Shown here piece after piece: positions 1 through 64,000 of a stretch of DNA of 64,000 bases. Source of the stretch: Candidatus Doudnabacteria bacterium. Lineage in GTDB: Bacteria > Patescibacteriota > Doudnabacteria > UBA920. The notes beneath the pieces are model-generated. The model was not told the DNA's origin. It made no database searches and worked only from the letters and a program-made list of their open reading frames with translations. The stretch is taken from assembly GCA_003151625.1 (NCBI GenBank), contig PLYC01000010.1:4283-68282 (forward strand), read 5' to 3'. Positions within the stretch are counted from its first letter, which is position 1; each line of letters starts with the position of its first letter. The translations under genes and the position numbers were made by a program.

Positions 1-2929
1 CAACCTTTTTGTGTTCCTCTTTAAAGCGGTCGAATTTAATTGTTTCCACCACCAGCCGCATAAGTTCTAAAAGTTCCTGTTTTAATTTTATTACATCATC
101 CGGGGTGGCTAGCTCTTCTTCCAAGAAGAGTTTTTGCTTTTCCTGCAAATACCAGTATTTAAGGCCCACAACTTTTTCTTTTAAATATTTCTGTGCCGCC
201 CACTGGTAAATATAGAGTTGGTCGATGTCCTTTTTTCCGGATTTCTTTGGAAGCTTTCCTGTTTTATAGTCATAAATTATAAGACCCTGGTCGTTCAAAT
301 CTGCGCGGTCAATTCTGCCGACTAGCCTGAATTTATCCAAAAATAAAATAAAAGACTGTTCAATATATTTTGGCCTCGGCATATTAGCAACGCATTCGTC
401 GTAGAATTGCTTTAGCATTTGTTTGCCCTGTTTAAAGTAATCTTCTTTTTGTTTTTTTGTCTGGTACCATTCGTCTACCCAGTTTTTTTCGTAGAGTTTT
501 TCCAAAGACTCAAAGCTGGGCAAAACCGGGACGGTTTTACTTTTGCCAAACAAATCTTGTTGGGCAAAAGTTGTTGAGTCTTTAAACTCCCGCAAGTACT
601 CTTCAAAAACTTTGTGGATGGTGTTGCCAAAACTTAAATATTGGCTGCCCTGCACCGGGAGCTTTAAATAATATTGATATTTATATTTTAGCGGGCAGGT
701 TTCAAAATCTTTTAGCTGCGAATACGAAAATTTTTCGGGTAAAGTTAAAAAAACCTGCTCTTTTTTTGAAGCTTGCTTGTTAAAAACAACTTTACCGGTG
801 GCTTTAGTAGCTTTTTCGCTTGGGATTAATCCGGACTCGACTAAAAATTGCGAAGGTTTTTTATTTAGTTTACCGCCGTAATCTTTTGACCAGGTTAAAA
901 ACAGATTTTGTTTAGCTCGGGTAATCGCAACATAAAATAGTCGCCTTTCTTCCTGTAAATGGAAATCGCCTTGCGGTAAAATGTCCTTTATAAGGTCTTT
1001 GGGGATTTCAATGGCATCTTTTTTACCCAGGGTCGGAAAGCGCTTGTCAACCAGGTTAATAACAAAAACATTTTCGAATTCAAGCCCTTTGGCGCTGTGG
1101 ACGGTTAAAACCTTCAGGCTCTCCGGGCCTGAATCGGGGTTAAAATTAATTTTGCCCTCGTCGCCGGCCTGTTCTTCCAGTTCCAGCGAACGTAAAAAGT
1201 TATGCACGCTTTTGTCTTTGGCCTGTCCTTCGTAATTTTCAATTTTTTTGTAGAATTGTTCTATTAATTCCCTGTTCTCGGCGTTCTCCTGAGTTTCGTC
1301 TTCCAGCCTTTCGGCCATCTTTAAATCTCGAATTATCTCTACGGTAGTTTCCGCGGCACTTTTTGTTTGAGAAAACGCGTGGTGTTTATGTAAATTTGAC
1401 GTGAGCAATTCCAACTTTTTTCTTGCCTGATCGGTGAGTAGGCTTCCAACTTTGAGTTGTTCTAAAGTTTCAAAGAGGGTCAGAGTTTTTTTGCGTGAAA
1501 ATTCTAAAATTGCCGCAATATCATTTACGCTTAATCGAAACAACGGAATGTTTAGGACGCGGTAAAGTGAAAAGGAGTCTTCGACATTGTCCAGTAATTT
1601 TAAGTAGGCAAGAAGATCTAAAATAATCGGCTTTTTATACAAACCGGTGTTGGCCAAAAAAGTGTGCGGTATTTGCGCGTTCTCCAGCGCCGGTAACAAT
1701 GATTCAGCCGCTCCGTTGCTTCTTATTAGGATAGCAAAATCATTCCAGGTATTCTTGGGTGATTTAAGTTTGATAATTTTTTTGACGACCTCATTTATTT
1801 CCGAATTTAAATCCGGAGCTTCTACAACTTCCACGGTTCCCTGGCTTTTCACGTTAGCCAAAAGTTCCTTATTGATTTTCAGTTTAATCTCCAGCCTGTC
1901 GGGGTTGTTCTGCTGGATAAATTTGTAGGCCAAATCCAAAATTTGTTTGCCGGAGCGGTAGTTTTCCACCAATGTTATTTCTTTTAATCCTGGATATTCG
2001 TCCTTAAACTTTAAAATATTGGAAACGCTGGCGCCGCGGAATTTGTAAATGGATTGGTCATCGTCCCCCACTACGGCCACATTTTGTTTGTCACCGGCCA
2101 GAAGTTTGACCAGCTGATATTGCGCGTAATTGGTGTCCTGGAACTCATCCACCATTAAATATTTAAATTTATTTTGGTAATATTTTAAAATTTGCGGGCG
2201 CTTTTGAAAAAGCAGAAGAGTGTAATTTATCAAGTCGCCAAAATCCAGGTAGTTATTATCCAGCAGAAGTTTTTGGTAGACGTGATAAGCGTTGGAGACT
2301 TCTTCCAGGCGGGAGATTTCGGTTTGATCAATTTCAGTGTAGTTAGCCGATTTATCGGCTGTTATTTGTGAGTCCATGAATGGGCTGGCTACAGCTTCCG
2401 CGCTGTCCGTCGATAATCTTAATCTCTCCGCGTACTCCAAATATTGCTCCGGGGTAATAAGTTCGTCTTTGCACTTGGAAAAATGCGAAAGCAAGCCGCC
2501 AATAAATTTGGCGGGGTTGCCAAGGGGTTTGTAGTAGTCCAAGTCAAATTTTTCAAAATTGTTGTAAATCAACACCCATTGTTTGGTTCCGTCGAGCAGT
2601 TCAAAATCGTTGGGCAGACCAATGTCCAAAGCATGAGTCTTTAAAATGCGCTCGCAAAAGCTGTGGAAAGTGGAAATCCAGGTATCTACGTAGCCAATGG
2701 GTAAAATTAAGTCGACCCGTTCCTGCATTTCCCCCGCGGCCTTATCGGTAAACGTTAACGCTAAAATTTCATCCGGTTTTGCCAATTTTTGTTCTATTAA
2801 ATAAGCAATTCGCCTCGTAATCACAGTTGTCTTCCCCGTCCCCGCACCAGCCACTATCAAAAGCGGCCCGTTTCCATGGGTAACGGCACTTTCTTGCTCT
2901 TTATTTAAATTTTTCAATAACTCTTTCAT
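1..2929 (-). CDS. UvrD/PcrA-type superfamily I DNA helicase fused to a C-terminal PD-(D/E)xK (RecB/Cas4-like) nuclease domain. The N-terminus is at 2929; the extreme C-terminus runs off the window start.
   Basis: My own translation of the minus strand from the ATG at 2927-2929: MKELLKNLNKEQESAVTHGNGPLLIVAGAGTGKTTVITRRIAYL (Walker A GAGTGKT), then helicase motifs continuing for >950 aa. Near the window start: RIDRADLNDQG..IYDYKTGK..QLYIYQWAA, i.e. D..D/EYK nuclease motifs plus QxxxY. It is absent from the ORF track because it is truncated by the window edge. Confidence 0.7.
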   Translation of the reverse strand, partial: MKELLKNLNKEQESAVTHGNGPLLIVAGAGTGKTTVITRRIAYLIEQKLAKPDEILALTFTDKAAGEMQERVDLILPIGYVDTWISTFHSFCERILKTHALDIGLPNDFELLDGTKQWVLIYNNFEKFDLDYYKPLGNPAKFIGGLLSHFSKCKDELITPEQYLEYAERLRLSTDSAEAVASPFMDSQITADKSANYTEIDQTEISRLEEVSNAYHVYQKLLLDNNYLDFGDLINYTLLLFQKRPQILKYYQNKFKYLMVDEFQDTNYAQYQLVKLLAGDKQNVAVVGDDDQSIYKFRGASVSNILKFKDEYPGLKEITLVENYRSGKQILDLAYKFIQQNNPDRLEIKLKINKELLANVKSQGTVEVVEAPDLNSEINEVVKKIIKLKSPKNTWNDFAILIRSNGAAESLLPALENAQIPHTFLANTGLYKKPIILDLLAYLKLLDNVEDSFSLYRVLNIPLFRLSVNDIAAILEFSRKKTLTLFETLEQLKVGSLLTDQARKKLELLTSNLHKHHAFSQTKSAAETTVEIIRDLKMAERLEDETQENAENRELIEQFYKKIENYEGQAKDKSVHNFLRSLELEEQAGDEGKINFNPDSGPESLKVLTVHSAKGLEFENVFVINLVDKRFPTLGKKDAIEIPKDLIKDILPQGDFHLQEERRLFYVAITRAKQNLFLTWSKDYGGKLNKKPSQFLVESGLIPSEKATKATGKVVFNKQASKKEQVFLTLPEKFSYSQLKDFETCPLKYKYQYYLKLPVQGSQYLSFGNTIHKVFEEYLREFKDSTTFAQQDLFGKSKTVPVLPSFESLEKLYEKNWVDEWYQTKKQKEDYFKQGKQMLKQFYDECVANMPRPKYIEQSFILFLDKFRLVGRIDRADLNDQGLIIYDYKTGKLPKKSGKKDIDQLYIYQWAAQKYLKEKVVGLKYWYLQEKQKLFLEEELATPDDVIKLKQELLELMRLVVETIKFDRFKEEHKKV

Positions 2930-2997
2930 CGACTTTTTTAAATTTATAACTTTTAATTAATAACCAACAACCCAAAACCGCTGTTATAAGTTATAAA

Positions 2998-3444
2998 TTA
3001 TTTCTTATTAGTTATAAACTTTGTCCACTGCTTCCACAAATCCATACCGTCGTCTTTATAATTCGCCCAAAATTGCGCGGGATTGGTGATTTTTACGCCG
3101 TGATAGTTTTCAATGCTTAATAATGCGTTATCAGATGTTACCAAATACTCAGCCTTGGCTTCCACGGCACTTTCCAAAATTTTATTATCTTCCGGATCCG
3201 ACACTACCCGAATTTGCCTACGATTAACAACCCAATTAATTTGGGCGAATAAATCGTTTAGCTCTTTTTGGTAAGCATCGTTGTTTATCAACTGACCGCT
3301 TATTAGTCTATTCTCCTGCAAGGTCTGCCTGTTGGCAAAAGCCTCAATTTCTCCGGCGATAACCGCGTCTATAATTTTTTTTTCGTAAGAATATTCGTCT
3401 TTAAACCCGTTTATTAATACATTGGTATCGAGGACTATTTTCAT
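2998..3444 (-). CDS. PIN-domain ribonuclease (VapC-like toxin)
   Basis: N-terminus MKIVLDTNVLI, with conserved acidic residues (DPEDNKILE, LVTSD) spaced as in PIN domains. 148 aa. Its start overlaps the stop of the upstream small ORF by 4 nt (ATGA). Confidence 0.65.
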   Translation of the reverse strand: MKIVLDTNVLINGFKDEYSYEKKIIDAVIAGEIEAFANRQTLQENRLISGQLINNDAYQKELNDLFAQINWVVNRRQIRVVSDPEDNKILESAVEAKAEYLVTSDNALLSIENYHGVKITNPAQFWANYKDDGMDLWKQWTKFITNKK

Positions 3445-3719
3445 TTTGTGATTCTATAATATATGGGGACGCCCGATGATAATTTATAAATAATTCTTCT
3501 TGCTAAAAGATGCCGAAGCAGCTCTCTTAAGTGCGAATGTGAGTGATGAAGCGGTATAGTCTCCACCTTAGCCCGCAATTCACTAAACGAAAATTCTGTA
3601 TCGGGAAATTCTTGGTTGATTATTTGCTCAAGAGCAACGATATCCGTTTCAAAATTATCCCTAGTTTCTGCTTTAAATGAACGGCCGTCTGGATTATTAT
3701 TTTTTTCTGTCATCTGCAA
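3441..3719 (-). CDS. Putative antitoxin or DNA-binding partner of the PIN toxin
   Basis: 92-aa ORF directly upstream of the PIN gene with a 4-nt overlap. C-terminal region LRELLRHLLARRIIYKL..GVPIYY looks like a winged-helix recognition helix. Confidence 0.4.
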   Translation of the reverse strand: MQMTEKNNNPDGRSFKAETRDNFETDIVALEQIINQEFPDTEFSFSELRAKVETIPLHHSHSHLRELLRHLLARRIIYKLSSGVPIYYRITK

Positions 3720-3729
3720 GAAAATTAAA

Positions 3730-4026
3730 TTACAATTTTGACTTGACCTTTTCGTATGAAAAAAAACCGGACTTTGGATCGTTTAGAAGAGAGCCTTTAA
3801 TCAGACCTTTGGCTAATAACGAGTCAATAATTTGTTTTAAGCCGCCTTTATTTTCGTTGTAGTCCTTTGAACTCACGATGAATCTGTCTTTCCTGATTTT
3901 TAAAAACTCTGATTCCTCAAAAGTCGGGTTTAAATCAATGCCCAATTTACCGGACTTGATGTCAAGTTGCTTAATTTGCTCTTCTGAAATTCCTCTATAT
4001 CTGCTTGGGTCTTGTTCGTCGGGCAT
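3730..4026 (-). CDS. Hypothetical 98-aa protein (possibly an OST-HTH-like partner of the NYN protein)
   Basis: ORF packed tightly between the NYN gene (3-nt gap) and the antitoxin-like ORF (11-nt gap). No recognised motif. Confidence 0.35.
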   Translation of the reverse strand: MPDEQDPSRYRGISEEQIKQLDIKSGKLGIDLNPTFEESEFLKIRKDRFIVSSKDYNENKGGLKQIIDSLLAKGLIKGSLLNDPKSGFFSYEKVKSKL

Positions 4027-4028
4027 AT

Positions 4029-4547
4029 TTATTTCCTCCCGGTCTTAATGGGCATTAAAAATTTGCGCGGATTTTCATCAAGGTCTATAAAATAATCTGT
4101 TAAAACTTTTATTTTACCGCTGCAACTTTTTCCGAAAGCTAAGGTTTCTGTAAACTGGCCGGACATTTGCAGATACTCTAAAAGCGGTGCGTAGTCCCCG
4201 TCGCCCGAAGCCAAAACCACCACATCCAATTTATTCATCAACTTTACAATATCCATAGCAATGCCCACGTCCCAATCCCCTTTTTGATGCCCTCCGGCAA
4301 AGGTTTGCAATTCTTTAACCTTTACTTCAAAACCAGCCTTTTCTAAAGCCTCAAAAAATGTATGTTCCTCGGGCATATCGGCCTTAACCACATAAGCAAT
4401 GGCGCGAATTAATTTTCGGCCTGCCACGGCCTCTTCTAAAACCTCGTTAAACTTAACTCTCGCGTTATACATATTGCGCGCAGAGTAGTACAAATTCTGC
4501 ACGTCCACGAACACTCCTACTCTTTGATCCGGGTTTCTTATAGACAT
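4029..4547 (-). CDS. NYN/LabA-like domain protein (predicted RNase)
   Basis: VGVFVDVQNLYYSARN ... VVVLASGDGDYAPLLEYL, with acidic residues placed as in the NYN (PF01936) fold. Confidence 0.6.
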   Translation of the reverse strand: MSIRNPDQRVGVFVDVQNLYYSARNMYNARVKFNEVLEEAVAGRKLIRAIAYVVKADMPEEHTFFEALEKAGFEVKVKELQTFAGGHQKGDWDVGIAMDIVKLMNKLDVVVLASGDGDYAPLLEYLQMSGQFTETLAFGKSCSGKIKVLTDYFIDLDENPRKFLMPIKTGRK

Positions 4548-4548
4548 A

Positions 4549-4791
4549 TTATTGGTTTTTATAATAAAATTTTATAGATAAAATTATTGCCGTAATCCAA
4601 ATCGCTAGCCAAACAAGCAATGTAGTTAAAAAAGATCGATCACTTTGCCAATTTCCCGCCACTCCTAAAGGCGCTATTAGTAAAGATGCCCCAATGATTA
4701 GCGAGGCAATGATTACTGCAATTACCGAAAAAATCTTTCTTGATGTTCTTTTTTCCGCATCAGTTGGTGGCGGAAACAATTTGCTTGTCAT
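4549..4791 (-). CDS. Small membrane protein
   Basis: 80 aa with two hydrophobic helices (IFSVIAVIIASLIIGASLLIA, LLVWLAIWITAIILSI). Stop lies 2 nt from the NYN gene start. Confidence 0.4.
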   Translation of the reverse strand: MTSKLFPPPTDAEKRTSRKIFSVIAVIIASLIIGASLLIAPLGVAGNWQSDRSFLTTLLVWLAIWITAIILSIKFYYKNQ

Positions 4792-4800
4792 AAGATTAAA

Positions 4801-5820
4801 TTACTCCAATGATTTTTGCTGGTCAGCCTCTTTAACCTCATCCAGCTTTAATGACGATGCATTGGTAATACTGGTTTTTAGTTTTGCAAAATCGTTGGTT
4901 ACCGTACCCATGGTGTTGCCTGCGTTTTTTATATGGTTGCCTAGGACGTCTAAGTTACGGCCGAATTTGTCGGATTCCTGTTTAATTCCCGCAATCATTG
5001 CAAGTATTTGCTGGGCGGCTTCGTTAACCTTTTGGCCGCGAAGCGATAGTAAAATAATTTGCAGGTGATGATAAAGCGTGTTTGGGCTTACAAAGTAAAC
5101 TTTCTTTTCACGGCCGTAGCCCAAAGTCGGTGTATCGTCCAGCACTTCGCTAAACACGCCCTCGCTGGGAATATACATCAGCGCAAAGTCAAAAGTGTTT
5201 TCCTGCGGTAAAATATATTTTTTGTGGATTTCGTCTACGCGTTTTTTCACGTCTTTTAAAAATGTTTTCTTTAAAGCCTCCTTGGCTTCATCCGTCGTGG
5301 CTTCTTTATAAAGTCGGAAGTTTTCCATACTAAATTTACTGTCTATGGGCAGAATTTTTTCGCCAACGTAAATAATGGCATCTACGACTTCGCCATTTTT
5401 GAACTTATACTGAATTTGATAGCCGCTTTTAGGCAAAGCCTGCGAGAGCATATTTTCCAGCATCTCTTCGCCAAAGTTGCCTCTTAATTTAGGTGAGGCA
5501 AGGGTTTCGGTAAGGCGACGGATATCTGGGCCTACTTGAGATATCCCTCCAAGCTCCTTGGTCAGCGCCGCAATAACGCGCCCTGCGTTATCCAGACGTT
5601 CGTTAATGGCCTTGTTGGTTTCATCTATGGATTTTTGCATCCCCACCCTGGTTTGATCCGTACCCTGCTTAATTTCCTTCATCCACTCCATCATAACCTT
5701 CATTCCCTGGTCGTCCGCGGGCTTTTGCGACTGTTTTTTTAAATCAACTAAAAAATTAAATAAAAAACCAAAACCCGCCAAAAGCACGAGGATTATTATG
5801 TAAAGAATGCCTGTTTGCAT
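4801..5820 (-). CDS. rmuC: DNA recombination protein RmuC
   Basis: N-terminal TM helix and coiled-coil, then the RmuC core (LPKSGYQIQYKF, PIDSKFSMENF, LMYIPSEGVF). Confidence 0.75.
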   Translation of the reverse strand: MQTGILYIIILVLLAGFGFLFNFLVDLKKQSQKPADDQGMKVMMEWMKEIKQGTDQTRVGMQKSIDETNKAINERLDNAGRVIAALTKELGGISQVGPDIRRLTETLASPKLRGNFGEEMLENMLSQALPKSGYQIQYKFKNGEVVDAIIYVGEKILPIDSKFSMENFRLYKEATTDEAKEALKKTFLKDVKKRVDEIHKKYILPQENTFDFALMYIPSEGVFSEVLDDTPTLGYGREKKVYFVSPNTLYHHLQIILLSLRGQKVNEAAQQILAMIAGIKQESDKFGRNLDVLGNHIKNAGNTMGTVTNDFAKLKTSITNASSLKLDEVKEADQQKSLE

Positions 5821-6062
5821 GAGTTTATTATACTATAACGGTTGGCCAAAAACAACCTCTTGACAAATTAGCAATCTTGGGTATAGAGTGATAATAGATG
5901 CAAAATCATAAGCGCCGCTTGGGGCTTGAAAGTTAGGAGAGGACGGGATTATCCCGGAATGAAGCCGGGAAAAAGAGAGCCCTCCCCTATCCTTTGGCCC
6001 TAATACGGCAAAGAATGAATAAACGTAAAGACCGCCTGTGTGGCGGTCTTTTAATATGTAAT

Positions 6063-6138
6063 GGCGGACTGAACGGGACTCGAACCCGCGACCTCTCCCG
6101 TGACAGGGGAGCGCTCTAACCAACTGAGCTACCAGTCC
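6063..6138 (-). tRNA. tRNA-Asp (GTC), CCA encoded
   Basis: Minus-sense ggactgg-ta-gctcagttggttagagc-g-ctccc-ctGTCac-gggag-aggtc-gcggg-ttcgagt-cccgt-tcagtcc-g-cca. All stems pair. Overlaps the spurious ORF 5833..6123. Confidence 0.8.
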
Positions 6139-6146
6139 GTATTTTT

Positions 6147-6223
6147 TGGTGTCGGAGAGAGGAATTGCACCTCTGACCTTGGGCTTATGAGTCCCACGCT
6201 CTAACTAACTGAGCTACTCCGAC
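6147..6223 (-). tRNA. tRNA-Met (CAT), probably initiator type, CCA encoded
   Basis: Minus-sense gtcggag-ta-gctc...agc-g-tggga-ctCATaa-gccca-aggtc-agagg-tgcaatt-cctct-ctccgac-a-cca. Three consecutive G-C pairs at the base of the anticodon stem (initiator hallmark). The T-loop has an unusual G at position 55. Confidence 0.65.
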
Positions 6224-6289
6224 TCGCCGCAACTTGCTCCAAGTTTCAGAATTTAACAGGCTAATTTAACAAAAATCCCTCGACAGAGG

Positions 6290-6665
6290 GTAAAATCTGT
6301 CACGATTTTAGAATTATAAGCACTTATTCGCCCCGTACCAGTCGTATGACTCCGGTGCAGGGCATAAACCAGTCGCCCATTCAGCACTCACAGTATCCAC
6401 TTAATTGGTTTGTGGCTGTGCCATAAACCGGAGCGAACACAGTGAGCGACTGGTTTATGGTTGCGGGACCCGGACTCGAACCGGGAACCTCAAGGTTATG
6501 CATACCACTACAACTTTAATTGCTTCGCAAAATTGCGAATTTGTGGTCTGGACTTTCTCTTTACCCCGACAAATTGTCTGGGTATCTACCATTAAGTCTC
6601 TACACCTTCTCCAAAAAATAAGCCGGAGCTTGGCTCGGGATTACCACCGCTAAGGGCTTCCCCGA
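6290..6665 (-). ncRNA. Candidate structured RNA upstream of and co-oriented with tRNA-Met/tRNA-Asp (possibly RNase P RNA; identity unresolved)
   Basis: No credible ORF; the track ORF 6405..6653 is low-complexity. Minus-sense contains AGAAAGUCCAGACC (resembles the RNase P CR-I/P4 5' strand GGAAAGUCCGG), a UGAAUG..CUGGUUUAU segment (resembles CR-IV/V ..GAUGAAUG..CCGGCUUAU), a 14-bp inverted repeat cataaaccagtcgc/gcgactggtttatg, and a tRNA-like T-arm + acceptor 3' strand + CCA (ggttcccggttcgagtccgggtcccgcaACCA, plus-strand 6451-6483) that lacks a matching 5' acceptor strand. Confidence 0.25.
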
Positions 6666-6937
6666 ATTTGATAGATTATCACGCTGGAATTACTCCCTGC
6701 GTAGCCCATTTAAAGATTAGTTACAAGCGGAGCTAAAAAAACTAACCATACTAACAACTTGAGCCTTGCGAGCTGCCAATTGCTCTATCCCGCAAATACA
6801 GTTTACAATAATTCAATAAAAAAAGCAACACCAAGCGGTTTTTTAGGTTTGTGAACATCAAAGTCCAAGTAAAAAGGCCTTATTTACACTAACGTTAAGC
6901 CGACATTAGTGTAAATGAATGATTTATTGCGAAATAA

Positions 6938-6968
6938 CAAAACCACCCTTATTTTGGGGGTGGTTTTG
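6938..6968. terminator. Rho-independent terminator-like hairpin (bidirectional)
   Basis: aaaaccaccc-ttatttt-gggggtggtttt, flanked by A and T runs. A second hairpin tctctcgc-ggag-cgagaga is adjacent at 6970-6990. Confidence 0.5.
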
Positions 6969-7004
6969 TTTCTCTCGCGGAGCGAGAGAAGAGAGGCGTA
7001 AAGA

Positions 7005-7070
7005 TTAAGCGCGCTTCTTTTTGGAAGCGGTCTTTTTCTTCTTTACAACTTTCTTTTTCTTAGCAGCCAT
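7005..7070 (-). CDS. Lysine-rich 21-aa small ORF (MAAKKKKVVKKKKTASKKKRA) with a canonical Shine-Dalgarno sequence
   Basis: GGGAGA lies 8 nt upstream of the ATG, and two hairpin terminators follow within 70 nt. Not in the ORF track because it is <60 aa. Confidence 0.3.
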   Translation of the reverse strand: MAAKKKKVVKKKKTASKKKRA

Positions 7071-7346
7071 TGTGCTAGTCTCCCTGGAAGCCAGACTAAT
7101 TTTGGCCTAGACTTCCTTAATTTTCTACCCTTATATCTTGAAGCTTTTTACTTCAAGCGGAGTAGTGTAACCGCAGATCATAACGCGGATCTGTGGCCCA
7201 GCCTTCGCTCAAGGCTACGGCGGGCACGGCTCGGATCAAACGCTGACTTTGTATTTCTATGTTAAAAAAATTTGCTTTCTTTTTTCTTTCTTTATTTCTG
7301 ATTTCGGAATTATTTTTAACCAATCATAATAATTGTAAAACTTTTC

Positions 7347-8057
7347 TTACTTAATGTCAAGTAAATTTTTATTATCAATCTCCCTTAAAACAGAATTTCT
7401 TTTTTTTATGTTTTTAATTTTATTTAATTCATTTTTAATTCTTGTGGCTGTCAAAGTTCCAATTAAATTTAAATATTTTTTAATGGCGTTTTCTGTTTGA
7501 ACATTCAATTTCAAATTATGCGTTTTGCTGAATCTTACCGCCCTTATAACCCTAAGAGGATCTTGTTTAATTCTAACTATTGGGTTGCCAATAAATTTGA
7601 GTTGGTTGGTCTTTAAATCGGCAAGACCTTTGTGATAGTCCAAAATTTTAGCAGATTTTGCGCTTAAGTATAGAGCATTTATGGTAAAATCGCGTCTTTT
7701 GCTGTCTTGCTTGGCTGTATTTACAAATGAGATTTTTGGGTATCGGCTCTTCCCATAATAATCCTTGCGGAAAGTTGTTATTTCAATGGAGAGGTTGTGC
7801 TCTGCGGCAATTATTACTCCAAATTGTTTGTTCCTTGCTTCGAATTTAATACCTGCCTGCTCAAGTATTTTAATAACTTGGTCAGGCGTGGCTTTGGTCG
7901 CGATATCAATATCTGTTATGGGTCTCTTTAATAATAAGTCCCTGACCATTCCGCCCACGTAAAAAGTTTGCGGAAAGTTGTCCACAAGTAAATTGTAAAT
8001 TTTTGTCCCAACTTTTTCTAATTCAGACCTTGGTCTATAATTTAGTTTTGCGTTCAT
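7347..8057 (-). CDS. cca: tRNA nucleotidyltransferase (CCA-adding enzyme, minimal class II form)
   Basis: Pol-beta nucleotidyltransferase head motif GGMVRDLLL..DIDIAT, plus RRDFTINALY. 236 aa. Confidence 0.7.
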   Translation of the reverse strand: MNAKLNYRPRSELEKVGTKIYNLLVDNFPQTFYVGGMVRDLLLKRPITDIDIATKATPDQVIKILEQAGIKFEARNKQFGVIIAAEHNLSIEITTFRKDYYGKSRYPKISFVNTAKQDSKRRDFTINALYLSAKSAKILDYHKGLADLKTNQLKFIGNPIVRIKQDPLRVIRAVRFSKTHNLKLNVQTENAIKKYLNLIGTLTATRIKNELNKIKNIKKRNSVLREIDNKNLLDIK

Positions 8058-8152
8058 AGAAGCAAAATTAAACGCGAAAGATTTGATTCGAGAAGATAAA
8101 TGCGAATTCGCGACAAGTTCGCGTTGATATTTCGCGTACTGCTTCGCTTCTA
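8057..8152. mobile_element. MITE-like ~95-nt element with terminal inverted repeats (copy A, cca-atpC spacer)
   Basis: tagaagcaaaattaaacgcgaaag...aatgcgaattcgcgacaagttcgcgtt...ctgcttcgcttcta; the ends tagaagc/gcttcta are inverted repeats. Confidence 0.55.
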
Positions 8153-8602
8153 TTCTTTAAACACACCCTCGCCGGTAATCGGCTGACGGCGATGGGAATG
8201 TTTGCGCGCGATGTTCAGCCGCGTTAAGCTCTGGTTTAAGCTGGCTGCGACTTTCGCGTATTCCTCGGAAGACATTTTTGTTTCTGATATGGCTTTTTGG
8301 GCGCGCTTAACCGCTTCTTCGGTTTTTTGGACGTCTATTTCGTAATGATGCTCTGCCGCGTCCGCCAAGGCCACGACCTGACTATTTGGTCGAACCTCTA
8401 TAAAACCGCCGGTAACATTAATAAAATGCTCTTTCCCGCCGGATTTTGCTACCAATTCCCCTGCTGTCAACGTCGCAACCAATGGAATATGCCCAGGCAG
8501 AATAGTGATCTGCCCCAAAGTCGTGGGGCACGATAAACTATCCAGTTCTTCTTTAAGAACGGTTCGTTCGGGGGTTACTAGTTGGAAATTTAACTTACTC
8601 AT
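8150..8602 (-). CDS. atpC: F1Fo ATP synthase epsilon subunit
   Basis: LVTPERTVL..ILPGHIPLVATL N-terminal beta-sandwich, then a C-terminal helical region. Last gene of the atp operon. Confidence 0.85.
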   Translation of the reverse strand: MSKLNFQLVTPERTVLKEELDSLSCPTTLGQITILPGHIPLVATLTAGELVAKSGGKEHFINVTGGFIEVRPNSQVVALADAAEHHYEIDVQKTEEAVKRAQKAISETKMSSEEYAKVAASLNQSLTRLNIARKHSHRRQPITGEGVFKE

Positions 8603-8607
8603 AGTTT

Positions 8608-8904
8608 TTATATCCCACTACCTTCGTTAAATTCTTGAACGTCAGTGGCTCCTAACTGCATCCAGATTCGCGTTATATCCGCGACGCTATTTATCCCCAG
8701 TTTTTTTCCAATGTTTAACCTGTGTGATTTTATGCCTTCAGGGCCCACCCTCAATATCTCTGCAATAGCTTCTCTTCCTTTACCGGCTGCTATCCATCTC
8801 ATTACTTGTTTTTCAAATGGAGTCAGTTCCTTAAAACCCTCTTCTTCGGTTTTAGAAACATACAAATCCGGCTTAACTTCTAAGTCCATTTTTACTCTAC
8901 CCAT
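8608..8904 (-). CDS. LuxR/GerE-family helix-turn-helix protein encoded between atpD and atpC
   Basis: LTPFEKQVMRWIAAGKGREAIAEILRVGPEGIKSHRLNIGKKLGINS matches the LuxR-type HTH. The track ORF begins at 8934 overlapping the atpD 3' end; the real start is probably the internal Met near 8904. Confidence 0.55.
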   Translation of the reverse strand: MGRVKMDLEVKPDLYVSKTEEEGFKELTPFEKQVMRWIAAGKGREAIAEILRVGPEGIKSHRLNIGKKLGINSVADITRIWMQLGATDVQEFNEGSGI

Positions 8905-8908
8905 AAAT

Positions 8909-10626
<1,718 letters not shown>

Positions 10627-10628
10627 AT

Positions 10629-11630
10629 TTACTCCAGCGCGATTTTGCCTGCTGTAATCTCAGCAAGCTCGGTCGTTATTTTGTTTTGCCTTAACTTATT
10701 GTAGGTCAAAGTCAAATCGCTAATAAGGTCCCCGGCAGCTTCGGTGGCGTTTTTCATCATAACCATTCGGGCGGATTGTTCGGAGGCTTCGCTTTCCAGG
10801 ATGGTTTGGTAGATTTGGGATTCTATAATGCGGGGCAGAAGGTGTTTTAGGACTTCGGCGGGATTTGGCTCAAATAAATAGTCTGCGGTTTTCAGTTCAG
10901 AGTCTTTAGTGGGGGCGGAATTACTTGCGAATGGCAACAGTTGTTTAACCATCGGTTTTTGGACCAAAGTAGAAACAAAACGGTTGTAAAAAATTAAAAC
11001 TTTTTGATATTTGCCGGAAGAATATAAATTTGTAATAAGTTCCGCTATTGGGAAAATATCTTCCGTGGTAATAGTGCGGTCAAATTTTTCAAAATCGGCC
11101 AACACTTCTTTGTGCGAACGTATCATTACGTCCCGCCCTTTGCGTCCGTAAGTGATGAAGTCGGCTTCAAGCCGATGGGCACCATCGGTCTTGGAATTGT
11201 CCGGCTCCGACGGTGCCCATCGGACTTCAGATTCAATAGTTTTTTGCACCAAATTAAGCAAATTGCTATTCAAACTCCCCACCATTCCCCTATTGGTCGT
11301 TAAAATTAAAACCGCGATTTTTGTGGCTTTGGGATAGGATGTCATAAGCTGTGTCATCCCGGGCAGTAGCATCCGAGAGCTGGGGTCCAGGTCGGCTGAT
11401 TCTTGCAAAACATCAACGGCGTCTTGGCCCGGCGTTGCAATAGCGGCGGTTGACCCGGCTTCTATATCCAAAATCAGCTCCCAAGCCAAACTGGCGTAAG
11501 TTCTGCTCCGCATAGTCGCGTCCTGGCTCTTGCGCATTTTGGCCGCGCTGACCATTTGCATAGCCCGCGTCACCTTGCGTGTGCCGCTAATGGACTTGAT
11601 TCGAGTTTTAAGTTCTTTAATTCCGGGCAT
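10629..11630 (-). CDS. atpG: F1Fo ATP synthase gamma subunit (longer than usual; contains an in-frame palindromic insert)
   Basis: N-terminus MPGIKELKTRIKSISGTRKVTRAMQMVSAAKMRKSQ. The C-terminus is a typical gamma helix. 333 aa versus ~290 typical. Confidence 0.85.
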   Translation of the reverse strand: MPGIKELKTRIKSISGTRKVTRAMQMVSAAKMRKSQDATMRSRTYASLAWELILDIEAGSTAAIATPGQDAVDVLQESADLDPSSRMLLPGMTQLMTSYPKATKIAVLILTTNRGMVGSLNSNLLNLVQKTIESEVRWAPSEPDNSKTDGAHRLEADFITYGRKGRDVMIRSHKEVLADFEKFDRTITTEDIFPIAELITNLYSSGKYQKVLIFYNRFVSTLVQKPMVKQLLPFASNSAPTKDSELKTADYLFEPNPAEVLKHLLPRIIESQIYQTILESEASEQSARMVMMKNATEAAGDLISDLTLTYNKLRQNKITTELAEITAGKIALE

Positions 11631-11642
11631 AGATTTTAAAAT

Positions 11643-11867
11643 TTATCCGCCTATACATAATGGGCTTGATGCCCCAAAGAGCTCTAAACATTGCCTTCCT
11701 GCGTCAAAGGCGGCTGTTATAAAGAGTGCGATTCCTAAAGCGATAAGTAATAGCAGTAATATTTTGTTAAATGTTGATTTGGGAAGGAATTTACTAGCTA
11801 CTTTTAGTTGTATCCTGGCTTCTTTTCCGAGATCTTTGTCTCTAGGACTATTTGTTGATGAATCCAT
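11643..11867 (-). CDS. Small hypothetical membrane ORF between atpA and atpG
   Basis: 74 aa, one hydrophobic helix. Lies next to a hairpin-rich intergenic repeat, so it could be spurious. Confidence 0.25.
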   Translation of the reverse strand: MDSSTNSPRDKDLGKEARIQLKVASKFLPKSTFNKILLLLLIALGIALFITAAFDAGRQCLELFGASSPLCIGG

Positions 11868-12023
11868 ATACTATTGTTATCATTTTTTTAAATTTGTCCA
11901 TCCCGGCCGAGTGCATCCGAGAGCCGGGATCCAGATATATGCTAAGGTTCTGGATCCCGGACATTTTTTGCGGCTAGTGATAATCATCTGCGCAAAAAAT
12001 TCCGGGATGACACGCAAAGCGTG

Positions 12024-13523
12024 TCATTTAACTGTTTGCACAAACTGTTCAATCGCGGTTTTTAATTTGGCTTCTGTGGAATCGGAAAGTTCTTTAGTGG
12101 TCGCTATCTCGGACAAGACATCCTTGGCTTGTGTGGCCATATATTGATGGAAGACTTTTTCGGTTTCGGCCATTTTTTCCACGGGGATAGGGTTTAGGTA
12201 GCCGTTGTTGACCGCGTATAATATTGTAACTTCTTTCTCCAGAGAAAATGGCGTGTATTGCGGTTGTTTTAGGACTTCTGTCATTCTGCGGCCAAGGTCT
12301 AGGGTGCGCTGGGTTTCGGCATCAAGATCGCTGCCAAACTGTGCAAAGGCTTCCAATTCTCGGAATTGCGCTAGTTGCAGTTTTAATTTACCGGCAACTT
12401 TTTTCATAGCTTTAGTCTGCGCCGCTGAACCTACGCGCGAAACCGAAATACCTACGTTTAACGCCGGACGGATGCCTTTATAAAACAAATCGGTTTCCAA
12501 AAATATCTGCCCGTCGGTAATGGAAATAACGTTGGTTGGAATGTAAGCGGTAACATCTCCGGCCTGGGTTTCCACAATCGGCAGGGCTGTTATGGAACCG
12601 CCGCCAAAATCCTGGTTTAACTTTGCCGAGCGCTCCAGCAAACGGCTGTGGAGATAAAATACATCGCCCGGATAAGCCTCGCGTCCCGGAGGGCGGCGGA
12701 GCAGCAAGGAAATTTCACGGTAGGCAACGGCCTGCTTGGACAAATCATCATAAATAATCAAAACGTCTTTGCCTTGGTCCATAAAATATTCGCCCATAGC
12801 GCAGCCGGAGTAAGGCGCAATGTAAGACATAGCGGCAGGCTCGGAAGCGCCGGCAACAACTACAATGGTATACTCCATTGCGCCGTTTTCTTCCAAAGTT
12901 TTTACAATTTTGGCAACCTTGCTTTCTTTTTGGCCAATGGCAACATAAACACAAATCATATTCTGGCCTTTTTGGTTTATGATGGTGTCTATGGCCACGG
13001 CTGTTTTACCGGTTTGACGATCTCCGATGATCAATTCACGCTGACCTCTACCAATCGGAATAAGAGCATCAATGGCCTTAATACCCGTTTGCACAGGCTG
13101 TCTTACGCCCTGGCGGGTTATAACTCCGGGAGCAATTTTTTCCACCGGGTAAAATTTGTCAGTTTTTACCGATCCTTTACCGTCAATTGGCACCCCAAGA
13201 GCATTAACTGTGCGGCCGATAACGGCTTCACCTGCGGGGACAGACAAAATTTTTCCGGTTAAACGGACAGTGTCGCCAACTTTAATGTGCGTGTAATCGC
13301 CCAAAATAACGCTGCCGATGACGCTTTCTTCCAAGTTCAGCGCCACGCCGAATATGTTATTCCCGAAGTCTAACATTTCCATGCTGGCGGCATCTTTAAG
13401 TCCTGAAACTCGTGCCACGCCATCCCCCACTTCCAAAACCGTCCCGACTTTTTCAACTTTTACATCAGTTTGGAAAGCGGCAATTTTATTCTTAAGTTGT
13501 TCTACAATATTAGTGTTGGCCAT
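12024..13523 (-). CDS. atpA: F1Fo ATP synthase alpha subunit
   Basis: [18 protein letters not shown] Walker A, 499 aa. Confidence 0.95.
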
Positions 13524-13551
13524 AAGAGATTTAAGACTAAGGATTTAAAAA

Positions 13552-13839
13552 TTAAGTGTTAATTTTGTTGGTGGTATCAATTTTTCGATTTCTTATTTTT
13601 AGTCTAATCAGTTTTATTGATAAAACAAGAGTAATCATTCCCAATATGAAAGTTGGTAAAAAAGTGGCAAAGTACCCGATAGAATATTGTAATGAACTCA
13701 ATGAATTATTTGGGGCATTCGTTAAACGATTAAAATTAATAATGGTGAGCACCGCGAATATAATTGTCAAAATTAGACTTACCAGCCATACATTATTCCA
13801 GGCAGATTTGAAAAATTGAATTAAGGATTGCGTCTTCAT
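13552..13839 (-). CDS. Small membrane protein between atpH and atpA
   Basis: 95 aa with two predicted TM helices. Confidence 0.35.
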   Translation of the reverse strand: MKTQSLIQFFKSAWNNVWLVSLILTIIFAVLTIINFNRLTNAPNNSLSSLQYSIGYFATFLPTFILGMITLVLSIKLIRLKIRNRKIDTTNKINT

Positions 13840-14247
13840 TTACAATTTTAATTGCTTATTTAAATTATTCAACTGTGTTTTTATGCTTGCGTCGATTAGT
13901 GTGTCGTCGACTCTTACTATTACTCCGCCGATTATGGATTCGTCAATTTTTTGCTTTATCTCGAGCTTGGAATGGAGGCCGGTGGCCTCCGCTACGGAAT
14001 TTAATTGTTCGATTAGGCTTCGATTTATCTCGGATTCTTTTGCTACTGTGACTTCCGCTTCTTTTATACCCTGTGATTCTAGTTTTAGTTTGCGGAATTC
14101 GGCGTCTATTTCGTCGTATTTCCCCAAATCCCCATTCTGCGCCAAAATTTTAACAAAATTATCCAGGACCTTGTCGTGGTCTTTAGGATTTGTTTCAGTC
14201 GTTGCTTCAAACAGCGCCTGGGCGTATTGTTGGGAGGTTAATTTCAT
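13840..14247 (-). CDS. atpH: F1Fo ATP synthase delta (OSCP) subunit, short form
   Basis: Position in the operon, and OSCP-like C-terminus GGVIVRVDDTLIDASIKTQL. Confidence 0.7.
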   Translation of the reverse strand: MKLTSQQYAQALFEATTETNPKDHDKVLDNFVKILAQNGDLGKYDEIDAEFRKLKLESQGIKEAEVTVAKESEINRSLIEQLNSVAEATGLHSKLEIKQKIDESIIGGVIVRVDDTLIDASIKTQLNNLNKQLKL

Positions 14248-14516
14248 AATAAGCGTATTAAATTTTCTGCTTGGGGGCGGTATTCGGGCCGTATGGTTCC
14301 AAAAAGCTCAACGAGGTGTTTTGATGAGTCAAGTTTAAGTTCAGGATCATATTTGGCCAAATATTCTTGGAGGGCTAAAAAAATTTGCCAGCTATTAGGC
14401 ATGCCACTAAGATCTAGAATCCTTTCCTTAATATCCTCACAAATTTTCTCCCGAGCTATGGACTCATTAGGGATTGGTTGCTCTCGTCCAAAAAATTTTC
14501 CAAAAAGGACGCCCAT
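14244..14516 (-). CDS. Hypothetical protein between atpF and atpH
   Basis: 90-aa ORF with protein-like composition, overlapping the atpH start by 4 nt. Confidence 0.4.
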   Translation of the reverse strand: MGVLFGKFFGREQPIPNESIAREKICEDIKERILDLSGMPNSWQIFLALQEYLAKYDPELKLDSSKHLVELFGTIRPEYRPQAENLIRLL

Positions 14517-14517
14517 A

Positions 14518-15081
14518 TTATTTTACCAACCCTAAGGACTCCTTAATATATTCCTGATCGACTTTTGAGTCCAATTTCTTCCTCAAAATCTTCTCCGTAG
14601 CATTGATAACCAAATCGGCCAGTTCGCCTTTGGCATCCTGTAGGGCTTTGTTCTTCTCCGATTCTATTTGAGTCTTGGCTTGGTCAACCAGTTTTTGCTG
14701 ATCTTGCTTGGTTTGATCCAGTATTGCCTGTTTTGCGTTGCCTGCTTCGGTTTGGGCGGCTGTTACTATAGAAGAAGCTTCTGTTCTGGCTTTGCCCATT
14801 TCGGCTTGGCGCCAAATATCGAATTCTTTTTTCTCTTTTTCTATCCGATCCGCGTCGGTTAAGGACTTTTCTATCCGTTCTGTCCTGGCCTGCATAGCCT
14901 TGGTTACGCCCGGCAGTATCCATTTCCAAAAAATAAGCAGTAAAATGCCAAAGTTAATTAACTGGGCAATAAAAAATTTAACGTTTAAACCTAACACGGC
15001 AATACCGCCGGAACTGGCAGCCGCCTCTTGCGCGTGGGCGACAGGGATAATAAGTTGTGAAATTTGGTTAAGATCAATCAT
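14518..15081 (-). CDS. atpF: F1Fo ATP synthase b subunit
   Basis: Single N-terminal TM helix followed by a long charged coiled-coil. Confidence 0.8.
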   Translation of the reverse strand: MIDLNQISQLIIPVAHAQEAAASSGGIAVLGLNVKFFIAQLINFGILLLIFWKWILPGVTKAMQARTERIEKSLTDADRIEKEKKEFDIWRQAEMGKARTEASSIVTAAQTEAGNAKQAILDQTKQDQQKLVDQAKTQIESEKNKALQDAKGELADLVINATEKILRKKLDSKVDQEYIKESLGLVK

Positions 15082-15124
15082 TGTGAATCTGATTAAGTTT
15101 CAAAAGCGGGGGTTGTAAGGATTA

Positions 15125-15248
15125 CCGCGGAGCTTCCCTCCCCTGCTGAGGGGAGGGTTAGGGAGAGGTTGTACCTTATATGACTGCGACCTCTCTGTCT
15201 CTCGGCTGCACTCGAGACATCTCCCCTCAAAGGGGAGAGCTCCGCGGT
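15125..15248. repeat. GC-rich compound palindrome in the atpE-atpF spacer
   Basis: ccgcggagcttccctcccctgctgaggggaggg ... tctcccctcaaaggggagagctccgcgg. The outer arms ccgcggagc/gctccgcgg enclose two perfect local hairpins. Confidence 0.7.
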
Positions 15249-15283
15249 GTTGCTGATAAATCTACAACCCGCCAATCTGAAAC

Positions 15284-15502
15284 CTAAAGAGTAAACGTAA
15301 CCACTAAAGCGTAAATCGCGATAGCTTCGGCAAAAGCCATACCAAGCAACAGCGGTACGAACAATTTGTCCGCGCTTTCAGGGTTGCGGCCAATGCTTTC
15401 CATGGCTTTGCTGGCCGTTCTGCCAATGGCAATGGCCGGAGCGGCGCCGCCGATGGCAATAGTCAGGGCTTTGGCCAAAACTGTCATAGTTTGGGCATCC
15501 AT
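15284..15502 (-). CDS. atpE: F1Fo ATP synthase c subunit
   Basis: Two-helix hairpin proteolipid ..GRNPE..LLLGMAFAEAIAIYALVV, 72 aa. Confidence 0.9.
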   Translation of the reverse strand: MDAQTMTVLAKALTIAIGGAAPAIAIGRTASKAMESIGRNPESADKLFVPLLLGMAFAEAIAIYALVVTFTL

Positions 15503-15668
15503 AGTGTTTTCCTTTTGTCACATTTGGTCGACAGTTTAAGTTTGGGTTTAATGTCGCCGAGTGTGAGAGTTAATTAATTGACACAAATGACAGGATTTAA
15601 ATGATTGACATTATTTAACCGCAGTTATTCCGTCAATTTTGTTCAATCTTGTCATTCTTGCCAATTCC

Positions 15669-16529
15669 CTAAATTGCTTCCACCTCGCTGACCTCAATTT
15701 CCTGATGGTTTTCTTCAACATGGCCGTGAATTTCCGATGTCGCTATGCTTAAGTATACCAAAGTAAGCATCGAAAACACGGTGGCCTGGACAATGCCCAC
15801 TATTAATTCCAGCAACATAAATGGAATTGGAATTAAAAACGCGCCATAGCCCGCAATTAAGGAAGCCAAAACAGTAAGCAGAACTTCGCCGGCAAAAATA
15901 TTGCCGAATAACCGCAAAGAAAGCGAAACCATTTTGGCGACTTCGGAAAAAACTTCTATAAGCCCGACAAAAAATTCAATAAAAGCCACCAAAATTTTAA
16001 TCGGGCTTAAGCTTTTAATTGCCTGATAAATATCGCCAAACTTAATGAACTTGTTGGCGTATTTAAAAAATCCGATGGTAAAAATCCCCAAAATGTGGCT
16101 GGCGACAACCGCAAATACGGCCATAGCCAAAGTTAAATTTAAGTCGGTATTGGCCGGCCGCAAAATCGGTAAAAATTCGCCGCCGCGATAAAGTCCAAAA
16201 CTGCCGGTGCCGGGAAGCAGGCCGACCCAGTTGGAAAATAAAATGAAAAAGAACATCCCGCCGACAATGGGCAAAAACTTCATGGTTTTTTTGCGGTCAT
16301 GGGTTACGCCGTCAATATAGCCTAAAACAAATTCTATGAGGTACTCAAAGAAGTTAACCAAGCCTTTGGGCGCGCCTGTCGCGTAATACTTCTTTGCGCT
16401 CCTATTCAAAAAGTAGGCAAACACCGCAAAAACGACCACGCCCAGTGTGGAGTTAATATAGGCGTTTGTAATCGGAAAAGATCCGATGTGGAATATAGGT
16501 TCTGCAGCTAACGGAGGGAGGGAAAGCAT
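15669..16529 (-). CDS. atpB: F1Fo ATP synthase a subunit
   Basis: LSLRLFGNIFAGEVLL, with the conserved Arg of the a subunit. Confidence 0.9.
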   Translation of the reverse strand: MLSLPPLAAEPIFHIGSFPITNAYINSTLGVVVFAVFAYFLNRSAKKYYATGAPKGLVNFFEYLIEFVLGYIDGVTHDRKKTMKFLPIVGGMFFFILFSNWVGLLPGTGSFGLYRGGEFLPILRPANTDLNLTLAMAVFAVVASHILGIFTIGFFKYANKFIKFGDIYQAIKSLSPIKILVAFIEFFVGLIEVFSEVAKMVSLSLRLFGNIFAGEVLLTVLASLIAGYGAFLIPIPFMLLELIVGIVQATVFSMLTLVYLSIATSEIHGHVEENHQEIEVSEVEAI

Positions 16530-16555
16530 TGAGAGATATTAGTTGATATTTTTGT

Positions 16556-16607
16556 CCAATAGGCACCATTGGCTTAGGAAATTCCGATGACCAATGGTGC
16601 CTATTGG
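16556..16607. promoter_or_regulatory. Perfect 17-bp inverted repeat with 18-nt spacer between atpZ-like and atpB
   Basis: ccaataggcaccattgg-N18-ccaatggtgcctattgg. Confidence 0.5.
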
Positions 16608-16619
16608 CTGATGACAAAA

Positions 16620-16877
16620 TCACTTCATCAAATCTTTTACTTCCTTAATCTTTTTAAAAATTAAGTACCAGCTTAAGCCCAAAGCGAGAAAAATTCCTAT
16701 TAAAACAAAAAATTTATGGTGATATTTGGCATCGAGCCATTCCCCACCGTAAATAAAAGCAAACAATGGGATAGCCAGGTACAGAGCAAAGTCCAGTCCA
16801 ATTCCGACTAATTGTGACCAAAGTTGGGCTTTTCGGGCTTTACTTTCTTGGCTTTCCTTATTTTCCTGGTTTTCCAT
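16620..16877 (-). CDS. AtpZ/AtpI-like small membrane protein preceding the atp operon
   Basis: 85 aa with two TM helices, immediately upstream of atpB. Confidence 0.45.
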   Translation of the reverse strand: MENQENKESQESKARKAQLWSQLVGIGLDFALYLAIPLFAFIYGGEWLDAKYHHKFFVLIGIFLALGLSWYLIFKKIKEVKDLMK

Positions 16878-17044
16878 TGGAACGCGATTAGATTAACAAA
16901 ATTAGGCAGTTTTGGCAAGAGTGGCGATTTTTCGGGGGGTTGACAAAATGAGATTTGTCACGGCTGGCTTCAATTATCGTGGGTGGTCGTAGCCCTTTAG
17001 GGCGCAGACCACGAGCGGATCCCGCCTTGGCGGGACGAGTCGAG

Positions 17045-17120
17045 TGGAGCCGGCTGTCGGACTTGAACCGACCACCTGCGGTTTACGATACCGCTGCTCT
17101 ACCAGATGAGCTAAGCCGGC
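17045..17120 (-). tRNA. tRNA-Thr (CGT), CCA encoded
   Basis: Minus-sense gccggct-ta-gctcatctggtagagc-a-gcggt-atCGTaa-accgc-aggtg-gtcgg-ttcaagt-ccgac-agccggc-t-cca. Overlaps the spurious track ORF 16955..17149. Confidence 0.8.
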
Positions 17121-17145
17121 TTGATTTTGAATTAAATTGCAGAAA

Positions 17146-18027
17146 TTAAAAGGGCACTACTTCAAACTTTAGCTTCCGCCCAAACAACCTTTTTGCCACT
17201 TCGCCGAACTCGCGGTTGTACTTGGTTACTAAAAAAGTCCGTTGATGATGCTTGGAAAGCTTTTTGCTAATTTCGGGATGACGCTTAAGGTAGTTAGACA
17301 ACTTCCCGGGCAAAAAATCTGTTTGGGAAACAACTTTGATATTTTTACCAACAAGCTTTTTTATCTGCTGTTCTAAAATTGGATAATGGGTACAACCCAA
17401 AATTAGCGCTTCAATATTGTGTTTAAGAAGCGGCTGTAAGTATAATCCTAGCGTTTTTTCGGCTAATTGTAAAGAATTCCTTTCAATTAGAGGCACCAGT
17501 TTAGGCGCTGCCACTTCAAAAATTTTTGCTTTAGCGTCAATTTTAATTAGCTCTTTTTTGTAAATATGCGACCGAATAGTCGCGCTCGTGCCAATAACCC
17601 CAATTATTTTACGCTTATGATTTTTATCCGCCTCTTCCAAAGTCGGAATCACGACTCCCAAAACGCGTTTGCCCGGATAAAATTTTGGCAAATACTCCTG
17701 TTGGATTTTGCGTAAAGCCAAAGCCGAGGCCGTATTACAGGCCAGAATTACTAGTTGGCAATCCTGGTCAAACAGGTATTTTATCGCACGACTTGTATAC
17801 TTGTATACTTGCCCGGCCGACTTATTTCCATAAGGGAGCCATTTTGTGTCGCCCAAGTATACGTAGTCGTAACTGGACAAATTTTTTCCGCCAGAGGCGG
17901 GTCCGCCCGCTTCGCTCTCGCGAATGCGAGGCGAGCCTTTGGCGGAAAAAATCGCTTTGGCAATAACCAAACCTCCAAGACCGGAATCAAAAATTCCGAT
18001 TTTTCCTTCTGATATTATGTTTTTCAT
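17146..18027 (-). CDS. murI: Glutamate racemase (contains an in-frame palindromic insert)
   Basis: GIFDSGLGGL, YLGDTKWLPYG, ILACNTAS, LGCTHYP. An extra segment SAKGSPRIRESEAGGPASGGKNL is encoded by a GC-rich palindrome. Confidence 0.85.
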   Translation of the reverse strand: MKNIISEGKIGIFDSGLGGLVIAKAIFSAKGSPRIRESEAGGPASGGKNLSSYDYVYLGDTKWLPYGNKSAGQVYKYTSRAIKYLFDQDCQLVILACNTASALALRKIQQEYLPKFYPGKRVLGVVIPTLEEADKNHKRKIIGVIGTSATIRSHIYKKELIKIDAKAKIFEVAAPKLVPLIERNSLQLAEKTLGLYLQPLLKHNIEALILGCTHYPILEQQIKKLVGKNIKVVSQTDFLPGKLSNYLKRHPEISKKLSKHHQRTFLVTKYNREFGEVAKRLFGRKLKFEVVPF

Positions 18028-18045
18028 GTTTAGAGAAATTACAGG

Positions 18046-19800
18046 TTACTGCACTAAAGTTTTAGCCGTAGGATTAGTTGGGAAAAAACTTCCAAGAAGC
18101 CCCTCTAACATTTGCATTAAATCAATCGGATTTTCCGGCGCGGTCAAAGTTTGTGTCTTTCCAAAATTGTAAACTGTTTCATCTATTACAAGCGGGGAAT
18201 TAAATTTTAAGCTGTCAATTTTGGCCTGAATGTTTTTGGCACCAGCGAGTTTGCTGTTTACGCATAAATTCGGGGTCGCGGGGCAAGCGACATTTCCCGC
18301 TATCCCGGAAGGCGTTGCCATGCCAATTCCGGCTCCAAATCCGCCTGTAGCCTCTCCCAAACAAAAAGTTAAAGTAAAAGATGTATAAAGTTTCATGCCG
18401 TTTTTGGTAAATTGAGTGCCTTTATTTTTGTACCAATAGCCGTTAAAATAGTCTGTACAGGTTCCGTCTAGCGGAGTCGGAGCGACAGGCCAGGATGCAA
18501 TGTAAGTCGGTATTAATCCTTGAGGAATTCCCATTTTTCCTTCTGGGTAACCGCCGTGATCGTTGTAATACAGTTGTAGCGCCTGATTTAACTGTCTGGC
18601 ATCGGTTAGCCTCGTGGCGTCACGCTGTTTTGCTAAGGACCCGTCTAAAGCGGGAATAGAACTGTAAAAATTTGGGTCGCTTAAGTCCTGCACCGACGGG
18701 ACATTGAACGACAAGTGTATTTGATAAAGTTCGGAATCTTTTTGGCCAATCCAAATGTCGCCTTCTTTTAGAGTCAATTTTCCCAGCAGAGAATTAACTT
18801 CATTTTTTTGGGCATCGCTAACTTTCTCGCCTGTAAAACCGGGGTCATTTTGAATTAAGTCAACGGCCTGCCCAACGGTTTTTATCAGAGCCTGGTTGTC
18901 TAAGGTCAATTTTAAGTGGTATGTCGGTATGCCTTTAATGGACTCTTTTGCAAAAAAGTTTGTTGGGTAAATAATTTTCGCATTTACAATTAAATCATGG
19001 AGCTTGGTTTTAAGCTCCTGATTTTCCCACAAATTGTTAAGCGACTGGTCGGTAGTAGTGGAGTGGGCGCTTAAATATTTTTGCATTTGGCCCAAATCCA
19101 ACTTAACCCAATCGGAGCCAAGGCTTTTTAACATACTGACTTTACTAATGTTAAAGTACAAAATGTTATTTAATAATAAATATTGCAAATTTACGCTGGC
19201 GCTGCCGGCGGCGGATTTCATCCCCAAAGTAAAGGCGTTGCCCGATTCACTACTGCTGGCATTTTGGCCGTTGTAATAGGCGCTCCCACTTAAGGTCAAA
19301 GCCGTTGCTTCGGTGGAAGAAGCTTCAGTGTATGAATAAGTCAGCGAGTAGTCGGATTGATAAACCGCCGGGGGCTTAACAGCTAAAAATTTATTAAAAA
19401 TTGAGGCCGGGGTTAAATATACAAACTTATAATAGCCGAAGGCTGAACTTCCAAGAACTAAAAGTATCACAACAACCAGCCAAAGAACCTTATTTTTCAA
19501 AAATGATTTTCTGACCGGCTTATTTTCAATACTCTGTTCATTGACGGCAACAGTGGTGTGGGTATTTTGAAAAGCGGACGGTTGCGGCCTAAAGTCCGGT
19601 CTTTGCGAACTGGGATAGCCGGCTACCTGCGGAGACGAGCCGCCACTTCCCGAATGCGTATCGGCAGCTTTGGACATTACAAAACCTTGTTCAACCACTC
19701 CCGCGTCCCAGCCGGCATTAAGTAAATTTTGTTTAATTTCAAAATCTGCCAATCCGTGCTTTTGCGCTTGTAAAATATAATCCACAATTTCTTTATCCAT
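18046..19800 (-). CDS. Large membrane-anchored protein with a C-terminal pseudopilin (GspG)-like domain
   Basis: One TM helix (VLWLVVVILLVLGSSAFGYY). The C-terminal TDARQLNQALQLYYNDHGGYPEG resembles the post-helix region of type II secretion pseudopilins. 584 aa. Confidence 0.4.
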   Translation of the reverse strand: MDKEIVDYILQAQKHGLADFEIKQNLLNAGWDAGVVEQGFVMSKAADTHSGSGGSSPQVAGYPSSQRPDFRPQPSAFQNTHTTVAVNEQSIENKPVRKSFLKNKVLWLVVVILLVLGSSAFGYYKFVYLTPASIFNKFLAVKPPAVYQSDYSLTYSYTEASSTEATALTLSGSAYYNGQNASSSESGNAFTLGMKSAAGSASVNLQYLLLNNILYFNISKVSMLKSLGSDWVKLDLGQMQKYLSAHSTTTDQSLNNLWENQELKTKLHDLIVNAKIIYPTNFFAKESIKGIPTYHLKLTLDNQALIKTVGQAVDLIQNDPGFTGEKVSDAQKNEVNSLLGKLTLKEGDIWIGQKDSELYQIHLSFNVPSVQDLSDPNFYSSIPALDGSLAKQRDATRLTDARQLNQALQLYYNDHGGYPEGKMGIPQGLIPTYIASWPVAPTPLDGTCTDYFNGYWYKNKGTQFTKNGMKLYTSFTLTFCLGEATGGFGAGIGMATPSGIAGNVACPATPNLCVNSKLAGAKNIQAKIDSLKFNSPLVIDETVYNFGKTQTLTAPENPIDLMQMLEGLLGSFFPTNPTAKTLVQ

Positions 19801-20044
19801 AAGTTTTGATTTTAGAACTCATATTAAAAATAATTTGTAGGCGAAATTCCAGGATTTTAAGCGGGTTGGCTCTTAATAAATTTTGTCGTACCAGAGGTAG
19901 ATCCGCCTCCGGCGAAACGTTTAGCCGAAGCTAAGCGGCCGTTCGAGGCTCTGAGGAGCCCTCAGACTCCCGAAGAGATAAATTTTTAAGGCCAAGGCGC
20001 CAAAATGCTGGAATTGCAGCCCGAAGTATTTTTAAAATGGGTTC

Positions 20045-20893
20045 CTAGTTAAATTTTAAAAAGTTAATAATATTAAAATTTTTAATTTGAGACTCAAGCC
20101 AATCGTTAAAATTAGCCGTCGGTAAGAATATTTCTCTTAGGTGCAATGAATTCCCCGTTTGTTCTTCCAGTATAATCAGGTAAAGCCCCTTGAGACCCGG
20201 AATAATTTTTGTCTCGCCGGGTTTTAATTCGCTCACGCTTTCACGCAGTTCCGGAGAGATGTCGGTAATTTGGACAAAGCCCATATCCCCTTCTGAACCT
20301 TTATCCGTTAAATTTTGGGCGTATTTGCCTGCTAACACCGCCATATCCTGGCCGCCGTTTATTTGAGTAATCAGATCGTTGGCCAAAGCGTAAGCGTTGG
20401 GGTTTAAATTCGGCTGTGAATTAAACCAAATTTGTAAGTGTTGTAAAAGCAAATTTGGTTTAATAACATCATTTTTAAAGCTGTTTGGGTCAAAGCCAAA
20501 ATTTTGCAACGACGGTTGAAAATTTGACTGGCTTTGCAAAGCGGAATATTCAAAGTCAATTTGTGCCCGATTAACCGAAATATCTTTTTGTGACGCCGTC
20601 TGAGCGACTACTGCTTCTTTAATTAATTGATTATAAATGCTAATTTTGAGTTGTGGATTAACGCTTCCGTTTGATGACAGTTGCGCAACGTTGTAACGCG
20701 TTAGAAAAGCGCTCATAAGGAGAGGTTGTCCATTAACCAACGCCATTGGTAAAGGAACTTTTTGAAATATTTTTACCTTTGCGGTGGACAAGCTCCCCGT
20801 ATATAGCCAAACTAACATTGCAACTGCAACTATTACAGCAAAAAGAAGTGCCCAAATAAGTGGTTTTAAAAAATTTATCCGCAGTTTTGGCAT
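20045..20893 (-). CDS. PpiC/parvulin-type peptidyl-prolyl isomerase (SurA/PrsA-like), membrane anchored
   Basis: N-terminal TM helix, then parvulin-like GDMGFV...GLYLIIL. Confidence 0.55.
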   Translation of the reverse strand: MPKLRINFLKPLIWALLFAVIVAVAMLVWLYTGSLSTAKVKIFQKVPLPMALVNGQPLLMSAFLTRYNVAQLSSNGSVNPQLKISIYNQLIKEAVVAQTASQKDISVNRAQIDFEYSALQSQSNFQPSLQNFGFDPNSFKNDVIKPNLLLQHLQIWFNSQPNLNPNAYALANDLITQINGGQDMAVLAGKYAQNLTDKGSEGDMGFVQITDISPELRESVSELKPGETKIIPGLKGLYLIILEEQTGNSLHLREIFLPTANFNDWLESQIKNFNIINFLKFN

Positions 20894-20899
20894 TAGTAT

Positions 20900-21268
20900 T
20901 TAATTTGCAAAAAAGTAATCTAGCCATTTTTTTGCGTTGTTTGTTGAATTTTGTGGCCCGGATGTTAAAGCCTGGGAATCCTGCGGCGCGTCTACAAAAG
21001 TATAGACTTGCTCCCCGGGTTTTTTTAAATTCAGCTGTTGTCTGGCCACACTCTCTTTAAAAGTATCGGAATTTAAATATTGCAGAGATTGGCTTAGCTC
21101 GTTATTCTTTTGTTGCAGTACATCAGCTTCCTGCTGTAAGTCCAACTTTTGTTTTTGAATTAATTTTTCACTTAACCACTGTTTGTATTTCCAATCCGCC
21201 AAAAAGGCCAGAAGGATTACCAGGCCAACTATCGTAATTTTGGATGACAAAGTTTGTTTGCTCATCAT
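20900..21268 (-). CDS. FtsB/DivIC-like septum formation initiator
   Basis: 122 aa: N-terminal TM helix, leucine-zipper coiled coil, and GEQVY-type C-terminus. Confidence 0.5.
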   Translation of the reverse strand: MMSKQTLSSKITIVGLVILLAFLADWKYKQWLSEKLIQKQKLDLQQEADVLQQKNNELSQSLQYLNSDTFKESVARQQLNLKKPGEQVYTFVDAPQDSQALTSGPQNSTNNAKKWLDYFFAN

Positions 21269-21292
21269 GTTGCTTGCTAAAAAAATTGCAAA

Positions 21293-21838
21293 TTAAAATT
21301 TTGTCGTATTTGATAAAGTCTGATGTTTGATTTCTAAATTTTCTGTCAAAGTTCCGATTACTGCGTGCTGATTATGTATTTTCCATAAAAAATCCTTAAC
21401 TTTGTCGGGGTGGCTGACATTTTTTAACGTTAAAGGGTAGGAAAGTCCGGCGGCCTGAACCTCAACGGATCCAAAACTAAACAACGATTGCCAAAAACCC
21501 TTAATTTGAAAACTGACATTTAAAATTCTCTCTAACGGGGTTTCAATAACCTTTTTGTTTAACAAATTTTTATGCACGACATTAATTAAACGCTTATCGG
21601 TTACAATATAGGCGTTTAACAACCACACAAAATAAATATGAACGCCGTAAATCAACACCAAGACTGTCCAAAAAAACAATAAACGGTCGTAGCTTCCTAC
21701 CAGCTCATATTTAATTAAAAAAAACCAGGGAAAATATATGAGTACGAAAATAATAATCACGGGTTTAAACAAAACCGCTTCGGTTTGCCGATATATAGTA
21801 ACCACTTTTTCTTTTTCCAATAAATTGAATTTAAACAT
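21293..21838 (-). CDS. Membrane protein with a bacterial PH (YdbT-like) domain
   Basis: Two TM helices, then a PH-like segment ..YIVTDKRLINV. Confidence 0.4.
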   Translation of the reverse strand: MFKFNLLEKEKVVTIYRQTEAVLFKPVIIIFVLIYFPWFFLIKYELVGSYDRLLFFWTVLVLIYGVHIYFVWLLNAYIVTDKRLINVVHKNLLNKKVIETPLERILNVSFQIKGFWQSLFSFGSVEVQAAGLSYPLTLKNVSHPDKVKDFLWKIHNQHAVIGTLTENLEIKHQTLSNTTKF

Positions 21839-22157
21839 TTTATTAGCGACGTAGAGTGAGTGAAAGTTATATTCAGATAACTTTCCGAGCCGAGGAGCTA
21901 ATACAGGTTCATCACCTGGTCAGCTCTTCGGAGAGCGAACCTTTATTTTGTGCCGATAAATGATCCGGCAAATAACGCGCCAACCATACTTAACACGACA
22001 ATAATCATAATTACTGCCATAATTTTATTTAGGTGTTTACGATTTTTGAACATGTGAAATTAAGTGATAATTAATTATAAGTAAAGGGAAGTTTTCATTT
22101 GACTCTTTTTGCATACCCGTAACTCAATACATTTTACCATATTTTAGAGAAAAACAA

Positions 22158-22186
22158 AAAGCCCTTACAATTATAAGGGCTTTTTT
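22158..22186. terminator. Rho-independent terminator hairpin
   Basis: aaaaagcccttacaattataagggcttttttag. Confidence 0.55.
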
Positions 22187-22369
22187 AGAGTGGCGCGGTT
22201 AAAAACTTGATAGCCACTCTCTTGTAATTTTTCCTTTAGCCACGGAAACCAATTTTCCTCGGGGTATCCTGCTGTGCCATGAAAAATGAACGCGTTTAAT
22301 CCCATAAAATATAATCAAAAATTATGCCAATTTAAAATTGGTTTATTGTTCTTTGCTGCGCCAAATAAA

Positions 22370-22633
22370 TTATGCCTGTACAAACACCGGGTCGTGTTCA
22401 TGCAATGTTTGTCCGACATGAATTCCCACATAATCACCCGGGTAGGCAACATGCATTGTTTGGTTGGCCACCTGCATTTCGTCAATAGTTTGGAAAAAAT
22501 CGCCATCGGGATCTTTAAAATGCAAAGTCTGGCCGGCCACAAGCCGACCCGAAAGTTTTAGATAGGCCATGCCCTTGTCATTATAATAGTGGAAGACTTC
22601 GCCTACTAACTCTTCGCTGGACATATTTATCAC
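22370..22633 (-). CDS. Hypothetical small protein
   Basis: 87-aa ORF with balanced composition. The overlapping plus-strand ORF 22286..22561 is judged spurious. Confidence 0.4.
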   Translation of the reverse strand: MINMSSEELVGEVFHYYNDKGMAYLKLSGRLVAGQTLHFKDPDGDFFQTIDEMQVANQTMHVAYPGDYVGIHVGQTLHEHDPVFVQA

Positions 22634-22682
22634 CCCCTTTACTTAAAGTATATACCTTTTTGGGAATTTGCAAATAATTAAC

Positions 22683-23189
22683 CTATCTTATACCACTGTC
22701 AAAGGTTATGGTGATTTGGGTGTATTTATTGCTCTGTACCGTGACGGCTTGTTCAACGCCGCGAGGATATTTATTGGTGCTTGCTGGCGCCAAAAGATAT
22801 GTGCCGGGAGAAAGGTCGGCGCTAAATTTCCCGTCCGTGCCGGAGGTAAAGCTGGAAATTTGTTTTGTGCCGTCTGCCGATTTTACATTTATTGTTGCCT
22901 GATACGGCTTGTCCGCGCAGTTTGGATCTGGAGGGATTTTTTGTACCGGGCAAGTTGGCCCGATTACAACAACACCCGCGATGCCGCTATGCATTGCGGC
23001 TGGTGTTGGGCAGGCGGCAAACTCACAGTTAGTCCCTGTCCTCCCCACATAACTGCCATCCGGGCAAAGCTTGGCTTCCTGGGTACAAGCTACGGGAGGA
23101 ATCACGCTCGGCGGTTGCCTTGTCCCGGGCGAATTGATGCCGCACCCTGCCGCAAGCAGTATCACGGAAAATAGAAATATTTTTTTCAT
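22683..23189 (-). CDS. Cys-rich secreted lipoprotein
   Basis: Signal peptide MKKIFLFSVILLAAGC with lipobox LAAGC, and many Cys pairs. The antisense track ORF 22668..23174 is spurious. Confidence 0.55.
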   Translation of the reverse strand: MKKIFLFSVILLAAGCGINSPGTRQPPSVIPPVACTQEAKLCPDGSYVGRTGTNCEFAACPTPAAMHSGIAGVVVIGPTCPVQKIPPDPNCADKPYQATINVKSADGTKQISSFTSGTDGKFSADLSPGTYLLAPASTNKYPRGVEQAVTVQSNKYTQITITFDSGIR

Positions 23190-23244
23190 AGTTTAGCAAA
23201 TAGTTGCAAGTTTAAAGTGGCCGCAGCAGCTAAGCAGTAAAGTC

Positions 23245-23310
23245 TCGGCGCCGTCCGAGCAAAACTTAAAAGGACCATGGCAATAGTCTCGCCTGGTCCT
23301 TGTTTTTTAT
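23245..23310. repeat. Island repeat unit R1 (copy 1)
   Basis: ..ccgagcaaaacttaaaaggaccatggcaatagtctcgcctggtccttgtttttta. Paired with 23796-23856. Confidence 0.7.
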
Positions 23311-23435
23311 ATTAAATTATTTTTCGGAAATTTCATCTTTTTCCCGTATTTCTTTCGCCGTATTGATAATTAGCCTATTTACAGACTCGTCTATAACGGT
23401 AGAGGCGGGGTCAAACGGCAAATAAATAAAAGGTT

Positions 23436-23471
23436 CCTGACACCTTTTCTGATCCTGACACCTTTTCTGAT
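23436..23471. repeat. 18-nt tandem duplication cctgacaccttttctgat x2, part of the motif aaaaggttcctgacacctttt that recurs at 23878-23898
   Basis: Direct reading of the sequence. Confidence 0.7.
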
Positions 23472-23518
23472 CAATCCCAGCCCTACGGGCAAAGACCGGC
23501 GCGACCTACAGTTTAAAT

Positions 23519-23548
23519 ATTGACTGTAAATAAAATTAGGCGTAATAT
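23519..23548 (+). promoter_or_regulatory. Strong sigma70-like promoter (TTGACT-N17-TAATAT) inside a repeat-flanked island
   Basis: ttgactgtaaataaaattaggcgtaatat, followed 7 nt later by ATG. See findings. Confidence 0.35.
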
Positions 23549-23795
23549 TTGCGTTATGGCAGACAATGAGAATCGAGGAAATTTCTGCAGCGGGCAACTC
23601 CCGGCGGGGGGTTTGGAGCCGGCTTCCAAAGGCAAGCACGGCTTCGATATCCCTGTTACCGAGGCCAAAGCGAGAGCTTCCATAAAAGTGACGGCGTATG
23701 TGCCGGCGCAATTAGAGCCGGTGGATTATATCGTCGCCACAGATCCGTCACACAAAGACGGCACTCGCGGCAGCTAATCAACAACCGCTCGATGT

Positions 23796-23856
23796 CGTTC
23801 GAGCAACTTAAAAGGACCGGCAAAAATCTCGCCCGGTCCTTGTTCTTTTATAAAAA
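23796..23856. repeat. Island repeat unit R1 (copy 2)
   Basis: ..cgagcaacttaaaaggaccggcaaaaatctcgcccggtccttgttctttta. Confidence 0.7.
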
Positions 23857-23912
23857 GGCACCTGGCACTTTAATGATTAAAAGGTTCCTGACACCTTTTT
23901 TGTCTTCTTTTT

Positions 23913-24710
23913 CTAAATTCTTTCGACCTTTTTAAATTTTAAATAATATAGTTTGTTTCGTTTTTCAATTTTTATAATTTCTTGCTTCGTTTTATCCTCC
24001 AAATCCGTTAAGCTTTTTAATAGCTTTTCATGCCAATAGTAAACACCACTTATATTTTTATTATCATCTCCAATCAATTGAAAATGTAAGACGAACTGAT
24101 ATCTGAGAAGCTGTTCGGCAAATAGTCTTTCTTCATCATCCAAAACATCAAGGTAGCTCGTCAAACCTTTGGTTTCTTTCAACTTTTTTGTTAGTATTAA
24201 ATTTTTATAAGCATCTCTTGAAAATTTAAACGCCCTTATTTCCGATAAAAAAGAATTAAAACTAGTAAGAGCCTGGTTTAATTCGGCAATTTCTTCTAGT
24301 ATACCGTCAGAAAAATATTTGACTGCAGGAAGAGTTGTTATGGCGTGAAGTGCAGTACTCTCTATTTCAAAAACTTGCATGAACGGCATCGCCCTGGTGT
24401 AATTATTTTCATACCAATTTTTTTCGAATTCTTTTTTATCTATTTCTTTAGGAATAGAATAATTCGGGTGTGTGCCAGTCCAGCCACGCATTGTTAATAG
24501 TTGTGATTTGATTGAATTAATACCCTGGAGGATCTCTCCCTGTTTTCCAAGCTCTTTATCCTTTTTCCTATTTAGATACTCGACTCCAGCAAGGAGGAAT
24601 ACAAACACTCCTAAAGGCACTCCGATAATGGTAGCCCAATTCGAAAGATGTGCTATAAAATTTGGTGACTTGGGTACACAGGCTAAGTGATATAAGTGTC
24701 TACACCACAT
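23913..24710 (-). CDS. Hypothetical membrane-anchored protein (AT-rich gene)
   Basis: 265-aa ORF, one TM helix (IIGVPLGVFVFLLAGV), no recognised motif. Confidence 0.4.
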   Translation of the reverse strand: MWCRHLYHLACVPKSPNFIAHLSNWATIIGVPLGVFVFLLAGVEYLNRKKDKELGKQGEILQGINSIKSQLLTMRGWTGTHPNYSIPKEIDKKEFEKNWYENNYTRAMPFMQVFEIESTALHAITTLPAVKYFSDGILEEIAELNQALTSFNSFLSEIRAFKFSRDAYKNLILTKKLKETKGLTSYLDVLDDEERLFAEQLLRYQFVLHFQLIGDDNKNISGVYYWHEKLLKSLTDLEDKTKQEIIKIEKRNKLYYLKFKKVERI

Positions 24711-24726
24711 TAAGTTTAGATGTTAA

Positions 24727-26592
24727 TTATTTTTTTAAAACAGCCAAAAACGCTTCCTGGGGAATGTCCACGCGGCCGATTTTTTTCATTCGCTTTTTGC
24801 CGCGCTTTTGTTTGTTGAGGAGTTTCATTTTGCGGGTAACGTCGCCGCCGTAGAGATAGCCGGTAACGTCTTTACGTAATGCCGATATAGTTTCGCGGGC
24901 AATTACTTTTCCTCCGATGACGGCTTGGATAGCGACTTCAAATTGATGGCGAGGAATTAGGGTTTTTAGGCGTTCAACAAGACTTTTTCCGTCTACGGCA
25001 GCGTTGGAGCGGTGCATTATCGCGGAGAGTGCAACAACCGGTTCGCCCGCCACTAAAATATCAACTTTAACTAAATCCCCTATCCGCTCGTCAATTAAAT
25101 CGTAATTTAAGGAAGCGTAGCCGCTGGAAACGGATTTTAGCTTGTCGTAAAAATCGGAAATAATATTGGCAAGCGGCATTTCAAAATGCATATCAACTCG
25201 GTCCTTACCAAGGTATTTTATGTCTTTAGATATGGCCCGGCGCTGGGTGGCAATTTCCATAATCGGGCCAATGTAGGTTTGAGGCACTAAAATATTTACG
25301 GACATCCAAGGTTCGTACAATTCCTTGATGATGGAGGGATCCGGAAACTCCGCAGGGTTGTGGATGTACAAATCTTTTCCGGCGCTGGTAACTACATGAT
25401 AAGCGACCGACGGCGCTGTTAAAATTAAATCCAGATTATATTCCCGAGTCAACCGTTCCTGCACAATGTCCATGTGGAGCAAGCCAAGAAAACCAGTGCG
25501 GAATCCAAAACCGATTGACGGGATATTAATCGGCTCAAACTCCAGGGCGGCATCTGACAGTTTTAGTTTGCCCATAGCATCCCGAAGTATGGGGTAATCA
25601 TCCCCGCTTACAGGGAAGATTGTGGCATAAACCATGGGTTTTACGTGTTTATAACCAGGAAGCTGCTGTACGTCGGTTTTACGCTCAAAGAGGGTTATTG
25701 TGTCGCCGACCCTGGCCTTGCTAACGTCACGCAAGCCGGTAACTATGTATCCGACTTCGCCGGTTTTTATACCGCCGCTTTTTTCCATTTTTGGATGGAA
25801 ATAGCCAACCTCCAAACTTTCAAACTGCGTCTGACTACCAATGGCAAATATTTTTTCGCGGTTTTTTAGCTCGCCTTCAAAACAGCGGACAAATACAATA
25901 ACGCCGCGGTGGATGTCGTAAGATGAATCGAATATTAAACCTCTTAACGGTTTTTGTTCGTCGCCGGTTGGAGCCGGAACTTTTTCTATTACCCGTTTAA
26001 TAATTTCTTTTACGCCTTCACCGGTTTTGCCGGAAGCATACAAAATTTCCTCATCTGTAAACCCAAACGCAACCTTAAGTTCGTCCGCGGTTTTTTGGCG
26101 GTCGGAGTTGGGCAGGTCAATTTTATTTACAACAGGAATTAAAACTAAATTGTGCTCAAGTGCCAAATGAACATTGGCCAGGGTTTGAGCTTCTATGCCT
26201 TGGGTAGAATCAACTACTAAAATCGCGCCTTCACAGCAGGCCAGCGAGCGGGAAACTTCGTAACTAAAGTCAACGTGCCCCGGAGTGTCAATCAGATTTA
26301 AGATGTAAGTTGTAGGGGCTGGCTTTAGCCGCCCGTCATCAGTAAGCGGGCGGGCAAGCTCGGCCCCTACAGCTAACTGATATTCCATCCTAACGGGTTG
26401 CAATTTAATCGTTATCCCCCGTTCGCGTTCCAAATCCATTTGGTCGAGTAACTGATCCTTCATGTTCCGCTGTTCCACCGTGTGGGTAATTTCCAAAAGC
26501 CGGTCGGCAAGCGTGGACTTGCCGTGGTCTATATGGGCGATAATACAAAAATTTCTAATATTTTTCTGGTTCATATATATTAACGGCGTCAT
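24727..26592 (-). CDS. lepA: Elongation factor 4 (LepA), carrying an in-frame palindromic insert in the G domain
   Basis: NFCIIAHIDHGKSTLADRLL, DTPGHVDF, NKIDL. 621 aa. Confidence 0.95.
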   Translation of the reverse strand: MTPLIYMNQKNIRNFCIIAHIDHGKSTLADRLLEITHTVEQRNMKDQLLDQMDLERERGITIKLQPVRMEYQLAVGAELARPLTDDGRLKPAPTTYILNLIDTPGHVDFSYEVSRSLACCEGAILVVDSTQGIEAQTLANVHLALEHNLVLIPVVNKIDLPNSDRQKTADELKVAFGFTDEEILYASGKTGEGVKEIIKRVIEKVPAPTGDEQKPLRGLIFDSSYDIHRGVIVFVRCFEGELKNREKIFAIGSQTQFESLEVGYFHPKMEKSGGIKTGEVGYIVTGLRDVSKARVGDTITLFERKTDVQQLPGYKHVKPMVYATIFPVSGDDYPILRDAMGKLKLSDAALEFEPINIPSIGFGFRTGFLGLLHMDIVQERLTREYNLDLILTAPSVAYHVVTSAGKDLYIHNPAEFPDPSIIKELYEPWMSVNILVPQTYIGPIMEIATQRRAISKDIKYLGKDRVDMHFEMPLANIISDFYDKLKSVSSGYASLNYDLIDERIGDLVKVDILVAGEPVVALSAIMHRSNAAVDGKSLVERLKTLIPRHQFEVAIQAVIGGKVIARETISALRKDVTGYLYGGDVTRKMKLLNKQKRGKKRMKKIGRVDIPQEAFLAVLKK

Positions 26593-26699
26593 TCTGAGGA
26601 GTGCATAAGGCGAAGAGTCTCTTAATTTCGATTGAGCTCCTTCGCCCGCTTAATTAGTCCTTTTGACGGGCTCAGGATGACGCCAAAGGGTGTTTCTGA

Positions 26700-28286
26700 T
26701 TAAAAAATCCTTTTTACCACATCCATAACCTGCCGGGACTGGCGTATGCCAAGTTTATAGGAAACAAACAAAAAAGCGAGGAGGGCAGCGCCTACCGAAA
26801 GGCCGGATTGGATTATTATCCCCAAAGTGGTATGGGTATTTACCAAAGGGGCAAAAATATAAATCGCGCAATAACCAACCAAACCCATTACCGTGCTTGA
26901 AGCTAAAATTTTAAAAATAAACGCTCCAACTTCAGAGTCAAACTCCGCTAGCTCGGCATTGTCTTTATGCAAAAACTGCCGCAAAAAAATAAACATTAGT
27001 ATTGCATCTAAAGTGCAGGCAATGGCAAAACCCGAAGCAATCCCAATAAGACCAAAGTTTACGCCTAAAACGTAAGCTAAAATAATATCCACAACAATGG
27101 AGCATAAATTAACAATGACCGGAATAATAGTATTTTGACGGGCATAAAAACTGCGGGAAAACAAAGGCGAAAGGCTTTGGCCAATAAGCGACAGCGATAA
27201 AATTCCGAAAGTCGTAAACATCAGCACGGTATCGCTCCAGTTGAATTTTCCGTGGCCATATATTATGCGAACAATATAAGCCCTGAAAATTATCATTAAA
27301 ATGGAAATGGGAATGATAAAAAACAGCACCATCATAACATTTTGCCCTAAAGTTTTTACAAAAGCTTTATTGTCTCTTTTGGCGTAGTGCTCCGAAAGCA
27401 AAGGAAAAGAAGCGGCAGATATGGACAGCGCAAAAACGCCCAAAGGAGCGGCCTGCAAATTATTGGCAAGATTAAAAATGGTTACAGAGCCGGCGGCCAA
27501 AATCGAACCGACCGTGGTGCCGACAATGAGGCTAATTTGGGAAATGTCCATGCCAATAATCCGGGGAATAAAAAGTTTGGCGATTTTTTTGAGCGCCGGT
27601 TCGCGCCAGTCAATAACCGCGTGCCAGCGCCAGCCGAAACGAATGGCTTCGGGAATTTGCACCAGCATATGGCAAAGGGCGCCTAAAATTACGCCATAAC
27701 CCAAACCCATAAGCCCAAAATGCGGGTAAAAAAAGAACAGCCCGAAAATTATGCCTAAATTGTACATAATCGGCGCAATGCTCAAAACCAGGAACTTTTT
27801 GCTGGCTGTTAAGTAGCTGGTAAAAATATTGGATGCCGTAAAAATTATGGGCGAAAGCAAAAACAGCCGCATAAGCTGTACGGTCCTCTCGAGTTTTTCT
27901 CCACTAAAACCGGGCACTAAAAATTTCGTTAGCGGGGTGGAAAGCATAAACATAACCAAACAGACCAAACCCATACCCAAGACCGAAATATTCAGCACCG
28001 AGCCGGCAATCCGGTTGGCGCGGTCTTTGTCTTTTGTCAGCCATTCCGTAAAAATCGGAATTAAGGCCACCGACAGCGTGCCCAGTATCAGTAGGTTGAA
28101 AATGAAGTCCGGGATACGAAAAGCCGCGTAATAAATATCCAGGGTGTTGCCGACCCCGATTTTGCCGGCAAGCAAAGGATCGCGAACCAATCCCACAAGT
28201 TTTGACAGCAGCGTAAAAAAGCCCACAATAATTGCGGCTTTGGAGACACTAAAATTTTGTTCGAGATTTTTAAGTTTATTGAACAT
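26700..28286 (-). CDS. murJ: Lipid II flippase MurJ (MviN)
   Basis: 528-aa polytopic membrane protein with the MurJ N-terminal signature SKLVGLVRDPLLAGKIGVGNTLDIYYAAFRIPDF. Confidence 0.85.
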   Translation of the reverse strand: MFNKLKNLEQNFSVSKAAIIVGFFTLLSKLVGLVRDPLLAGKIGVGNTLDIYYAAFRIPDFIFNLLILGTLSVALIPIFTEWLTKDKDRANRIAGSVLNISVLGMGLVCLVMFMLSTPLTKFLVPGFSGEKLERTVQLMRLFLLSPIIFTASNIFTSYLTASKKFLVLSIAPIMYNLGIIFGLFFFYPHFGLMGLGYGVILGALCHMLVQIPEAIRFGWRWHAVIDWREPALKKIAKLFIPRIIGMDISQISLIVGTTVGSILAAGSVTIFNLANNLQAAPLGVFALSISAASFPLLSEHYAKRDNKAFVKTLGQNVMMVLFFIIPISILMIIFRAYIVRIIYGHGKFNWSDTVLMFTTFGILSLSLIGQSLSPLFSRSFYARQNTIIPVIVNLCSIVVDIILAYVLGVNFGLIGIASGFAIACTLDAILMFIFLRQFLHKDNAELAEFDSEVGAFIFKILASSTVMGLVGYCAIYIFAPLVNTHTTLGIIIQSGLSVGAALLAFLFVSYKLGIRQSRQVMDVVKRIF

Positions 28287-28297
28287 TTAAAAATTGT

Positions 28298-28378
28298 CTA
28301 CTAAATACTAATCGTTCTAAAAATACTAAACTCCCATGAGGCCCTTTAGTACTTTTAGAGTCTTTAGTATTTAGTAGA
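28298..28378. repeat. CTACTAAATACTAA-family long inverted repeat (copy 1)
   Basis: gtctactaaatactaatcgttctaaaaatactaaactc...gagtctttagtatttagtagag: ~36-bp arms, near-perfect. Confidence 0.8.
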
Positions 28379-28380
28379 GG

Positions 28381-30612
28381 CTATCGTTTGGACAACACCA
28401 GACCCAAAAAGTAGTCTTTATCCAGTATTATATCAGAGTTTAGGCTGTCTGTGTTAAGGGTTTGGGTTTGAAAATTTTTCCAGGCAATCTGGCGACCGGT
28501 AAAATTTACAGTCCAGTTAAAATCCAAATTTGTACTGCCGATTTGTTTTTGCAGAAGCAGGCTGTATTTATCAACATCGCTTAATTTAAAGGGTAGTTGG
28601 TAAATTAGCTTGACCGTACGGCTTTGGCCGGCATTAACATTTAGCCAATTGCCGTAAAAAGTTTTTCCGCTTTCTTGGCCAATATATGTCCCGGTGACCA
28701 CATCTTTCACGGAATTTTTTTCCCAATTGTAAACGTCTGGGTCTACCTGGTAATTTTGGCCGACCGGATAATTTAAAATTTGGTAATCAAATCCTATATT
28801 GCTGACAAGTTTGCTTCCGAGCGGCACATAAATTCTCATAAAACTGTTATTAAAGGTCCCGGGTAAATTCGGCATTTTATTAGTTCGGGTTATGTCCACT
28901 TCATTGGTTATAGTTCCATCGTCCCCGATTGTAGTAGCCAGATTAATTTTCTGGTCAATGTAAAGATCAGTTTTTGTCGCGCCAAGGTTGCTGGTTACCA
29001 CAGACAAATAGTCGCGGTCAGTATTGTTAACCGAACCAGCCCAATTAAATTCCTTAAACTGGTTTTCCAAACCGGTGTCGCGGGAATAGGCAACTATCTG
29101 CTTGTTATTCAAATTATCCTGCAGGCTTTGGATAATTTGCGGCCATGCCGAAGAAGGGCTTTGGCTAATTTTTTGCAAAAGTATTGGTACCAAATCGGCC
29201 AAAAGTTGTTTGGGGGCATTAGTCGGTAAATCGTTGCTCATAGTGGTCACCGCCTGGGTCTCTTCTACAAAATTATCCGAGGACAATGTCACACCGTAAT
29301 TGGGAAGTTTAATTGAGCCGGTAATTTTTAGCCAGTCTACAATTATATTCGGGGTCATAGCAATCACCACATCCGGGGTTTCTCCTCCCTCCATCTCATA
29401 AAAGTCGCTGATTTTAGAAGCCGATAATGGAAAATCCGCGAACCAATTAGCGTCTCTCATATACCAGTTGCCGCTGACTTTCAGCAATGGTGTTGGCGGT
29501 TGGATATTTTGGGCCAGTTGATTATCTATATCATATATACTGCTAACATTGATTCTACTTATTTGTCCGTTATTGATTTTTAAATTTCCAAAAGTGCCTA
29601 TAAACCCTCCGCCTGCCCGAAGTTCGTTATTATTTTCAAACAAAACTAAAATGTTTTTGTCCCCTTTTAGCAAATTTTCGGCCAGCCCAAACACCATACT
29701 AAAATTGCTCAGGGTAAATTGGGCAATTTGCAGCTTAGTTTTCAAATCCACAAAGTTTTCGCGGACGGATGCGGGCAGTAAGCCCGGATCAATTTTATTC
29801 ACAAGAGTGTTGGCTCGAGAAATTTTATTGGAAATCCTTCCAATGCCGGCATCTATATTATCCAAAGCCTGACCTGTCGGCCTGCTACTGCTACTAAGGC
29901 CGCTGGGCCCAATTTGCAACTGTTTAATTTGATTCTGTAATGCAATAAAATCCTGCCCGCTTGAAGAAACCAGTGAGGCGGCTTCCAATAAACCATCAGC
30001 AGTTTGCTTTTGCGGCAAAATTGACATTAACTGATTTAATAACAGTCCGGAAGCGGCCAACTCGTTTTGACCTTGATTAAAGGCCTGAAAAGCCAGGGCA
30101 AAACGATTATTAGCAGTTGTAAAATCCTGACCGGCCAATGCGTCTTTTGCTTGGGACAAATAAGTGTTGCCCAGGGCGGCCGTTTGCATTACCTGATTTT
30201 TAACCTCGAGGCCGTTTGCAATTAAATGTAAAGACGCAATGCCACAATACCCTAAAACCGAAATGCAACAAAAGATCAATAAAGTTCTGGCAAAATTTTT
30301 TTGTACCACGAGTTTTAATCGCTCGGGAAAAGTTTTTTTTGTGGTTTTAATATCCCGAATTAACGCCCGGTAGGTTTTTTGCGGCGGAGTGATTATCAAA
30401 AATAAAGTTTTTTGGTAAAGAGCAACGATTTTATTACCGACAAACTTCAGCACCGATATAATAGCCAGCCCGGTAAAATAAAAAATATTCAATAAAAAAT
30501 CCAAAACTTTTGACAAAAACCGCACTGGCCAAGGTTTATTTTTGGCTTTTACAGTTAAAAAACTTCTGTGATGCGTATACAATATGAATTTTTTTGGAGC
30601 TTTGGTTTTCAT
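28381..30612 (-). CDS. DUF4012-family membrane protein
   Basis: N-terminal TM segment plus ELRAGGGFIGTFGNLKINNGQI (DUF4012 GGGF signature). 743 aa. Confidence 0.55.
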   Translation of the reverse strand: MKTKAPKKFILYTHHRSFLTVKAKNKPWPVRFLSKVLDFLLNIFYFTGLAIISVLKFVGNKIVALYQKTLFLIITPPQKTYRALIRDIKTTKKTFPERLKLVVQKNFARTLLIFCCISVLGYCGIASLHLIANGLEVKNQVMQTAALGNTYLSQAKDALAGQDFTTANNRFALAFQAFNQGQNELAASGLLLNQLMSILPQKQTADGLLEAASLVSSSGQDFIALQNQIKQLQIGPSGLSSSSRPTGQALDNIDAGIGRISNKISRANTLVNKIDPGLLPASVRENFVDLKTKLQIAQFTLSNFSMVFGLAENLLKGDKNILVLFENNNELRAGGGFIGTFGNLKINNGQISRINVSSIYDIDNQLAQNIQPPTPLLKVSGNWYMRDANWFADFPLSASKISDFYEMEGGETPDVVIAMTPNIIVDWLKITGSIKLPNYGVTLSSDNFVEETQAVTTMSNDLPTNAPKQLLADLVPILLQKISQSPSSAWPQIIQSLQDNLNNKQIVAYSRDTGLENQFKEFNWAGSVNNTDRDYLSVVTSNLGATKTDLYIDQKINLATTIGDDGTITNEVDITRTNKMPNLPGTFNNSFMRIYVPLGSKLVSNIGFDYQILNYPVGQNYQVDPDVYNWEKNSVKDVVTGTYIGQESGKTFYGNWLNVNAGQSRTVKLIYQLPFKLSDVDKYSLLLQKQIGSTNLDFNWTVNFTGRQIAWKNFQTQTLNTDSLNSDIILDKDYFLGLVLSKR

Positions 30613-30653
30613 TTAACTGCGCGTTAATTGGCGTAAAAAAATTAAATTATTCA

Positions 30654-31769
30654 TTACGCTCTTACGGTTTTGTGCCCGTATCTTGAAATATTTAACAATA
30701 TCCCAACGGCCGCTAAATTTGCCATTAAGGAAGTACTGCCATAACTAAAAAAAGGCAATGGGATCCCGGTTAAGGGCAATAAATTTAAAATGGCCGCGAC
30801 GTTAATTAAAGCTTGGAGAGTAATCCACGATGTAATCCCCAAGGCCACCATTTTGCCAAAGGTATCGGGAGCATTCCGAGCAATTTGAAAACCCTTTAAA
30901 GCAAACAGGGCAAATAATACTAAGGCCGCGAGCACTCTAAAAAATCCCAATTCTTCGGCGAAAACCGCGAAAACGGAATCGTTTATTACCGCCGGAAGGT
31001 AATTATGTTTTTGCCTGGACAACCCGTAGCCAAAACCCCACAAGCCGCCGGAACCAATGGCCAACAGCGCCTGATTAATTTGGTAGCTAATGCCTTTGGG
31101 GTCTAAAGCCGGGTTTAAAAAAGTAGCCAGACGCTTTACACGATAAGGTTCAATTTTAATGAACACATAAAGGGCTAAAATGCCGCCGATAAAACTGTAA
31201 AAAAAATATTTCCAATTTATTCCGGCCGCGAATAACATAAAAAAAGAGACCAATAACAGAACTAGCATTGTGCCAAAATCCGGCTGCCACAAAATGAGCG
31301 CTCCAAACAGAGCAATGATGCACAAAGACGGCAAGAGCCCGTAATAAAAATCGTTTAACGCGCCCTGTTTTTTTTCTACCCAGCTGGCCAAATACAAAAT
31401 TATTACCAACTTAGCAAGCTCGGCCGGCTGAAATGTAGCGGGGCCAAGACGTACCCATCTTGCGGCACCGCCCGCGGCAACTCCAAGACCGGGTATTTTA
31501 ACCAGCATTAACAAAAAAAGTGAAATAAAAATTAAATAAGGTAAATATTTTTGCCAAAAATGATAACCCAATTTACTGCAAACATACATCGCAATTAAGC
31601 CAACGACTGCCCCATATAGAACTTGATGAACAATATAGTAGCTGGTGTTCCCGAAAACCGCAAACGATTGAACGGCAGAAGCAGAATAAAGTACCGCTAA
31701 TCCATACGCTAAAAGCCCCAGTGTAATGAGCAAGAGAGTGTAGTCGAGTTGTTGATTTTTTTTTAACAT
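30654..31769 (-). CDS. ftsW: SEDS-family peptidoglycan glycosyltransferase FtsW/RodA
   Basis: 10-TM SEDS architecture with the conserved C-terminal region ..LPLTGIPLPFFSYGSTSL. Confidence 0.85.
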   Translation of the reverse strand: MLKKNQQLDYTLLLITLGLLAYGLAVLYSASAVQSFAVFGNTSYYIVHQVLYGAVVGLIAMYVCSKLGYHFWQKYLPYLIFISLFLLMLVKIPGLGVAAGGAARWVRLGPATFQPAELAKLVIILYLASWVEKKQGALNDFYYGLLPSLCIIALFGALILWQPDFGTMLVLLLVSFFMLFAAGINWKYFFYSFIGGILALYVFIKIEPYRVKRLATFLNPALDPKGISYQINQALLAIGSGGLWGFGYGLSRQKHNYLPAVINDSVFAVFAEELGFFRVLAALVLFALFALKGFQIARNAPDTFGKMVALGITSWITLQALINVAAILNLLPLTGIPLPFFSYGSTSLMANLAAVGILLNISRYGHKTVRA

Positions 31770-33208
31770 TTAGAATAATTTTTAACCCCCTGCTTAAACT
31801 GGTCACCGCGGTCAACGTAACTTTTAAACATGTCAAAGCTGGCGCAAGCGGGACTAAGCACAACTACGTCTCCTGATTCCGCGACCGATTCAATTTGTTT
31901 AAAAATTTCTTCAATATTTTTTGCACCCTCAATAATCCTATTTGTATCTTCTCCTAAAGATTGTTTTATGCGGCCGGCTTCTTGGCCAATTAAAATTATC
32001 TTTTTGATATTTTTCCTCGAATTGACAGCTCTGCCAAGTTCCGTAAAGTTGGAATTTTTAGAGGAGCCTCCCAAAATAATAATCAATGGCTCGGTAAAAG
32101 ATTGCATTGCGGCAATGGCTGTTTCCGGAGTAGTCGAAAAAGAATCATTATAAAATTTAACGCCGCTTTTTTTAGCCACGAACTCCAAGCGATGCTCGAG
32201 GCCTTTAAAATTTAGGGCGGCTTTTTTTATAGATTCTAAATCTGCTCCTGCCGAGCGGGTAGCCAAAATTGCAGCCATAACATTGTCAAAATTATGCTCG
32301 CCTCGCAAGTGCAACTGACTAACCGGTAAATGAAAGTTTCCCGTAAAAATTTCTTTATTTTCAACGAATGCTGCGACAATTTTTCCGCGTTCTTGGTTTT
32401 GACGGCCGTCAAAACCAAGAACGTATTTTTTTCGACTGAAATAAAGTTTTTTGCCTTTACTCTGTTCTCCAATCAGAACTGAATTTTCAAAGTCTGCGTT
32501 AATTATCGCAAAATCATCAAGCGTTTGAAATTTGGTAATAGATGATTTGGCGTCAACATAATCTTTTTGATTAGTATGATAATCAAGGTGTTCGCTTGTA
32601 ACCATTAAAACTACGGCAATGTGTGGGCTTTTTTCCAAATCTTGAAGTTGAAAACTCGACAGTTCGTAAACGACATAATCATCAGCACCTAAATTATCAA
32701 GAATCTCCAGGGGTTGAGTTTTGCCAATGTTGCCTGTTAAGTAGCATTTAGCGTTTAGCTTATAGCTCTTAGCCAGCAGAATCTCATATATAAGGCTCGA
32801 TGTAGTCCCTTTACCTTTTGTCCCAGTAATCCCAATAATTTTAGCCGGACAATGTTCAAAAAACCATCTGGTCTGGCTGGTTATCACGAGTCTCCCTCTC
32901 CCTTTGGGGGAGGGCTGGGGTGAGGGTTCTGTCCACCGATTAATATCCGGATTATTTAGCTTAATACCCGGACTCCTAAACGCAATATCAAACCCGGCCA
33001 ATTCTTTAAATGCATGCGCCCCAAAAATAAAATTTAGTCCCAATTTCTCAATTTTCAATTTCTCAATTTCGCTCCAACTCTCCCACGGTCTTTGGTCAAA
33101 CAGCACCGGTTTGATTTTATGTTTCAATAAATAAGCTGTTACAGCTTTCCCCTCTTGCCCATAACCTAAAACACCCACAAGTTTTCCTTTTAAATCTTGC
33201 AAATTCAT
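31763..33208 (-). CDS. murD: UDP-N-acetylmuramoylalanine--D-glutamate ligase (contains an in-frame palindromic insert)
   Basis: VLGYGQEGKA N-terminus, GITGTKGKGTTSSLI P-loop. An extra PSPQPSPKGRGR segment is encoded by a G/C-rich palindrome. Confidence 0.9.
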   Translation of the reverse strand: MNLQDLKGKLVGVLGYGQEGKAVTAYLLKHKIKPVLFDQRPWESWSEIEKLKIEKLGLNFIFGAHAFKELAGFDIAFRSPGIKLNNPDINRWTEPSPQPSPKGRGRLVITSQTRWFFEHCPAKIIGITGTKGKGTTSSLIYEILLAKSYKLNAKCYLTGNIGKTQPLEILDNLGADDYVVYELSSFQLQDLEKSPHIAVVLMVTSEHLDYHTNQKDYVDAKSSITKFQTLDDFAIINADFENSVLIGEQSKGKKLYFSRKKYVLGFDGRQNQERGKIVAAFVENKEIFTGNFHLPVSQLHLRGEHNFDNVMAAILATRSAGADLESIKKAALNFKGLEHRLEFVAKKSGVKFYNDSFSTTPETAIAAMQSFTEPLIIILGGSSKNSNFTELGRAVNSRKNIKKIILIGQEAGRIKQSLGEDTNRIIEGAKNIEEIFKQIESVAESGDVVVLSPACASFDMFKSYVDRGDQFKQGVKNYSKC

Positions 33209-33285
33209 GCACTTATTTTACCATAATTTACCCAATAATAAAAATCGGCTCGAAATGAACCGATTGGGTATATATAGAAAAAAGA

Positions 33286-33531
33286 TTATAAGCTACTAAG
33301 CGAAATTACATAATAGAATTTTCCTTCTTTTCCATAGTCAAACTCTACTCTTGCTGAATGTTCGTCCCTCTTGACAATTTTGCCCTTCAAACTCGCGGCC
33401 TTTGGTTTGGGGTCATATGACAAAATTGGATCGGCTTCAATAGCAGCTGTAATAATTCTTGCCGGTACAATTACCTCATTACCTATTTGTAAATCCTGCC
33501 TTTCAAATTTTTTAATATCGGGAGACGGCAT
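33286..33531 (-). CDS. Hypothetical small protein
   Basis: 81-aa ORF, no motif recognised. Confidence 0.35.
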   Translation of the reverse strand: MPSPDIKKFERQDLQIGNEVIVPARIITAAIEADPILSYDPKPKAASLKGKIVKRDEHSARVEFDYGKEGKFYYVISLSSL

Positions 33532-33544
33532 AATTGGTAAAAAA

Positions 33545-34174
33545 TTAATTAATGCTAAATTTTATCAGCGCCTTTTTTATGACCGAATCCCTTGTTTCAA
33601 ACCCAGGCAGAAATTCTACCTGCTCCTTATAGCTGATATCATCAAAATAACCCAATTGCGACCTGAAAAGTTTTTCGTTAAACTGACCTCCAAATTCTTT
33701 TTTTCCGGTCTCCGATATTTCCTGTAACGAATAATAATCTTTAAGAATAAAATACATATCAACGTAATCTTTCCACTTGCTTCCCTGCCCTATGGCAAAT
33801 GCCTTCATTGCGGCCAACGTCAGCAGGTTGGGCATTTTTATCACGCCACCAAAATTTTCAGGGTAAGCAATATTATAAGGAAAGCGAAAAAAAGTAAATT
33901 TTACCCCATTAAGAACTAGCGTCAATTCGCCAAGTTTGTTGACTATAATTTCGTTTGGAACCTTAAAATCTAAAATTTGATTTAATAAACTTTGGTTGCC
34001 GAATTTTGCCGGGGAAAAAAGATCAAAATCAACAGATCGGCGATGGCCTATTTGCAAAGCCACGGCCGTACCCCCCACTAAGCCAAAGTTTTTTGAAAAC
34101 TTTCCAATTAATGGCAGAAGTTTTACCTGCTCTTTTGTTAAAACTTCTTTATGCAGACTTGACATATTTATCAA
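33545..34174 (-). CDS. AbiEii/AbiGii-family nucleotidyltransferase (type IV toxin-antitoxin toxin)
   Basis: GLVGGTAVALQIGHRRSVDFDLF: a Gly-rich loop plus hDhD nucleotidyltransferase motif typical of PF08843. Confidence 0.55.
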   Translation of the reverse strand: MINMSSLHKEVLTKEQVKLLPLIGKFSKNFGLVGGTAVALQIGHRRSVDFDLFSPAKFGNQSLLNQILDFKVPNEIIVNKLGELTLVLNGVKFTFFRFPYNIAYPENFGGVIKMPNLLTLAAMKAFAIGQGSKWKDYVDMYFILKDYYSLQEISETGKKEFGGQFNEKLFRSQLGYFDDISYKEQVEFLPGFETRDSVIKKALIKFSIN

Positions 34175-34421
34175 AATATAAATTAAAATAATGTTTAATC
34201 TCCGGACGGTAATTTTGCCTCCCGAATTTATCGGGTGTAGATTTTTCGCGGAAAATTTTCGCGGTTTTTTTTATTCCCAGGATTTTTATCATTCCTTGGA
34301 CATCGTCCCAATCGCCGCAATTTAAAACATGCTCCACGATAGACGCCTCGTCGAGCTTGTTTAAGTCTTTAACATACCACACCAGATATGGCCTTTTTTT
34401 GATAAATTCGTGGATACCCAT
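34149..34421 (-). CDS. Small ORF overlapping the AbiEii gene start (possible cognate antitoxin)
   Basis: 90 aa with a 26-nt overlap onto the toxin gene. No motif recognised; shorter than typical AbiEi. Confidence 0.3.
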   Translation of the reverse strand: MGIHEFIKKRPYLVWYVKDLNKLDEASIVEHVLNCGDWDDVQGMIKILGIKKTAKIFREKSTPDKFGRQNYRPEIKHYFNLYFDKYVKSA

Positions 34422-34441
34422 ACCTGTATTAAAGCAAATTT

Positions 34442-36010
34442 TCAGCTTTTTCTCAATGCGTATCCCGGCAATTTTTCTGTCAATTTACCTTCAGCCAACG
34501 CGGCTTTGCCATTAACAAACACATAGTCTATGCCTTCGCTGTATAAATAAGGATTTTCGTAAGTTGCTTTGTCTACAATTTTTTGTGGATCGAAAATTAC
34601 CAAATCCGCGAAATTTCCGATTTTTATTTCTCCACGCTTTTTTAATCCCATTTTTTTTGCCGGGCCGCCAGTAAGTTTTTTTATGGCCGTTTCAAGAGGT
34701 AGGGTACCCTTTTTTATAACATCGCTTAAAAATTTCGGGGCTGTGCCAAAAGATCTCGGATGTACCAAACCGGCGCCTACCGGCTGGTTGTTAAACCCGG
34801 ATCCGTCCGTGCTAATAAAGGACAGAGGATGGAGCATAAGTTCGTCCACCTGTGACATATCCAAATTTTTTTCAAATACCAAAACCTCACTGCCCCCGTT
34901 TTGAATCAGGTGTAGCACCGCCTGTTCGCTGGAGCACTCCAAATTTTTTGCAATTTGGCCAATAGTTTTCCCGGAAAAATTAAGCCGATTTGCCGTTGAG
35001 GCGACACGAACTTCGGAAAACTTAATCTCCAGATTATTTAAATACATTAATATTTTATTTTTTTGCACCGGGTCGGCAAAATGTTTTAACATAATTGTGC
35101 GCCCCCCCTCTATGGCCCACTTTGGCAGATAACTGTACAAAGGTTGCCACATTATGTCGTAGGGGTAAAGATCAAAATGAACCTGCGTGCCTTGGTGGAA
35201 AGCGGAGTCTATTAAATTTATCACTTCGGGAAATTTTTCCCAATTTTGTTCGTTCCTAACTTTTAAATGGGAAATTTTTAAATTAACCTCGGTGCTTTTT
35301 GCAATGTCCAAAGCTTCATCGAGTGCTTCTATAATTTCTCCGCCCTCACTGCGCAAGTGAATGGAAAACAAACCGTTATAGCTTTTAACAATTTTTGCCA
35401 ACTCAAAAAGTTCGAGCTCGGAAATTATAATTTCGTGCGCGTAGGAAAGTCCGCTGGAAAGACCAAACGCTCCGGCTTCCAGGCTTTCAGAAAGAGCGGT
35501 TTTTAAAGCTTCAAGCTCCTGTTTTTCCAGGCTTCTGATTTGGTCACCGACAATAGCGCGGCGCAGGGTCGAATAGCCGACTAAGCTTGCAATGTTACAG
35601 GCAAAACGCTTGCGCGACAACTCTTCTATAAATTCGCTGTAAGAAGTCCAGTTTACGTTTACTCCTTCCAAACTGTGCCACTTTTGCAGAGAAAATAGAG
35701 CTTCATGCGTTAGCAGAGGAGCCACGCTGGCGCCGCAGTTACCAACTAATATTGTAGTAAAGCCCTGAGTTATCAAACTTTGCAATCCAGGGTTGTCGAA
35801 TATCTTCCAATAACTGTCACTGTGATTTTGTAAATCTACAAAACCAGGCGTTAAAATTTTTCCTTTAGCATCAATGGTAATTTCGGCTGAGGAATCAATT
35901 TTTGCCGCAATATTTGCGATTTCATCGCCCTGGATAGCCACATCCAAAATCTCCCCGGGCTTTCCGGTGCCATCGATTAGCGTAGCATTTTTTATCAGTA
36001 GGCTATACAT
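34442..36010 (-). CDS. Amidohydrolase-superfamily D-aminoacylase (N-acyl-D-amino-acid deacylase-like)
   Basis: N-terminal LIKNATLIDGTG..ILTPGFVDLQNHSD metal-binding motif. 522 aa. Confidence 0.7.
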   Translation of the reverse strand: MYSLLIKNATLIDGTGKPGEILDVAIQGDEIANIAAKIDSSAEITIDAKGKILTPGFVDLQNHSDSYWKIFDNPGLQSLITQGFTTILVGNCGASVAPLLTHEALFSLQKWHSLEGVNVNWTSYSEFIEELSRKRFACNIASLVGYSTLRRAIVGDQIRSLEKQELEALKTALSESLEAGAFGLSSGLSYAHEIIISELELFELAKIVKSYNGLFSIHLRSEGGEIIEALDEALDIAKSTEVNLKISHLKVRNEQNWEKFPEVINLIDSAFHQGTQVHFDLYPYDIMWQPLYSYLPKWAIEGGRTIMLKHFADPVQKNKILMYLNNLEIKFSEVRVASTANRLNFSGKTIGQIAKNLECSSEQAVLHLIQNGGSEVLVFEKNLDMSQVDELMLHPLSFISTDGSGFNNQPVGAGLVHPRSFGTAPKFLSDVIKKGTLPLETAIKKLTGGPAKKMGLKKRGEIKIGNFADLVIFDPQKIVDKATYENPYLYSEGIDYVFVNGKAALAEGKLTEKLPGYALRKS

Positions 36011-36092
36011 ACAATCTTCTACTAAATACTAAACTTTCTAAATGTACTAAATTGCGTAATTGAAGTTTAGTATTTTTAGACACTTTAGTATT
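36007..36092. repeat. CTACTAAATACTAA-family long inverted repeat (copy 2)
   Basis: cttctactaaatactaaactttctaaatgtactaaa...tttagtatttttagacactttagtatttagcagaa. Confidence 0.8.
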
Positions 36093-36110
36093 TAGCAGAA
36101 ACTTTTTAGT

Positions 36111-37229
36111 TTATCCCAAAAAATATATCACCACTCCCATTATGCTCGTGACTGCGGCGATTATCCAAAAACGCATAGTGACTTTGGCTTCCGGCCAGCC
36201 GAGAGCTTCAAAATGATGGTGAAGCGGCGCGGACAAAAAAACTTTCTTTTTTAAAAACTTTTTTGAAAATAACTGGATTATGGTAGACACAGCTTCCATT
36301 AAAAATACAAAGCCCACAACGGGCAAAATAAATACGGAATTTGTCAAAAATGCCACTATGGCCAAAAGAACTCCTAGCCCCATTGACCCTGTGTCTCCCA
36401 TAATAAACCTTGCCGGGAAAACATTAAACCACAAAAATGCCAAAAGACTGCCGCAAATTACTCCTATAAAGGTCGCTAAGTCGTGTTTGCCCTGTAAAAA
36501 TGCAATTAGCCCAAAAGCAAAAAATGAAATCATTAAAGTGCCGCCCGCAAGCCCGTCTAAACCGTCTGTCTGATTCACGGAAAAACTGGTGGCAATTACG
36601 ACGAAAATAAAAAATGGAATAAATAGCCAGCCCAAATGCAGATTCCCCGCAAATGGGATGTGCACAAAATCAAAACCCAGTTTGAAATAAAACCACCACG
36701 CGCCAATTGCCGCTACGATTGAATACAGCACGAGCTTAAACCTAAACCGCAATCCCCTGCCATTGTGGCCACGATGGTTAATATCCAGCCAATCGTCTAT
36801 TAACCCAACCAGCGATGCGCCAAGTAAAGCTCCCAATGGTAAAAGAGTCTCTTTGCGGGAATAAAAGTCAAAATCATTAAAAACATCGACATGTAAAACC
36901 CGGTCAAAAAACCAAAATACAAACATTAAAATTACCAGCGTGCCCCAGACTAGTATCCCGCCCATAGTTGGCGTTCCTGCTTTGTGCTTATGCATTTCCG
37001 TAAATAAGGGAGTGCTCCCGTCGTTGCGGATTTGTTTACCAAGCTTATTTCTGTATAAAAATCTTGTAAAAAGCGGGGTAACCGCAAGAGCAAAAATAAA
37101 ACCCAGAGACGTTAAAGCAAAAATTTTAGTCAAAACCGAAAATCCCATCATATTACGTTTATTGTACCATAAAAAAGCTGGTCTGGAAAATGTCAGCCTG
37201 ATGTCTAAGGTGCTCTTTGGCATTGCCAT
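36111..37229 (-). CDS. mraY: Phospho-N-acetylmuramoyl-pentapeptide transferase (true start probably the Met at ~37151)
   Basis: KAGTPTMGGI, DDWLDI, and a polytopic membrane profile. Confidence 0.85.
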   Translation of the reverse strand: MAMPKSTLDIRLTFSRPAFLWYNKRNMMGFSVLTKIFALTSLGFIFALAVTPLFTRFLYRNKLGKQIRNDGSTPLFTEMHKHKAGTPTMGGILVWGTLVILMFVFWFFDRVLHVDVFNDFDFYSRKETLLPLGALLGASLVGLIDDWLDINHRGHNGRGLRFRFKLVLYSIVAAIGAWWFYFKLGFDFVHIPFAGNLHLGWLFIPFFIFVVIATSFSVNQTDGLDGLAGGTLMISFFAFGLIAFLQGKHDLATFIGVICGSLLAFLWFNVFPARFIMGDTGSMGLGVLLAIVAFLTNSVFILPVVGFVFLMEAVSTIIQLFSKKFLKKKVFLSAPLHHHFEALGWPEAKVTMRFWIIAAVTSIMGVVIYFLG

Positions 37230-37271
37230 ATCTAAATGTCAAAGAGCACTTTTGACATTTTTACGACAGAG

Positions 37272-38234
37272 CTATTCCCAATTAAAACTGGTTTCTACAG
37301 CCGACTTGAGCTTTAAAGTATCTCCTTCCCGGTTTTGGCTGTCCAAAACTAAAATAATTATTTGATGCCCGCCTATGGCTACTTTAGTCGCCATTGCGCC
37401 ATTGGCTTCGTTAGTAAAGCCGGTTTTAACAGCTTGGATATCGGGATGATTTTTTATAAGCAAATTGGTGGCAGTTGCGGAATAAATTTTCCCCAAAGCC
37501 CCGCTGAATTTATAGCCGGTCATCCGGCCTAAATCGGTAAAATCTGTAAAATGCTGGGTATTGGTGATCAAAAGTTTCAAATCCTCGGCCGTGGAATAAT
37601 TGTCGCTGTTGTCAAAACCCATTGGGTTGCTAAAACTACTGTTGACCATTCCTAAAACAGCCGCCTGACCATTCATAAGATCGACAAAATTACTTCCAGA
37701 CGATTGTGAAGTAAAATCCGCAAGCGCTTTTGCCGCGTCGTTGCAAGAGCCGATTAACATAGAGTTAAAAACGTCCAAAGCCTTAACTTCGTCCCCGATA
37801 GCGAGGCCTAAATCTGGCTTAACATTTAAAATATTCTTACTCGTAATTGCAAAAGTTTTGTTGAGATTGGAGTTATTATAAGCCGCTAAGGCTGTCATCA
37901 ACTTTGTTAAACTGGCTATAGCCAATTTCTGGGTAGGATTTTTGCTTAACAATTCCTGGCCGCTGTCTAAATCAAAAACCAGAAAACTTTGGGCGCTTAC
38001 ATCGGAAAGGTCCGGATTCTTTGTCTGAATTATGGAAGTTTGGGGATTATCTTTAGGCTTATTTATTATTGGTGCGGGGACCGCCGTGCTTGCCCCCAAA
38101 ACTTCCGGCTTATACGTTTGGCTAAGAGCAATATCTTGTGTTGATAAAATCGCTGTTGTTTGAATTAAAACAAGCAACAGCACAAACATTAGCCAATAAG
38201 GAAGAATTTTAAATAGTTTTGTTTTTACGGGCAA
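37272..38234 (-). CDS. Serine-type D-Ala-D-Ala carboxypeptidase (S11, DacA-like)
   Basis: SxxK active site in ASLTKLMT, SGN-like motif, signal/TM N-terminus. Confidence 0.7.
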   Translation of the reverse strand: MPVKTKLFKILPYWLMFVLLLVLIQTTAILSTQDIALSQTYKPEVLGASTAVPAPIINKPKDNPQTSIIQTKNPDLSDVSAQSFLVFDLDSGQELLSKNPTQKLAIASLTKLMTALAAYNNSNLNKTFAITSKNILNVKPDLGLAIGDEVKALDVFNSMLIGSCNDAAKALADFTSQSSGSNFVDLMNGQAAVLGMVNSSFSNPMGFDNSDNYSTAEDLKLLITNTQHFTDFTDLGRMTGYKFSGALGKIYSATATNLLIKNHPDIQAVKTGFTNEANGAMATKVAIGGHQIIILVLDSQNREGDTLKLKSAVETSFNWE

Positions 38235-38381
38235 TCTTTAAAATTTTATTAGTTTCTATAATTATACCTCATTGACAAAACTTTTAACTGTGGATAAAAT
38301 GATTAAGCGTTAATAATTAATAGCTCATAATACTTAACTGTTAGTCAGTTATAAATTATTTGTTATAGGCTACTTCAATAT

Positions 38382-38702
38382 ATGGCGGAAATAATTCTGA
38401 ACGAACAAAATTTTGATTCTGAAGTCTTAAAGTCAGACTTACCGGTAATGATAGACTTTTGGGCGGTTTGGTGCGGCCCCTGTAAGGTGCTTAGCCCGAT
38501 TGTTGAGGAAATTGCCAAAGAATACGAAGGCAAACTTAAAGTTGGCAAAGTAAATGTGGACGAAAACAATGCTTTGGCCGCCAAATACGGCGTAATGAGC
38601 ATCCCGACATTAAAATTCTTTAAAAAAGGCAAGCTTGTAGGAGAAATGATTGGTGCCGCTCCTAAAACCAGTGTAGAGGCCGAAGTTAAAAAACATATTT
38701 AG
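38382..38702 (+). CDS. trxA: Thioredoxin
   Basis: WAVWCGPCK active site, 106 aa. One of only two clear plus-strand genes in the window. Confidence 0.9.
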   Translation: MAEIILNEQNFDSEVLKSDLPVMIDFWAVWCGPCKVLSPIVEEIAKEYEGKLKVGKVNVDENNALAAKYGVMSIPTLKFFKKGKLVGEMIGAAPKTSVEAEVKKHI

Positions 38703-38891
38703 TAGGACTTACGCGTTTGAGGCAAAAATGAACAAAAATTATATCTTGCTGCCTCAAACCGCAAGGGCTTGGCCGATTACTTCGTTATTTTGCTGCGGTT
38801 TTTGTCGACGTAGTCAAACTACGTCTCCAAAAATCCTCACAAAATGCCTCGTACTCGGCCAAGCGCGTAAGTCCTATTTAGAACCAAATTT

Positions 38892-38925
38892 AAAAGAATC
38901 CTCTCACGAAAGAGAGGATTCTTTT
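38892..38925. terminator. Perfect bidirectional terminator hairpin between the convergent trxA and ATPase genes
   Basis: aaaagaatcctctc-acgaaa-gagaggattctttt. Confidence 0.6.
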
Positions 38926-40843
38926 AAATTTGATGCGATTCACCTGGGTTTAAAACTGTTTTTTGCATTTCGACTGCTTTATTTGGGATAACCGCCGCTG
39001 CCACAGGGGCAGCATGAGTCTGAATTTGATTTTTGTATTCCGTTTCAGGAGCCATTGCCGGAGGATTTGCTTTTGAGGGCTGGCTAAAGATTTGGCTAAC
39101 CGCTTCACTTGTCTGGCGGTTTGCCTGGTAAATTTTTTCCTGATGAAGGCTGGCAATCTGATCCCAGATCGGATTTTCCTTCTTTTGCTGTCCGCGGTCT
39201 TGCCCAAAGTTCTTGTTTGACTGCCTGGGTTGGTGGTTGGAATTTTGTTGCGGCGGCCTGTTAAAACGATCTTTTGATTTTTGGGGTCTGTCCGTATTTC
39301 TGTGCTCCTGATGTTTTTTTTCGAAGTTTTGCTTTGGAGCAGCGGACATATTGGCTTGTTGCGACAATTTTTGGGGTACGGGAATTTTTTGAACAATTAC
39401 TTCCGGTGCTGGTTCAGGTTTTTCTTCTTGAGGCTCCGCCTGGGATTGTCCTTGAGACGTAACCGGCTGATTTTGGTCGGCGGTCGCTGTTTGATCTTCC
39501 GTTTGCGGTGTCCCAATTAGCACCGCGGCTTCCTGATGATATTCCGCGCCCATCCAACGGGAAATTTTTTCTTCAACCTCCGCCACCGGGTTGGCATAAC
39601 GTTCCCGGGAAACTTTTAGAACTTTTTCCGAGTTGCCCGTTAAGTGTGCGGGGTTCGGCGAAAGTGTAATCGCGGAAAAAGGGTCGGAAGCGACACCGTT
39701 AATCATCAATTTTAAAATAATCGAATATTTTGGTAAATTAACCAGGTCGCTGGGGGTAAAAATCGGCTCAAACTCGGTTTCCAAAAATTCCGCGTCCACA
39801 GCGCCGATTCTAAATACGACAATTGTCCCGACGTTGCCAAAAATCGCGTCCCTAACCTTCGTACTCTTGTCTTCTTCCAACTGGGCAATGTACTGATGCC
39901 CGACAATTAAATTTAAACGGTATTTGCGGGCTTCGCTTAAAATAGTGGCAAAACTTTCCGTGGCAAAATTTTGGAATTCATCCACGTACAAATAAAAATC
40001 TTTTCTCTCTTTTTCCTCGATATCGGTTCGAGACATGGCAGCCAGCTGAATTTTGGTAACCAGCATCGCGCCGAGCAAAGCCGAATTATCTTCACCGACT
40101 TTGCCCTTTGACAAATCCATAATCAGGATTTTTCGATTATCCATTATTTCGCGCAAATCGATTGTACTTTTGGGCTGACCAACTATATTACGAATAATCC
40201 CCGAACTTAAAAACTGTCCGACTTTATTTTGAATCGGGGCTATGGCTTCGGTGCGATACTTTTCATTATAATTTGCAAACTCATCGACCCAAAAAGCCCG
40301 AACCATAGGGTCTTTAATATTATCAACAATTTTCTTCCGGTATTTTTTATCCACATACATCCTGGTAATACCCAATAAAGTATTCCCCGGACTGTCCAGC
40401 AAAGCTAAGATAGTATTGTTCAAAATATATTCCATTCTGGCCGACCACAGATTGGCCCAGATTTTTGTAAACACACCCATCAAGCCAGATGCCACCAAAT
40501 GCTTAAATTTGGGGTCTACAGACTCTAAAATGTTAAAGGCCACCGGATGCTCCAAATCCGCGGGATTAAAGTAAACCACGTCGTTAATACGGCTAGCCGG
40601 GACACAATCCAGTATTCTTTGTACCGAATCCCCATGAGGGTCTAAAAAAGCAATCCCATGGCCATTTTGGATGTCCTGAATAACCATATTCTCCATAAGG
40701 GTCGTTTTCCCCATTCCGGTTTTTCCTATTAAATACATGTGCCGGCGGCGGTCATCGGTTTTAATACCAAAAGGCACTTCCTTGTTTCGGAAGTTAGTTT
40801 TGGCAAATACGGTAATTAAATTTTCATTGTTTTTGTTTTCCAT
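38924..40843 (-). CDS. VirD4/TraD/TrwB-like (type IV secretion coupling protein-like) P-loop ATPase with a Q/P-rich low-complexity C-terminal tail
   Basis: LIGKTGMGKTTLM Walker A, FLDPHGD (compare VirD4 DPKGE), YLYVDEFQNF Walker B. No N-terminal TM helices. 639 aa, with ~200 aa of Q/P/N-rich tail. Confidence 0.5.
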   Translation of the reverse strand: MENKNNENLITVFAKTNFRNKEVPFGIKTDDRRRHMYLIGKTGMGKTTLMENMVIQDIQNGHGIAFLDPHGDSVQRILDCVPASRINDVVYFNPADLEHPVAFNILESVDPKFKHLVASGLMGVFTKIWANLWSARMEYILNNTILALLDSPGNTLLGITRMYVDKKYRKKIVDNIKDPMVRAFWVDEFANYNEKYRTEAIAPIQNKVGQFLSSGIIRNIVGQPKSTIDLREIMDNRKILIMDLSKGKVGEDNSALLGAMLVTKIQLAAMSRTDIEEKERKDFYLYVDEFQNFATESFATILSEARKYRLNLIVGHQYIAQLEEDKSTKVRDAIFGNVGTIVVFRIGAVDAEFLETEFEPIFTPSDLVNLPKYSIILKLMINGVASDPFSAITLSPNPAHLTGNSEKVLKVSRERYANPVAEVEEKISRWMGAEYHQEAAVLIGTPQTEDQTATADQNQPVTSQGQSQAEPQEEKPEPAPEVIVQKIPVPQKLSQQANMSAAPKQNFEKKHQEHRNTDRPQKSKDRFNRPPQQNSNHQPRQSNKNFGQDRGQQKKENPIWDQIASLHQEKIYQANRQTSEAVSQIFSQPSKANPPAMAPETEYKNQIQTHAAPVAAAVIPNKAVEMQKTVLNPGESHQI

Positions 40844-40932
40844 CGTTCAAAATATCCCCTGTCTTTACAACTACTGATTGGCGGCTACTTTACTAATTTA
40901 AGATAACGCACATTAGTATATTAGTAAAGCAA

Positions 40933-42288
40933 TTATAAAACTTCTGCCGTTGGCAGGTTCGAAGGGGCCCTGCCCTTTTTGCTTTCTACAGTGTGTACGC
41001 CAGCAGGCACCAAAGTTGTTTCGGTTGTTATTGGGAAGTGATACAAAGTGGCGATTTCCTCTACGCTCAGCAAAAACTTAGGACTACCAACATACATACT
41101 GCGGTTTTTGTAACCTCTTAAAAACCAATACTTACGGCGTTTGGTTTCTCTTTCTAAAAATGATTTTTCTAAAGTATCCGAAACCAAAGCATTTACTTTT
41201 GTCCAATTCGCGCGGTCTATTTTTAAAGTATTATGCACGCCGGCGCCACCGCCCGGGCTAAGATGCCTCATTGAGCCAATAATTTCAGTGCGCTTAGTTT
41301 TATCAAATTGGTCTTTAGGCGCTATATAAATGGTTCTAATTTTTGCATTGAAACTGGCTTTGTTGAGCTTTTGCTCAATTAAAGCGACTTTTTCTTTTTC
41401 GCCTTCAGTCATACTTATCCAATTATTTCTGGGCTTGTTTTCAGGTTCGGCATGTCCATGTCCGCCGCCAAAAAAAGTCTCAGAGTAGCTGAATTTGGCA
41501 AACCATTCAAACGGCAAAAGTAAAATACTGCTTAATGTTATTTTGTGCGGCATTTCTTCCCCGGTCAGATCCTTTATTTTTCTTTCAGCCCTTTCCGCCC
41601 ACTCGTTATTTTGGATTGGCTGAATCATAAGCTGAATAGCCAATACTTCATCGGGGTTTATTCTTTCCATTGTTTCGATAGTGCTGGTTAGAGAATCAAT
41701 GACTTTTTCTTCCGCAGAAGGGTGCTCAAAATCCTTATAAGTTTTTATTGGGATAACGCTGTCCTGAACCATTTTCCATTCGGTGCCAAAAAAATCATAG
41801 AGACCATCTTCGTTATGGTGTACGTTTATATGAAATTTTTCCATATAGTCATCGACAACGGAAATTTCGGCGGATGGATACTGGGAATAAAACGCCGACT
41901 CAACCAAATGCTGATATCTTTTTGGCGTTCTTATCACAAATGAGACGTGCCCACCCAGGCTGATAATTTCCAAAGAGTACCAAAGCTGAAAGCGGCCCTG
42001 CATATATTTTTGTTCAAAGGTAATACTGGCGTGCAGAGCGTGCATTTGGGCAAAAATATTTTCAACCGCCATGGTGCTGGCTCTGTTTTCTTTTGGTACG
42101 CGGATTTCTAAAAATACCCATTCGGTGCCTCTGACAAATTGCCCCTGAATTTCTTCCAAGTATTCAAAATAAAGCATGTAAATCAGGCCTAAAACAAAAA
42201 GCACCCATCCGTAATAGGTAACTACTACCAAAAAGGCTATATGGAAAACATCGTTAAAATTTGGAAATATGCTTGTTAAAACTTCCAT
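40933..42288 (-). CDS. Hypothetical membrane protein (two N-terminal TM helices) co-located with the VirD4-like ATPase
   Basis: 451-aa ORF with a hydrophobic N-terminus; no known motif recognised. Confidence 0.4.
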   Translation of the reverse strand: MEVLTSIFPNFNDVFHIAFLVVVTYYGWVLFVLGLIYMLYFEYLEEIQGQFVRGTEWVFLEIRVPKENRASTMAVENIFAQMHALHASITFEQKYMQGRFQLWYSLEIISLGGHVSFVIRTPKRYQHLVESAFYSQYPSAEISVVDDYMEKFHINVHHNEDGLYDFFGTEWKMVQDSVIPIKTYKDFEHPSAEEKVIDSLTSTIETMERINPDEVLAIQLMIQPIQNNEWAERAERKIKDLTGEEMPHKITLSSILLLPFEWFAKFSYSETFFGGGHGHAEPENKPRNNWISMTEGEKEKVALIEQKLNKASFNAKIRTIYIAPKDQFDKTKRTEIIGSMRHLSPGGGAGVHNTLKIDRANWTKVNALVSDTLEKSFLERETKRRKYWFLRGYKNRSMYVGSPKFLLSVEEIATLYHFPITTETTLVPAGVHTVESKKGRAPSNLPTAEVL

Positions 42289-42307
42289 TTTTTATTTCAT
42301 TACTTCA

Positions 42308-42377
42308 CTTCTACTAAATACTAACCTTTAAAATTTCTGCTTTAGCATTTTTAACTTCATTAGTATTTAGTAGACGC
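42308..42377. repeat. CTACTAAATACTAA-family inverted repeat (copy 3, shorter)
   Basis: cttctactaaatactaacc...cattagtatttagtagacgc. Confidence 0.7.
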
Positions 42378-43459
42378 TACACTAGTGCGTATGAGTTCTT
42401 GCCGACTTTAGCAAAAAGTTTTTTATTGGATAGGCCGACTAAAATTGTATTCTTTTTAACCATTCGGCGTTTTAATACTTCTTCGATAATCCTTTCTTTT
42501 TTTAAAGGCTGCGGAGATTGCTTTAAAATTTCTACGATGACATCGGCGACCACACCAGGTTTATAACCCCATTCAGAAAGCGCGTAAATACCGCGCCCGA
42601 TTAAAATAAACCGTTGGTCCTTAATTAATTCATTATGAACGGTTTCTTTATAGGCTTTGCGGTCATCAAAACCGGCTTTGTTGATCATGTCCGTAATAAC
42701 GGAATAGTGTTCTGGTTTCTGATGGTGCTTCATAACCAAATAAGCTTTATCGCCAACGTCTTTTGGTTTAACTTCTTTCCATAAACTCAAACCCCAGTGT
42801 CCAAAGACATTTTTTTCAATTTCCACCGTTAGCTCTAGATAATTTAAAATAATTCGGTCATTAAGTTCGGCCTGGTTTTGCCTATAAAATTCAGTTTGTT
42901 TAAAGTGTTCTAAAAATTCTTCCGCCGCAACAGGGGTATTTTTTTCACCGATGATTTTCTTGCTTTCGGCTACAAATCCGGCGAGTAAATCTTCCCGGAA
43001 TAAAACCGAAACCCAGGCTTTTTTGTAGTTTTGATGGATAAAATGATCCAACTCCTCAACTAAATGCAAAATAAAAATTAAGGCGTTCTTTTCTTTGTCA
43101 TCAGTAATATTTAAGTGCATTAATAAACTCTCTTCGGCAATTATCCGGCCGTGTTCCGTAACGATATCAAGCAAAAAATTCTTTGCCGAAGCGAAGCTTT
43201 CCTTTTGGATGCTAGTCTTTTTTAAATGTTTTAACAAGTCTTTTTCTATTTGCCTGACTCTTTCTCTGGTTAGGCTATGCTCCTGGCCAATGGCGGCCAA
43301 AGTCTTGCTCTGGGCTCCTTCCAGTCCGTAGCGATGAATTAAAATACGCCGATCTCGCTCTTTAAGTGAATCTAAAATTTCTTTGACCACCTCTGAAGGC
43401 TTAAACTGGCTCAAAGATTCGTTCTGCTTGGTATGAATTATAGTATCAAGAATGCCCAT
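42377..43459 (-). CDS. Protein with an N-terminal sigma-70 region 4 HTH fused to an unknown ~260-aa domain
   Basis: RRILIHRYGLEGAQSKTLAAIGQEHSLTRERVRQIEKDLLKHLKK matches sigma-70 region 4. Confidence 0.5.
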   Translation of the reverse strand: MGILDTIIHTKQNESLSQFKPSEVVKEILDSLKERDRRILIHRYGLEGAQSKTLAAIGQEHSLTRERVRQIEKDLLKHLKKTSIQKESFASAKNFLLDIVTEHGRIIAEESLLMHLNITDDKEKNALIFILHLVEELDHFIHQNYKKAWVSVLFREDLLAGFVAESKKIIGEKNTPVAAEEFLEHFKQTEFYRQNQAELNDRIILNYLELTVEIEKNVFGHWGLSLWKEVKPKDVGDKAYLVMKHHQKPEHYSVITDMINKAGFDDRKAYKETVHNELIKDQRFILIGRGIYALSEWGYKPGVVADVIVEILKQSPQPLKKERIIEEVLKRRMVKKNTILVGLSNKKLFAKVGKNSYALV

Positions 43460-43641
43460 GAATTTATTTTTAGAAATTCAGCCTAACCGGAGTACCGGCT
43501 TATTGGAACAAAGTCCAAGGGTAGATCGACAACGATAGAAATTAATTTGTAAAAGACTAACAACTCTTCTAACGGCTAGCAATTATTTCCAATAGTATAG
43601 CATAAAATTAGCTTAATTGTCAAATACCCCTACATAAAATA

Positions 43642-43665
43642 AATCCCCCTTATTTGAGAGGGATT
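43642..43665 (-). terminator. Terminator hairpin downstream of secF
   Basis: Minus-sense aatccctc-tcaaata-agggggatt followed by a T-rich run. Confidence 0.45.
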
Positions 43666-43707
43666 CAATATCCTAATATCTTAATTTCCAAATATCGGTA
43701 ATATCTT

Positions 43708-44601
43708 TTATACTTGCTTTGTTTTCCACTTTTGCCAGAGGACTAAGACAGGGCTGGCAATAAATATTGAGGAATAAGTACCAACAATAATACCAATAAA
43801 CAAGGCAAAAACAAAGTATCTGATAGTGTCGCCGCCAAATAAGAGGAGGCTTAACAAAACAAACAACACGGTTAAGCTGGTGTTTAAAGACCTGACCAGT
43901 GTTTGGCTAATGCTGTGGTTAACAACAAACTCAATGCTTTGGCCGGCGTAAACTCTTAAATTTTCCCGAATTCTGTCAAAAACGACAATTGTATCGTGAA
44001 CCGAGAAGCCTAAAACCGTAAGCATGGCGGTAACAAACAAACTGTCAATTTCCACACCTTTAAAATGTCCTAAAATTGAAAATGCGCCAAGTACAAATAG
44101 CAGATCGTGAATTAACGCAATTACAGCCGCCCAGCCAAAACGCCAGGATGTTACCGGCTTTGTAACTTTGCGAAAAGCGTAGCCGATATAAATAACAATG
44201 CCTAACGAAACGAATAAAAGCTGTAAAAATGCATCTTGCGTTAACTGCTTGCCAATTACCGGTCCAATTGAGTTATACTCGGTTTCTGTAAAATTTCCGG
44301 CTGCGGCCTGAATTTTGGCCAGCAACTGATCGTGCTGGTCTTTGCTCAAACTCTGGCTTTCAATAATTAAGCCGTTATTAGATGCCGTCTGAATTTGAAA
44401 ATTTCCAAGATTTTGTGACCTTACGGCATCCTGTACCTTGGCCACATCAACCGGCTGTTTAAACTGTAGTTGAACCTGGCTACCACCTTTGAAATCAATA
44501 CCCAATTTTAGATGATAAACGGAAAGTGAGACTATCCCAAAAATCAGAATAATCCCTGAAACACAAAAGAAAAATTTGTAATATTTTAAAATATTAAACA
44601 T
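43708..44601 (-). CDS. secF: Protein translocase subunit SecF
   Basis: 297 aa, SecF N-terminal TM plus periplasmic domain plus C-terminal TM bundle. Confidence 0.9.
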   Translation of the reverse strand: MFNILKYYKFFFCVSGIILIFGIVSLSVYHLKLGIDFKGGSQVQLQFKQPVDVAKVQDAVRSQNLGNFQIQTASNNGLIIESQSLSKDQHDQLLAKIQAAAGNFTETEYNSIGPVIGKQLTQDAFLQLLFVSLGIVIYIGYAFRKVTKPVTSWRFGWAAVIALIHDLLFVLGAFSILGHFKGVEIDSLFVTAMLTVLGFSVHDTIVVFDRIRENLRVYAGQSIEFVVNHSISQTLVRSLNTSLTVLFVLLSLLLFGGDTIRYFVFALFIGIIVGTYSSIFIASPVLVLWQKWKTKQV

Positions 44602-44617
44602 ATTTTTTAGAAGCGAA

Positions 44618-44704
44618 GTTAAATGCGAAAAAATTAATCGAGCGAAACAAACGCGAATTCGCGTTTAAATTCGCGTTGCAGAAGCGGCATTTTTTTCGCT
44701 TCTA
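44618..44704. mobile_element. MITE-like element (copy B, secF-secD spacer)
   Basis: tagaagcgaagttaaatgcgaaaa...acgcgaattcgcgtttaaattcgcgtt...cgcttcta. It shares the ends, the internal GCGAATTCGCG palindrome and the ttcgcgtt segment with copy A. Confidence 0.55.
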
Positions 44705-46161
44705 CTAATTCCAAATAACCACGGATGCGTGGCAATGTTATTACCAACGAATACCCGCAAAAACGTCCTGGTTACGGTAATGGCTGTAAACATAGAAATT
44801 AATATGCCGACACCGAGAGTAACCGCAAAGCCTTTAATTGACGGGGTTCCAAAAATATACAGGATGGTTGTGGTAATAAGGCTGGAAACATTGGAATCAC
44901 GAATGGACAGCCATGCCCGGTTAAAGCCTTCTTCCACGGCTTTATGGATTTCTTTGCCCGAGCGGATTTCTTCCTTAAGCCTTTCAAAAATTAAAATGTT
45001 CGCGTCAACGGCCATGCCAATGGACAAAATAAATCCCGCGATGCCGGCCAAAGTTAAAGTTACCGGAGCAAGGCCGTTTAAAAATATTAACAGTACGTAG
45101 CTTAACAGGGCCAAAATTCCGAACCAGAAGCTGACTGTTAATCCCAAAAAGAAAAACAGACCGACCAAAACAACTGCCGTAAATGAAATCCCAATTTTAA
45201 AAATAGCAAACGAGACTACGGCATAAACTAACAAAGCCAGAGTAGCCAAAATTCCCGGGAACCGGTAATAAACAATCATAAACAGGGCTATCATAACAAG
45301 TCCAATTAGACCTGCTTCCACGGATTTTTGCACTGACTCTTTACCCAAAGTCGCACCGACAGTTTCCTGAGAGATAAGTTTAATAGGCACAGGCAATGCG
45401 CCGCTGTTTAGTCTGGTGGCCAAATCTTTGGCCTGCTGAACAGTAAAATTGCCAGTTATTACGGCTGTGCCGTCAGTAATGGCATTTTGCACGGTCGGAG
45501 CGGAAAGCAGTTGGCCATCAAGAAAAATAGCAATAGGTTTGCCAATGTTGGCGGAAGTAATTTGCGAAAAAATCTTGGCCCCGTCGCCGTCAAATTGCAA
45601 ACGAACCACAACCTGATTGCTTAAACTTTGGCCCTGTTGGAAATCAACCGTAGCTTTTTGCAACTGTTTGCCGGATAACCCTGTAGACAACCACTGACTC
45701 CCGGCGTCCAGAGTTAGCGCGTTTGTGCTGGAAGCGGTTATTTGTTGAGGATTCGGATTTTGTACCTTAAATTCAAGGGTTGGGGTTTGGCCAATTTGGT
45801 TAATGGCGTCATTTATATCCTTAATTCCCGGGAGCTCAATAATTATTTGATTACTGCCCGAGACTTGAACCAAAGGTTCGCTGACACCAAAACTATTTAC
45901 GCGTCTTTCAATCGTGTCACGGATGGCATTTAAAGCATCTGCCTGGTCAGCCGGGGCAATACCGCTAAAATCCGCCTGGTAAACCAAATGGCTTCCGCCT
46001 TGTAAATCTAGACCCAAATGGACTTTAAAGCTTTGGCTATAAGGGATTTTTAGAGCTTTTAGGCTGATTCTACTGCCCTGCGGTAATACTATCCATACGG
46101 CTGCCGCGGCAATAAGTAAAATCGCGAAAAGTGAGGAAAAAAGTTTAAGTTTTGGGTGCAT
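44665..46161 (-). CDS. secD: Protein translocase subunit SecD
   Basis: 498 aa with a large periplasmic domain then the C-terminal 5-TM bundle. Confidence 0.9.
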   Translation of the reverse strand: MHPKLKLFSSLFAILLIAAAAVWIVLPQGSRISLKALKIPYSQSFKVHLGLDLQGGSHLVYQADFSGIAPADQADALNAIRDTIERRVNSFGVSEPLVQVSGSNQIIIELPGIKDINDAINQIGQTPTLEFKVQNPNPQQITASSTNALTLDAGSQWLSTGLSGKQLQKATVDFQQGQSLSNQVVVRLQFDGDGAKIFSQITSANIGKPIAIFLDGQLLSAPTVQNAITDGTAVITGNFTVQQAKDLATRLNSGALPVPIKLISQETVGATLGKESVQKSVEAGLIGLVMIALFMIVYYRFPGILATLALLVYAVVSFAIFKIGISFTAVVLVGLFFFLGLTVSFWFGILALLSYVLLIFLNGLAPVTLTLAGIAGFILSIGMAVDANILIFERLKEEIRSGKEIHKAVEEGFNRAWLSIRDSNVSSLITTTILYIFGTPSIKGFAVTLGVGILISMFTAITVTRTFLRVFVGNNIATHPWLFGISRSEKNAASATRI

Positions 46162-46232
46162 AAAAAGAAATGAGCAAAATTGACAAAAATGACAATATTG
46201 GCCTTAAATTTATGAAATTGTTACTTTGGATA

Positions 46233-47006
46233 TTATAGCAAATTTAGAGATTTTGGCAATGGGTTCTTAATAAGCCCTATATACGCAATCATCGCCTCAA
46301 TATTAGTTGGCTTGTCGCGACGAAAGGAAAAATATTTTTCTTTTTGGCAAAAAGTACATTCACCGCAACTTTCAATGTTCTTAGCAATTAGGCCGGATGT
46401 AACGAGTTGTTTGCTGATTATTTTTGGAAGGTCAACAAAAATTTTACCGCCTTGTTTACTTATCGCTTCCGGGTATCCGGAAAACTTTTCCAAAATATCA
46501 TTTTTAATTTCAAAATGGCAGCACTGTATACCGGGCCCAATACCGGCAATTATGCTTTTAGGGTAGCCGGCAATAGCTTTTACTGCCTGCCCTGCGATAT
46601 TGTTCACAGTGCCCCGCCAACCGGAGTGGGCAAGCCCAATGGTATTTGAACTCTGCTGATAAAAATAAACCGGAAAACAGTCGGCAACGGTGACGGTTAA
46701 AAATAACCCGAAGGTGCTTGTAACCAAACCATCCGTTTCGGAAATTATTTCCCCACGTTTTTTCGCATCCACCCTCAAAACAGAAGCCGAATGAGTCAGC
46801 TTAGGGGTTACGATATATTTTAAATTAATTCCCTGCTTTAAAAAAAATTTCCGGCGGTTGTCGGCAAAAGCCAAATTCCCGCCCGCCAATTCCATAGCCC
46901 CATCTGATTTTACAGACATGCCGTATTTAAGCTTAGAGATTTTTTTAAATTTTTTAAATTCCATCGGATCCCACCAGGAGTGATTCTTAAATTTGACGGC
47001 CGTCAA
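46233..47006 (-). CDS. YfiH/PgeF-family (DUF152, laccase-domain) protein
   Basis: VADCFPV, HSGWRG, and a Cys-His cluster. Confidence 0.7.
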   Translation of the reverse strand: MTAVKFKNHSWWDPMEFKKFKKISKLKYGMSVKSDGAMELAGGNLAFADNRRKFFLKQGINLKYIVTPKLTHSASVLRVDAKKRGEIISETDGLVTSTFGLFLTVTVADCFPVYFYQQSSNTIGLAHSGWRGTVNNIAGQAVKAIAGYPKSIIAGIGPGIQCCHFEIKNDILEKFSGYPEAISKQGGKIFVDLPKIISKQLVTSGLIAKNIESCGECTFCQKEKYFSFRRDKPTNIEAMIAYIGLIKNPLPKSLNLL

Positions 47007-47008
47007 AT

Positions 47009-49588
47009 TTAAGAATGCCCCTTACTTAACCAATTCTCCAGATGTTTCAAGTCACGCTTAAGCCAAGCGTCGTTGGAATTAATTTTTTCCAGGACCTGTA
47101 AAATAGCGCGCTCGGCTCCGGGGGCTTTGCGCTTTTTAAAGAACTCGGCCACCTCTTTTGCGTCTCTTGCTGAAACGAAACCCGACGCCGGTTTAATGAA
47201 TCTGTTTAAAATGTGGCCGGAAGCCGGATATCTTTTTTGCAAGATGCTCCAATTCTTTTTAGTAAACTCCCAAGCCAATTTTTTCCCTGAAGGATTTGCC
47301 CAAACCGATGTAAAAATTTGCGCCGTGTCCTGAATACGAACGTCTTTAGACATTGCAAACTCCAAACTTTTTTTTAGAAGCGCCGGGTTGCTAAATTGCC
47401 CGAGCGCTCGGCCAATCCGGTTTTGTTCTTCATTTAGAGTCTCGGTTTTATATCGCTTGATAAAATCGTCTTGATGTTTTTTGTCTCCCTCTTGTGCCAA
47501 TATGTGATAAATAACGCTGCGGATATCTGCAGGGACTTGTTTGGATTTTTTTGCCAAGTTTATTCCCTCATTTAATGTCGGCCTGTGCTTAAAAGCGATC
47601 ATCTGGTGCAAAACCAGGCTTCGCAGCAAACCTTGAGTATGACTCTCCCCTGTTCTGGCCTGCCAGCTGACTTGTTTGGTAATTTTGGCTAAAACTTGTT
47701 GGCAATATTTTTCAAATTCTAAATAAAACTTTTGCCCATGCAGTAAGTTCCGAAGTCCTACCAAACCGCCGCAAAGCTCTACCCAAACAGTATAATCGGT
47801 CTCGTTCTCGAAAGCCGGAAGCAGGTTAAGCGCCTGCACAGTCGGAAGTTGTCCTGCTTCGGCCAGGGCAAACGCGTCCCTGACTATAGCCAAACGATCG
47901 ATTGCGGAAAGTTGTTTGCTTTTAATTGGCGCCTTCAAAGCCTCCAGCATTTGAGCGGGATAATCGACCCGATAAAACCCTGTTTCGCCTGGATTAAGTT
48001 TAATTGAATGCGTAGTCTTGTAATTGAACTTTTTGCTTGAAAATAAAAATCTATGCTTTGCATTTGTTTTAAAATTCTTAATACCCACTGGGATATCCCA
48101 AATAGTTGCATCGGCCGAATTTGATTTGGATAATGGCGATGAAAAAAAACGTGTTTGATGTAATTCCAAACCATTATTTTTTTGCACAACTCTTACAAGC
48201 GGATAGCCGGACTTTCCCGTCCAATTCCCCATAATTTTTCTAACTGGTTTTTTGGAAATTTTTTCGAAGGCGCTCCATAAATCGGTTGTGGACGCGTTTT
48301 GGTAAGAATGTTTTTTTAAGTAATAACGAAGGCCGTCCCGAAAATCTTTTTCACCCAAATATCCGGCCAACATTCTTATAACGCTCGCGCCTTTGCTATA
48401 ACTAATTTCGTCAAAAATTTCTCCAATTTCGTCGGGATGGTGAACTTCCACTTCTATTGGGTGGGTATTTTTTAAACTGTCCAATTTTAACGCAATTCCT
48501 AAATCATTAAAGGCGAACTGCGTCCAAACATCCCATTTTGGGAAAAGATTGTCGGTAGCTAAATATTCAATGTAGGAGGCAAAGCCTTCGTTAAGCCACA
48601 AATGCGTCCACCACTCCATGGTAACCAGGTTGCCAAACCACTGGTGAGCCAATTCGTGGGCAATAACCAAAGCTACCCATTGTTTGTTGGAGGCCGATGA
48701 ATTTGCGGAATCAACCAGCAAAGCCGACTCCCGATAAGTTACCGCGCCCCAGTTTTCCATGGCGCCGTGAGAAAAATCGGGAATGGCAATTAAATCCAAA
48801 ACCGGCAGCGGATAAGGTATATCAAAATATTTATTGTAAAATTCCAAACATTTTATAGCTGTGTCCAAAGCAAACTTTGCCTGATGCTTTTTGCCCGGCG
48901 TAACAAACACGCGAACCAGAGTCTTAGTGTAGCATGCCGATTTATCGGCTGTCTTAACTGGCTTTGTATATCCCTCGATGTATTCAAAATCCCCCACAAT
49001 AAACGCTACCAAATAAGTAGACATTTTGGGTGTTGGCTCAAACTTTACGGTTTTATATCCCGCGCTGTGTTCCAAAACTTGGCTCTCGATGGTGTTTGAA
49101 ATTACAGCCAGTCCTTTTGGCACAATCATGGTAATGTCAAAAATTGCCTTGTGGGCCGGTTCGTCAAAACAGGGAAACGCCATGCGGGCATCCGTCGCTT
49201 CGAACTGTGTGGTTGCCATATGCTTTACTTTGCCATTGTGCATATATTGGCTCCGATAAAACCCGCGCATCTTGTCGTTTAAAATTCCGGTAAATTTCAG
49301 CTTTAACTCTCCGTTGCCCTTTGGCAAACTTTTCTCAAACCCAAGCGTTGCCGTCTCCGCCTTTCGGTCGTATTTGATGGTTTTTACTTTCCACTCGTGA
49401 CCCGCCACCCGGAACTGAACTTCCGATATCTTTAACCCCTTACTGTGCAACGTAATTTCCGATGCCGCTTTTTCCAAATTCAAAAAAATTACCTCTTCAC
49501 CCTCAAAAACAAAACCCTCCAAATCGGGCTTTATGGTTAACTGATATCTTTCCGGTTTTATGTATGATGGCAGTCTAACATTTTTCAT
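47009..49588 (-). CDS. pepN: Aminopeptidase N (M1 family)
   Basis: GAMENWG, HELAHQWFGNLVTMEWW...LWLNEGFA (HEXXH-E zinc site). 859 aa. Confidence 0.9.
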   Translation of the reverse strand: MKNVRLPSYIKPERYQLTIKPDLEGFVFEGEEVIFLNLEKAASEITLHSKGLKISEVQFRVAGHEWKVKTIKYDRKAETATLGFEKSLPKGNGELKLKFTGILNDKMRGFYRSQYMHNGKVKHMATTQFEATDARMAFPCFDEPAHKAIFDITMIVPKGLAVISNTIESQVLEHSAGYKTVKFEPTPKMSTYLVAFIVGDFEYIEGYTKPVKTADKSACYTKTLVRVFVTPGKKHQAKFALDTAIKCLEFYNKYFDIPYPLPVLDLIAIPDFSHGAMENWGAVTYRESALLVDSANSSASNKQWVALVIAHELAHQWFGNLVTMEWWTHLWLNEGFASYIEYLATDNLFPKWDVWTQFAFNDLGIALKLDSLKNTHPIEVEVHHPDEIGEIFDEISYSKGASVIRMLAGYLGEKDFRDGLRYYLKKHSYQNASTTDLWSAFEKISKKPVRKIMGNWTGKSGYPLVRVVQKNNGLELHQTRFFSSPLSKSNSADATIWDIPVGIKNFKTNAKHRFLFSSKKFNYKTTHSIKLNPGETGFYRVDYPAQMLEALKAPIKSKQLSAIDRLAIVRDAFALAEAGQLPTVQALNLLPAFENETDYTVWVELCGGLVGLRNLLHGQKFYLEFEKYCQQVLAKITKQVSWQARTGESHTQGLLRSLVLHQMIAFKHRPTLNEGINLAKKSKQVPADIRSVIYHILAQEGDKKHQDDFIKRYKTETLNEEQNRIGRALGQFSNPALLKKSLEFAMSKDVRIQDTAQIFTSVWANPSGKKLAWEFTKKNWSILQKRYPASGHILNRFIKPASGFVSARDAKEVAEFFKKRKAPGAERAILQVLEKINSNDAWLKRDLKHLENWLSKGHS

Positions 49589-49640
49589 AGTTCAAGAATC
49601 TTAAAAACCTTGCGACCTATAAAATTCACGGCCGTGAATT

Positions 49641-50192
49641 TTATAGGTCATTTTGCAATAGATAATTTTTTAGTTTTTTTGTAACAATCCCACGGGAGTC
49701 AAATCCAAAGTTACCTGCGGCTTTCAACTCCGCAAAAGTCTTGTTGCTTTTTTTTGGCTTAAAGATTAGGTCAAACCCAAATCCTCCCTTACCCTTAGGC
49801 TTTACGATGTTTCCTTTGACATCACTTTCAAAAAAAATAATTTCTTTGGGGCTTTTTGCGTAACCAATTATCACTTTTAATACCACATTACTATTACCCA
49901 TTTTTTGGGTCAATTTTAATAAGCCGGCATTGCCTATAGTATCGTTAAACCAACGTATAAAAGGTCCGGGTAATTGCCCATTTAGACAATCTAAATAGAG
50001 GGAGTCGTCCTCCACAATAAAATGACCTTTATGCTTCTTAAAAACCTGATTAAGCTTATGGGAAATCACTTTATGAGGATCCAGGTCTTGGATTTCGTCC
50101 AATGGCAAGTTAATCTGCTCAACCTTAAGCGGTTTCAGATTTTTTTTAACTTCCAGGAACTTATTTTTATTTCCGGTAATAAATTTAAGCAT
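49641..50192 (-). CDS. rdgB: Non-canonical purine NTP pyrophosphatase (Ham1/RdgB)
   Basis: FITGNKNKFLE, and GFGFD motifs. Confidence 0.75.
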   Translation of the reverse strand: MLKFITGNKNKFLEVKKNLKPLKVEQINLPLDEIQDLDPHKVISHKLNQVFKKHKGHFIVEDDSLYLDCLNGQLPGPFIRWFNDTIGNAGLLKLTQKMGNSNVVLKVIIGYAKSPKEIIFFESDVKGNIVKPKGKGGFGFDLIFKPKKSNKTFAELKAAGNFGFDSRGIVTKKLKNYLLQNDL

Positions 50193-50193
50193 A

Positions 50194-50781
50194 TTAAGAA
50201 TTTATAAAATATTCAACCTTCATTGCTATTTCTCCAGTTGTCTCCTCAAGCTTTCCTTCTTTATTTTCTATAATTAAATCTATGCCCCTTGCTGTTTCAG
50301 CCGTTTCCTTTACTATATCATGGTCAATGCGGTATCTGGGAATCTCTGAAAATAGCCAACTCTCCCTAAGCTGCCCTCTAAAAACCCGTTCTTCTTCATC
50401 TGCCCAAACAAAAATTGAAAAACACTCTCCGCCGTTCTGTTTGGCCAGCTCCTTCAGTTTTTCCACAAATTGGGCGGCTATATTAACCAAGACTATCTCA
50501 TTTTTGAAACATTCATTTTTAGCTGTGCCAACCTGGTAATTATCATTTTCCCCAAAAAAAGCAAAATCGCCTCTCTGTTTCTTCTCATCAAATTCTTCCG
50601 AGGTAAGAAAATACTCATCCCTAACCTCACCCGGCCTCATTACTTTACGTGTCGTATAGTAATGGCTTTTATAAACCTTTCCTGGATGTTCGCCCTGAAG
50701 CCGGAGATAAAGCTCGTTGACAATAGTATCCTTACCGGCATTTGAAGGACCAGAAATTGAAATGATTTTAAATTTTCCCAT
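50194..50781 (-). CDS. gmk: Guanylate kinase-like P-loop kinase (start probably the internal Met; the track ORF extends to 50853)
   Basis: ISISGPSNAGKDTI P-loop, YYTTRKVMRPGEVRDEYF (compare TTRxxRxGExxGxDYxF of Gmk). Confidence 0.55.
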   Translation of the reverse strand: MGKFKIISISGPSNAGKDTIVNELYLRLQGEHPGKVYKSHYYTTRKVMRPGEVRDEYFLTSEEFDEKKQRGDFAFFGENDNYQVGTAKNECFKNEIVLVNIAAQFVEKLKELAKQNGGECFSIFVWADEEERVFRGQLRESWLFSEIPRYRIDHDIVKETAETARGIDLIIENKEGKLEETTGEIAMKVEYFINS

Positions 50782-51229
50782 GGCAGTCATTAAACTTTTT
50801 CCCGCTTCGGCACAGGCATGGCGGGTTATTTTTAAAAAAGTTTTTTGGGGCAAGTAGCATTGGCTGGGGCAGGTCGTTTAAATTAAACCAACCAACTTTT
50901 TCGCACTTGTGAGGCTCCATAATTTTTGGTATGCCCTTAAAGCTTTTAACCAAAAAATCAAGGTTAACATAATGGCTCAACTGCCCTTGAGGCTGGCTGA
51001 TGTTATTGTTTACCGCCCAAAGCTCAGCGTCGTTGATCTTCAAACCGGTCTCCTCCCTAACCTCTCTTTTAACACAGTCAATAAACGCCTCATCAAATTC
51101 CAAATGACCCCCGGGCGGCGCCCAAGTTCCGCCACTGTCGGCTCGATATTCAAACAACATCAAAACCTGATTTTTATTGTTGACAATATATACCCCAATT
51201 CCAACTTTTGGACGTGTTTTCTCCACCAT
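50768..51229 (-). CDS. Nudix hydrolase with a C-terminal SEC-C zinc-binding motif
   Basis: Nudix box GGHLEFDEAFIDCVKREVREETGL. The C-terminus CLCRSGKKFNDCHGKI closely mirrors the SecA C-terminal CPCGSGKKFKKCHGKNI (SEC-C motif). Confidence 0.7.
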   Translation of the reverse strand: MVEKTRPKVGIGVYIVNNKNQVLMLFEYRADSGGTWAPPGGHLEFDEAFIDCVKREVREETGLKINDAELWAVNNNISQPQGQLSHYVNLDFLVKSFKGIPKIMEPHKCEKVGWFNLNDLPQPMLLAPKNFFKNNPPCLCRSGKKFNDCHGKI

Positions 51230-51235
51230 AAAAAT

Positions 51236-51511
51236 TTATTTAACTTCTTCAACTTTTGGCATTTCGTCTTTTGTGGGTCTAAGCTTTTCAATGGCCGCGT
51301 TTATGCTTTTGCCGAATTCCTTGATTTTTTCCTCGTCGGTTGTCAAAAACTTGGCAATTTTTTCGGCATCGGCTCCCATAGCCAAAGCCACGGCCAAAAC
51401 CGTCATGGAATTGGAGAAAGTTTGGTTTTCCAATTGCTGTTGATGCATAGCTAATTCATACATAAACTTTTCTGTCTTTGTTGGCTCTTTCTTAACGTAA
51501 TCGTGTGGCAT
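51236..51511 (-). CDS. Hypothetical protein
   Basis: 91-aa ORF, helical composition. Confidence 0.35.
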   Translation of the reverse strand: MPHDYVKKEPTKTEKFMYELAMHQQQLENQTFSNSMTVLAVALAMGADAEKIAKFLTTDEEKIKEFGKSINAAIEKLRPTKDEMPKVEEVK

Positions 51512-51570
51512 TTTGTTAGTAGATAGTAATTAGTTATTAGTAATTAATACTTAGAAAATTGTAACTGCTT

Positions 51571-52010
51571 TCACTCTTTAAACTCATCATAATGCTTGCC
51601 GGTTTTTAAAGCTTGTAGTGCCATTTTTACCGGGGCAAACAAGGGCTTTGGCATTTTATCCAGTGGAAACCACGCAACTTCTTCAACTGCATCCGGCTCC
51701 ATTGATTTTGGTTCCCCTGAAATAATGTCGGCCAGAAAAATAAAATCTGCATATTGCTTACCGTCAAGCCACTGTTCATCCAAACAGACTAAAAATCTTA
51801 GGTTGCCAACTTCAATACCCAGCTCTTCCCGGTCTCACGGACTGCCGCCTGCGCCGGTGTTTCTCCCAATTCCACATGGCCACCGGCAGAACCCCACTGA
51901 CTACCTCCCAAAGCTTTTTTGCTTTTGCGCTTGGCAAGTAGGGTTTTACCTTCTTTGATAATAATTACCCCAGCGCCCACTTTAATTAGTTCATTAAATA
52001 TTTTTTCCAT
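51571..52010 (-). pseudogene. Nudix hydrolase interrupted by a 1-nt frameshift near 51836-51842 (pseudogene or sequencing error)
   Basis: The upstream ORF has the first half of a Nudix box, GGHVELGETPAQAAVRE. Shifting frame by one nucleotide restores ..RETREELGIEVGNLRFLVCLDEQWLDGKQYADFIFLADIISGEP..., which continues in-frame into the downstream ORF 51571..51783. Confidence 0.55.
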
Positions 52011-54753
52011 GGCATTTTTTAAACTTCTTTCCGCTGCCACAGGGGCAACGGTCGTTACGGCCAACGCCTTCGTATTTGGGGTCGCCCGATGGGTTTGACG
52101 AAGAAGAGACCGAACCGTCCGACAAATTTGTCATTAAATTCTTGGGTAAACTTTGGACGGGGCGAGGTTGGACGTTTACGGAAATGTGGAAAATACTACT
52201 GACAATTTGCTTGTTAATTTCTTTAAGCAACGTCTGGAACATTTGGTAGCCTTCTTTTTTATATTCCACCAGCGGGTCGCGCTGGCCGTAGCCGCGCAAA
52301 CGAACACTGTCGCGTAAATGATCCATAGTATCTAAATGATCCATCCACAAATTGTCTAACGCCTGCAAAGCCACATAGCGCTGGGCGCCTTCGAATATTT
52401 CCTTGCCTAATTCTTTTTCCCTGGCTTCCCAAATATCACTGGCCGATTTGTATAAACAATCAGCCACGGCAAAATCCTGGTCAGCGGCATTCTCGTATTC
52501 GACCTTGGCCTTTTTTTGCAACTCCGGGGTTACAGGAATTATGGCCTGCACCGATTTAAACAAATTGTCCCAATCGCGCTTTTCATTGCCGTTTTCATCG
52601 ACAATGTTTAAATTAAATTCCACCAACTCGGAAAGTTCGTCACGGACTAGATTTAAGATTTCGGATTTAAGATTTAAGGGCTTTTTTACCGTTTTTTCCA
52701 AATCGCCATCGTCATCACCGGTTTTTACATCCGATTCCAAAACAGGCTCCGTGCCTAAATAGACCCTACGTTTTTTGTAAATATGATTGCGCTGGTGGTT
52801 TAAGACATCATCAAATTCCAAAACGTGCTTTCTGGTGTCAAAGTTTAAGCCTTCAATCTTTTTTTGCGCCGACTCAATGCTTCTGGAAACCATTTTGGCT
52901 TCTATAGGCTGTTCATCGGGCAAGCCTAAAGACGTCATAAGGCTTTTCATGCGCTCGCCGCCAAAAAGACGCATAAGGTCGTCTTCCATACTGACAAAAA
53001 ATTGGGATGATCCCGGGTCGCCCTGGCGCCCGGCACGACCTCTTAACTGGTTGTCTATACGGCGCGATTCATGCCGTTCCGTTCCCAGAATATGCAAACC
53101 TCCTGCCGCCAAAACCAGTTTAGCTTCCTCGGGATCTACCGGGTTGCCGCCCAAAAGAATGTCAACTCCGCGCCCGGCAATGTTGGTGGCCAGTGTAATT
53201 TGTTTTAACCGGCCAGCCTGGGAAATAATGTGCGCTTCTCTCTCGTGGTTCTTGGCGTTTAAAATTTCAAATTGCAGTCCCTCTTTTTTTAGCACTTCAG
53301 CCAGCATTTCGTTTTTGGCAATGCTAACTGTGCCGATTAATATCGGCTGGCCTCTTTTGTTCCGCTCTTTTACTTCCAGCGCAATAGCGTTAAACTTGGC
53401 GGTTTCGGTTTTATAAACCACGTCCGGCTTGTCTTCCCTAACCATGGGTTTGTTGGTGGGAATTTGTTCAACGGTTAACTGATAAATTTTAAAGAATTCC
53501 TCTTCTTCGGTTTTGGCCGTTCCGGTCATGCCGGACAAAAATTTATACAAACGAAATAAATTTTGAAATGTGATGGTGGCTAAAGTTTTGCTTTCGGCCT
53601 GAATTTTAACGCCTTCTTTGGCTTCTATGGCCTGGTGCAAACCCTCGCTATAGCGCCGACCGAACATTAGCCGGCCGGTGAATTCGTCCACAATAATTAT
53701 TTCACCGTCGCGCACCACATAGTCTCGGTCTTTTTTAAACAAACCTCGGGCGCGCACAGCCTGTTCAATATGATGGATGGTGGTTACGCCTTTGGAAGTA
53801 TCATAAATATTCGGCACTTTTAAAATGGCCTCGATTTTATTTATGCCTTCATCGGTTAAGCTGGCGGCTTTGTGTTTTTCGTCAACCGTATAATCCTTTT
53901 CTTCTTCCAACCCGTCCACCATTCTGGCAAATTCATAATACTTGCTGGTAGGTTCGGTGTCGGGCATGCTAATAATAAGAGGCGTACGGGCTTCATCTAT
54001 TAAAATGCTGTCTACCTCGTCCACAATCGCGTAAAACAAATCCCGTTGGACAAGCTGGTTGGTACTCTGCACCATGTTGTCGCGCAAATAATCAAAACCG
54101 TATTCGTTATTGGTGCCATAAGTAATATCCGCGGCGTAAGCCTCGCGCCTGGAAATCGGACGCATATGCTTAACGTCTAAAACTAGTCCTTGGGTCTCGT
54201 CCTCTAATTTATCGATTTCTTCCTGTTCGGGCTTGTACTCCGGATCATATAAAAAAGAAGCCTCGTGCTGAATGGAAGCTACCGATAATCCCAAATAATG
54301 ATAAATTGGCCCCATTAAACTGGCCTGCCACCGTGCCAAATAATCGTTTACGGTGACCAAATGCGCGCCTTTACCGGCCAAAGCGTACAGAACCAGGGCT
54401 AAGGTAGCAGTGTTGGTTTTTCCTTCACCGGTCTTCATTTCCGCGATTTTATTGTTTGCCAAAGCCGCGCCGCCGATAATTTGCACGTCAAAATTAAATT
54501 TATCGATTGTCCGTTTGGCCGTCTCGCGAGTTAAGGCAAATACCCGAGGCTGAATTTTTTCCAATTCCTTTTTGATTTCGTTTTTTTCCGTTAAATCCTT
54601 AAGCTGAATTTTGAAATCTGAAATTTCTTTTTTGATTTGCTCCTGGCTCAAAGCCGCAACCTCGTCTTTAAAATCATTAACCGCCTCCAGTTGTGAACTG
54701 TAAGTCTCCAGGGCGCTTTTTTGCAATCCAAATATTTTTGATATAAATGACAT
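51994..54753 (-). CDS. secA: Preprotein translocase ATPase SecA
   Basis: 919 aa, DEAD-like motor motifs, and the C-terminal zinc finger RCPCGSGKKFKKCHGKNI. Confidence 0.95.
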   Translation of the reverse strand: MSFISKIFGLQKSALETYSSQLEAVNDFKDEVAALSQEQIKKEISDFKIQLKDLTEKNEIKKELEKIQPRVFALTRETAKRTIDKFNFDVQIIGGAALANNKIAEMKTGEGKTNTATLALVLYALAGKGAHLVTVNDYLARWQASLMGPIYHYLGLSVASIQHEASFLYDPEYKPEQEEIDKLEDETQGLVLDVKHMRPISRREAYAADITYGTNNEYGFDYLRDNMVQSTNQLVQRDLFYAIVDEVDSILIDEARTPLIISMPDTEPTSKYYEFARMVDGLEEEKDYTVDEKHKAASLTDEGINKIEAILKVPNIYDTSKGVTTIHHIEQAVRARGLFKKDRDYVVRDGEIIIVDEFTGRLMFGRRYSEGLHQAIEAKEGVKIQAESKTLATITFQNLFRLYKFLSGMTGTAKTEEEEFFKIYQLTVEQIPTNKPMVREDKPDVVYKTETAKFNAIALEVKERNKRGQPILIGTVSIAKNEMLAEVLKKEGLQFEILNAKNHEREAHIISQAGRLKQITLATNIAGRGVDILLGGNPVDPEEAKLVLAAGGLHILGTERHESRRIDNQLRGRAGRQGDPGSSQFFVSMEDDLMRLFGGERMKSLMTSLGLPDEQPIEAKMVSRSIESAQKKIEGLNFDTRKHVLEFDDVLNHQRNHIYKKRRVYLGTEPVLESDVKTGDDDGDLEKTVKKPLNLKSEILNLVRDELSELVEFNLNIVDENGNEKRDWDNLFKSVQAIIPVTPELQKKAKVEYENAADQDFAVADCLYKSASDIWEAREKELGKEIFEGAQRYVALQALDNLWMDHLDTMDHLRDSVRLRGYGQRDPLVEYKKEGYQMFQTLLKEINKQIVSSIFHISVNVQPRPVQSLPKNLMTNLSDGSVSSSSNPSGDPKYEGVGRNDRCPCGSGKKFKKCHGKNI

Positions 54754-54973
54754 TAAAATTAGTGCTTAGTAATTAAGGAATAGTGCTTAGAGTAAAGCAG
54801 ATACAAAGTATTATAACAGAATAGGCGATAAATAAAAAGGGGTTCGAAGCATAATAAATGTCTTTCAATTTTGATAAAATTTTGGCAAATTGAAGGCGGG
54901 GTTGGAATAAAATTAATATCTTTTATTACTTTACCCCGCCGCTTTGCCTTCTCGCTTCCAAGTGCATCGGCGC

Positions 54974-55249
54974 TTAGACAACGCTTTCAGCGACTGCCTT
55001 CGCTTCCGGTCTGCATAACAGCAGGTTCAGCGATACAACCATTGAAGGTTTGTTGCATGTTGCGCAACGGGTTGTGTGGCCGGCTCCGGTCAGGTGTAGG
55101 CAGTCCTCGAACAACCACACAATACCAGGCGCGCCGCCTTTGAGCTTATCCAGCAAGCTCTGTTGGTTTCTGTCGAGGACGACAAGAGCCTCCAGCCTTT
55201 GGACAACTTCTAAGTACTTTACCGCTTGTTGCTGCGTAGCAGGTGACAT
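54974..55249 (-). CDS. Small ORF X3 in the GC-rich cassette (91 aa, perfect AAGGAG Shine-Dalgarno)
   Basis: ccttAAGGAGaaacgATG; the protein has a Cys/His cluster HTTRCATCNKP. Compositionally distinct from flanking genes. Confidence 0.3.
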   Translation of the reverse strand: MSPATQQQAVKYLEVVQRLEALVVLDRNQQSLLDKLKGGAPGIVWLFEDCLHLTGAGHTTRCATCNKPSMVVSLNLLLCRPEAKAVAESVV

Positions 55250-55509
55250 CGTTTCTCCTTAAGGATGTAATTGCCGGGATTAGCCGACTCAAACTAAAAA
55301 ACTTCCGCCTTCGTTAAGGTCGGAAGTTCGGAGTCGATGAGGGTTTTACGCTTTGTTTATCAACTCAAAATTTCCAAGCTCAACGCCCAGCGTAAAATAA
55401 AAATAGAAATTTTGAGTTAAATTATGCATTTCCATTATTTTAGCAGGTTTGTATATATTGTCAAATTATGTACTGTTGTCAAATTATTAAAGAGGAAGCC
55501 GCCCGCCTC

Positions 55510-55698
55510 CTATGTTCCGGATTTGGGCGGCTTTTGCTTGCGAGGTTTGAACCCGAATCTCTTCCTAAAGGAAGAAACGGTCATTTTCTCCGACGTGAGA
55601 TCCGTGGAAGCCCCTGCGTACAGGGTTTTCCTCCGGTAAGTTACGGTCAAACTGCCGCTTGGCAGCCATTCGTAGTTATGAAGTTCGCAGCTATTCAT
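55510..55698 (-). CDS. Small ORF X2 in the GC-rich cassette (62 aa, GGAGGG Shine-Dalgarno)
   Basis: ctGGAGGGtctATGaat; basic C-terminus RKRFGFKPRKQKPPKSGT. Confidence 0.25.
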   Translation of the reverse strand: MNSCELHNYEWLPSGSLTVTYRRKTLYAGASTDLTSEKMTVSSFRKRFGFKPRKQKPPKSGT

Positions 55699-55928
55699 AG
55701 ACCCTCCAGTCCGTGCGACAAGCCAGCACTCTTGTTCGCGATGTAAATTTGTGCTGGTGATTAAGCAATTAAGTGCCCAATCATCAAAACAAATCTTGGG
55801 GGTGAAGAAGGTCACCCCGGCCTTTGACTACAGTGCAAAGCACGAATTGATGAAATCAGTCGTTTGTGCGTCATTTATTTTTCGTTGAAGGCCCTCTACG
55901 CATCGGAGGCAAGACATTTTCCCTGTTG

Positions 55929-56088
55929 TCAAACAGTCCATTGAATATTCACGGCCTTTTCTGCTCTACTTGACTGCCGATTACGATTTGCGTAGTTACC
56001 ATATGTTTTTCGGTATTGTCGGCTCATTGCCGTAAATCGAAACTGCTCTTGTTCGAATTGTGTTTTAAGCTGTGCCAATGTAGACATC
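55929..56088 (-). CDS. Small ORF X1 in the GC-rich cassette (52 aa, AAGGAG Shine-Dalgarno)
   Basis: ccAAGGAGaacagATG; preceded by the palindrome tgcaaatatttgca at 56221-56234. Confidence 0.25.
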
Positions 56089-56340
56089 TGTTCTCCTTGG
56101 GCGAGCGGCTGCCAGCGCGCAATAATCCGCTCTGTAGTGTTTGCGCTGGCGAGGCATCCCAAATAAAAAGGAGGCGGCGTCAGTGCAAATAAAAAACACC
56201 CTTGGGCAAAACCCGCGGGTGCAAATATTTGCACTTTTGAAGGGCTTGCCTAGGAGGCCACCCACCAAACTAAGTTAATACTTTGTGACAAAATCTTCAT
56301 ATCTGTATACTATACCAATGTGGATCCTTTGTCAACTACT

Positions 56341-56352
56341 GTACTAGTACAC
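56341..56352. promoter_or_regulatory. TrpR-type operator palindrome TGTACTAGTACA (distal copy)
   Basis: A perfect 12-bp palindrome embedded in the 23-nt direct repeat ctactgtactagtacactaatac. It contains the CTAG core of the Escherichia coli trp operator half-site GTACTAGT. Confidence 0.5.
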
Positions 56353-56433
56353 TAATACATACGATTTAGGCGACTTTTGATCCAACCAACAGGTTGTCCA
56401 CAGCCCTTGAAACAAAACCCGCAACGTGCTACT

Positions 56434-56445
56434 GTACTAGTACAT
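56434..56445. promoter_or_regulatory. TrpR-type operator palindrome TGTACTAGTACA (proximal copy, 14 nt upstream of the ATG)
   Basis: Second copy of the same 23-nt repeat, ctactgtactagtacattaatgc. Confidence 0.5.
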
Positions 56446-56458
56446 TAATGCTACGAAT

Positions 56459-56746
56459 ATGAAATATGTACATGAGTATGGAGTGGAGTTGGAGGAGTTG
56501 ATTAAAAAAGCTTCTAAAAGCCAAGCGTTGTTACATGAATTTTTGTTCGATTTGCTGTCCCCCGCCGAATACAAAGACTTGGCAGTTAGGTGGCAAATTG
56601 TCAAACAGCTACAGAAAGGGCTTTCCCAAAGAGACATCGCCAAAAACCTCAAAGTAAGTATTTCAACAGTTACAAGAGGCTCCAGGGAAATGCTAAACAA
56701 AAAAGGCGGATTTTCCCAACTACTAAACAAACATTATTCAAAGTAA
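56459..56746 (+). CDS. TrpR/YerC/YecD-family transcriptional regulator
   Basis: LLSPAEYKDLAVRWQIVKQLQKGLSQRDIAKNLKVSISTVTRGSRE matches the Trp-repressor-like HTH fold family. Confidence 0.65.
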   Translation: MKYVHEYGVELEELIKKASKSQALLHEFLFDLLSPAEYKDLAVRWQIVKQLQKGLSQRDIAKNLKVSISTVTRGSREMLNKKGGFSQLLNKHYSK

Positions 56747-56852
56747 ACAAATTAACACAAATTAGGAACTAGTATGCACAAAACACGAATCTAATGTGAT
56801 TCGTGTTTATTAGTGCAGTATTAGTGTTAATTTGTATCCTTTAATTTGTATC

Positions 56853-57173
56853 TTAATGTATTTTTGACCTTCTGCGCCTAAGACTAACCTGCTTGTCTTT
56901 GTGGCGGGTTAGCTGTTCCTTAATTTTAGGCATTACCAAGTCAAAGGCCGCGTAAATATCCAGCCCCCGGGCTTCGGCAAAATGTCCTTTGGGCTGGATG
57001 TCTATTTCCGCTCGAAACGGCGGTTCGTTTTTGCGTTTTTTCTCAACTTCTATTTCCACGCGAATTTTATCTTCCGAGCGGAAGAACACTTCCAGTGTTT
57101 TAAGCTTATCTTCAATATAGTTTTTTATTGACGGCGTTAAGGTGGTGTTGGTGGCTTTTATATTTATGTTCAT
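56853..57173 (-). CDS. hpf: Ribosome hibernation promoting factor (HPF/RaiA family, short form)
   Basis: [42 protein letters not shown], typical of S30AE. Confidence 0.8.
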
Positions 57174-57300
57174 AGTACCGCGAATTTCTCGCGGATCTGC
57201 TACGCGGATATTAACGCAGATCTTTAACTTTTAAATTATACCACACTTGAGTAACAATGGGCACCAGTGTGCAGTACAATGATGCCCATTGTTACGTTTT

Positions 57301-58401
57301 TTAAAAACCAATCAATTCCGGCTCAAATTGTAATTCAATGCCGGTTTTAGCCAAAACGGTTTGCCTTACAATGTTGGCTAAATTTAGGACATCTCTGGCT
57401 GTGGCCTGACCGGTTTGGTTAATAATTACCAATGGCTGATTTGGATTTATACCCGCTCCTCCGCTTTGCAGGTTTTTTAATCCGCACAAATCTATCAGGA
57501 AGGCCGCCGGCACCTTGACCAAATTGAGTTGATTTTCTTTTAGCACGATTTTAACGGCCGTTAAAATCGTGCTATCTAAAAATTTCTTTTTTTCAAGTTC
57601 GTCGACTTTTTCTTTTCCAAATTCACCCAATACCCTATCCTTTAAAGCCTGATAGGCCTCCGGACTTAAAATCGGGTTCTTAAAAAAGGATCCTGCGTTT
57701 CCCAGCTTAGCTTCTTTGGGAAACGGAAATTTCTTATCCCTTATGGCTATTATCTCTTGCCTAATTTGGTCCGGTTTCGGGCTCTGCCCTTGAAACTTCA
57801 TTTTTAAATCCCGGTAATCCAAATTGGGCTTGCCGTTTTTTTCCAGCTTAAAAACAATATTAAAAATTATGTGCTTGCCTTTATCGGCCGAGTTAAAAAT
57901 ACTTTGGCGGTAAGCAAAGCCGCAATTGGCAGCGGGTAAGTTTAAAATTTGATGGGTTTCTTTGTTAAACACCGCTACCGATTCAATAACCTTAGAAGCT
58001 TCCTGACCGTAAGCGCCAACGTTTTGCACGGCAATAGCGCCGGTGGAACCAGGGATGCGAGATAAATTTTCAATTCCCCACCAGTTATTTTTCACGGCAA
58101 ACTTGACCACCTCGTCCCAAACCTCTCCAGACGCGACTTTTAGCAAAACATCATTATCATTATTATTTATTACTTCAATCCCCTTATTTACAACTTTAAT
58201 AACGAGTCCGTTAAAACCTTCATCGCTAACCAAAATATTGCTTCCCCCGCCCAATACAAAAGTTTTTAGCTGATGATTTTTGGCAAACTCATAAGCCTCT
58301 AAAGCGTCAAACTGATCTCCCACCACGCAAAACCACCTGGCCACCCCGCCAATTTTGAACGAGGTATATGGAGCTAATAAAACACTTTCCTGGATTTGCA
58401 T
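57301..58401 (-). CDS. murB: UDP-N-acetylenolpyruvoylglucosamine reductase
   Basis: FKIGG, LGGGSNIL FAD-binding motifs, and a C-terminal MurB domain with an extension. Confidence 0.8.
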   Translation of the reverse strand: MQIQESVLLAPYTSFKIGGVARWFCVVGDQFDALEAYEFAKNHQLKTFVLGGGSNILVSDEGFNGLVIKVVNKGIEVINNNDNDVLLKVASGEVWDEVVKFAVKNNWWGIENLSRIPGSTGAIAVQNVGAYGQEASKVIESVAVFNKETHQILNLPAANCGFAYRQSIFNSADKGKHIIFNIVFKLEKNGKPNLDYRDLKMKFQGQSPKPDQIRQEIIAIRDKKFPFPKEAKLGNAGSFFKNPILSPEAYQALKDRVLGEFGKEKVDELEKKKFLDSTILTAVKIVLKENQLNLVKVPAAFLIDLCGLKNLQSGGAGINPNQPLVIINQTGQATARDVLNLANIVRQTVLAKTGIELQFEPELIGF

Positions 58402-58403
58402 AG

Positions 58404-59258
58404 TTAAATTAATTTTAATTTACCATTCTTCATAAAATCTTTCGCCGTTTCAATCCCAATTTTAACATTTTTTGACAGTTTTGAAGCATCCTTCTCCAGC
58501 CAGTCTCCTGGCAATACAAATTCCGGCTGGATAACAAGTAAATTTTTATCTTTTTCAATTTTATTCAAAATACCGTTGCACAATCGGGGCGTCATGGCCA
58601 CCATCTTTTTAAGCTTTGGTTCCTTTAAAAGCACTTTGGAGCCTAACTCCCAAGCCCAATTTTTTAAACGATACCCTTTGGGGTATGTAAGCAAAACGAC
58701 TTTGGTTAAATAATTTTTTAATTCCGGGTGGTTAATTGGCGGCTGGGCGGTAAAACCTCCGTCATAATAAACTTCTCCATTAAGACAAACATCTTTCGTA
58801 AGAATTGGGGCGCTTACAGAAGCTATCAGAGTGTCAATAACGTTATCGGACTTCGTAAGGTCAATAAAGTACGCCTTACTGGCCCCGGGCTTAGTTAAGC
58901 TAACAACCAACTGCGATTTAGCATTCTTTAACTTTTTTAGGTTCAAAGGCTCAATCTTTGTTATAACCTTGCGTAAATAATCCAAATCGTAATAAGGATG
59001 AAAATTTTTCCAAACTATAAAACCTTTAGGCAAATGTTTTTCCCATATCCGCAGCCCCTCTTTGATTTGGCCTGTTAAAAAATAAGCCAAACAAAATGCA
59101 CCCGCGGATGTCCCGACGCATAAATCAAAATATCCGTCTTTTATATCGTTCTCAACAAATCCTTTTAACACTCCGGCCATAAACGACCCTTGCATGCCTC
59201 CGCCATCGCAAATTAAAGCTCTTTTTTCCCTTAAGCTTTTTGCTGATTTTTTAACCAT
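58404..59258 (-). CDS. Patatin-like phospholipase (paralog 1)
   Basis: ICDGGGMQGSF (GGGxxG oxyanion loop), GTSAG (GxSxG nucleophile), and an aspartate-containing C-terminal motif. Confidence 0.7.
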   Translation of the reverse strand: MVKKSAKSLREKRALICDGGGMQGSFMAGVLKGFVENDIKDGYFDLCVGTSAGAFCLAYFLTGQIKEGLRIWEKHLPKGFIVWKNFHPYYDLDYLRKVITKIEPLNLKKLKNAKSQLVVSLTKPGASKAYFIDLTKSDNVIDTLIASVSAPILTKDVCLNGEVYYDGGFTAQPPINHPELKNYLTKVVLLTYPKGYRLKNWAWELGSKVLLKEPKLKKMVAMTPRLCNGILNKIEKDKNLLVIQPEFVLPGDWLEKDASKLSKNVKIGIETAKDFMKNGKLKLI

Positions 59259-59440
59259 AAATATTTATACTGCTTAGTATTGGTAAAAGAAAAGCCGAGT
59301 GAAATTATGAATCTTTGTGTTGTTAGCGGCAGCTTTCTGTCTCATTATGGCCTACATTCTCATAGGCCTAATCATAGCCGCGGAATGCTGCAAGAGCATC
59401 AAACGGATTCAAGAATTATCTTCATCGTCATTTGTAAAAA

Positions 59441-60319
59441 TTAAAGCAACTTGATAGGCTCCGAGGATCCGAACAAATTTTTAACCTGGCCAGCGAACAT
59501 TTGGCAGTCGTTTTTTAAAACAGCGCTTCGGGTTTCAAATCTTTCCATCTTTTGCCAAAATTCGCTTTTTATAGTATCAAAGTCCGGGCTGACTTCGCAA
59601 ACTTTTTGGTTGTCCAGTTTGGAAAAGTTTTCTCTAATGTAGTCTGTTTGCCAAGAATAATTATAAATTACCAATACGTCCGTGGCTCCGGAATTTAAAA
59701 CGTGCTCAAAAAAATCGGCAACCGCCCGGTCCGCCACAATATCCCGGTAATAACTGCCCCTGATTTTTATTTTTCCGCCCGCGATATATTTTAGGCACAA
59801 AGACGCCTCCAGCAAAGAGCGGTATTCGGCTTCCCTAAAATCGTGAACTTCCAAATATTCGGTTCGGCCGTCTTTAGAAAGGTTGATAAACATATTTTGA
59901 AGTTTTGTTTTACCCTGGAGGATGGTTTTAAAATCAAGTTTTTCCTCATCAACCACCTTTAACAGATACTCCATATCGGCAATCTTCCAAAGCCGAAAAA
60001 AGTTTAAAAATTTTCTCCCGGAAAGCTTTTTGTAATAGGTCTCGGCCGCTTTTTTTATTTGGCCGCCCAAAAAAGCCGAAGCGTTTATAAACCCGGAAGA
60101 CATGGTATAAATTTCGTCAAAAGCCCTCGACAAGCCAAGCTCCTCAAGCGCCACCAAAGCCCCCGCGCCTCTGACGCCGACCATTACCCCGCCAAATAAG
60201 ACCAGAGAAATTTTCCTCCCGTCGCCAATAGGTACAGACTTATTTTTTCTGGCCAACAGATGTTCAACAACCAAAGGCATTTTATCTTGGATCATATATT
60301 TAAGAGTGCTTGCCGCCAA
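59441..60319 (-). CDS. Patatin-like phospholipase (paralog 2, divergent)
   Basis: LFGGVMVGVRGAG, and YTMSSGF (a GxSxG variant). Confidence 0.55.
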   Translation of the reverse strand: MAASTLKYMIQDKMPLVVEHLLARKNKSVPIGDGRKISLVLFGGVMVGVRGAGALVALEELGLSRAFDEIYTMSSGFINASAFLGGQIKKAAETYYKKLSGRKFLNFFRLWKIADMEYLLKVVDEEKLDFKTILQGKTKLQNMFINLSKDGRTEYLEVHDFREAEYRSLLEASLCLKYIAGGKIKIRGSYYRDIVADRAVADFFEHVLNSGATDVLVIYNYSWQTDYIRENFSKLDNQKVCEVSPDFDTIKSEFWQKMERFETRSAVLKNDCQMFAGQVKNLFGSSEPIKLL

Positions 60320-61016
60320 ACGTTTTTTTAACTAATAACGTCGCGTCCGGAACGTTGGTAATTATTGCCTTTATAGCTTTGTTTTGACTGTATTCGGTAA
60401 TTTTTTTTGGGCTGTCTATCGTCCAAGCCCAAATTGGCAGGCTATTTTGTTCGGCTTTTTTTATGAATTTTGGTTTAAGAAGTCTAAAATTTGGGGCAAT
60501 AAAATCCGCTTTTGCCAAAATGGCTTTTTTAAATGGCCCCCCGATTTTGGTTGTAACCCTAAAATAATCGCAAAGTAATCCGCAGATAATTTTTTTGTCG
60601 TAAGCTTTTACGGCCTTAATAGCAGAATCGTAAAACGAAGTAATAACAAAATCCTTATACGATAAACTGCCTTTTAAAACATTAGTCACTTTTGATTCAT
60701 AACCCTTTTCTTTTAATTCAATATCCAGCTTTATTTTACCTTTAACCGGCTTGATTAAATCGTGCAGCGTAGGGATATCAAAATTTCTTTTTTGCGCTGC
60801 TTTACGCAAGTCCCAATATTTTGTTTTTTTGATTCTTAGTCTTCCTACCGTACTATCGTGATGCAAAATCAAAACTCCATCCGCTGTTTTCCTGACATCG
60901 GTCTCTATATAATCCGCGCCCAGCTCAATTGCCTTAGCAAAGGCTTTTAATGTATTTTCGTGTTCAAAATTGGAAGCGCCTCTGTGGGCAATTATAAACG
61001 GTTGTCCCAATTTCAT
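60300..61016 (-). CDS. Glycerophosphodiester phosphodiesterase (GDPD)
   Basis: IIAHRGASNFEHENTLKAFAKAIELGADYIETDVRKTADGVLILHHD. Confidence 0.8.
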   Translation of the reverse strand: MKLGQPFIIAHRGASNFEHENTLKAFAKAIELGADYIETDVRKTADGVLILHHDSTVGRLRIKKTKYWDLRKAAQKRNFDIPTLHDLIKPVKGKIKLDIELKEKGYESKVTNVLKGSLSYKDFVITSFYDSAIKAVKAYDKKIICGLLCDYFRVTTKIGGPFKKAILAKADFIAPNFRLLKPKFIKKAEQNSLPIWAWTIDSPKKITEYSQNKAIKAIITNVPDATLLVKKTFGGKHS

Positions 61017-62473
61017 AATATTTCTTTTAACTCATAGGCCAAGCGGTTAAAGCTACCCACGGCCATAACAATAATTACATCGGTTGCTTTTGCCTCAGCT
61101 TTTATAATATTTAACGCCTGTTCTTTATTTTCAATAAGCCTGATTGAGTTGTCAGTTGCGAGTTGCGAGTTATAAGCCTTAATTGCCTCAATTACGTCCA
61201 AGGATTTAATTGTTGCTTCGGAGGCTTTCTCGCGGGCTGGATAAATTTCGGATATGAGTACCTCATTGGCATCGCCAAATGACGTGGCAAGATCGGCCAG
61301 GGTTGCTTTGGTGCGGGAAAAGGTGTGGGGCTCGAATACAGCCCAAATTTTGCCTTTAGGATAGCGCAGACGCGCGGCAGAAAGGGTTTCGCGGACTGCT
61401 GTGGCGTGGTGGGCGTAGTCGTCTATTATAGTAACGCCGTTTTTTACGCCAACCAGTTCAAAACGCCTTTTAACTCCCTGGTAAGTTATTAAGTCAAGCG
61501 CAATTTGATCCTGCGCAAACCCTAACGATCGTAAAGTTGCAATAGCGGCTAACGCATTGTAAACGTTTATTTTCCCGGGCAGCTGGATTTTGTACTGCTC
61601 CGTTTGCCCAAGCAGTTTGCTGGAAACGCTCTTGGAGAATTTATTAATAACTTCAAGGGTGGTAAATTCCCCATATTGCACCTGCTCTACTCTAAAATCC
61701 GCTTCATTGTCTATGCCAAAACTGACGCTACTTATGTTAGACTCGTTAACAAGCTTGGTAAGCGAGGCGTCATCGGCGTTATAAATAATTAAACCGTCAT
61801 CGGGCATTTTTTCAATCAGTAGGCGAAATTCTTGCTCTAACGCTTCAAGATTCGGGAATAGATCCGGATGGTCGTATTCAAGGTTTGTTAAAACCAAAAT
61901 GTCCGGTTTGTAATACTGAAATTTTGGCGTTGGGTCGTCGAACTCTTCTTTATATTCATCCCCTTCAAATACAAAATAGTTTCCGTCTCCCAAGTAAAAA
62001 TTACTCTGGTAATTTTGCAAAACCGCGCCGGCCATAAAAGAACTATCATCAAGATTTTTAAATAAGTGCCCGAGCAGTCCGGTGGTAGTAGACTTGCCAT
62101 GAGTGCCGGCCACAACAATCCTTAGTTTTTCTTTTGACAGATGATGCAAAAGTTCCGCAAAGCCGCAATGCGGCAAATTTTGTTCATAAATATATTTAAC
62201 TTCCGGGTTTTCTTCACTCTCCCCTGCCGACAAAATAAATAAGTCAGCGCCAGAAGATTTAATTTGCTCCTGATTATAACCCAAAAAATATTTTATTTTG
62301 GACTTTTCCAAAACGTCTTTGGCCGGCGAATAAACTTCTTTGCTATCCGAACCCAATACATCAAACTCGAGCTCCATGGCAATGCTGGCCACCGCGGACA
62401 TGGCAATGCCGCCTATACCCACAAAATACAGCCGGGCGTTTGGCTTTATGATATTTTCCAAATCGTTGTTCAT
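61013..62473 (-). CDS. murC: UDP-N-acetylmuramate--L-alanine ligase
   Basis: FVGIGGIAMSAVA, and VAGTHGKSTTTGLL P-loop. Confidence 0.75.
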   Translation of the reverse strand: MNNDLENIIKPNARLYFVGIGGIAMSAVASIAMELEFDVLGSDSKEVYSPAKDVLEKSKIKYFLGYNQEQIKSSGADLFILSAGESEENPEVKYIYEQNLPHCGFAELLHHLSKEKLRIVVAGTHGKSTTTGLLGHLFKNLDDSSFMAGAVLQNYQSNFYLGDGNYFVFEGDEYKEEFDDPTPKFQYYKPDILVLTNLEYDHPDLFPNLEALEQEFRLLIEKMPDDGLIIYNADDASLTKLVNESNISSVSFGIDNEADFRVEQVQYGEFTTLEVINKFSKSVSSKLLGQTEQYKIQLPGKINVYNALAAIATLRSLGFAQDQIALDLITYQGVKRRFELVGVKNGVTIIDDYAHHATAVRETLSAARLRYPKGKIWAVFEPHTFSRTKATLADLATSFGDANEVLISEIYPAREKASEATIKSLDVIEAIKAYNSQLATDNSIRLIENKEQALNIIKAEAKATDVIIVMAVGSFNRLAYELKEIL

Positions 62474-62482
62474 AAATTGTGA

Positions 62483-63412
62483 TTAAACTACTGATTTTGC
62501 TTTAAGCAACTGCTTAATTTTCGGCAAATTTTGGGCAGCCGAGACTCTGCCAAGTTCATAAAGTTTTTTTAAATTTTCCGGTTCCATTTTTATTTTATTG
62601 GCTTTTGCAACTTTCATTTTTATGACAAGGTCGCACGCCGAGTCGCCCAAGTCAATTTTACTGTTTGCCTGTATTGCCAAATCCATACTCCTGCCAAGTG
62701 TGGTGAATAAATTTGGAATTTCAATTCTATCGTCTAAATTCTTCGGATAAAAATTACTTGCAAATAATTTGATCTCCTTAACAAAAAGCGACTTTTTAAA
62801 AAAATCCAAAAATTTCTTCACACTTAGAAAACCCGGAGCAAAAATATGACTGGTTCCCCCTGTACTTATTCCTACTATTACGTCCGCCCCAAAATTCTTT
62901 AAAGGTTTAACCGGTAAAAACATTAAAAGCCCTCCGTCAACCAAGGTTCTGTTGCCCCATTTTACCGGCTCGAAAATTCCCGGAACTGTACAGGATATTC
63001 TAGCCGCGCTGGCTATTTCACCAATACACAAATCTACAGATTCACCGCTTTCTATGTCAACCGCGGAAAAACTCATTAATGTTTTAACTTCATCAAAATG
63101 AAGCCCTCTTGTAACTTTATCCCTTAATAATTCTTCCAAAACTTCCAGAGAATAAAGGCCGCCGTTGCCGCGCTTTTGGGTTAATATAGCCATAAGCTCC
63201 TTGCGGCTCATATCAAAAACAATTTGTTTAAATTCCTTTAAAGTTCCGCAAGCGTAAGCCGCTGCAACCAAAGACCCGCCGCTGCAGGCGGAAATGTAGT
63301 CTGCTTTAACACCGGCTTCGCTTAAAACTTCCAAAAAGCCAATATAAAAAGTGGTGCGGTTGCCGCTGCCGCTAAAGGCCAAACCCAAAGTTGGTGAAGT
63401 TGATTTTTCCAT
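62483..63412 (-). CDS. Patatin-like phospholipase (paralog 3)
   Basis: FSGSGNRTTF (GxGxR), and ACSGGS (GxSxG). Confidence 0.7.
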   Translation of the reverse strand: MEKSTSPTLGLAFSGSGNRTTFYIGFLEVLSEAGVKADYISACSGGSLVAAAYACGTLKEFKQIVFDMSRKELMAILTQKRGNGGLYSLEVLEELLRDKVTRGLHFDEVKTLMSFSAVDIESGESVDLCIGEIASAARISCTVPGIFEPVKWGNRTLVDGGLLMFLPVKPLKNFGADVIVGISTGGTSHIFAPGFLSVKKFLDFFKKSLFVKEIKLFASNFYPKNLDDRIEIPNLFTTLGRSMDLAIQANSKIDLGDSACDLVIKMKVAKANKIKMEPENLKKLYELGRVSAAQNLPKIKQLLKAKSVV

Positions 63413-64000
63413 TACATGCTTTCCGTTAGCTTATAAATTATTTCGCTAATTTTTTCGTTGGCTTCGTGAGGCATTATTTGCCCAATGTTGTGCTTCAAAA
63501 TATTTTGCGCCTCCTGAGCAAACAACAGCTTCCTAATGAGCGCGACAAAACCGGCCGGGGTAATTCGTTTTTGGTTAAGGACAATTGCCGCTTCGGAGTG
63601 TATTAATAACAGCCCATTTAGCTCCTGATGGCTTTGCGGCATGGGGACAATTATACTTAATTTCCTTAAATTAGACAACTCGGTAAGGGTGGAAAGCCCG
63701 GCTCTTGCCAGAACAATATCGGCCGCTGCATAAGCGCCGGCCATATTCTGTATAAAATCGTAACTATGATAATTTTCATAAATAGACGGCTGTATTTTTC
63801 CGCGGCCGCCGGTGGAATGGATTATTTGTACCGTTTTAGTAAGTTGCGGCAGGCAGTCCAAAATTAAAGTATTAAAAAATTCGGCTCCCGTGCCGCCGCC
63901 TAAAACCAGCAATGTAGGCAAGTCCGTTTTTAAATGAAAAAATTTTTGAGCCTCTCCTTTATCCGCGGCTCTTAGCTCTTCCCGAAACGGATTACCGGTT
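63412..64000 (-). CDS. murG: UDP-GlcNAc:undecaprenyl-PP-MurNAc-pentapeptide GlcNAc transferase, C-terminal half only (the N-terminus lies beyond the window end)
   Basis: LLVLGGGTGAEFFN, and a GT28 C-terminal domain. The reading frame stays open in-frame to position 64000, so the track start at 63921 (a TTG) is an artefact of truncation. Confidence 0.7.
   Translation of the reverse strand, partial: TGNPFREELRAADKGEAQKFFHLKTDLPTLLVLGGGTGAEFFNTLILDCLPQLTKTVQIIHSTGGRGKIQPSIYENYHSYDFIQNMAGAYAAADIVLARAGLSTLTELSNLRKLSIIVPMPQSHQELNGLLLIHSEAAIVLNQKRITPAGFVALIRKLLFAQEAQNILKHNIGQIMPHEANEKISEIIYKLTESM

Follow-up and report, generated by a model that had tools for sequence, protein, structure and literature searches.

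A palindromic intergenic repeat of Patescibacteria with TACKAAA heptamer arms and REP/REPIN-like behaviour

Background

The REP, BIME and REPIN sequences, which are RAYT-associated and belong to Enterobacteria and Pseudomonas, are extragenic imperfect palindromes. They are present tens to hundreds of times, at gene ends and between genes that are transcribed together, and in them a unit of about 35-40 nt makes an inverted doublet and so an ~85-nt hairpin. The repeat described here, the TACKAAA element, is like them in these respects. It shares with REP/REPIN a CTAC/GTAG tetranucleotide at the ends of the palindrome (TCTAC...GTAGA here), a likeness that may be coincidental, and also the absence of a target duplication, vertical persistence at its loci and occasional copying. 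The TACKAAA element differs from REP/REPIN in being A+T-rich, in having arrays of 7-nt motifs apparently instead of a small G+C-rich hairpin, and in avoiding pairing at its variable positions.

The Correia (NEMIS) elements of Neisseria and the ERIC (IRU) elements of enterobacteria form long hairpins that are RNase III substrates and alter mRNA levels. They are palindromic repeats of about 100-150 bp, co-transcribed with their neighbours, as we infer for the TACKAAA element. Correia elements, however, carry an IHF site and duplicate a TA target, while no duplication is found for the TACKAAA element; unlike Correia and ERIC, it has inner arms made of motif arrays with enforced mismatches. The RNase III hairpins of phage T7 (R1.1 type) leave a 3' hairpin on the upstream message, and like the TACKAAA element they are irregular, an internal loop dividing the lower from the upper stem, and lie between cistrons of a polycistronic RNA. 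We favour these intercistronic processing hairpins as the functional analogy that may apply, although the sequences are unrelated and the T7 sites are unique where ours belong to a genomic repeat family.

The ends of Tn7, Mu and Ac/Ds resemble the element in having a terminal inverted repeat with several short direct repeats at each end, mirrored arrays, and left and right ends that are not identical, but those transposons make target-site duplications and have coding partners, neither of which is seen here. The Tas-associated TIGR arrays consist of 5-15 tandem units with two alternating 8-12-nt repeats and 9-nt spacers, and lie beside a Nop-domain gene (PMC12045711). The TACKAAA element is not a TIGR array: its 7-nt motifs are 0-3 nt apart and mirrored, and it occurs as single units scattered among housekeeping genes.

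Copies in the window

The window, that is, the whole 64-kb stretch of DNA analysed, contains three inverted-repeat spacers, as the earlier note had observed. When up to 2 mismatches are allowed, the 14-mer CTACTAAATACTAA matches the window 6 times where 0.70 matches are expected (none of 100 shuffles reaches 6), and these matches make three inverted pairs with none elsewhere. A sequence profile of 44 family members finds exactly three copies, written TCTAC...GTAGA and given without a strand: E1 (28297-28378; 60.7 bits, E=8.6e-18), E2 (36018-36099; 60.5 bits, E=1e-17) and E3 (42310-42374; 29.2 bits), the last of which is left out of the model and is recovered at E=5.7e-8. Since the profile finds nothing else in the window below E=0.15, the proposed degenerate relatives at 51500-51560 and 54760-54800 are not members; the former is a one-sided run of TACTAA-like hexamers and the latter a direct repeat of CTAAGCACTA upstream of secA. 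A possible remnant, cTTTACTAAT...ATTAGTAAAg (40888-40929, no strand), with 10-bp arms, lies upstream of a TrwB-like gene; at E=0.87 its family membership is not significant, and a relative (L093) has a full element at that junction.

Each of the three copies fills its spacer from the stop codon to the next ATG. E1 is full and separates the stop of the DUF4012 gene (28381) from the ATG of murJ (28286); it has 34-nt arms (left 28297-28330, right 28345-28378) with 85% complementarity around a 14-nt centre (28331-28344). Its left-arm heptamer array (28299-28330, plus strand) reads TACTAAA, TACTAAt, (t)TCTAAAa, TACTAAA, and the mirror array TTTAGTA..TTTTAGA..TTTAGTATTTAGTA occupies 28345-28376. E2, also full, lies between the mraY stop (36111) and the ATG of an amidohydrolase gene (36010), with its left arm at 36018-36051, its centre at 36052-36065 and its right arm at 36066-36099; its start had been placed about 11 nt too far left, at 36007. 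The E2 arms are about 34 nt, or 51 nt at 76% when extended, and the outer stem has a single A/C mismatch (CTAC vs GCAG). E3 is short, between the stop of a Sigma70_r4/HARE-HTH gene (42377) and the ATG of a 451-aa membrane-protein gene (42288); its outer arms (42310-42325 and 42359-42374) are intact over 15-16 bp and its inner heptamers are degenerate. The earlier description of almost perfect arms of ~36 bp fits E1 and E2, and fails for E3 beyond the outer 15-16 bp.

The flanking genes are on the minus strand and have the identities first assigned to them. Downstream of E1 is murJ (26700-28286), whose ATG stands 10 nt past the element without a Shine-Dalgarno (SD) sequence; downstream of E2 and E3 are the amidohydrolase gene (34442-36010) and the 451-aa membrane-protein gene (40933-42288), with the ATG 7 and 21 nt past the element. 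E1-E3 fold far more stably than their shuffles (z-scores -5.4 to -7.4), with predicted energies of -23 to -37 kcal/mol. These window copies are the "all-T", well-paired variant, so strong hairpins would be expected in dcw-region mRNAs.

Several known classes can be set aside. Rfam 15 gives no match at the gathering threshold; the best permissive hits, to plant miRNA hairpins, score 21 bits where 211 would be needed. E1-E3 are not intrinsic terminators: they have no U-tract and no G+C-rich stem, their tails are ACAATTTTT, AGATTGT and AGTGAAG, and a consensus scan calls none of them. The same window has canonical terminators elsewhere (e.g. 49614-49649 and 38885-38932), and the element is longer than, and unlike, these, in agreement with the earlier note. 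Nor is it a sigma-70 promoter, having a -10-like TAGTAT but no -35; the promoter scan finds real-looking promoters elsewhere in the window, at 43623-43594 and 38272-38300, and the host genome has canonical TTGACA-17/18-TATACT promoters. An integron attC site is rejected as well, as the ends are not RYYYAAC/GTTRRRY and the copies stand in all orientations between core genes (mraY, murJ, r-proteins, groESL).

Spread and architecture of the family

The further copies on which the initial proposal was to stand or fall are found at 61 loci from genome contigs and at least 120 from metagenome contigs. The element is present in at least 181 public contigs, nearly all of them Patescibacteria MAGs. One clade (GroEL 80-85% identical) supplies most of the loci, and many of the counts given below are therefore non-independent. 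There are 3 copies in the 64-kb window and up to 6 in 7.8 kb (L059), and a single MAG, CAZQFQ01, has copies on at least 14 contigs. This palindromic repeat of about 65-85 bp, found between genes of many ultra-small bacteria (Patescibacteria/CPR), is apparently undescribed so far.

The plan is fixed. An arm TCTAC TAAA TACKAAA n3 TACKAAA n2 TACKAAA (TACKAAA) is followed by 6-30 nt of free centre and by the mirrored arm, which closes with GTAGA. The heptamer starts are spaced, by position, 7 (329 cases), 10 (149), 9 (147) and 7 (51) nt apart. The family ends are TCTACTAAA / TTTAGTAGA, with T conserved to 93% at -2 and C to 92% at -1. Each arm is a direct array of heptamers with a G+C content of about 25-30%, in which folding gives only weak local hairpins, and the centres are very diverse across the family. 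A dominant asymmetric arm configuration, TGTT|TTGG, is accompanied by one-step derivatives, and a Moranbacteria subfamily (L001, L023, L024) has the same heptamers in a different arrangement. Solo arms are very rare; two one-armed copies (L181, 2818 and 7852) face an ATG.

Pairing within the element

The variable positions pair in 84.8% of cells, against 87.1+/-0.5% after shuffling, and every one of 500 shuffles equals or exceeds the real value. Mismatches at the K positions affect 32, 26 and 33 of 44 sequences; these positions never form G-C, and TACGAAA is never found opposite TTTCGTA (G/G in 0 of 85, against 9.2, 6.8 and 14.4 expected). This enforced-mismatch rule is a concrete, testable oddity. 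The pattern looks like selection against a long perfect palindrome with the sites retained. Because the arms keep a 7-base motif yet avoid perfect pairing, we would class the repeat neither as a plain terminator nor as a classical REP or MITE.

The outer stem of about 12 bp is the sole robust helix when typical members are folded (centroid structure). The stability of the RNA hairpin has no sense preference (52 more stable in sense, 64 in antisense, n=117). Variation arranged against pairing is odd for a purely structural RNA, and would suit a double-stranded DNA site at least equally. The earlier suggestion of a protein-binding element gains indirectly from the retention of the heptamer in both arms and from complementarity at variable positions no higher than chance; its partition-site (parS-like) form is unlikely, because dozens of copies are scattered within operons.

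Placement and comparison across relatives

The copies are strictly intergenic (0 inside genes), at 161 of 1027 co-directional, 11 of 104 divergent and 7 of 101 convergent junctions, with median distances of 4 nt from stop to element and 17 nt from element to ATG. They occur within conserved operons (rpsF|ssb|rpsR, L23|L2, L29|S17, L24|L5, groES|groEL, S18|efp); one copy lies 5 nt after tRNA-Thr and another 20 nt before tRNA-Val. In four loci (L076, L113, L123, L148) the element stands between convergent stops, 2-13 nt from each, and some upstream ORFs terminate on its own TAA. Both orientations relative to the genes are found, and the bias is not significant once orthologues are collapsed (26 vs 15, p=0.12). 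In two divergent regions (L029, L057) a canonical TTGACA-17-TATAAT promoter stands upstream of the element, which would therefore be transcribed.

In 132 orthologous comparisons the spacer stays at about 107 nt; 73 hold the TACKAAA family and 54 something else, including other heptamer-built palindromes. The element is retained at the same junctions where the flanks are about 80% identical, though in some genomes it is missing there, and often a different heptamer palindrome fills the spacer. Conservation between orthologues is 0.88 for heptamer H3 and 0.96 for H4, against 0.48 for the spacers, 0.63 for the centres and 80% for the flanks, so that the motif is more conserved than the neighbouring coding sequence, an estimate biased upward, since a pair was compared only if each of its members fitted the arm pattern. 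Inner regions are more alike between copies at the same locus than at different loci (0.25 vs 0.11, p=1.6e-5). Copying is indicated by six near-identical pairs at different junctions, some near-identical copies lie within one genome, and one clean empty site (L070) corresponds to filled sites in L044 and L120.

This empty and filled comparison shows no duplication, and in a set of 188 elements, examined at boundary offsets of 0-5, direct repeats 2-8 bp long are as frequent as in shuffled controls. In 1.17 Mb of loci we find no mobilising enzyme for the element and no separated F-only/R-only arm pairs enclosing an ORF, a full-length partner or a transposase; 2.9 M viral contigs hold no copies. 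The REP/BIME likeness proposed in the earlier note extends to extragenic position, palindromic form, and placement and dynamics of the REP/BIME/REPIN kind, and gives no support to REP-RAYT membership: four RAYT-like ORFs in related loci (L109, L110, L122, L168; 1.17 Mb searched) have no TACKAAA arms beside them, their neighbours being GTAG hairpins rich in G+C, for example GTAGCGGAGGCCACCGGCCTCC.

Interpretation

Patescibacteria genomes are about 1 Mb in size and strongly streamlined, and to our knowledge almost nothing is known about how their transcription units, mRNA ends and translation starts are organised. Non-coding modules of about 100 nt that are kept at core-operon junctions, where the flanks are 80% identical, are hard to explain as junk. 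If a specific factor reads them, that factor would fill a gap in what is understood of CPR gene expression and would offer a way into the genetics of these organisms; if they are selfish, they would be a new kind of hairpin element that makes no target duplication as it spreads through the most reduced free-standing bacterial genomes.

E1-E3 belong to a non-coding palindromic repeat that is specific to a clade of Patescibacteria (CPR), with REP/REPIN-like behaviour and an architecture of its own. Our best explanation, to which we give about an even chance, is a REP/REPIN-like copy-and-retain element that is co-transcribed, punctuates genes and has its heptamers read by a putative factor. New copies would enter intergenic slots, or pass between them, through a hairpin or through recombination, with no target duplication and no DDE transposase, and the element would be tolerated or retained through co-transcription with its neighbours. 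In the transcript, the outer A/U-rich stem of 12-16 bp may act as a clamp hairpin that punctuates adjacent cistrons, could protect the 3' end or be a site where an endonuclease processes the RNA, and might also uncouple the start that follows, which has no SD sequence. The inner heptamers, predicted to be largely unpaired, would form a recognition array for a putative sequence-specific factor that either spreads the element or works on its RNA. The hairpin and its co-transcription, processing and stabilising effect are predictions made from sequence. The diversity of the centres is unlike that of a recently amplified mobile element and counts against the copy-and-retain reading.

A tentative, wider proposal is that interchangeable heptamer palindromes make up a dedicated gene-punctuation system of CPR, in which the 12-16 bp clamp displays unpaired 7-nt arrays to a lineage-specific factor, perhaps a nuclease, a chaperone or a DNA-binding protein. 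Such modules would mark nearly every boundary that needs it, even in ribosomal-protein, groESL and rpsF-ssb-rpsR operons, in host genomes that would be largely without SD sequences. TACKAAA would then be one "dialect" among several (CACGGAT, CACTAAG, ACGCGGAA and TGACA types) that swap at the same slots.

We consider it rather unlikely that the element is a double-stranded DNA platform, with TACKAAA as the site of a sequence-specific DNA-binding protein that loads on two mirror arrays (for instance a global regulator, a nucleoid-associated protein or a factor that sets domain boundaries), the palindromic look being a by-product of site symmetry. The motif kept in both orientations, the low complementarity at free positions, the mismatched K positions, the independence of orientation and the same heptamers in the rearranged Moranbacteria subfamily would all fit. 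The 7/10/9/7 spacing, however, puts the sites off one common face of B-DNA, and beyond the elements the heptamer shows no enrichment, with about 5 and 4 additional copies on the two strands of the 64 kb where base composition predicts about 8.6. A position hugging the stop codon inside operons is also atypical of operators, and no candidate protein was found. Palindromes of unrelated heptamers replace the element at orthologous junctions, which points to a generic or structural role, or else to several factors.

Improbable, in our judgement, is a transcription punctuation cassette, in which the hairpin would be a (bidirectional) terminator for the gene upstream and the gene-proximal arm TTTAGTATTTAGTAGAA a -10-only promoter (TAGTAT) for short-leader mRNAs. 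It could account for the copies between convergent stops and after tRNA-Thr, for ATGs 7-25 nt past GTAGA without SD, and for the rare one-armed copies that face an ATG, but the terminator and -35 features are absent as described above, in a genome that has canonical promoters. The TACGAAA variant, in which the A of TAGTAT would be lost, is found somewhat more often on the arm that points away from the gene downstream (44 vs 21, raw counts), yet about 26% of copies present this "dead" variant to the gene, and the orientation bias is gone after collapsing orthologues. Solo arms are too rare, elements sit inside r-protein, groESL and rpsF-ssb-rpsR operons, and in divergent regions the canonical promoters lie upstream of the element.

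A classical MITE, as a purely selfish deletion derivative of a DDE transposon with transposase-binding heptamers at its ends (as in Tn7, Mu and Ac), is very improbable, given that no boundary tested has a 2-8 bp duplication, that neither partner nor transposase is found in 1.17 Mb of loci and no copy in 2.9 M viral contigs, that orthologues keep their arms whereas the centres vary greatly, and that junction slots are almost always filled in these streamlined genomes, even though it would explain the conserved arm differences by differing left and right ends and would fit the terminal inverted and subterminal direct repeats, the TGTT|TTGG configuration with its derivatives, the random orientation, the presence/absence and near-identical paralogous copies, and the ORFs ending on the element's TAA.

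The window junctions in relatives

The junctions of the three window copies can also be followed in relatives. At the E2 junction, L093 has neither the amidohydrolase gene nor the element. The orthologous element is present at the E1 junction in L021, and a full element stands at the junction orthologous to that of E3 in L030. Among 15 homologues of the gene downstream of E3, 6 have the element upstream.

Three palindromic elements in the window

We consider three spacers of the window in which the earlier note had described a family of long inverted repeats. When the 14-mer CTACTAAATACTAA is searched through the 64-kb window with up to two mismatches, six matches are found against 0.7 expected, a number that no shuffle reached, and they fall in twos, one at either end of each of three palindromes, with none elsewhere in the window. 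These TACKAAA elements are E1 (28297-28378), between the minus-strand murJ and DUF4012 genes, E2 (36018-36099), between the minus-strand amidohydrolase and mraY genes, and E3 (42310-42374), between minus-strand genes for a 451-aa protein, which has no Pfam match, and a Sigma70_r4 plus HARE-HTH protein at 42377-43459 (the other assignments are from Pfam). The surrounding genes are on the minus strand throughout. The elements fill their spacers, beginning 3-12 nt past the upstream stop codon and ending 7-21 nt ahead of the ATG, with no Shine-Dalgarno sequence between element and downstream ATG. E1 and E2 have arms of ~34 nt that are about 85% complementary around a 14-nt centre, and share a variant local to the window copies, TCTAAAA as the third heptamer on both arms; E3 has retained only the outer 15-16 bp. 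As sense-strand RNA, E1, E2 and E3 fold with -36.9, -31.0 and -23.3 kcal/mol (z-scores -7.4, -6.1 and -5.4).

A profile built on the sequences of 44 family members (alignment A1), with E3 left out of the model, re-finds E3 in the window at E=5.7e-8 and gives no further match below E=0.15, so the window holds exactly three elements. The shuffles and the profile search together rule out chance or low complexity as their source. The three-spacer family is thereby confirmed; the earlier placing of E2 identified a true element but began it at 36007, about 11 nt early, and the two stretches suspected of being degenerate relatives (51500-51560 and 54760-54800), having no profile match below that threshold, are not members. 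At 40888-40929 there is a weak 10-bp hairpin (E=0.87), a possible remnant. For the repeat at 54760, a CtsR/CIRCE-like operator is rejected, since the downstream gene is secA rather than a chaperone.

Architecture and distribution of the family

In 189 distinct elements the arm reads (t/c)(t/c)TCTAC TAAA TACKAAA n3 TACKAAA n2 TACKAAA (TACKAAA), with K standing for T or G, and successive heptamers start 7 (329 cases), 10 (149), 9 (147) and 7 (51) nt apart. The centre is strongly diverse and 6-30 nt long, and the total length has its mode at 83-87 nt.

The wider pattern search that the earlier note had proposed does find further copies. With one genome per species, the exact pattern CTAAATACTAA-N30-60-TTAGTATTTAG returns 61 loci, and CTACTAAATAC-N36-66-GTATTTAGTAG returns at least 120 from metagenomes; viral contigs give 0 matches, on which ground a viral origin is rejected. 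Where the architecture is complete, the records bear the label Patescibacteria (CPR), Saccharibacteria or Doudnabacteria. A rearranged subfamily in Moranbacteria (L001 4905-5546, L023 5852-5967, L024 5115-5216) has TACTAAA/TACGAAA heptamers but TTTAC...GTAAAAC ends and additional right-hand arrays, and so the heptamer itself is common to several CPR classes. The coding DNA of the window is 76-85% identical to several element-bearing loci, which places it in the same clade; within this clade GroEL is 80-85% and ribosomal protein L5 74-85% identical.

The few matches in non-CPR MAGs are a different, CTAAA-type repeat. Hairpins of ~8-nt CTAAAnnn units (L010, L031, L039, L040, L045, L048, L052, L053, L060), in MAGs labelled Omnitrophota, Firestonebacteria, Dehalococcoidia, Kiritimatiellales, Chitinophagaceae, Chloroflexia and WWE3, met the search pattern through chance overlap and look like a wider class of stop-codon-rich A/T palindromes.

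Placement at gene boundaries

The family is real, widespread, modular, palindromic and confined to gene boundaries. For placement we use a dicodon-scored gene caller, because a length-based caller miscalled genes (groES, for example, on the wrong strand). Elements are found at 161 of 1027 co-directional, 11 of 104 divergent and 7 of 101 convergent junctions, and by these gene calls none lies inside a gene. The median distance is 4 nt from stop codon to element and 17 nt from element to start codon, and some upstream ORFs terminate on a TAA that the element supplies. Certain junctions recur, namely rpsF|ssb|rpsR, L23|L2, L29|S17, L24|L5, groES|groEL, S18|efp and the region upstream of L3, and 6 of 15 homologues of the window's 451-aa gene have an element upstream as well. 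Does the element follow the direction of the genes? Raw counts from arm asymmetry (28:6 and 44:21) fell to 26 against 15 on collapsing orthologous junctions, which is not significant (p=0.12), and an orientation bias is rejected.

Several smaller features of these surroundings can be recorded. Ahead of ssb, efp, L2 and L5, the short leader that separates the element from the start codon is in its own right palindromic, conserved and made of A/T only (AAAATTATTAACAATAATTTT or AAATTTATTTATAAATTT; L044 4180-4400, L120 5520-5720, L070 230-262), and it is present even at the empty site of L070. In the window no Shine-Dalgarno sequence can be recognised ahead of most genes, and many of the spacers consist of 1-20 nt of A/T. 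A TrwB/VirD4-type coupling-protein gene (38924-40843, minus strand) adjoins the family of the 451-aa membrane protein encoded after E3, the two being possibly part of a Patescibacteria type IV secretion-like cluster, and an AbiEii-like toxin domain gene (33545-34174, minus strand) stands among the cell-wall genes. Two copies of the element adjoin tRNA genes, one 5 nt past tRNA-Thr and one between a gene and tRNA-Val. The window has a tRNA-Leu(CAA) at 6458-6794 (minus strand) whose anticodon loop is interrupted by a 261-nt group I intron (Rfam RF00028 match 6526-6728, 66.9 bits; split tRNA found by ARAGORN with the intron option), adjoining tRNA-Met and tRNA-Asp (6062-6223).

Inheritance and replacement at orthologous junctions

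The elements are inherited at fixed junctions and are occasionally copied, lost or swapped. Among public loci, the E1 junction is filled in L021 and the E3 junction in L030; L093 is without E2 and E3 and has an element upstream of its TrwB-like gene, where the window has a weak hairpin only. Across 132 comparisons of orthologous junctions with flanks about 80% identical, the spacer remains long (median 107 nt), with the TACKAAA family in 73 and none of its heptamers in 54. The TACKAAA-free junctions that we inspected contain other short-repeat palindromes (CACGGAT, CACTAAG, TGACA type, ACGCGGAA and CTAAAnn), relatives of which the window also contains. Because these stand at junctions where relatives have TACKAAA, the family may be one among several interchangeable "dialects". 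One clean empty site is found, in L070 (TAG ct|aaaaaattattaacc..ATG), with filled counterparts in L044 and L120 (TAA..TCTAC...GTAGA aaaaattattaac..ATG).

Between elements at different junctions, the free inner parts have a similarity of 0.25 within a locus versus 0.11 between loci (p=1.6e-5), and six pairs are near-identical, such as those upstream of L4 and of L2 in L059. Orthologous elements are 88% identical at heptamer 3 and 96% at heptamer 4, against 80% in the flanks, 63% in the centres and 48% in the spacers, estimates that are biased upward because both partners were required to match the arm pattern.

As side observations, long A+T-rich intergenic palindromes or repeats with other short motifs (TGACA/TGTCA, ACGCGAA/TTCGCGT, CACTAAT, and CTAAGCACTA twice upstream of secA) are present in the window at 15503-15668, 8058-8149, 44602-44664, 56740-56842 and 54760-54800.

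Motif conserved, pairing avoided

The heptamer motif is conserved while pairing between the arms is avoided. In a symmetric test of full-length arm pairing in alignment A1 against 500 column shuffles, standard pairs occupy 84.8% of cells, below every shuffle (87.1 +/- 0.5), and the covariation score is 0.043 versus 0.060 in shuffles. At the three K columns, 32/44, 26/44 and 33/44 sequences have a mismatch and none has G-C, and the first column of the 3-nt spacer is unpaired in 36/44. TACGAAA opposite TTTCGTA is absent at heptamers 2-4 from all 85 well-formed elements, where 9.2, 6.8 and 14.4 cases are expected (Fisher p of 9e-7, 5e-5 and 3e-12). The most frequent configuration is TGTT|TTGG, followed by its one-step derivatives. 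The outer heptamer alone has paired double K changes, 6 G/G versus 6 mixed, counted only in copies not selected through the search pattern.

The centroid structure of typical members contains the outer 12-bp stem alone, and the sense strand has no folding advantage among 117 co-directional elements (52 vs 64, p=0.09). E1-E3 are the all-T, well-paired extreme of the family, and their G·U bias is not general. With pairing below shuffles, no covariation and no sense-strand energy advantage, selection for RNA pairing of the inner arms is rejected.

Possible function and comparison with known elements

The best-supported reading, which we hold with moderate confidence and whose functional part we infer throughout, is that the TACKAAA element is REP/REPIN-like in behaviour. 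No target duplication would accompany its copying, and co-transcription would be the reason for its retention. The outer A/U stem would form a clamp hairpin serving as punctuation between adjoining cistrons and could protect 3' ends or supply a processing site, much as E. coli REP or the T7 RNase III sites do, and the heptamers would be the recognition array of a putative factor. The earlier suggestion of a REP/BIME-like repeat was right in spirit, but the element is not the cognate repeat of the RAYT-like (REP-associated) Y1 transposases found in related CPR loci (1.17 Mb searched), whose genes are flanked by other, G+C-rich GTAG-headed hairpins; the partition site suggested alongside it is unlikely. 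The RAYT-like ORFs (L109 1322-1807, L110 159-815, L122 6686-7186, L168 3976-4464; motifs YFVT, MPNH.HG, Y..NNP), of which three loci look syntenic and hence are not independent, resemble, together with their hairpins, a REP-RAYT system of the classical kind within Patescibacteria. In the window no RAYT gene is seen, and similar G+C-rich palindromes of CCAATAGGCACCATTGG type lie at 16556-16607, 11172-11223 and 57251-57295.

The main rival, a putative double-stranded DNA binding platform, accounts for the enforced mismatches at least equally well. The heptamer spacing, being non-helical, and the replacement of the element by families of unrelated heptamers are hard to reconcile with it, and we consider it rather unlikely. 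A terminator-plus-promoter cassette is more doubtful still. The element is neither an intrinsic terminator (U-tract and G+C stem are absent and a terminator scan is silent at the elements, with ordinary terminators elsewhere in the same genome) nor a sigma-70 promoter (the -35 is absent, with canonical promoters elsewhere in the genome). In the truly divergent regions of L029 and L057 the element has a canonical TTGACA-17-TATAAT promoter upstream and would thus be transcribed rather than be the promoter itself; a promoter-only reading is also rejected on the corrected contexts (161 co-directional, 11 divergent, 7 convergent), and half-elements, too few and in the majority degenerate full copies, are rejected as promoter evidence. 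A plain MITE is the least probable reading, and a DDE-type one is rejected since no target-site duplication of 2-8 bp was found at the elements.

Among other known kinds, a TIGR array is rejected because the architecture differs (PMC12045711), an integron attC site on ends and context, and a DNA-uptake sequence because the heptamer is not enriched outside elements. The element matches no Rfam family, and no published description was found in the literature searched. It is an intergenic palindromic repeat, unusual for the enforced mismatches in its heptamer architecture, and it belongs to a phylum that is poorly understood.

Other signals in the window include canonical TTGACA-17/18-TATACT/TAAAAT promoters at 43594-43623 (minus strand) and 38272-38300 (plus strand). 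Between convergent genes (38885-38932), an inverted repeat that is perfect over 21 bp, has a loop of 6 nt and is flanked by A and T runs looks like an ordinary bidirectional terminator, unlike E1-E3. The palindromic 8-mer ACGGCCGT occurs seven times against 0.73 expected; at four sites (32388-32423, 46983-47016, 49614-49649, 57532-57583) it is the centre of a loop-less 30-36 bp palindrome, three of them perfect and one 87% complementary, with one inside the murD-like ORF and others at gene junctions, and the remaining copies are at 3681, 5110 and 34062.

Follow-up and report, generated by a model that had tools for sequence, protein, structure and literature searches.

The window, the whole 64-kb stretch of Doudnabacteria DNA analysed here, carried three open reading frames on the minus strand, whose positions and lengths (360, 451 and 639 aa) agreed with the three-gene cluster described in an earlier note on this DNA. 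The first gene, SIG (42377..43459), encoded a 360-aa protein with a sigma-70 region 4, a HARE-HTH domain and winged helices. It was followed by MEM (40933..42288), whose 451-aa product combined a membrane anchor (residues 13-41), a domain with a VirB4-matching fold (residues ~57-420) and a conserved C-terminal SKKxxAPxNLP linker motif, and by ATPase (38924..40843), encoding a soluble 639-aa coupling-protein-like P-loop motor with a core at residues 1-430 and a Q/P-rich tail at residues 431-639. Upstream of SIG on the minus strand, the site at 43594..43623 (TTGACA-18-TATACT with a TG extension, sigma-70 type) was the top promoter-like candidate of the region, a predicted promoter that matched the consensus at 11/12 positions. 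A terminator-like hairpin at the end of the upstream secF (43640..43667, minus strand), an 11-bp stem followed by a T-run, marks the predicted 5' boundary of the operon. The predicted 3' boundary is marked by a second terminator-like hairpin (AAGAATCCTCTC/GAGAGGATTCTT; 38894..38923, minus strand) located immediately after the ATPase stop codon. This second hairpin was strong on both strands in sub-threshold Rfam hairpin models, and these hairpin-like matches at the terminator were the sole Rfam matches across the operon, where no known RNA was found. The flanking genes were housekeeping genes (secDF, thioredoxin, a D-Ala-D-Ala carboxypeptidase-like gene and mraY), and the GC content of the cluster was ordinary for the window. 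No virB4, relaxase, integrase, other type IV secretion system (T4SS) gene or ATPase paralogue was found within the 64 kb.

The gap between SIG and MEM contained an AU-rich hairpin with a 16-bp stem (42311..42373, minus strand; -22.6 kcal/mol, z = -4.9), which included an exact CTACTAAATACTAA inverted pair at 42311/42360 and was not followed by a U-run. The motif pair was non-random in the window (6 matches vs 0.7 expected). The hairpin was repeated genome-wide, and at the SIG-MEM position it was not conserved among relatives, in which the size of this gap ranged from 0 to ~170 bp. The MEM-ATPase gap held a weak 12-bp hairpin (40884..40932, minus strand) with a sequence unlike the CTACTAAATACTAA element, and its folding energy of -11 kcal/mol (z = -1.1) was like that of shuffles. 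The CTACTAAATACTAA elements had been placed in two of the three gaps, but the exact inverted pair was found in the SIG-MEM gap only, with none upstream of SIG.

The Walker A (GKTGMGKT), DPHGD and Walker B (YLYVDEFQNF) motifs of ATPase were present as described, and their residues were invariant in the family alignment. Profile-HMM searches supported the proposed resemblance to type IV coupling proteins (T4CPs). The protein matched the Pfam families TrwB_AAD_bind (54.2 bits, cut-off 20.5), TraG-D_C (35.4, cut-off 22) and T4SS-DNA_transf (27.6, cut-off 20.1), whereas DUF87/HerA, at 38.1 bits, was above its cut-off but below TrwB_AAD_bind, and FtsK_SpoIIIE gave no Pfam match; neither FtsK nor HerA was the better match. 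A replacement of FtsK by ATPase was ruled out by this absent match together with the complete, essential and separate FtsK of S. epibionticum. The top PDB relatives by sequence were TrwB and DotL, and PHROG 5156 was matched with 213 bits. Among the NCBIfam equivalog and subfamily models (TraD, VirD4-CD1115 etc.), the best scores stayed far below the cut-offs (56.6 against 366 for SXT_TraD, and 40.8 against 250). The HMM libraries scored the motor as T4CP-like rather than VirB4-like, while pairwise hhalign comparisons with single pSK41 sequences (90% with TrsE/VirB4 and 48% with TrsK/T4CP) did not separate the families. By analogy with TrwB/VirD4, ATPase would form a hexamer. It shared with TrwB/VirD4/TraD the Walker A, DPxGD and Walker B motifs and a flexible C-terminal tail with short conserved motifs, but those proteins carry a transmembrane (TM) domain in the same chain and have relaxase or mating-pair genes nearby, and ATPase had neither. 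No hydrophobic segment was present in the chain, as expected from the reported lack of an N-terminal anchor. The last ~209 residues, described before as a disordered tail, were indeed Q/A/P-rich (Q 15.8%, P 10%) and carried the conserved islands ISRWMGAEYHQE, KKENPIW and VLxPGESHx-COOH.

MEM had been regarded as a two-TM protein. Two TM segments are possible, but only one hydrophobic stretch, 29 residues long (13-41), was present in the chain, and it appeared as one kinked helix in the model. In the structure model, the cytoplasmic domain (residues ~57-420) matched the fold of VirB4. Since this match came without residue ranges, we infer from the model that the fold is that of the VirB4 N-terminal domain specifically. 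The modelled link between MEM and VirB4 is by fold only: there was no sequence similarity to the VirB4 N-terminal domain or TrsD, and the hhalign probability with pSK41 TrsD, pSK41 TrsE and phage G gp155 was <1% in each case. MEM had no PDB relatives by sequence. A search with 22 members of the MEM family at E<=10 gave no matches in a copy of Pfam that did not include PF26449, the family to which MEM belongs in precomputed annotation.

Counterparts of MEM and ATPase were found joined in one chain elsewhere. The T4CP of Embleya sp. NBC_00896 plasmid unnamed2 (NZ_CP108778; 812 aa) consisted of a TM segment (residues 34-56), a MEM-like domain of ~320 aa (residues 80-399) that included an ELAxLxHxP...PPxxIP linker, and an ATPase domain (residues 415-780). 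The order of anchor, MEM-like domain and motor in this long monoderm T4CP was thus the same as in MEM followed by ATPase. The hhalign probability of the Embleya alignment was only 42%; the motor, of the TrwB/T4SS-DNA_transf type, was 31.6% identical to the window ATPase. The Embleya protein was a single polypeptide encoded in a PrgI - VirB4 - T4CP - Replic_Relax - NlpC/P60 cluster, beside a relaxase-family gene, whereas the window had two separate genes among chromosomal housekeeping genes, with a sigma-4/HARE-HTH neighbour and no T4SS genes in 64 kb. The Replic_Relax (PF13814) partner was absent from the window locus, and the long T4CP was present only as split genes. The ATPases of phage “DNA translocation operons” (PHROG 5156, Bacillus phage G gp156, SPO1 gp27.4 and 0305phi8-36 orf201) also contained a MEM-like domain and an ATPase in one chain, but had no N-terminal TM anchor. 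The PHROG 5156 profile covered MEM at 49-291 and ATPase at 392-814, and phage G gp156 aligned with MEM over residues 28-313 (hhalign 97.5%, E 8e-12) and with ATPase over residues ~373-780 (28% identity over 89% of the query). The phage ATPases adjoined a DNA-binding HTH partner, and that of phage G adjoined a VirB4-like protein. The Replic_Relax partner there was unrelated to SIG, as the comparison of SIG with SPO1 gp27.3 gave an hhalign probability of 0.2%. These fused homologues, located beside an HTH/relaxase-like gene, belong to an operon that is dispensable in the laboratory and whose role is putative (Pathria et al. 2012, PMC3357382). Two further homologues were rejected, that of Bradyrhizobium as a fusion, its N-terminus not being MEM-like, and that of Natrinema as a protein of the same kind, its architecture being different. 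An apparent MEM-ATPase fusion in one locus (L052) was produced artificially by a masked N-run. MEM combines the N-terminal anchor with a domain of VirB4-matching fold and is fused to the same ATPase elsewhere, and, judging from the sequences, MEM and ATPase very probably constitute one split T4CP unit. The T4CP anchor was not in the ATPase chain but on the separate MEM, and it counts as present only if the two genes are taken as one protein.

The occurrence of relatives on plasmids and phages would also fit a mobile-element remnant or a module of anti-phage defence such as a MADS-like one, and the best PADLOC match of ATPase was mad8 (59.6 bits). In the same search, the match of SIG was confined to the sigma-4 part of MzaA, while MEM gave none. 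MADS is an eight-gene operon, yet the neighbourhood contained no other mad genes and no methyltransferase, integrase or relaxase. Scanning IMG/VR viral contigs with the ATPase and MEM alignments revealed no relatives. Together with the ordinary GC content, the near-universal distribution and the fixed housekeeping position of the genes, these results make a defence or mobile origin highly improbable.

SIG was composed of the region 4 (residues ~21-83), two winged-helix-like domains, the HARE-HTH (residues 238-297) and a C-terminal winged helix. The sigma-70 region 4 was genuine, as claimed (Pfam 43.2 bits, cut-off 24.1), with a TRERVRQIE recognition helix and ~30% identity to SigA region 4, and SIG keeps the residues with which sigma reads the -35 TTGACA hexamer in sigma-70 structures. 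However, sigma region 2 was absent, Sigma70_r4 being the only sigma match in SIG, and the NCBIfam sigma matches covered residues ~4-88 only and were far below cut-off. Without regions 1.2, 2 and 3, SIG cannot be a sigma factor. The remainder of the protein, called an unknown domain before, contained the HARE-HTH (40.1 bits, cut-off 25.9) and the further winged helices. This delta-like domain is common to SIG and the RpoE delta subunit, but it is N-terminal in delta and internal in SIG; delta has an acidic tail, whereas SIG ends in a winged helix and has extra winged helices. SIG is therefore not a delta subunit, and it scored 29.9 against the delta model TIGR04567 (cut-off 42). No nuclease or relaxase domain was found in SIG. 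The view that none of the three proteins could be assigned from sequence has thus to be revised for MEM, an anchor with a VirB4-fold domain, and for SIG, a sigma-4/HARE-HTH multi-winged-helix protein.

The co-occurrence analysis showed the genes of the trio together widely across Patescibacteria. SIG was located upstream of MEM on the same strand at 71/72 genome loci and 63/64 metagenome loci with room for it, with MEM identity among these loci down to ~25%. ATPase was directly downstream of MEM at 56/67 genome loci, and in a large clade (all 50 metagenome loci that could be tested, and 11 genome loci) no ATPase adjoined SIG-MEM. In Doudnabacteria the entire 15-kb neighbourhood was syntenic, so co-occurrence within this group is largely not independent evidence. 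Across the phylum the three genes stay together, and the trio is not known to have been described before. Literature searches for DUF8128, for PF26449, and for HARE-HTH in combination with Patescibacteria yielded no relevant papers. In Tn-seq of S. epibionticum, the SIG homologue SEML1_0294 was essential, whereas the adjacent SEML1_0293, a 921-aa protein with a T4CP domain from residue 402, was non-essential (PMC10633639 supplements). From its length and domain offset, we infer that SEML1_0293 has a MEM-like N-terminus.

This difference in essentiality between the SIG and motor homologues, as well as the Doudnabacteria synteny, would be expected if SIG were an essential accessory factor of RNA polymerase that acts on its own and lies beside MEM and ATPase only because the gene order was inherited, with no function in common. 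The SIG-MEM adjacency, however, outlasts all other flanking synteny, to MEM identities of 25-30%, and the two genes share a strand and lie only a short distance apart, which makes mere inheritance of gene order quite improbable. SIG and MEM might instead be a sigma/anti-sigma-like pair, in which MEM would tether an essential transcription factor to the membrane until a signal frees it, with ATPase as an accessory remodeller or irrelevant. The best-conserved feature of the locus is a sigma-like gene with the gene of a membrane-anchored partner behind it, which persists even without an adjacent ATPase, and SIG is both essential and built of RNA-polymerase-type modules (sigma-4 and the delta-like HARE-HTH). 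Sigma region 2, one usual contact surface of anti-sigma factors, is nevertheless absent from SIG, the fold of MEM matches VirB4 and no known anti-sigma fold, and the MEM domain is covalently joined to the ATPase in the actinomycete plasmid and the phage, which ties MEM to the motor. A sigma/anti-sigma arrangement is accordingly improbable. SIG is probably coupled functionally to MEM and ATPase together.

ATPase could also be the cognate T4CP of the Patescibacteria T4SS, encoded at a distance from the virB4 cluster and delivering DNA or protein, with SIG as an unrelated neighbour or a regulator. The tails of T4CPs are partner-binding and contain short motifs, and the conserved short motifs in the tail of ATPase resemble them. 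The intact Embleya relative, moreover, is located inside a monoderm T4SS cluster. The T4SS of Patescibacteria is itself a conjugative system of monoderm type, and T4CP genes frequently lie far from virB4 (PMC12102498). In the same survey, T4CP homologues occurred in 2,918/3,035 Patescibacteria genomes, with 148/5,713 of the genes near virB4, and the authors remarked that exaptation “cannot be ruled out” (PMC12102498). VirB4 occurred in only 2,417/3,035 genomes (PMC12102498), and this excess of T4CP homologues over VirB4 speaks against a cognate pairing. So do the essentiality of the T4SS in S. epibionticum, where the T4CP-like gene is non-essential, and the identity of the invariant partner, which is SIG and no T4SS gene. 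We consider a cognate T4CP unlikely.

The interpretation that we favour, and to which we give an even chance, is that the cluster encodes a chromosomally fixed split T4CP of the monoderm conjugation lineage together with a sigma-4/delta-like DNA-binding partner. MEM would supply the TM anchor and the VirB4-fold cytoplasmic domain and dock the motor at the membrane, and the soluble ATPase would supply the P-loop motor. The two would together correspond to one “long” T4CP, which is seen intact in actinobacterial T4SS clusters and, in large Bacillus phages, as the same domain pair in one chain with the anchor missing. SIG would take the neighbour position that HTH/relaxase-type DNA-processing proteins hold beside such T4CPs, and it may bind DNA and/or RNA polymerase and so define or regulate a nucleoprotein substrate. 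Powered by ATP, the motor would then shift DNA at the membrane or across it, acting independently or as a feeder of the Patescibacteria T4SS, whose genes lie elsewhere; DNA translocation as the job of the system is our best functional guess and is put forward tentatively. The DNA binding, the ATPase activity and the contacts among the three proteins are all predictions from sequence. Because SIG was essential and the motor dispensable in S. epibionticum, SIG cannot be just an adaptor of the motor and must in addition serve an essential function independent of it, the simplest candidate being transcription.

A more far-reaching reading, which we regard as decidedly speculative and doubtful, is that the trio is a Patescibacteria-wide housekeeping machine without counterpart, in which a conjugation-derived motor was freed from secretion and wired to transcription through the essential SIG, and in which MEM and ATPase, as a VirD4-type motor bearing a VirB4-type N-terminal domain, are a surviving intermediate between the two T4SS ATPase families. 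Such a machine might, for example, be a motor acting at the membrane on DNA bound by RNA polymerase or at promoters, for the transcription-coupled transfer, tethering or uptake of nucleic acid. For T4SS evolution, the locus provides a coupling protein that bears a domain with a VirB4-matching fold. The MEM family (PF26449) gains a structural identity and is linked to uncharacterised genes of large Bacillus phages and actinomycete plasmids. The near-universal “orphan” coupling-protein homologues of the phylum would lack an anchor because the anchor is a separate gene. Patescibacteria account for a large part of the diversity of bacteria, and the majority of the genes conserved among them are without a known function; the operon unites three such families, one of them experimentally essential in the sole species with Tn-seq data. 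As S. epibionticum is genetically tractable, the trio is open to direct experiment.

On the minus strand of the window, three neighbouring genes, SIG (42377-43459, 360 aa), MEM (40933-42288, 451 aa) and ATPase (38924-40843, 639 aa), were present as described in the earlier note, whose observation was largely right and whose interpretation was partly supported and can be made considerably sharper. The three genes look like a single operon, since a candidate sigma-70-type promoter (TTGACA-18-TATACT with a TG extension, 43623-43594; 11/12 matches, the best of the region) was located upstream of SIG and a strong hairpin immediately 3' of the ATPase stop codon. The candidate promoter was preceded by the secF terminator hairpin. 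In Doudnabacteria, secD-secF (43708-46161 in the window) was directly upstream of SIG, and the same arrangement was found at L063, L067, L069 and L070, loci with a MEM identity of about 27-32% where the remaining flanking synteny was gone. The window was ordinary Patescibacteria (Candidatus Doudnabacteria) chromosome with ATP synthase, mur genes, secA, secDF and tRNAs, and nearly all genes were on one strand. It contained neither a further type IV secretion system (T4SS) gene nor a paralogue of the SIG, MEM or ATPase protein. A family of AU-rich nested palindromes built on CTACTAAATACTAA/TTAGTATTTAGTAG occupied intergenic gaps just 3' of stop codons (28298-28377, 36019-36098 and 42311-42373) and folded strongly (-22.6 to -36.9 kcal/mol, z -4.9 to -7.1). 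The copy at 42311-42373, the only one inspected for a U-run, was not followed by one and is thus not a classical terminator; the palindromes may belong to the REP-like elements or mark sites where mRNA is stabilised or processed. A group I catalytic intron (Rfam, 66.9 bits, above the gathering score) was matched at 6526-6728 on the minus strand, about 300 bp from genes for tRNA-Met and tRNA-Asp. The stretch around it had no long ORF, and ARAGORN called no intron-containing tRNA at this site.

The Walker A (GKTGMGKT), DPHGD and Walker B (YLYVDEFQNF) motifs of ATPase were as claimed before and proved invariant in the family alignment, and no hydrophobic segment was found, in agreement with the reported lack of an N-terminal membrane anchor. 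In the Pfam search, ATPase matched TrwB_AAD_bind (54.2 bits), TraG-D_C (35.4) and T4SS-DNA_transf (27.6), all above the gathering scores, whereas DUF87/HerA (38.1 bits) was weaker than TrwB_AAD_bind and FtsK_SpoIIIE gave no match, which bore out the proposed likeness to type IV coupling proteins (T4CPs). The NCBIfam matches (TraD, VirD4-like) agreed with this, though every score was far under the equivalog cut-off, and the solved structures nearest by sequence were TrwB and DotL. When profiles were compared pairwise with individual pSK41 proteins, VirB4 and T4CP could not be told apart; ATPase is therefore classified from its sequence only as T4CP-like, inside the VirB4/VirD4 branch with no finer placement. 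The 209-residue tail (38924-39550) was rich in Q, A and P, close to the composition noted before, but it was not a featureless disordered region, as conserved islands (ISRWMGAEYHQE, KKENPIW and the C-terminal VLxPGESHx) stood between variable linkers. In a Falkowbacteria-like sister clade (L054, L056 and L058), the islands were replaced by CSRCGxxTKVxFVPDGxRPVYCKxC, a zinc-ribbon-like CxxC...CxxC.

MEM, which had been described as a two-TM protein, did contain a membrane segment, but only one 29-residue hydrophobic stretch (residues 13-41), a kinked helix in the structure model. Neither the local Pfam copy nor the PDB gave a sequence match to it, and precomputed annotation placed Pfam family PF26449 on its homologues. 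The family (2,419 clusters at 50% identity, E<=1e-3) was strongly conserved at WYSLEIVSxGG, YAQYP, YPIKTYxDF, EELATLxHFP and the C-terminal SKKxxAPxNLP, the last present in 152/158 homologues. The Foldseek matches of MEM were TrwK chains only; as VirB4 alone matched, we infer that the VirB4-specific N-terminal domain was matched.

Three independent lines make it very probable that MEM and ATPase are two halves of one long T4CP, with the anchor plus N-terminal domain (MEM) and the motor (ATPase) encoded by separate genes, so that the earlier view that no function could be assigned is not supported for MEM. First, PHROG 5156 (824 positions, function unknown) was matched by MEM at 49-291 (E 7e-10) and by ATPase at 392-814 (E 1e-62). 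Second, residues 28-313 of gp156 from Bacillus phage G (825 aa) aligned to the MEM profile (hhalign 97.5%, E 8e-12), and the alignment of gp156 to ATPase covered 89% of the query with 28% identity; SPO1 gp27.4 showed the same pattern more weakly. Third, an Embleya plasmid T4CP (812 aa) began with a TM segment (34-56), which was followed by a MEM-alignable domain (80-399) with an ELAxLxHxP...PPxxIP linker and then by a T4CP motor (415-780), although the domain matched the whole MEM profile (303 columns, E 2.7e-4) with only 42% probability. Its gene cluster was PrgI/VirB3 - VirB4 - T4CP - Replic_Relax - NlpC/P60. On the basis of these fusions, the motif conserved at the MEM C-terminus corresponds to the linker before the motor in the unsplit protein. 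An apparent MEM-ATPase fusion at locus L052 was an N-run artefact. In a distant Patescibacteria clade (L062, L063, L067, L069 and L077), MEM and ATPase were 500-640 bp apart, with an additional membrane-protein gene of about 172 aa in between at L063 (clade example, L063:8330-8848, 8858-10327); the ATPases of this clade had no long tail, and their N-terminal YAPPPPxLPIYG resembled the C-terminal GPPAGLPIYG of their own MEM. Phage G (L160, record 87975-97198) also encoded a VirB4-like ATPase, gp155 (P-loop_TraG, AAA_10), immediately upstream of gp156, a T4SS-type ATPase pair in a jumbo phage genome.

SIG contained a genuine sigma-70 region 4, as proposed, but the fused "unknown domain" contained a HARE-HTH domain (238-297), and the structure model (pLDDT 79) was a chain of winged-helix-type domains; sigma regions 1.2 to 3 and a delta-type acidic tail were absent. 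Within the same genomes, conservation was higher for SIG than for MEM. Its TRERVRQIE helix was invariant, and these residues, which we take to be the -35 hexamer readers of sigma-70 structures, provide a lead. The survey covered 78 genome loci from species representatives and 80 metagenome loci, and MEM identity in it fell as low as about 25%. Where a locus had room, SIG preceded MEM on the same strand at 71/72 genome loci and 63/64 metagenome loci; three cases of overlapping ORFs, and two loci where another gene separated SIG from MEM, were counted by eye. ATPase directly followed MEM at 56/67 genome loci and at 0/50 testable metagenome loci of an L075-related clade. A sigma/anti-sigma-like SIG-MEM pair is improbable. 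The Doudnabacteria loci were not independent because the entire neighbourhood was syntenic there; in distant lineages the flanks were gone and SIG-MEM was kept, with secDF retained upstream in some. It is quite improbable that the adjacency of the three genes is an inherited gene order with no shared function. The deposited MAG taxonomy looked unreliable for L054-L056, L059 and many further loci, where titles such as "uncultured Gammaproteobacteria bacterium" and "uncultured Candidatus Saccharibacteria bacterium" accompanied Patescibacteria genes of other classes.

No description of the trio was found in the literature. VirD4-type T4CP homologues occurred in 2,918/3,035 Patescibacteria genomes, with only 148/5,713 T4CP genes near virB4, and their exaptation was considered possible, with no sigma-like or MEM partner mentioned (Quinonero-Coronel et al. 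2025, PMC12102498). That the trio includes the remote cognate T4CP of a Patescibacteria T4SS is unlikely. A PADLOC match to mad8 would fit a mobile-element or defence remnant, a very improbable origin; the MEM-ATPase unit is chromosomal, in a housekeeping position and widespread in Patescibacteria, with SIG as its constant neighbour. In S. epibionticum, SEML1_0294 (349 aa, Sigma70_r4 and HARE-HTH) was essential and the adjoining same-strand SEML1_0293 (921 aa, TrwB_AAD_bind 402-719, about 360 N-terminal residues without assignment) was non-essential (Wang et al. 2023, supplementary tables, PMC10633639). The offset of TrwB_AAD_bind, which starts at 402, suggests that SEML1_0293 is a further candidate MEM-ATPase fusion. 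Also essential in this organism are a complete FtsK and a second T4CP-like paralogue. For phages 0305phi8-36 and SPO1, a "DNA translocation operon" that can be dispensed with in the laboratory was proposed, made up of an HTH/relaxase-like protein and a VirD4-like ATPase of the gp27.4 family that lacks TM segments (Pathria et al. 2012, PMC3357382). In SPO1 (L161, record 88846-98102), gp27.4 adjoined the actin-like ALP protein gp27.9 and the Replic_Relax protein gp27.3, and both gp28, the sigma factor for middle genes, and gp27, the late regulator, were no more than about 2.5 kb away; the nearness of the sigma factor may be a coincidence.

In the split coupling protein, MEM would anchor a hexameric motor at the membrane, and SIG, which occupies the same genomic position as the DNA-processing HTH proteins beside related T4CPs, would bind DNA and/or RNA polymerase and supply or regulate the substrate. 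The motor would move DNA, alone or via a T4SS encoded elsewhere. Since the S. epibionticum counterpart of SIG was essential while that of the motor was dispensable, SIG would have a further function, for which transcription is the simplest candidate. The trio is best read as a coupling protein that is split and putatively exapted, and that is joined by a new partner.

Follow-up and report, generated by a model that had tools for sequence, protein, structure and literature searches.

A TrpR-like regulator and two candidate leader-peptide attenuators at a small-protein locus of Candidatus Doudnabacteria

Introduction

In a contig of Candidatus Doudnabacteria, a CPR lineage, a 1.7-kb stretch (54754-56458) sits between secA and a trpR-like gene, and the question it raises is what such a segment does. 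Positions refer to the window, by which we mean the whole 64,000-nucleotide stretch of DNA that was analysed. An earlier note had described the segment as a region lacking a long ORF, which is the case (none exceeds 101 aa), and had proposed an operon of three small proteins in foreign-looking DNA. CPR bacteria (Patescibacteria) are thought to be host-dependent for amino acids, and to our knowledge almost nothing is known about their gene regulation. The reading that we favor, with a probability of roughly 70%, is that the locus carries TrpR-plus-attenuation control that would respond to the supply of Trp and aromatic amino acids and that is here wired to small proteins. The features on which this reading is built are collected in Table 1.

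Table 1. Features of the locus, in window coordinates.
Feature	Position	Strand	Description
trpR-like gene	56459-56746	plus	95 aa; Pfam Trp_repressor PF01371
Operator O1	56433-56444		TGTACTAGTACA; overlaps putative -10 of trpR-like promoter
Putative trpR-like promoter	56407-56412, 56430-56435		TTGAAA, 17 nt, TACTGT; deduced from the sequence
Operator O2	56340-56351		TGTACTAGTACA; 4 nt upstream of P1 -35
Promoter P1	56307-56335	minus	TTGACA, 17 nt, TAGTAT; 10/12 consensus matches
Leader ORF A	56250-56300	minus	MKILSQSINLVWWVAS, then stop; tandem Trp codons 56262-56267
Attenuator A RNA	56191-56263	minus	folds under ribosome constraints
Attenuator A, hairpin after Trp codons	56242-56263	minus	
Attenuator A, region 2	56242-56250	minus	GGCAAGCCC; can pair with GGGTTTTGCC at 56205-56214
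Attenuator A, inner hairpin	56219-56234	minus	
Attenuator A, terminator	56191-56221	minus	CACCCGCGGGTTTTGCCCAAGGGTG + T6
Two-helix motif, copy 1	56103-56149	minus	before X1; S1 CCAGCGC/GCGCTGG, S2 GAGCGG/CCGCTC
X1	55929-56088	minus	52-aa ORF; SD and two-helix motif upstream
Hairpin after X1	55786-55818	minus	terminator-like, GGGGTGA/TCACCCC + T-rich tail; read from sequence, missed by strict scan
Two-helix motif, copy 2	55715-55757	minus	before X2; S1 CCAGCAC/GTGCTGG, S2 (A)CAAG..GCGA / TCGC..CTTG
X2	55510-55698	minus	62 aa; small Doudnabacteria-specific family
Stem-loop across X2 stop codon	55496-55533	minus	AAGCCGCCC...GGGCGGCTT; weak terminator
Promoter P2	55437-55464	minus	TTGACA, 16 nt, TG-n-TAAAAT; 11/12 matches, extended -10
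Leader ORF B	55346-55429	minus	MHNLTQNFYFYFTLGVELGNFELINKA, then stop; aromatic codons 55394-55408
Attenuator B RNA	55296-55418	minus	1:2, 2:3 (antiterminator) and 3:4 (terminator) pairings, conserved
Attenuator B, regions 1, 2, 3	55406-55418, 55360-55375, 55322-55337	minus	
Attenuator B, terminator	55296-55327	minus	ACTTCCGaCCTT-AACG-AAGGCGGAAGT + T6
X3	54974-55249	minus	91 aa, orphan; C-x-H...C-x-x-C; annotated in public record
Hairpin after X3	54895-54940	minus	GGCGGGGT-N30-ACCCCGCC
secA promoter element	54810-54818	minus	extended -10 TGtTATAAT; read from sequence

Results

Locus context and composition

Judged by its sequence context, the segment is a native, conserved control region and not foreign DNA, because flanking order and internal blocks are kept in relatives and the stretch gave zero blastn matches against plasmids, phages and E. 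coli genomes. The gene order hpf, trpR-like gene, regulatory leaders, secA recurs across related Candidatus Doudnabacteria genomes, and both edges of the stretch as well as its internal leaders and regulatory blocks are syntenic with those genomes; the earlier note had suggested looking for the segment's absence from sibling genomes, where flanking order and leaders are instead present. In relatives, an analogous tGgTATAATttaac stands after a terminator just 5' of secA, which would be driven by its own promoter.

The description of the stretch as compositionally distinct and GC-rich holds in part. By tetranucleotide distance to the whole window it ranks among the top 4%, the core (54940-56260) reaches 47.5% GC, and GC3 is 0.61 in X2 and 0.59 in X3 against 0.43 for the long genes of the window. 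The GC excess itself, however, is modest (44.5% for the stretch vs. 41.5% for the window), is equaled or exceeded by 13% of equal-sized windows, and is similar in the adjacent secA (44.7%).

The TrpR-like regulator and its operators

The trpR-like protein matches the Pfam Trp_repressor family well above its cut-off (PF01371, E 3.1e-19, 69.3 bits against 27), scores below the cut-off of the NCBIfam TrpR model (TIGR01321, 54.8 bits against 67.25) and reaches only 19.9 bits with YerC/YecD. Of the proteins with solved structures, the E. coli Trp repressor matches it best (E 4e-6), and in the alignment to E. coli TrpR both R54 and the TRGS motif are matched (equivalents of R54, R84, G85 and S86).

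The palindrome TGTACTAGTACA occurs in exactly two copies in the 64 kb, both of them here, where they flank the upstream region of the trpR-like gene. When up to 2 mismatches are allowed there are 3 matches in the window, a number that none of 100 shuffles reaches. Across 160 loci, GTACTAGTAC adjoins trpR-like genes in 78, and the operator-to-TTGACA spacing of 4-5 nt is kept in relatives. The sites have a CTAG core and resemble the trp operator of E. coli (GTACTAGTTAACTAGTAC). Palindromic operators with this core lie at both promoters predicted to be regulated, as in a TrpR repressor/operator pair, and Trp-dependent binding is predicted. As in E. coli trp control, an operator covers the repressor gene's own promoter, which therefore points to autoregulation.

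Promoter P1 and a leader with tandem Trp codons

The geometry of P1 is shared with relatives. Its ATG starts 6 nt after the -10 element without an SD, so a leaderless mRNA is implied. Homologous leader A ORFs are present at approximately 24 related loci (22 distinct leader sequences). They begin 6-9 nt downstream of the -10, lack an SD and carry one to three Trp codons (single W, WW, WxW or WWW) within codons ~8-18; a hairpin and then a terminator come next. The peptide shows little conservation outside its Trp codon. An intrinsic terminator lies 3' of the leader ORF in the window, for leader A and leader B alike, and in all relatives inspected. Compared with locus L001, the attenuator shows compensatory changes in two stems (CACCC/GGGTG to CACCT/AGGTG and GTGCAA/TTGCAC to GTGCG/CGCAC).

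Folding under ribosome constraints gives the expected alternation in most relatives: 9 of the 13 that were folded lose the terminator with the ribosome on at least one Trp codon and form it with the ribosome at the stop codon, and L001 behaves in the same way as judged by inspecting its folds. The window copy, which was folded by hand, keeps the terminator as minimum-energy fold in every ribosome state, and its antiterminator is confined to co-transcriptional prefix folds of 90-100 nt. Since the terminator is dominant in all ribosome states, this copy could be leaky or decaying. The P1 leader is a probable trpL-like attenuator. The palindrome upstream of X1 that had been reported in the earlier note is present (gtgcaaatatttgcac, 56219-56234), and it and the accompanying "G/C hairpin" are parts of this attenuator, not an operator.

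Promoter P2 and a leader rich in aromatic codons

P2 is conserved in 13 of 15 relatives, with an ATG 7 nt after the -10 and again without an SD. The leader that it precedes contains FYFYF in the window and 5-8 aromatic codons across 15 loci, among which the reading frame is conserved through in-frame 6-nt indels and synonymous changes; the window's leader B is 80-86% identical to its orthologues.

For the 2:3 antiterminator of attenuator B, 91% of cells are paired (24 pairs, 14 sequences), a level reached by 0 of 500 shuffles and well above the slid controls (20-56%), with 5 compensatory pairs; the 1:2 hairpin is 94% paired. The terminator shows only 51% pairing in the MAFFT alignment because its stems differ in register, while terminators are visible in the individual folds. 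Ribosome-constrained folds predict switching in the window and in L004, L017 and L036. Covariation counts and constrained folds together support an antiterminator that would exclude the terminator.

The small ORFs and the genes behind the leaders

The coordinates and strand given in the earlier note for X1, X2 and X3 are borne out, as are their SD sites (AAGGAG 5 nt before the ATG of X1, GGAGG 4 nt before that of X2 and AAGGAG 5 nt before that of X3), the 9-bp stem aagccgccc/gggcggctt after X2 (55496-55533) and the hairpin after X3, which takes the form ggcggggt-N30-accccgcc (54895-54940). The view that these minus-strand genes for small proteins are regulated as a set is likewise supported. 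What has to be given up is the single operon, in place of which we find two predicted transcription units, from P1 and P2, each starting with a leader-peptide attenuator.

Comparison of the three proteins with known sequences and structures, which the earlier note had recommended, gave a family for X2 alone. Its profile search returned 6 proteins only among 5.8 billion, making it a six-member lineage-specific family, and tblastn matches occur just upstream of secA in L003, L005, L009 and L037. An AF2 model (pLDDT 75.6) has a beta-beta-beta-alpha layout that matched no fold in the PDB (best E 0.56), and hhalign gave a probability of 16% that the X2 family and other small ORFs of the locus form one superfamily. 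X1 is an orphan as well as X3: no homologue of X1 was found, the ORF is absent from the protein collection, and in codon usage it scores worse than either of the other two frames and resembles non-coding sequence, so that X1 as a coding gene is doubtful. A search of a 1.84-billion-protein library with X3 returned X3 itself and one match, to 7 stretches of a 1233-aa TPR-repeat protein, which was judged a repeat or composition effect and rejected as homology. The AF2 model of X3 (pLDDT 45) is too poor for use. In relatives, the first ORF after leader B usually encodes a small protein with two CxxC motifs.

Leader-peptide switches normally govern enzymes of amino-acid biosynthesis. Such supply genes for the cognate amino acids do follow the leaders in some relatives, with a DAHP synthase 3' of leader B in L002 and serK-like and trpB2 genes 3' of leader A in L004 and L099 (in L005, trpB2 is also found upstream of secA), and they do not in the window, where only X1, X2 and X3 stand behind the leaders. 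No genes for Trp or aromatic enzymes, including traces of trpB2 and DAHP synthase, were found in the whole 64-kb window. Many relatives (e.g., L001, L081, L082, L086 and L090) are like the window in that nothing but small ORFs follows these leaders. The substrates from which TrpB2 enzymes form Trp are indole and O-phosphoserine (PMC11917138). X1-X3 were also considered as recognizable debris of enzyme pseudogenes, a candidate that was dropped as tblastn of TrpB2, SerK-like and DAHP synthase proteins against the window gave E>0.1 only. The content of the slot varies between species, and the locus therefore turns over quickly.

A two-helix motif upstream of X1 and X2

Covariance-model searches match the 5'-UTR motif before X1 with 36.2 bits (E 1.7e-6) and that before X2 with 45.9 bits (E 4.7e-9). 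In total 23 copies were found at E<0.02, every one in this locus type, with a covarying consensus CCAGCRC...GYGCTGG whose S1 helix includes an A-U to G-C swap and whose loop pairs with the 3' tail. The S2 loop-to-tail complementarity is -12.1 vs. -8.7 +/- 0.5 kcal/mol, a value that 0 of 3000 permutations reach. ORFs 3' of the motif belong to several unrelated small-protein families. Placed just 5' of the ribosome-binding sites of X1 and X2, the motif may provide additional control of translation or stability.

The arrangement is reminiscent of small H-type pseudoknot riboswitches of the preQ1-II and SAM-II type: the motif measures ~45-55 nt, lies directly 5' of the SD and combines one sequence-conserved helix with a second, covarying loop-to-3'-tail helix. 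It differs from them in that the SD lies outside the helices, unrelated small proteins follow, no Rfam family matches, and the linker after S1 is just 0-5 nt; with so short a linker the two helices may alternate instead of coexisting. A speculative extension, which we hold to be unlikely, is that the motif is a new RNA switch that senses a ligand or factor (e.g., Trp, indole or a related signal) and gates the translation of small proteins with which an epibiotic CPR cell meets aromatic shortage, Trp-sensing machinery that came from biosynthetic operons having been rewired to a starvation or host-interaction program. Should this be true, the gated repertoire would be fast-evolving, with the X2 family and the small Cys/His proteins that follow leader B among its members, and the latter might target the regulator much as anti-TRAP does in B. 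subtilis.

Discussion

Proposed mechanism

In the model that we propose, the repressor with Trp as co-repressor would shut both P1 and the promoter of the trpR-like gene. When unit 1 is expressed, P1 would give rise to a transcript that is leaderless and opens with the codons for MKILSQSINLVWWVAS. Under a shortage of charged tRNA-Trp, the ribosome would stall at the two Trp codons and the next hairpin would open, its freed 3' arm GGCAAGCCC pairing with the inner part of the terminator so that RNA polymerase could read into X1 and X2. With ample Trp, translation would run on to the stop codon, terminator A would form and transcription would end. Unit 2 would behave analogously, with P2 producing a second leaderless mRNA that encodes MHNLTQNFYFYFTLGVELGNFELINKA. 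A ribosome stalled at the Phe/Tyr run would mask region 1 and leave the 2:3 antiterminator to form, allowing transcription of X3, and with no stall at this run the 1:2 and 3:4 (terminator) pairings would be expected.

Alternative explanations

The absence of biosynthetic genes from the window makes it reasonable to ask if the locus is a regulatory relic, from which leader A has lost its serK-like and trpB2 genes and leader B its DAHP synthase, with leaders, motifs and short ORFs now decaying and X1, perhaps also X3, being chance ORFs. The occupation of the same slots by enzymes in L002, L004, L005 and L099, the non-coding-like codon usage of X1 and its lack of a homologue, the orphan status of X3 and the thermodynamic weakness of the window's attenuator A switch are all in keeping with such decay. 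Yet the promoters retain 10-11 of 12 consensus positions, no damage is seen in the two leader ORFs, the two terminators, the two 5'-UTR motifs or the three SD sites, the family of X2 is conserved, leader B has kept its identity to orthologues, and many relatives likewise have small ORFs alone behind their leaders; we consider the relic unlikely. A related thought is that the function resides in the terminated leader RNAs or in the leader peptides, which would act in trans like rnTrpL and peTrpL of Sinorhizobium, with the downstream ORFs being secondary. There is precedent for trans-acting small RNAs and peptides that stem from attenuators (PMC6614838, PMC7298713), the nucleotide conservation of leader B exceeds coding needs, and leaders persist where enzyme genes are missing. 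This seems improbable to us, given that no target complementarity was identified and that the leader A peptide is so variable outside its Trp codon, and in any case such products would add to cis attenuation without replacing it.

A foreign cassette, as a toxin-antitoxin or anti-defence module, a phage or plasmid remnant, or an assembly chimera, was the origin contemplated in the earlier note. The GC3 of X2 and X3 (~0.6), the tetranucleotide profile and the differing slot content between species would agree with it. Against these stand the synteny of edges and internal leaders with relatives and the blank search against plasmids, phages and E. coli; moreover, the stretch shows neither an integrase nor repeat boundaries nor a tRNA target, PADLOC and PHROGs returned nothing for X1-X3, and Pfam gave two matches for X1, both below cut-off, and none for X2 and X3. 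We regard a foreign or chimeric origin, and with it the toxin-antitoxin or anti-defence assignment, as very improbable. The "enterobacterial style" remarked on in the earlier note has a real basis in the TrpR operator and the trpL-like leader logic, and is not a sign of contamination.

Relation to known systems

The TrpR-plus-attenuation reading invites comparison with the E. coli trp operon, which combines a TrpR-family repressor and a palindromic ACTAGT-core operator at the promoter with a short leader ORF bearing tandem Trp codons (the trpL peptide of E. coli has the C-terminus ...GWWRTS) and with antiterminator and terminator hairpins that exclude each other. The locus described here differs in its predicted leaderless mRNA without an SD, in the position of the P1 operator just upstream of the -35 and not overlapping the -10, in regulating tiny ORFs instead of trpEDCBA, in its CPR host, and in having no match to the Rfam Trp_leader. 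Leader B is closest in design to pheL of pheA (Rfam RF01859), with which it shares a run of aromatic codons in a leader of ~27 codons, the 1:2/2:3/3:4 architecture and, in L002, an aromatic-pathway target (DAHP synthase). While pheL carries Phe codon runs (PMC3082878), leader B mixes Phe, Tyr and Trp codons, appears to be leaderless and has X3, a small Cys/His protein, as its target. No Rfam family was found in the region at gathering level or at E<=1, and matches at E<=10 were due to chance besides Phe_leader at 19.4 bits (E 2.1), which did not recur in relatives; with a cut-off of 55 bits, leader B is therefore not a member of RF01859 by sequence.

Other parallels lie outside enterobacteria. 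In mycobacteria, leaderless polycysteine short ORFs are reported to attenuate operon expression (bioRxiv 10.1101/834739), and there too the first short ORF of a leaderless mRNA, with codons for the sensed residue, controls downstream genes. The amino acid and the phylum differ, and a terminator and antiterminator are evident at our locus. Chlamydia trachomatis trpRBA is likewise an operon of a host-dependent bacterium that joins TrpR with the tryptophan synthase of indole salvage and shows premature termination in an intergenic region, for which YtgR-repressor-dependent attenuation has been reported (PMC7755916); the present locus has the classical leader-peptide design, and its synthase is absent from the window.

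Our literature search found no report of attenuators or of TrpR-plus-attenuation control in CPR bacteria. The locus would thus bring trp-style dual control, by repressor and leader-peptide attenuation, together with an aromatic-codon attenuator on leaderless mRNAs in a CPR lineage, where some relatives place the switches on indole salvage (serK-like and trpB2) and on DAHP synthase and the window places them on tiny proteins only. It would also supply a set of small proteins co-regulated with amino-acid supply, along with a new structured RNA motif, and would offer a testable handle on how a minimal symbiont responds to the exhaustion of Trp, Phe or Tyr.

Cognate Biosynthetic Genes Behind Two Leaders in Relatives

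The stretch between secA and the trpR-like gene (54754-56458) carries, on the minus strand, two predicted promoters (P1 and P2), each directly before a short leader ORF and a candidate attenuator: leader A, with Trp codons, and leader B, with Phe/Tyr codons. The strongest independent support for reading these as Trp and aromatic amino-acid attenuators comes from the cognate targets that follow them in relatives, among loci fetched around related genes from other genomes (L001-L160). In L002, the gene beginning 43 nt past the leader B terminator encodes a DAHP synthase (Pfam DAHP_synth_1, E 5.6e-81; NCBIfam NF006421, 495 bits). In L004 and L099, the genes behind leader A code for a SerK/SbnI-like protein (~101-135 aa) and for TrpB2 (NF009057, 708 bits); a trpB2 gene lies upstream of secA in L005 as well. 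The window gap and the rest of the 64 kb hold no trace of TrpB2 or DAHP synthase.

Features of the trpR-secA interval and related sites (window coordinates unless a locus is named)
Feature	Position	Strand	Description
trpR-like gene	56459-56746		95-aa product
O1, putative operator	56433-56444		TGTACTAGTACA
O2, putative operator	56340-56351		TGTACTAGTACA
P1, predicted	56335-56307	minus	TTGACA, 17 nt, TAGTAT
Leader A	56300-56250	minus	ATG 6 nt after -10, no SD; ATG AAG ... TGG TGG GTG GCC TCC TAG = MKILSQSINLVWWVAS
Palindrome	56219-56234
Terminator A, predicted	56221-56197		T-run to 56191
P2, predicted	55464-55437	minus	TTGACA, 16 nt, TG-n-TAAAAT; 11/12 consensus matches
Leader B	55429-55346	minus	leaderless ORF, starts 7 nt after P2 -10; MHNLTQNFYFYFTLGVELGNFELINKA
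Attenuator B region 1	55418-55406
Attenuator B region 2	55375-55360
Attenuator B region 3	55337-55322		overlaps terminator 5' arm
Two-helix motif	56098-56150 (before X1), 55709-55758 (before X2)	minus	21 more copies in related loci
Motif copies elsewhere, examples	L002:3603-3654; L009:5658-5713; L090:3820-3871
X1	55929-56088	minus	small ORF
X2	55510-55698	minus	small ORF
X3	54974-55249	minus	small ORF
secA promoter, predicted	54818-54810	minus	extended -10, behind X3 hairpin
Conserved block 1			trpR upstream region, P1 and leader A
Conserved block 2			~50 nt in front of X2
Conserved block 3	55355-55466		~110 nt, 80-86% identity
serK-like/trpB2 sites	L004:2096-3815; L099 reverse of 1-5000, trpB2 ~814-2097 nt from trpR start; L005:164-721

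Origin of the Segment

The earlier note had taken this stretch for a GC-rich, foreign-looking cassette or possibly an assembly chimera. Its inventory was accurate as to the positions of X1-X3, the AAGGAG or GGAGG in front of each (measured here at 4-5 nt from the ATG), the palindrome, the long-loop stems 3' of X2 and of X3 and the lack of any long ORF (maximum 101 aa). The compositional distinctness holds only moderately: GC is 44.5% vs. 41.5% in the whole window, a level equaled or exceeded by 13% of segments of the same size. The core (54940-56260) reaches 47.5% and secA 44.7%; the tetranucleotide distance of the stretch lies in the top 4%, and GC3 is ~0.6 in X2 and X3 vs. 0.43 in long genes.

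The foreign or chimeric origin itself is contradicted by the comparisons: plasmids, phages and E. coli genomes gave no DNA match to the stretch, and its junctions are backed by synteny. SecA assigns the window to Candidatus Doudnabacteria (CPR/Patescibacteria); the closest relatives are different species from that of the window (SecA identity 84-87%), and DNA-level conservation within the stretch is confined to three blocks (Table). Synteny and these blocks together support the junctions and indicate that the segment is native. A divergent trpR-like gene followed by a long ORF-poor stretch, as in the window, is found in a subset of relatives, and public records include X3 with the product of neighboring hpf on a 424,907-base contig. 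The distance from hpf to secA ranges from 43 to 5241 nt among relatives. This interval is a gene-turnover hot spot across L001-L075, with small ORFs in various species, a ~172-179-aa ORF common to several loci (L024, L026) and, in L021, an ORF of 1119 aa with many Thr/Pro repeats. Elsewhere in the window, at 6526-6728 on the minus strand and ~300 nt from the tRNA-Met/tRNA-Asp genes (6062-6223), the group I intron family of Rfam (RF00028) scores 66.9 bits.

Putative Repressor and Operators

The trpR-like product belongs to the Trp_repressor family (Pfam, 69 bits), with an NCBIfam score of 54.8 bits for TrpR that is below the cut-off of 67.25 and far above the 19.9 bits for YerC/YecD. A profile built from nine orthologues has E. 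coli Trp repressor structures as its top matches (E 4e-6), and alignment to E. coli TrpR places the Arg of "vRwqiv" at R54 and the "TRGS" motif at T83-S86. Exact TGTACTAGTACA occurs twice in the 64 kb: O2 lies 4 nt upstream of the P1 -35, and O1 overlaps a putative promoter of the trpR-like gene itself (TTGAAA, 17 nt, TACTGT). GTACTAGTAC is found beside trpR-like genes in 78 of the 160 fetched loci; in more distant CPR lineages (L106-L160 in general) a single copy lies ~70-90 nt downstream of the gene instead of upstream, and the ORF directly 5' of that gene resembles a tryptophanyl-tRNA synthetase in having HIGN and KMSKS motifs (e.g., L108:4032-5360). After O2 in L083, L008, L014, L095, and L098, the operator-linked P1 stands directly before an SD-led small ORF, with neither leader peptide nor terminator, so that the repressor is the sole control evident there.

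Predicted Switching of the Two Candidate Attenuators

The leader A layout recurs in ~24 related loci with 22 distinct leader sequences, in which the ATG lies 6-9 nt past the -10 without an SD and the peptides vary, apart from one W or a WW, WWW or WxW run at codons ~8-18. Downstream come two hairpins, the second with a T-run, on a common scheme of CTTTGC after the Trp codons, GCAAAGCC further downstream and GGCTTTGC again within the terminator. When 13 leaders were folded with an imposed ribosome footprint of -15 to +15 nt (an approximation), 9 lacked the terminator with the ribosome on at least one Trp codon and formed it with the ribosome at the stop; inspecting the L001 folds gives the same picture. 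In the window's own leader, the terminator is the minimum-energy fold in all ribosome states, and co-transcriptional folds of 90-100-nt prefixes are the only ones to show antiterminator A (GGCAAGCCC paired with GGGUUUUGCC). Two leader A stems show compensatory changes between the window and L001. L100 and L102 carry a leader A variant with three Trp codons in a row (MTKTIGIIKAQAAWWWALRNREVRDFIAS; 144-233 nt from the trpR start), and the ORF after this leader has GGWDWDNDD near its N-terminus.

Leader B is present in 15 loci (consensus M..LTQNFWFYFT.GVE.GNFEL) and behaves as a reading frame, since 6-nt indels and synonymous changes preserve the frame; its aromatic run includes Trp codons too in relatives. 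In the 1:2 hairpin, pairing across 17 pairs reaches 94%. The alternative partner of region 2 is region 3, and 91.1% of the 336 cells are paired in this antiterminator (24 pairs, 5 of them compensatory), vs. 20-56% in slid controls, with 0 of 500 shuffles attaining the observed pairing or covariation score. In folds of the window copy, L004, L017, and L036, placing the ribosome at the first aromatic codon gives the antiterminator, and leaving it out or placing it at the stop gives the 1:2 hairpin and terminator B.

The Two-Helix Motif and the Small ORFs

A motif of ~45-55 nt in the 5' UTR precedes X1 and X2. Helix S1 is CCAGCRC...GYGCTGG, with R/Y positions that co-vary without exception; the loop begins AAA, and part of it complements a stretch, the tail, that starts 0-5 nt past S1; the resulting helix S2 has pairings that vary by copy (GAGCGG/CCGCTC, GCGGTC/GACCGC, CCAGG/CCTGG, GAACTCAAG/CTTGAGTTC, GCGGACG/CGTCCGC, GCAGGCG/CGCTTGC). 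This duplex reaches -12.1 kcal/mol when each loop is matched with its own tail vs. -8.7 ± 0.5 when loops and tails are permuted between copies, and 0 of 3000 permutations attain the former value. With so short a linker behind S1, S1 and S2 may alternate rather than form a true pseudoknot. In 929 kb, 23 copies score at E<0.02 with a covariance model, every one in this locus type and always in the trpR-secA interval, with the SD and start codon of a small ORF within ~10-25 nt downstream. No Rfam family matches it.

X1-X3 have no Pfam match above cut-off and none in PHROGs, NCBIfam or PADLOC. X1, for which we found neither a homologue nor an annotation in public records, has the worst codon-usage score of its three frames and so may not be a real gene. 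For the X2 family (54-72 aa, with one member annotated at 90 aa), a search of 5.8 billion proteins brings up only six; its gene is usually found immediately ahead of the secA promoter, and in L009 it follows leader A directly. The X2 model (pLDDT 75.6, beta-beta-beta-alpha) has no fold match in the PDB. X3 is an orphan with the Cys/His pattern C-x-H...C-x-x-C, and since the first ORF behind leader B in relatives almost invariably encodes a small protein bearing two CxxC pairs, X3 fits this class by position and Cys pattern, which does not amount to a proven family. Other slots in relatives are occupied by three or more additional small-protein families that recur. Just 5' of the secA start, where no clear SD is visible, the presumed 5' UTR holds the direct repeat TAGTGCTTAG twice, 21 nt apart (54760-54790).

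Proposed Mechanism and Implications

The elements, their conservation, covariation and gene linkage are observed; from the sequences we infer how transcription, termination, stalling and repressor binding would proceed. With Trp plentiful, the TrpR-like protein, as a presumed holo-repressor, would occupy O1 and O2, and remaining P1 transcripts would end at ~56191. Low charging of tRNA-Trp would stall the ribosome at the WW codons and allow read-through to X1 and X2 via their 5'-UTR motifs. Independently, shortage of Phe or Tyr would stall it on FYFYF and extend P2 transcripts to X3, with secA probably affected by residual read-through only.

The logic is the same as in the E. coli trp operon (TrpR with trpL) and in Phe leader peptides (PMC3082878). 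The polycysteine ORFs of mycobacteria set a precedent for leaderless short ORFs as control elements (10.1101/834739), a TrpR likewise accompanies Trp salvage in host-dependent Chlamydia (PMC7755916), and Sinorhizobium provides examples of attenuator RNAs and leader peptides with trans activity (PMC6614838, PMC7298713). Given this shared logic, and since the literature outside subscription journals yielded no paper on attenuators or TrpB2 in CPR/Patescibacteria, we regard the locus as a known mechanism in a new form, accompanied by an uncharacterized RNA motif and a puzzling group of target proteins. TrpB2 enzymes have high indole affinity and use O-phospho-L-serine as substrate (PMC11917138, citing Busch et al., 2014), and this preference, together with the kinase-like partner, suggests that the SerK/SbnI-like protein and TrpB2 of Doudnabacteria provide a salvage route from O-phosphoserine and indole to Trp in a CPR lineage.
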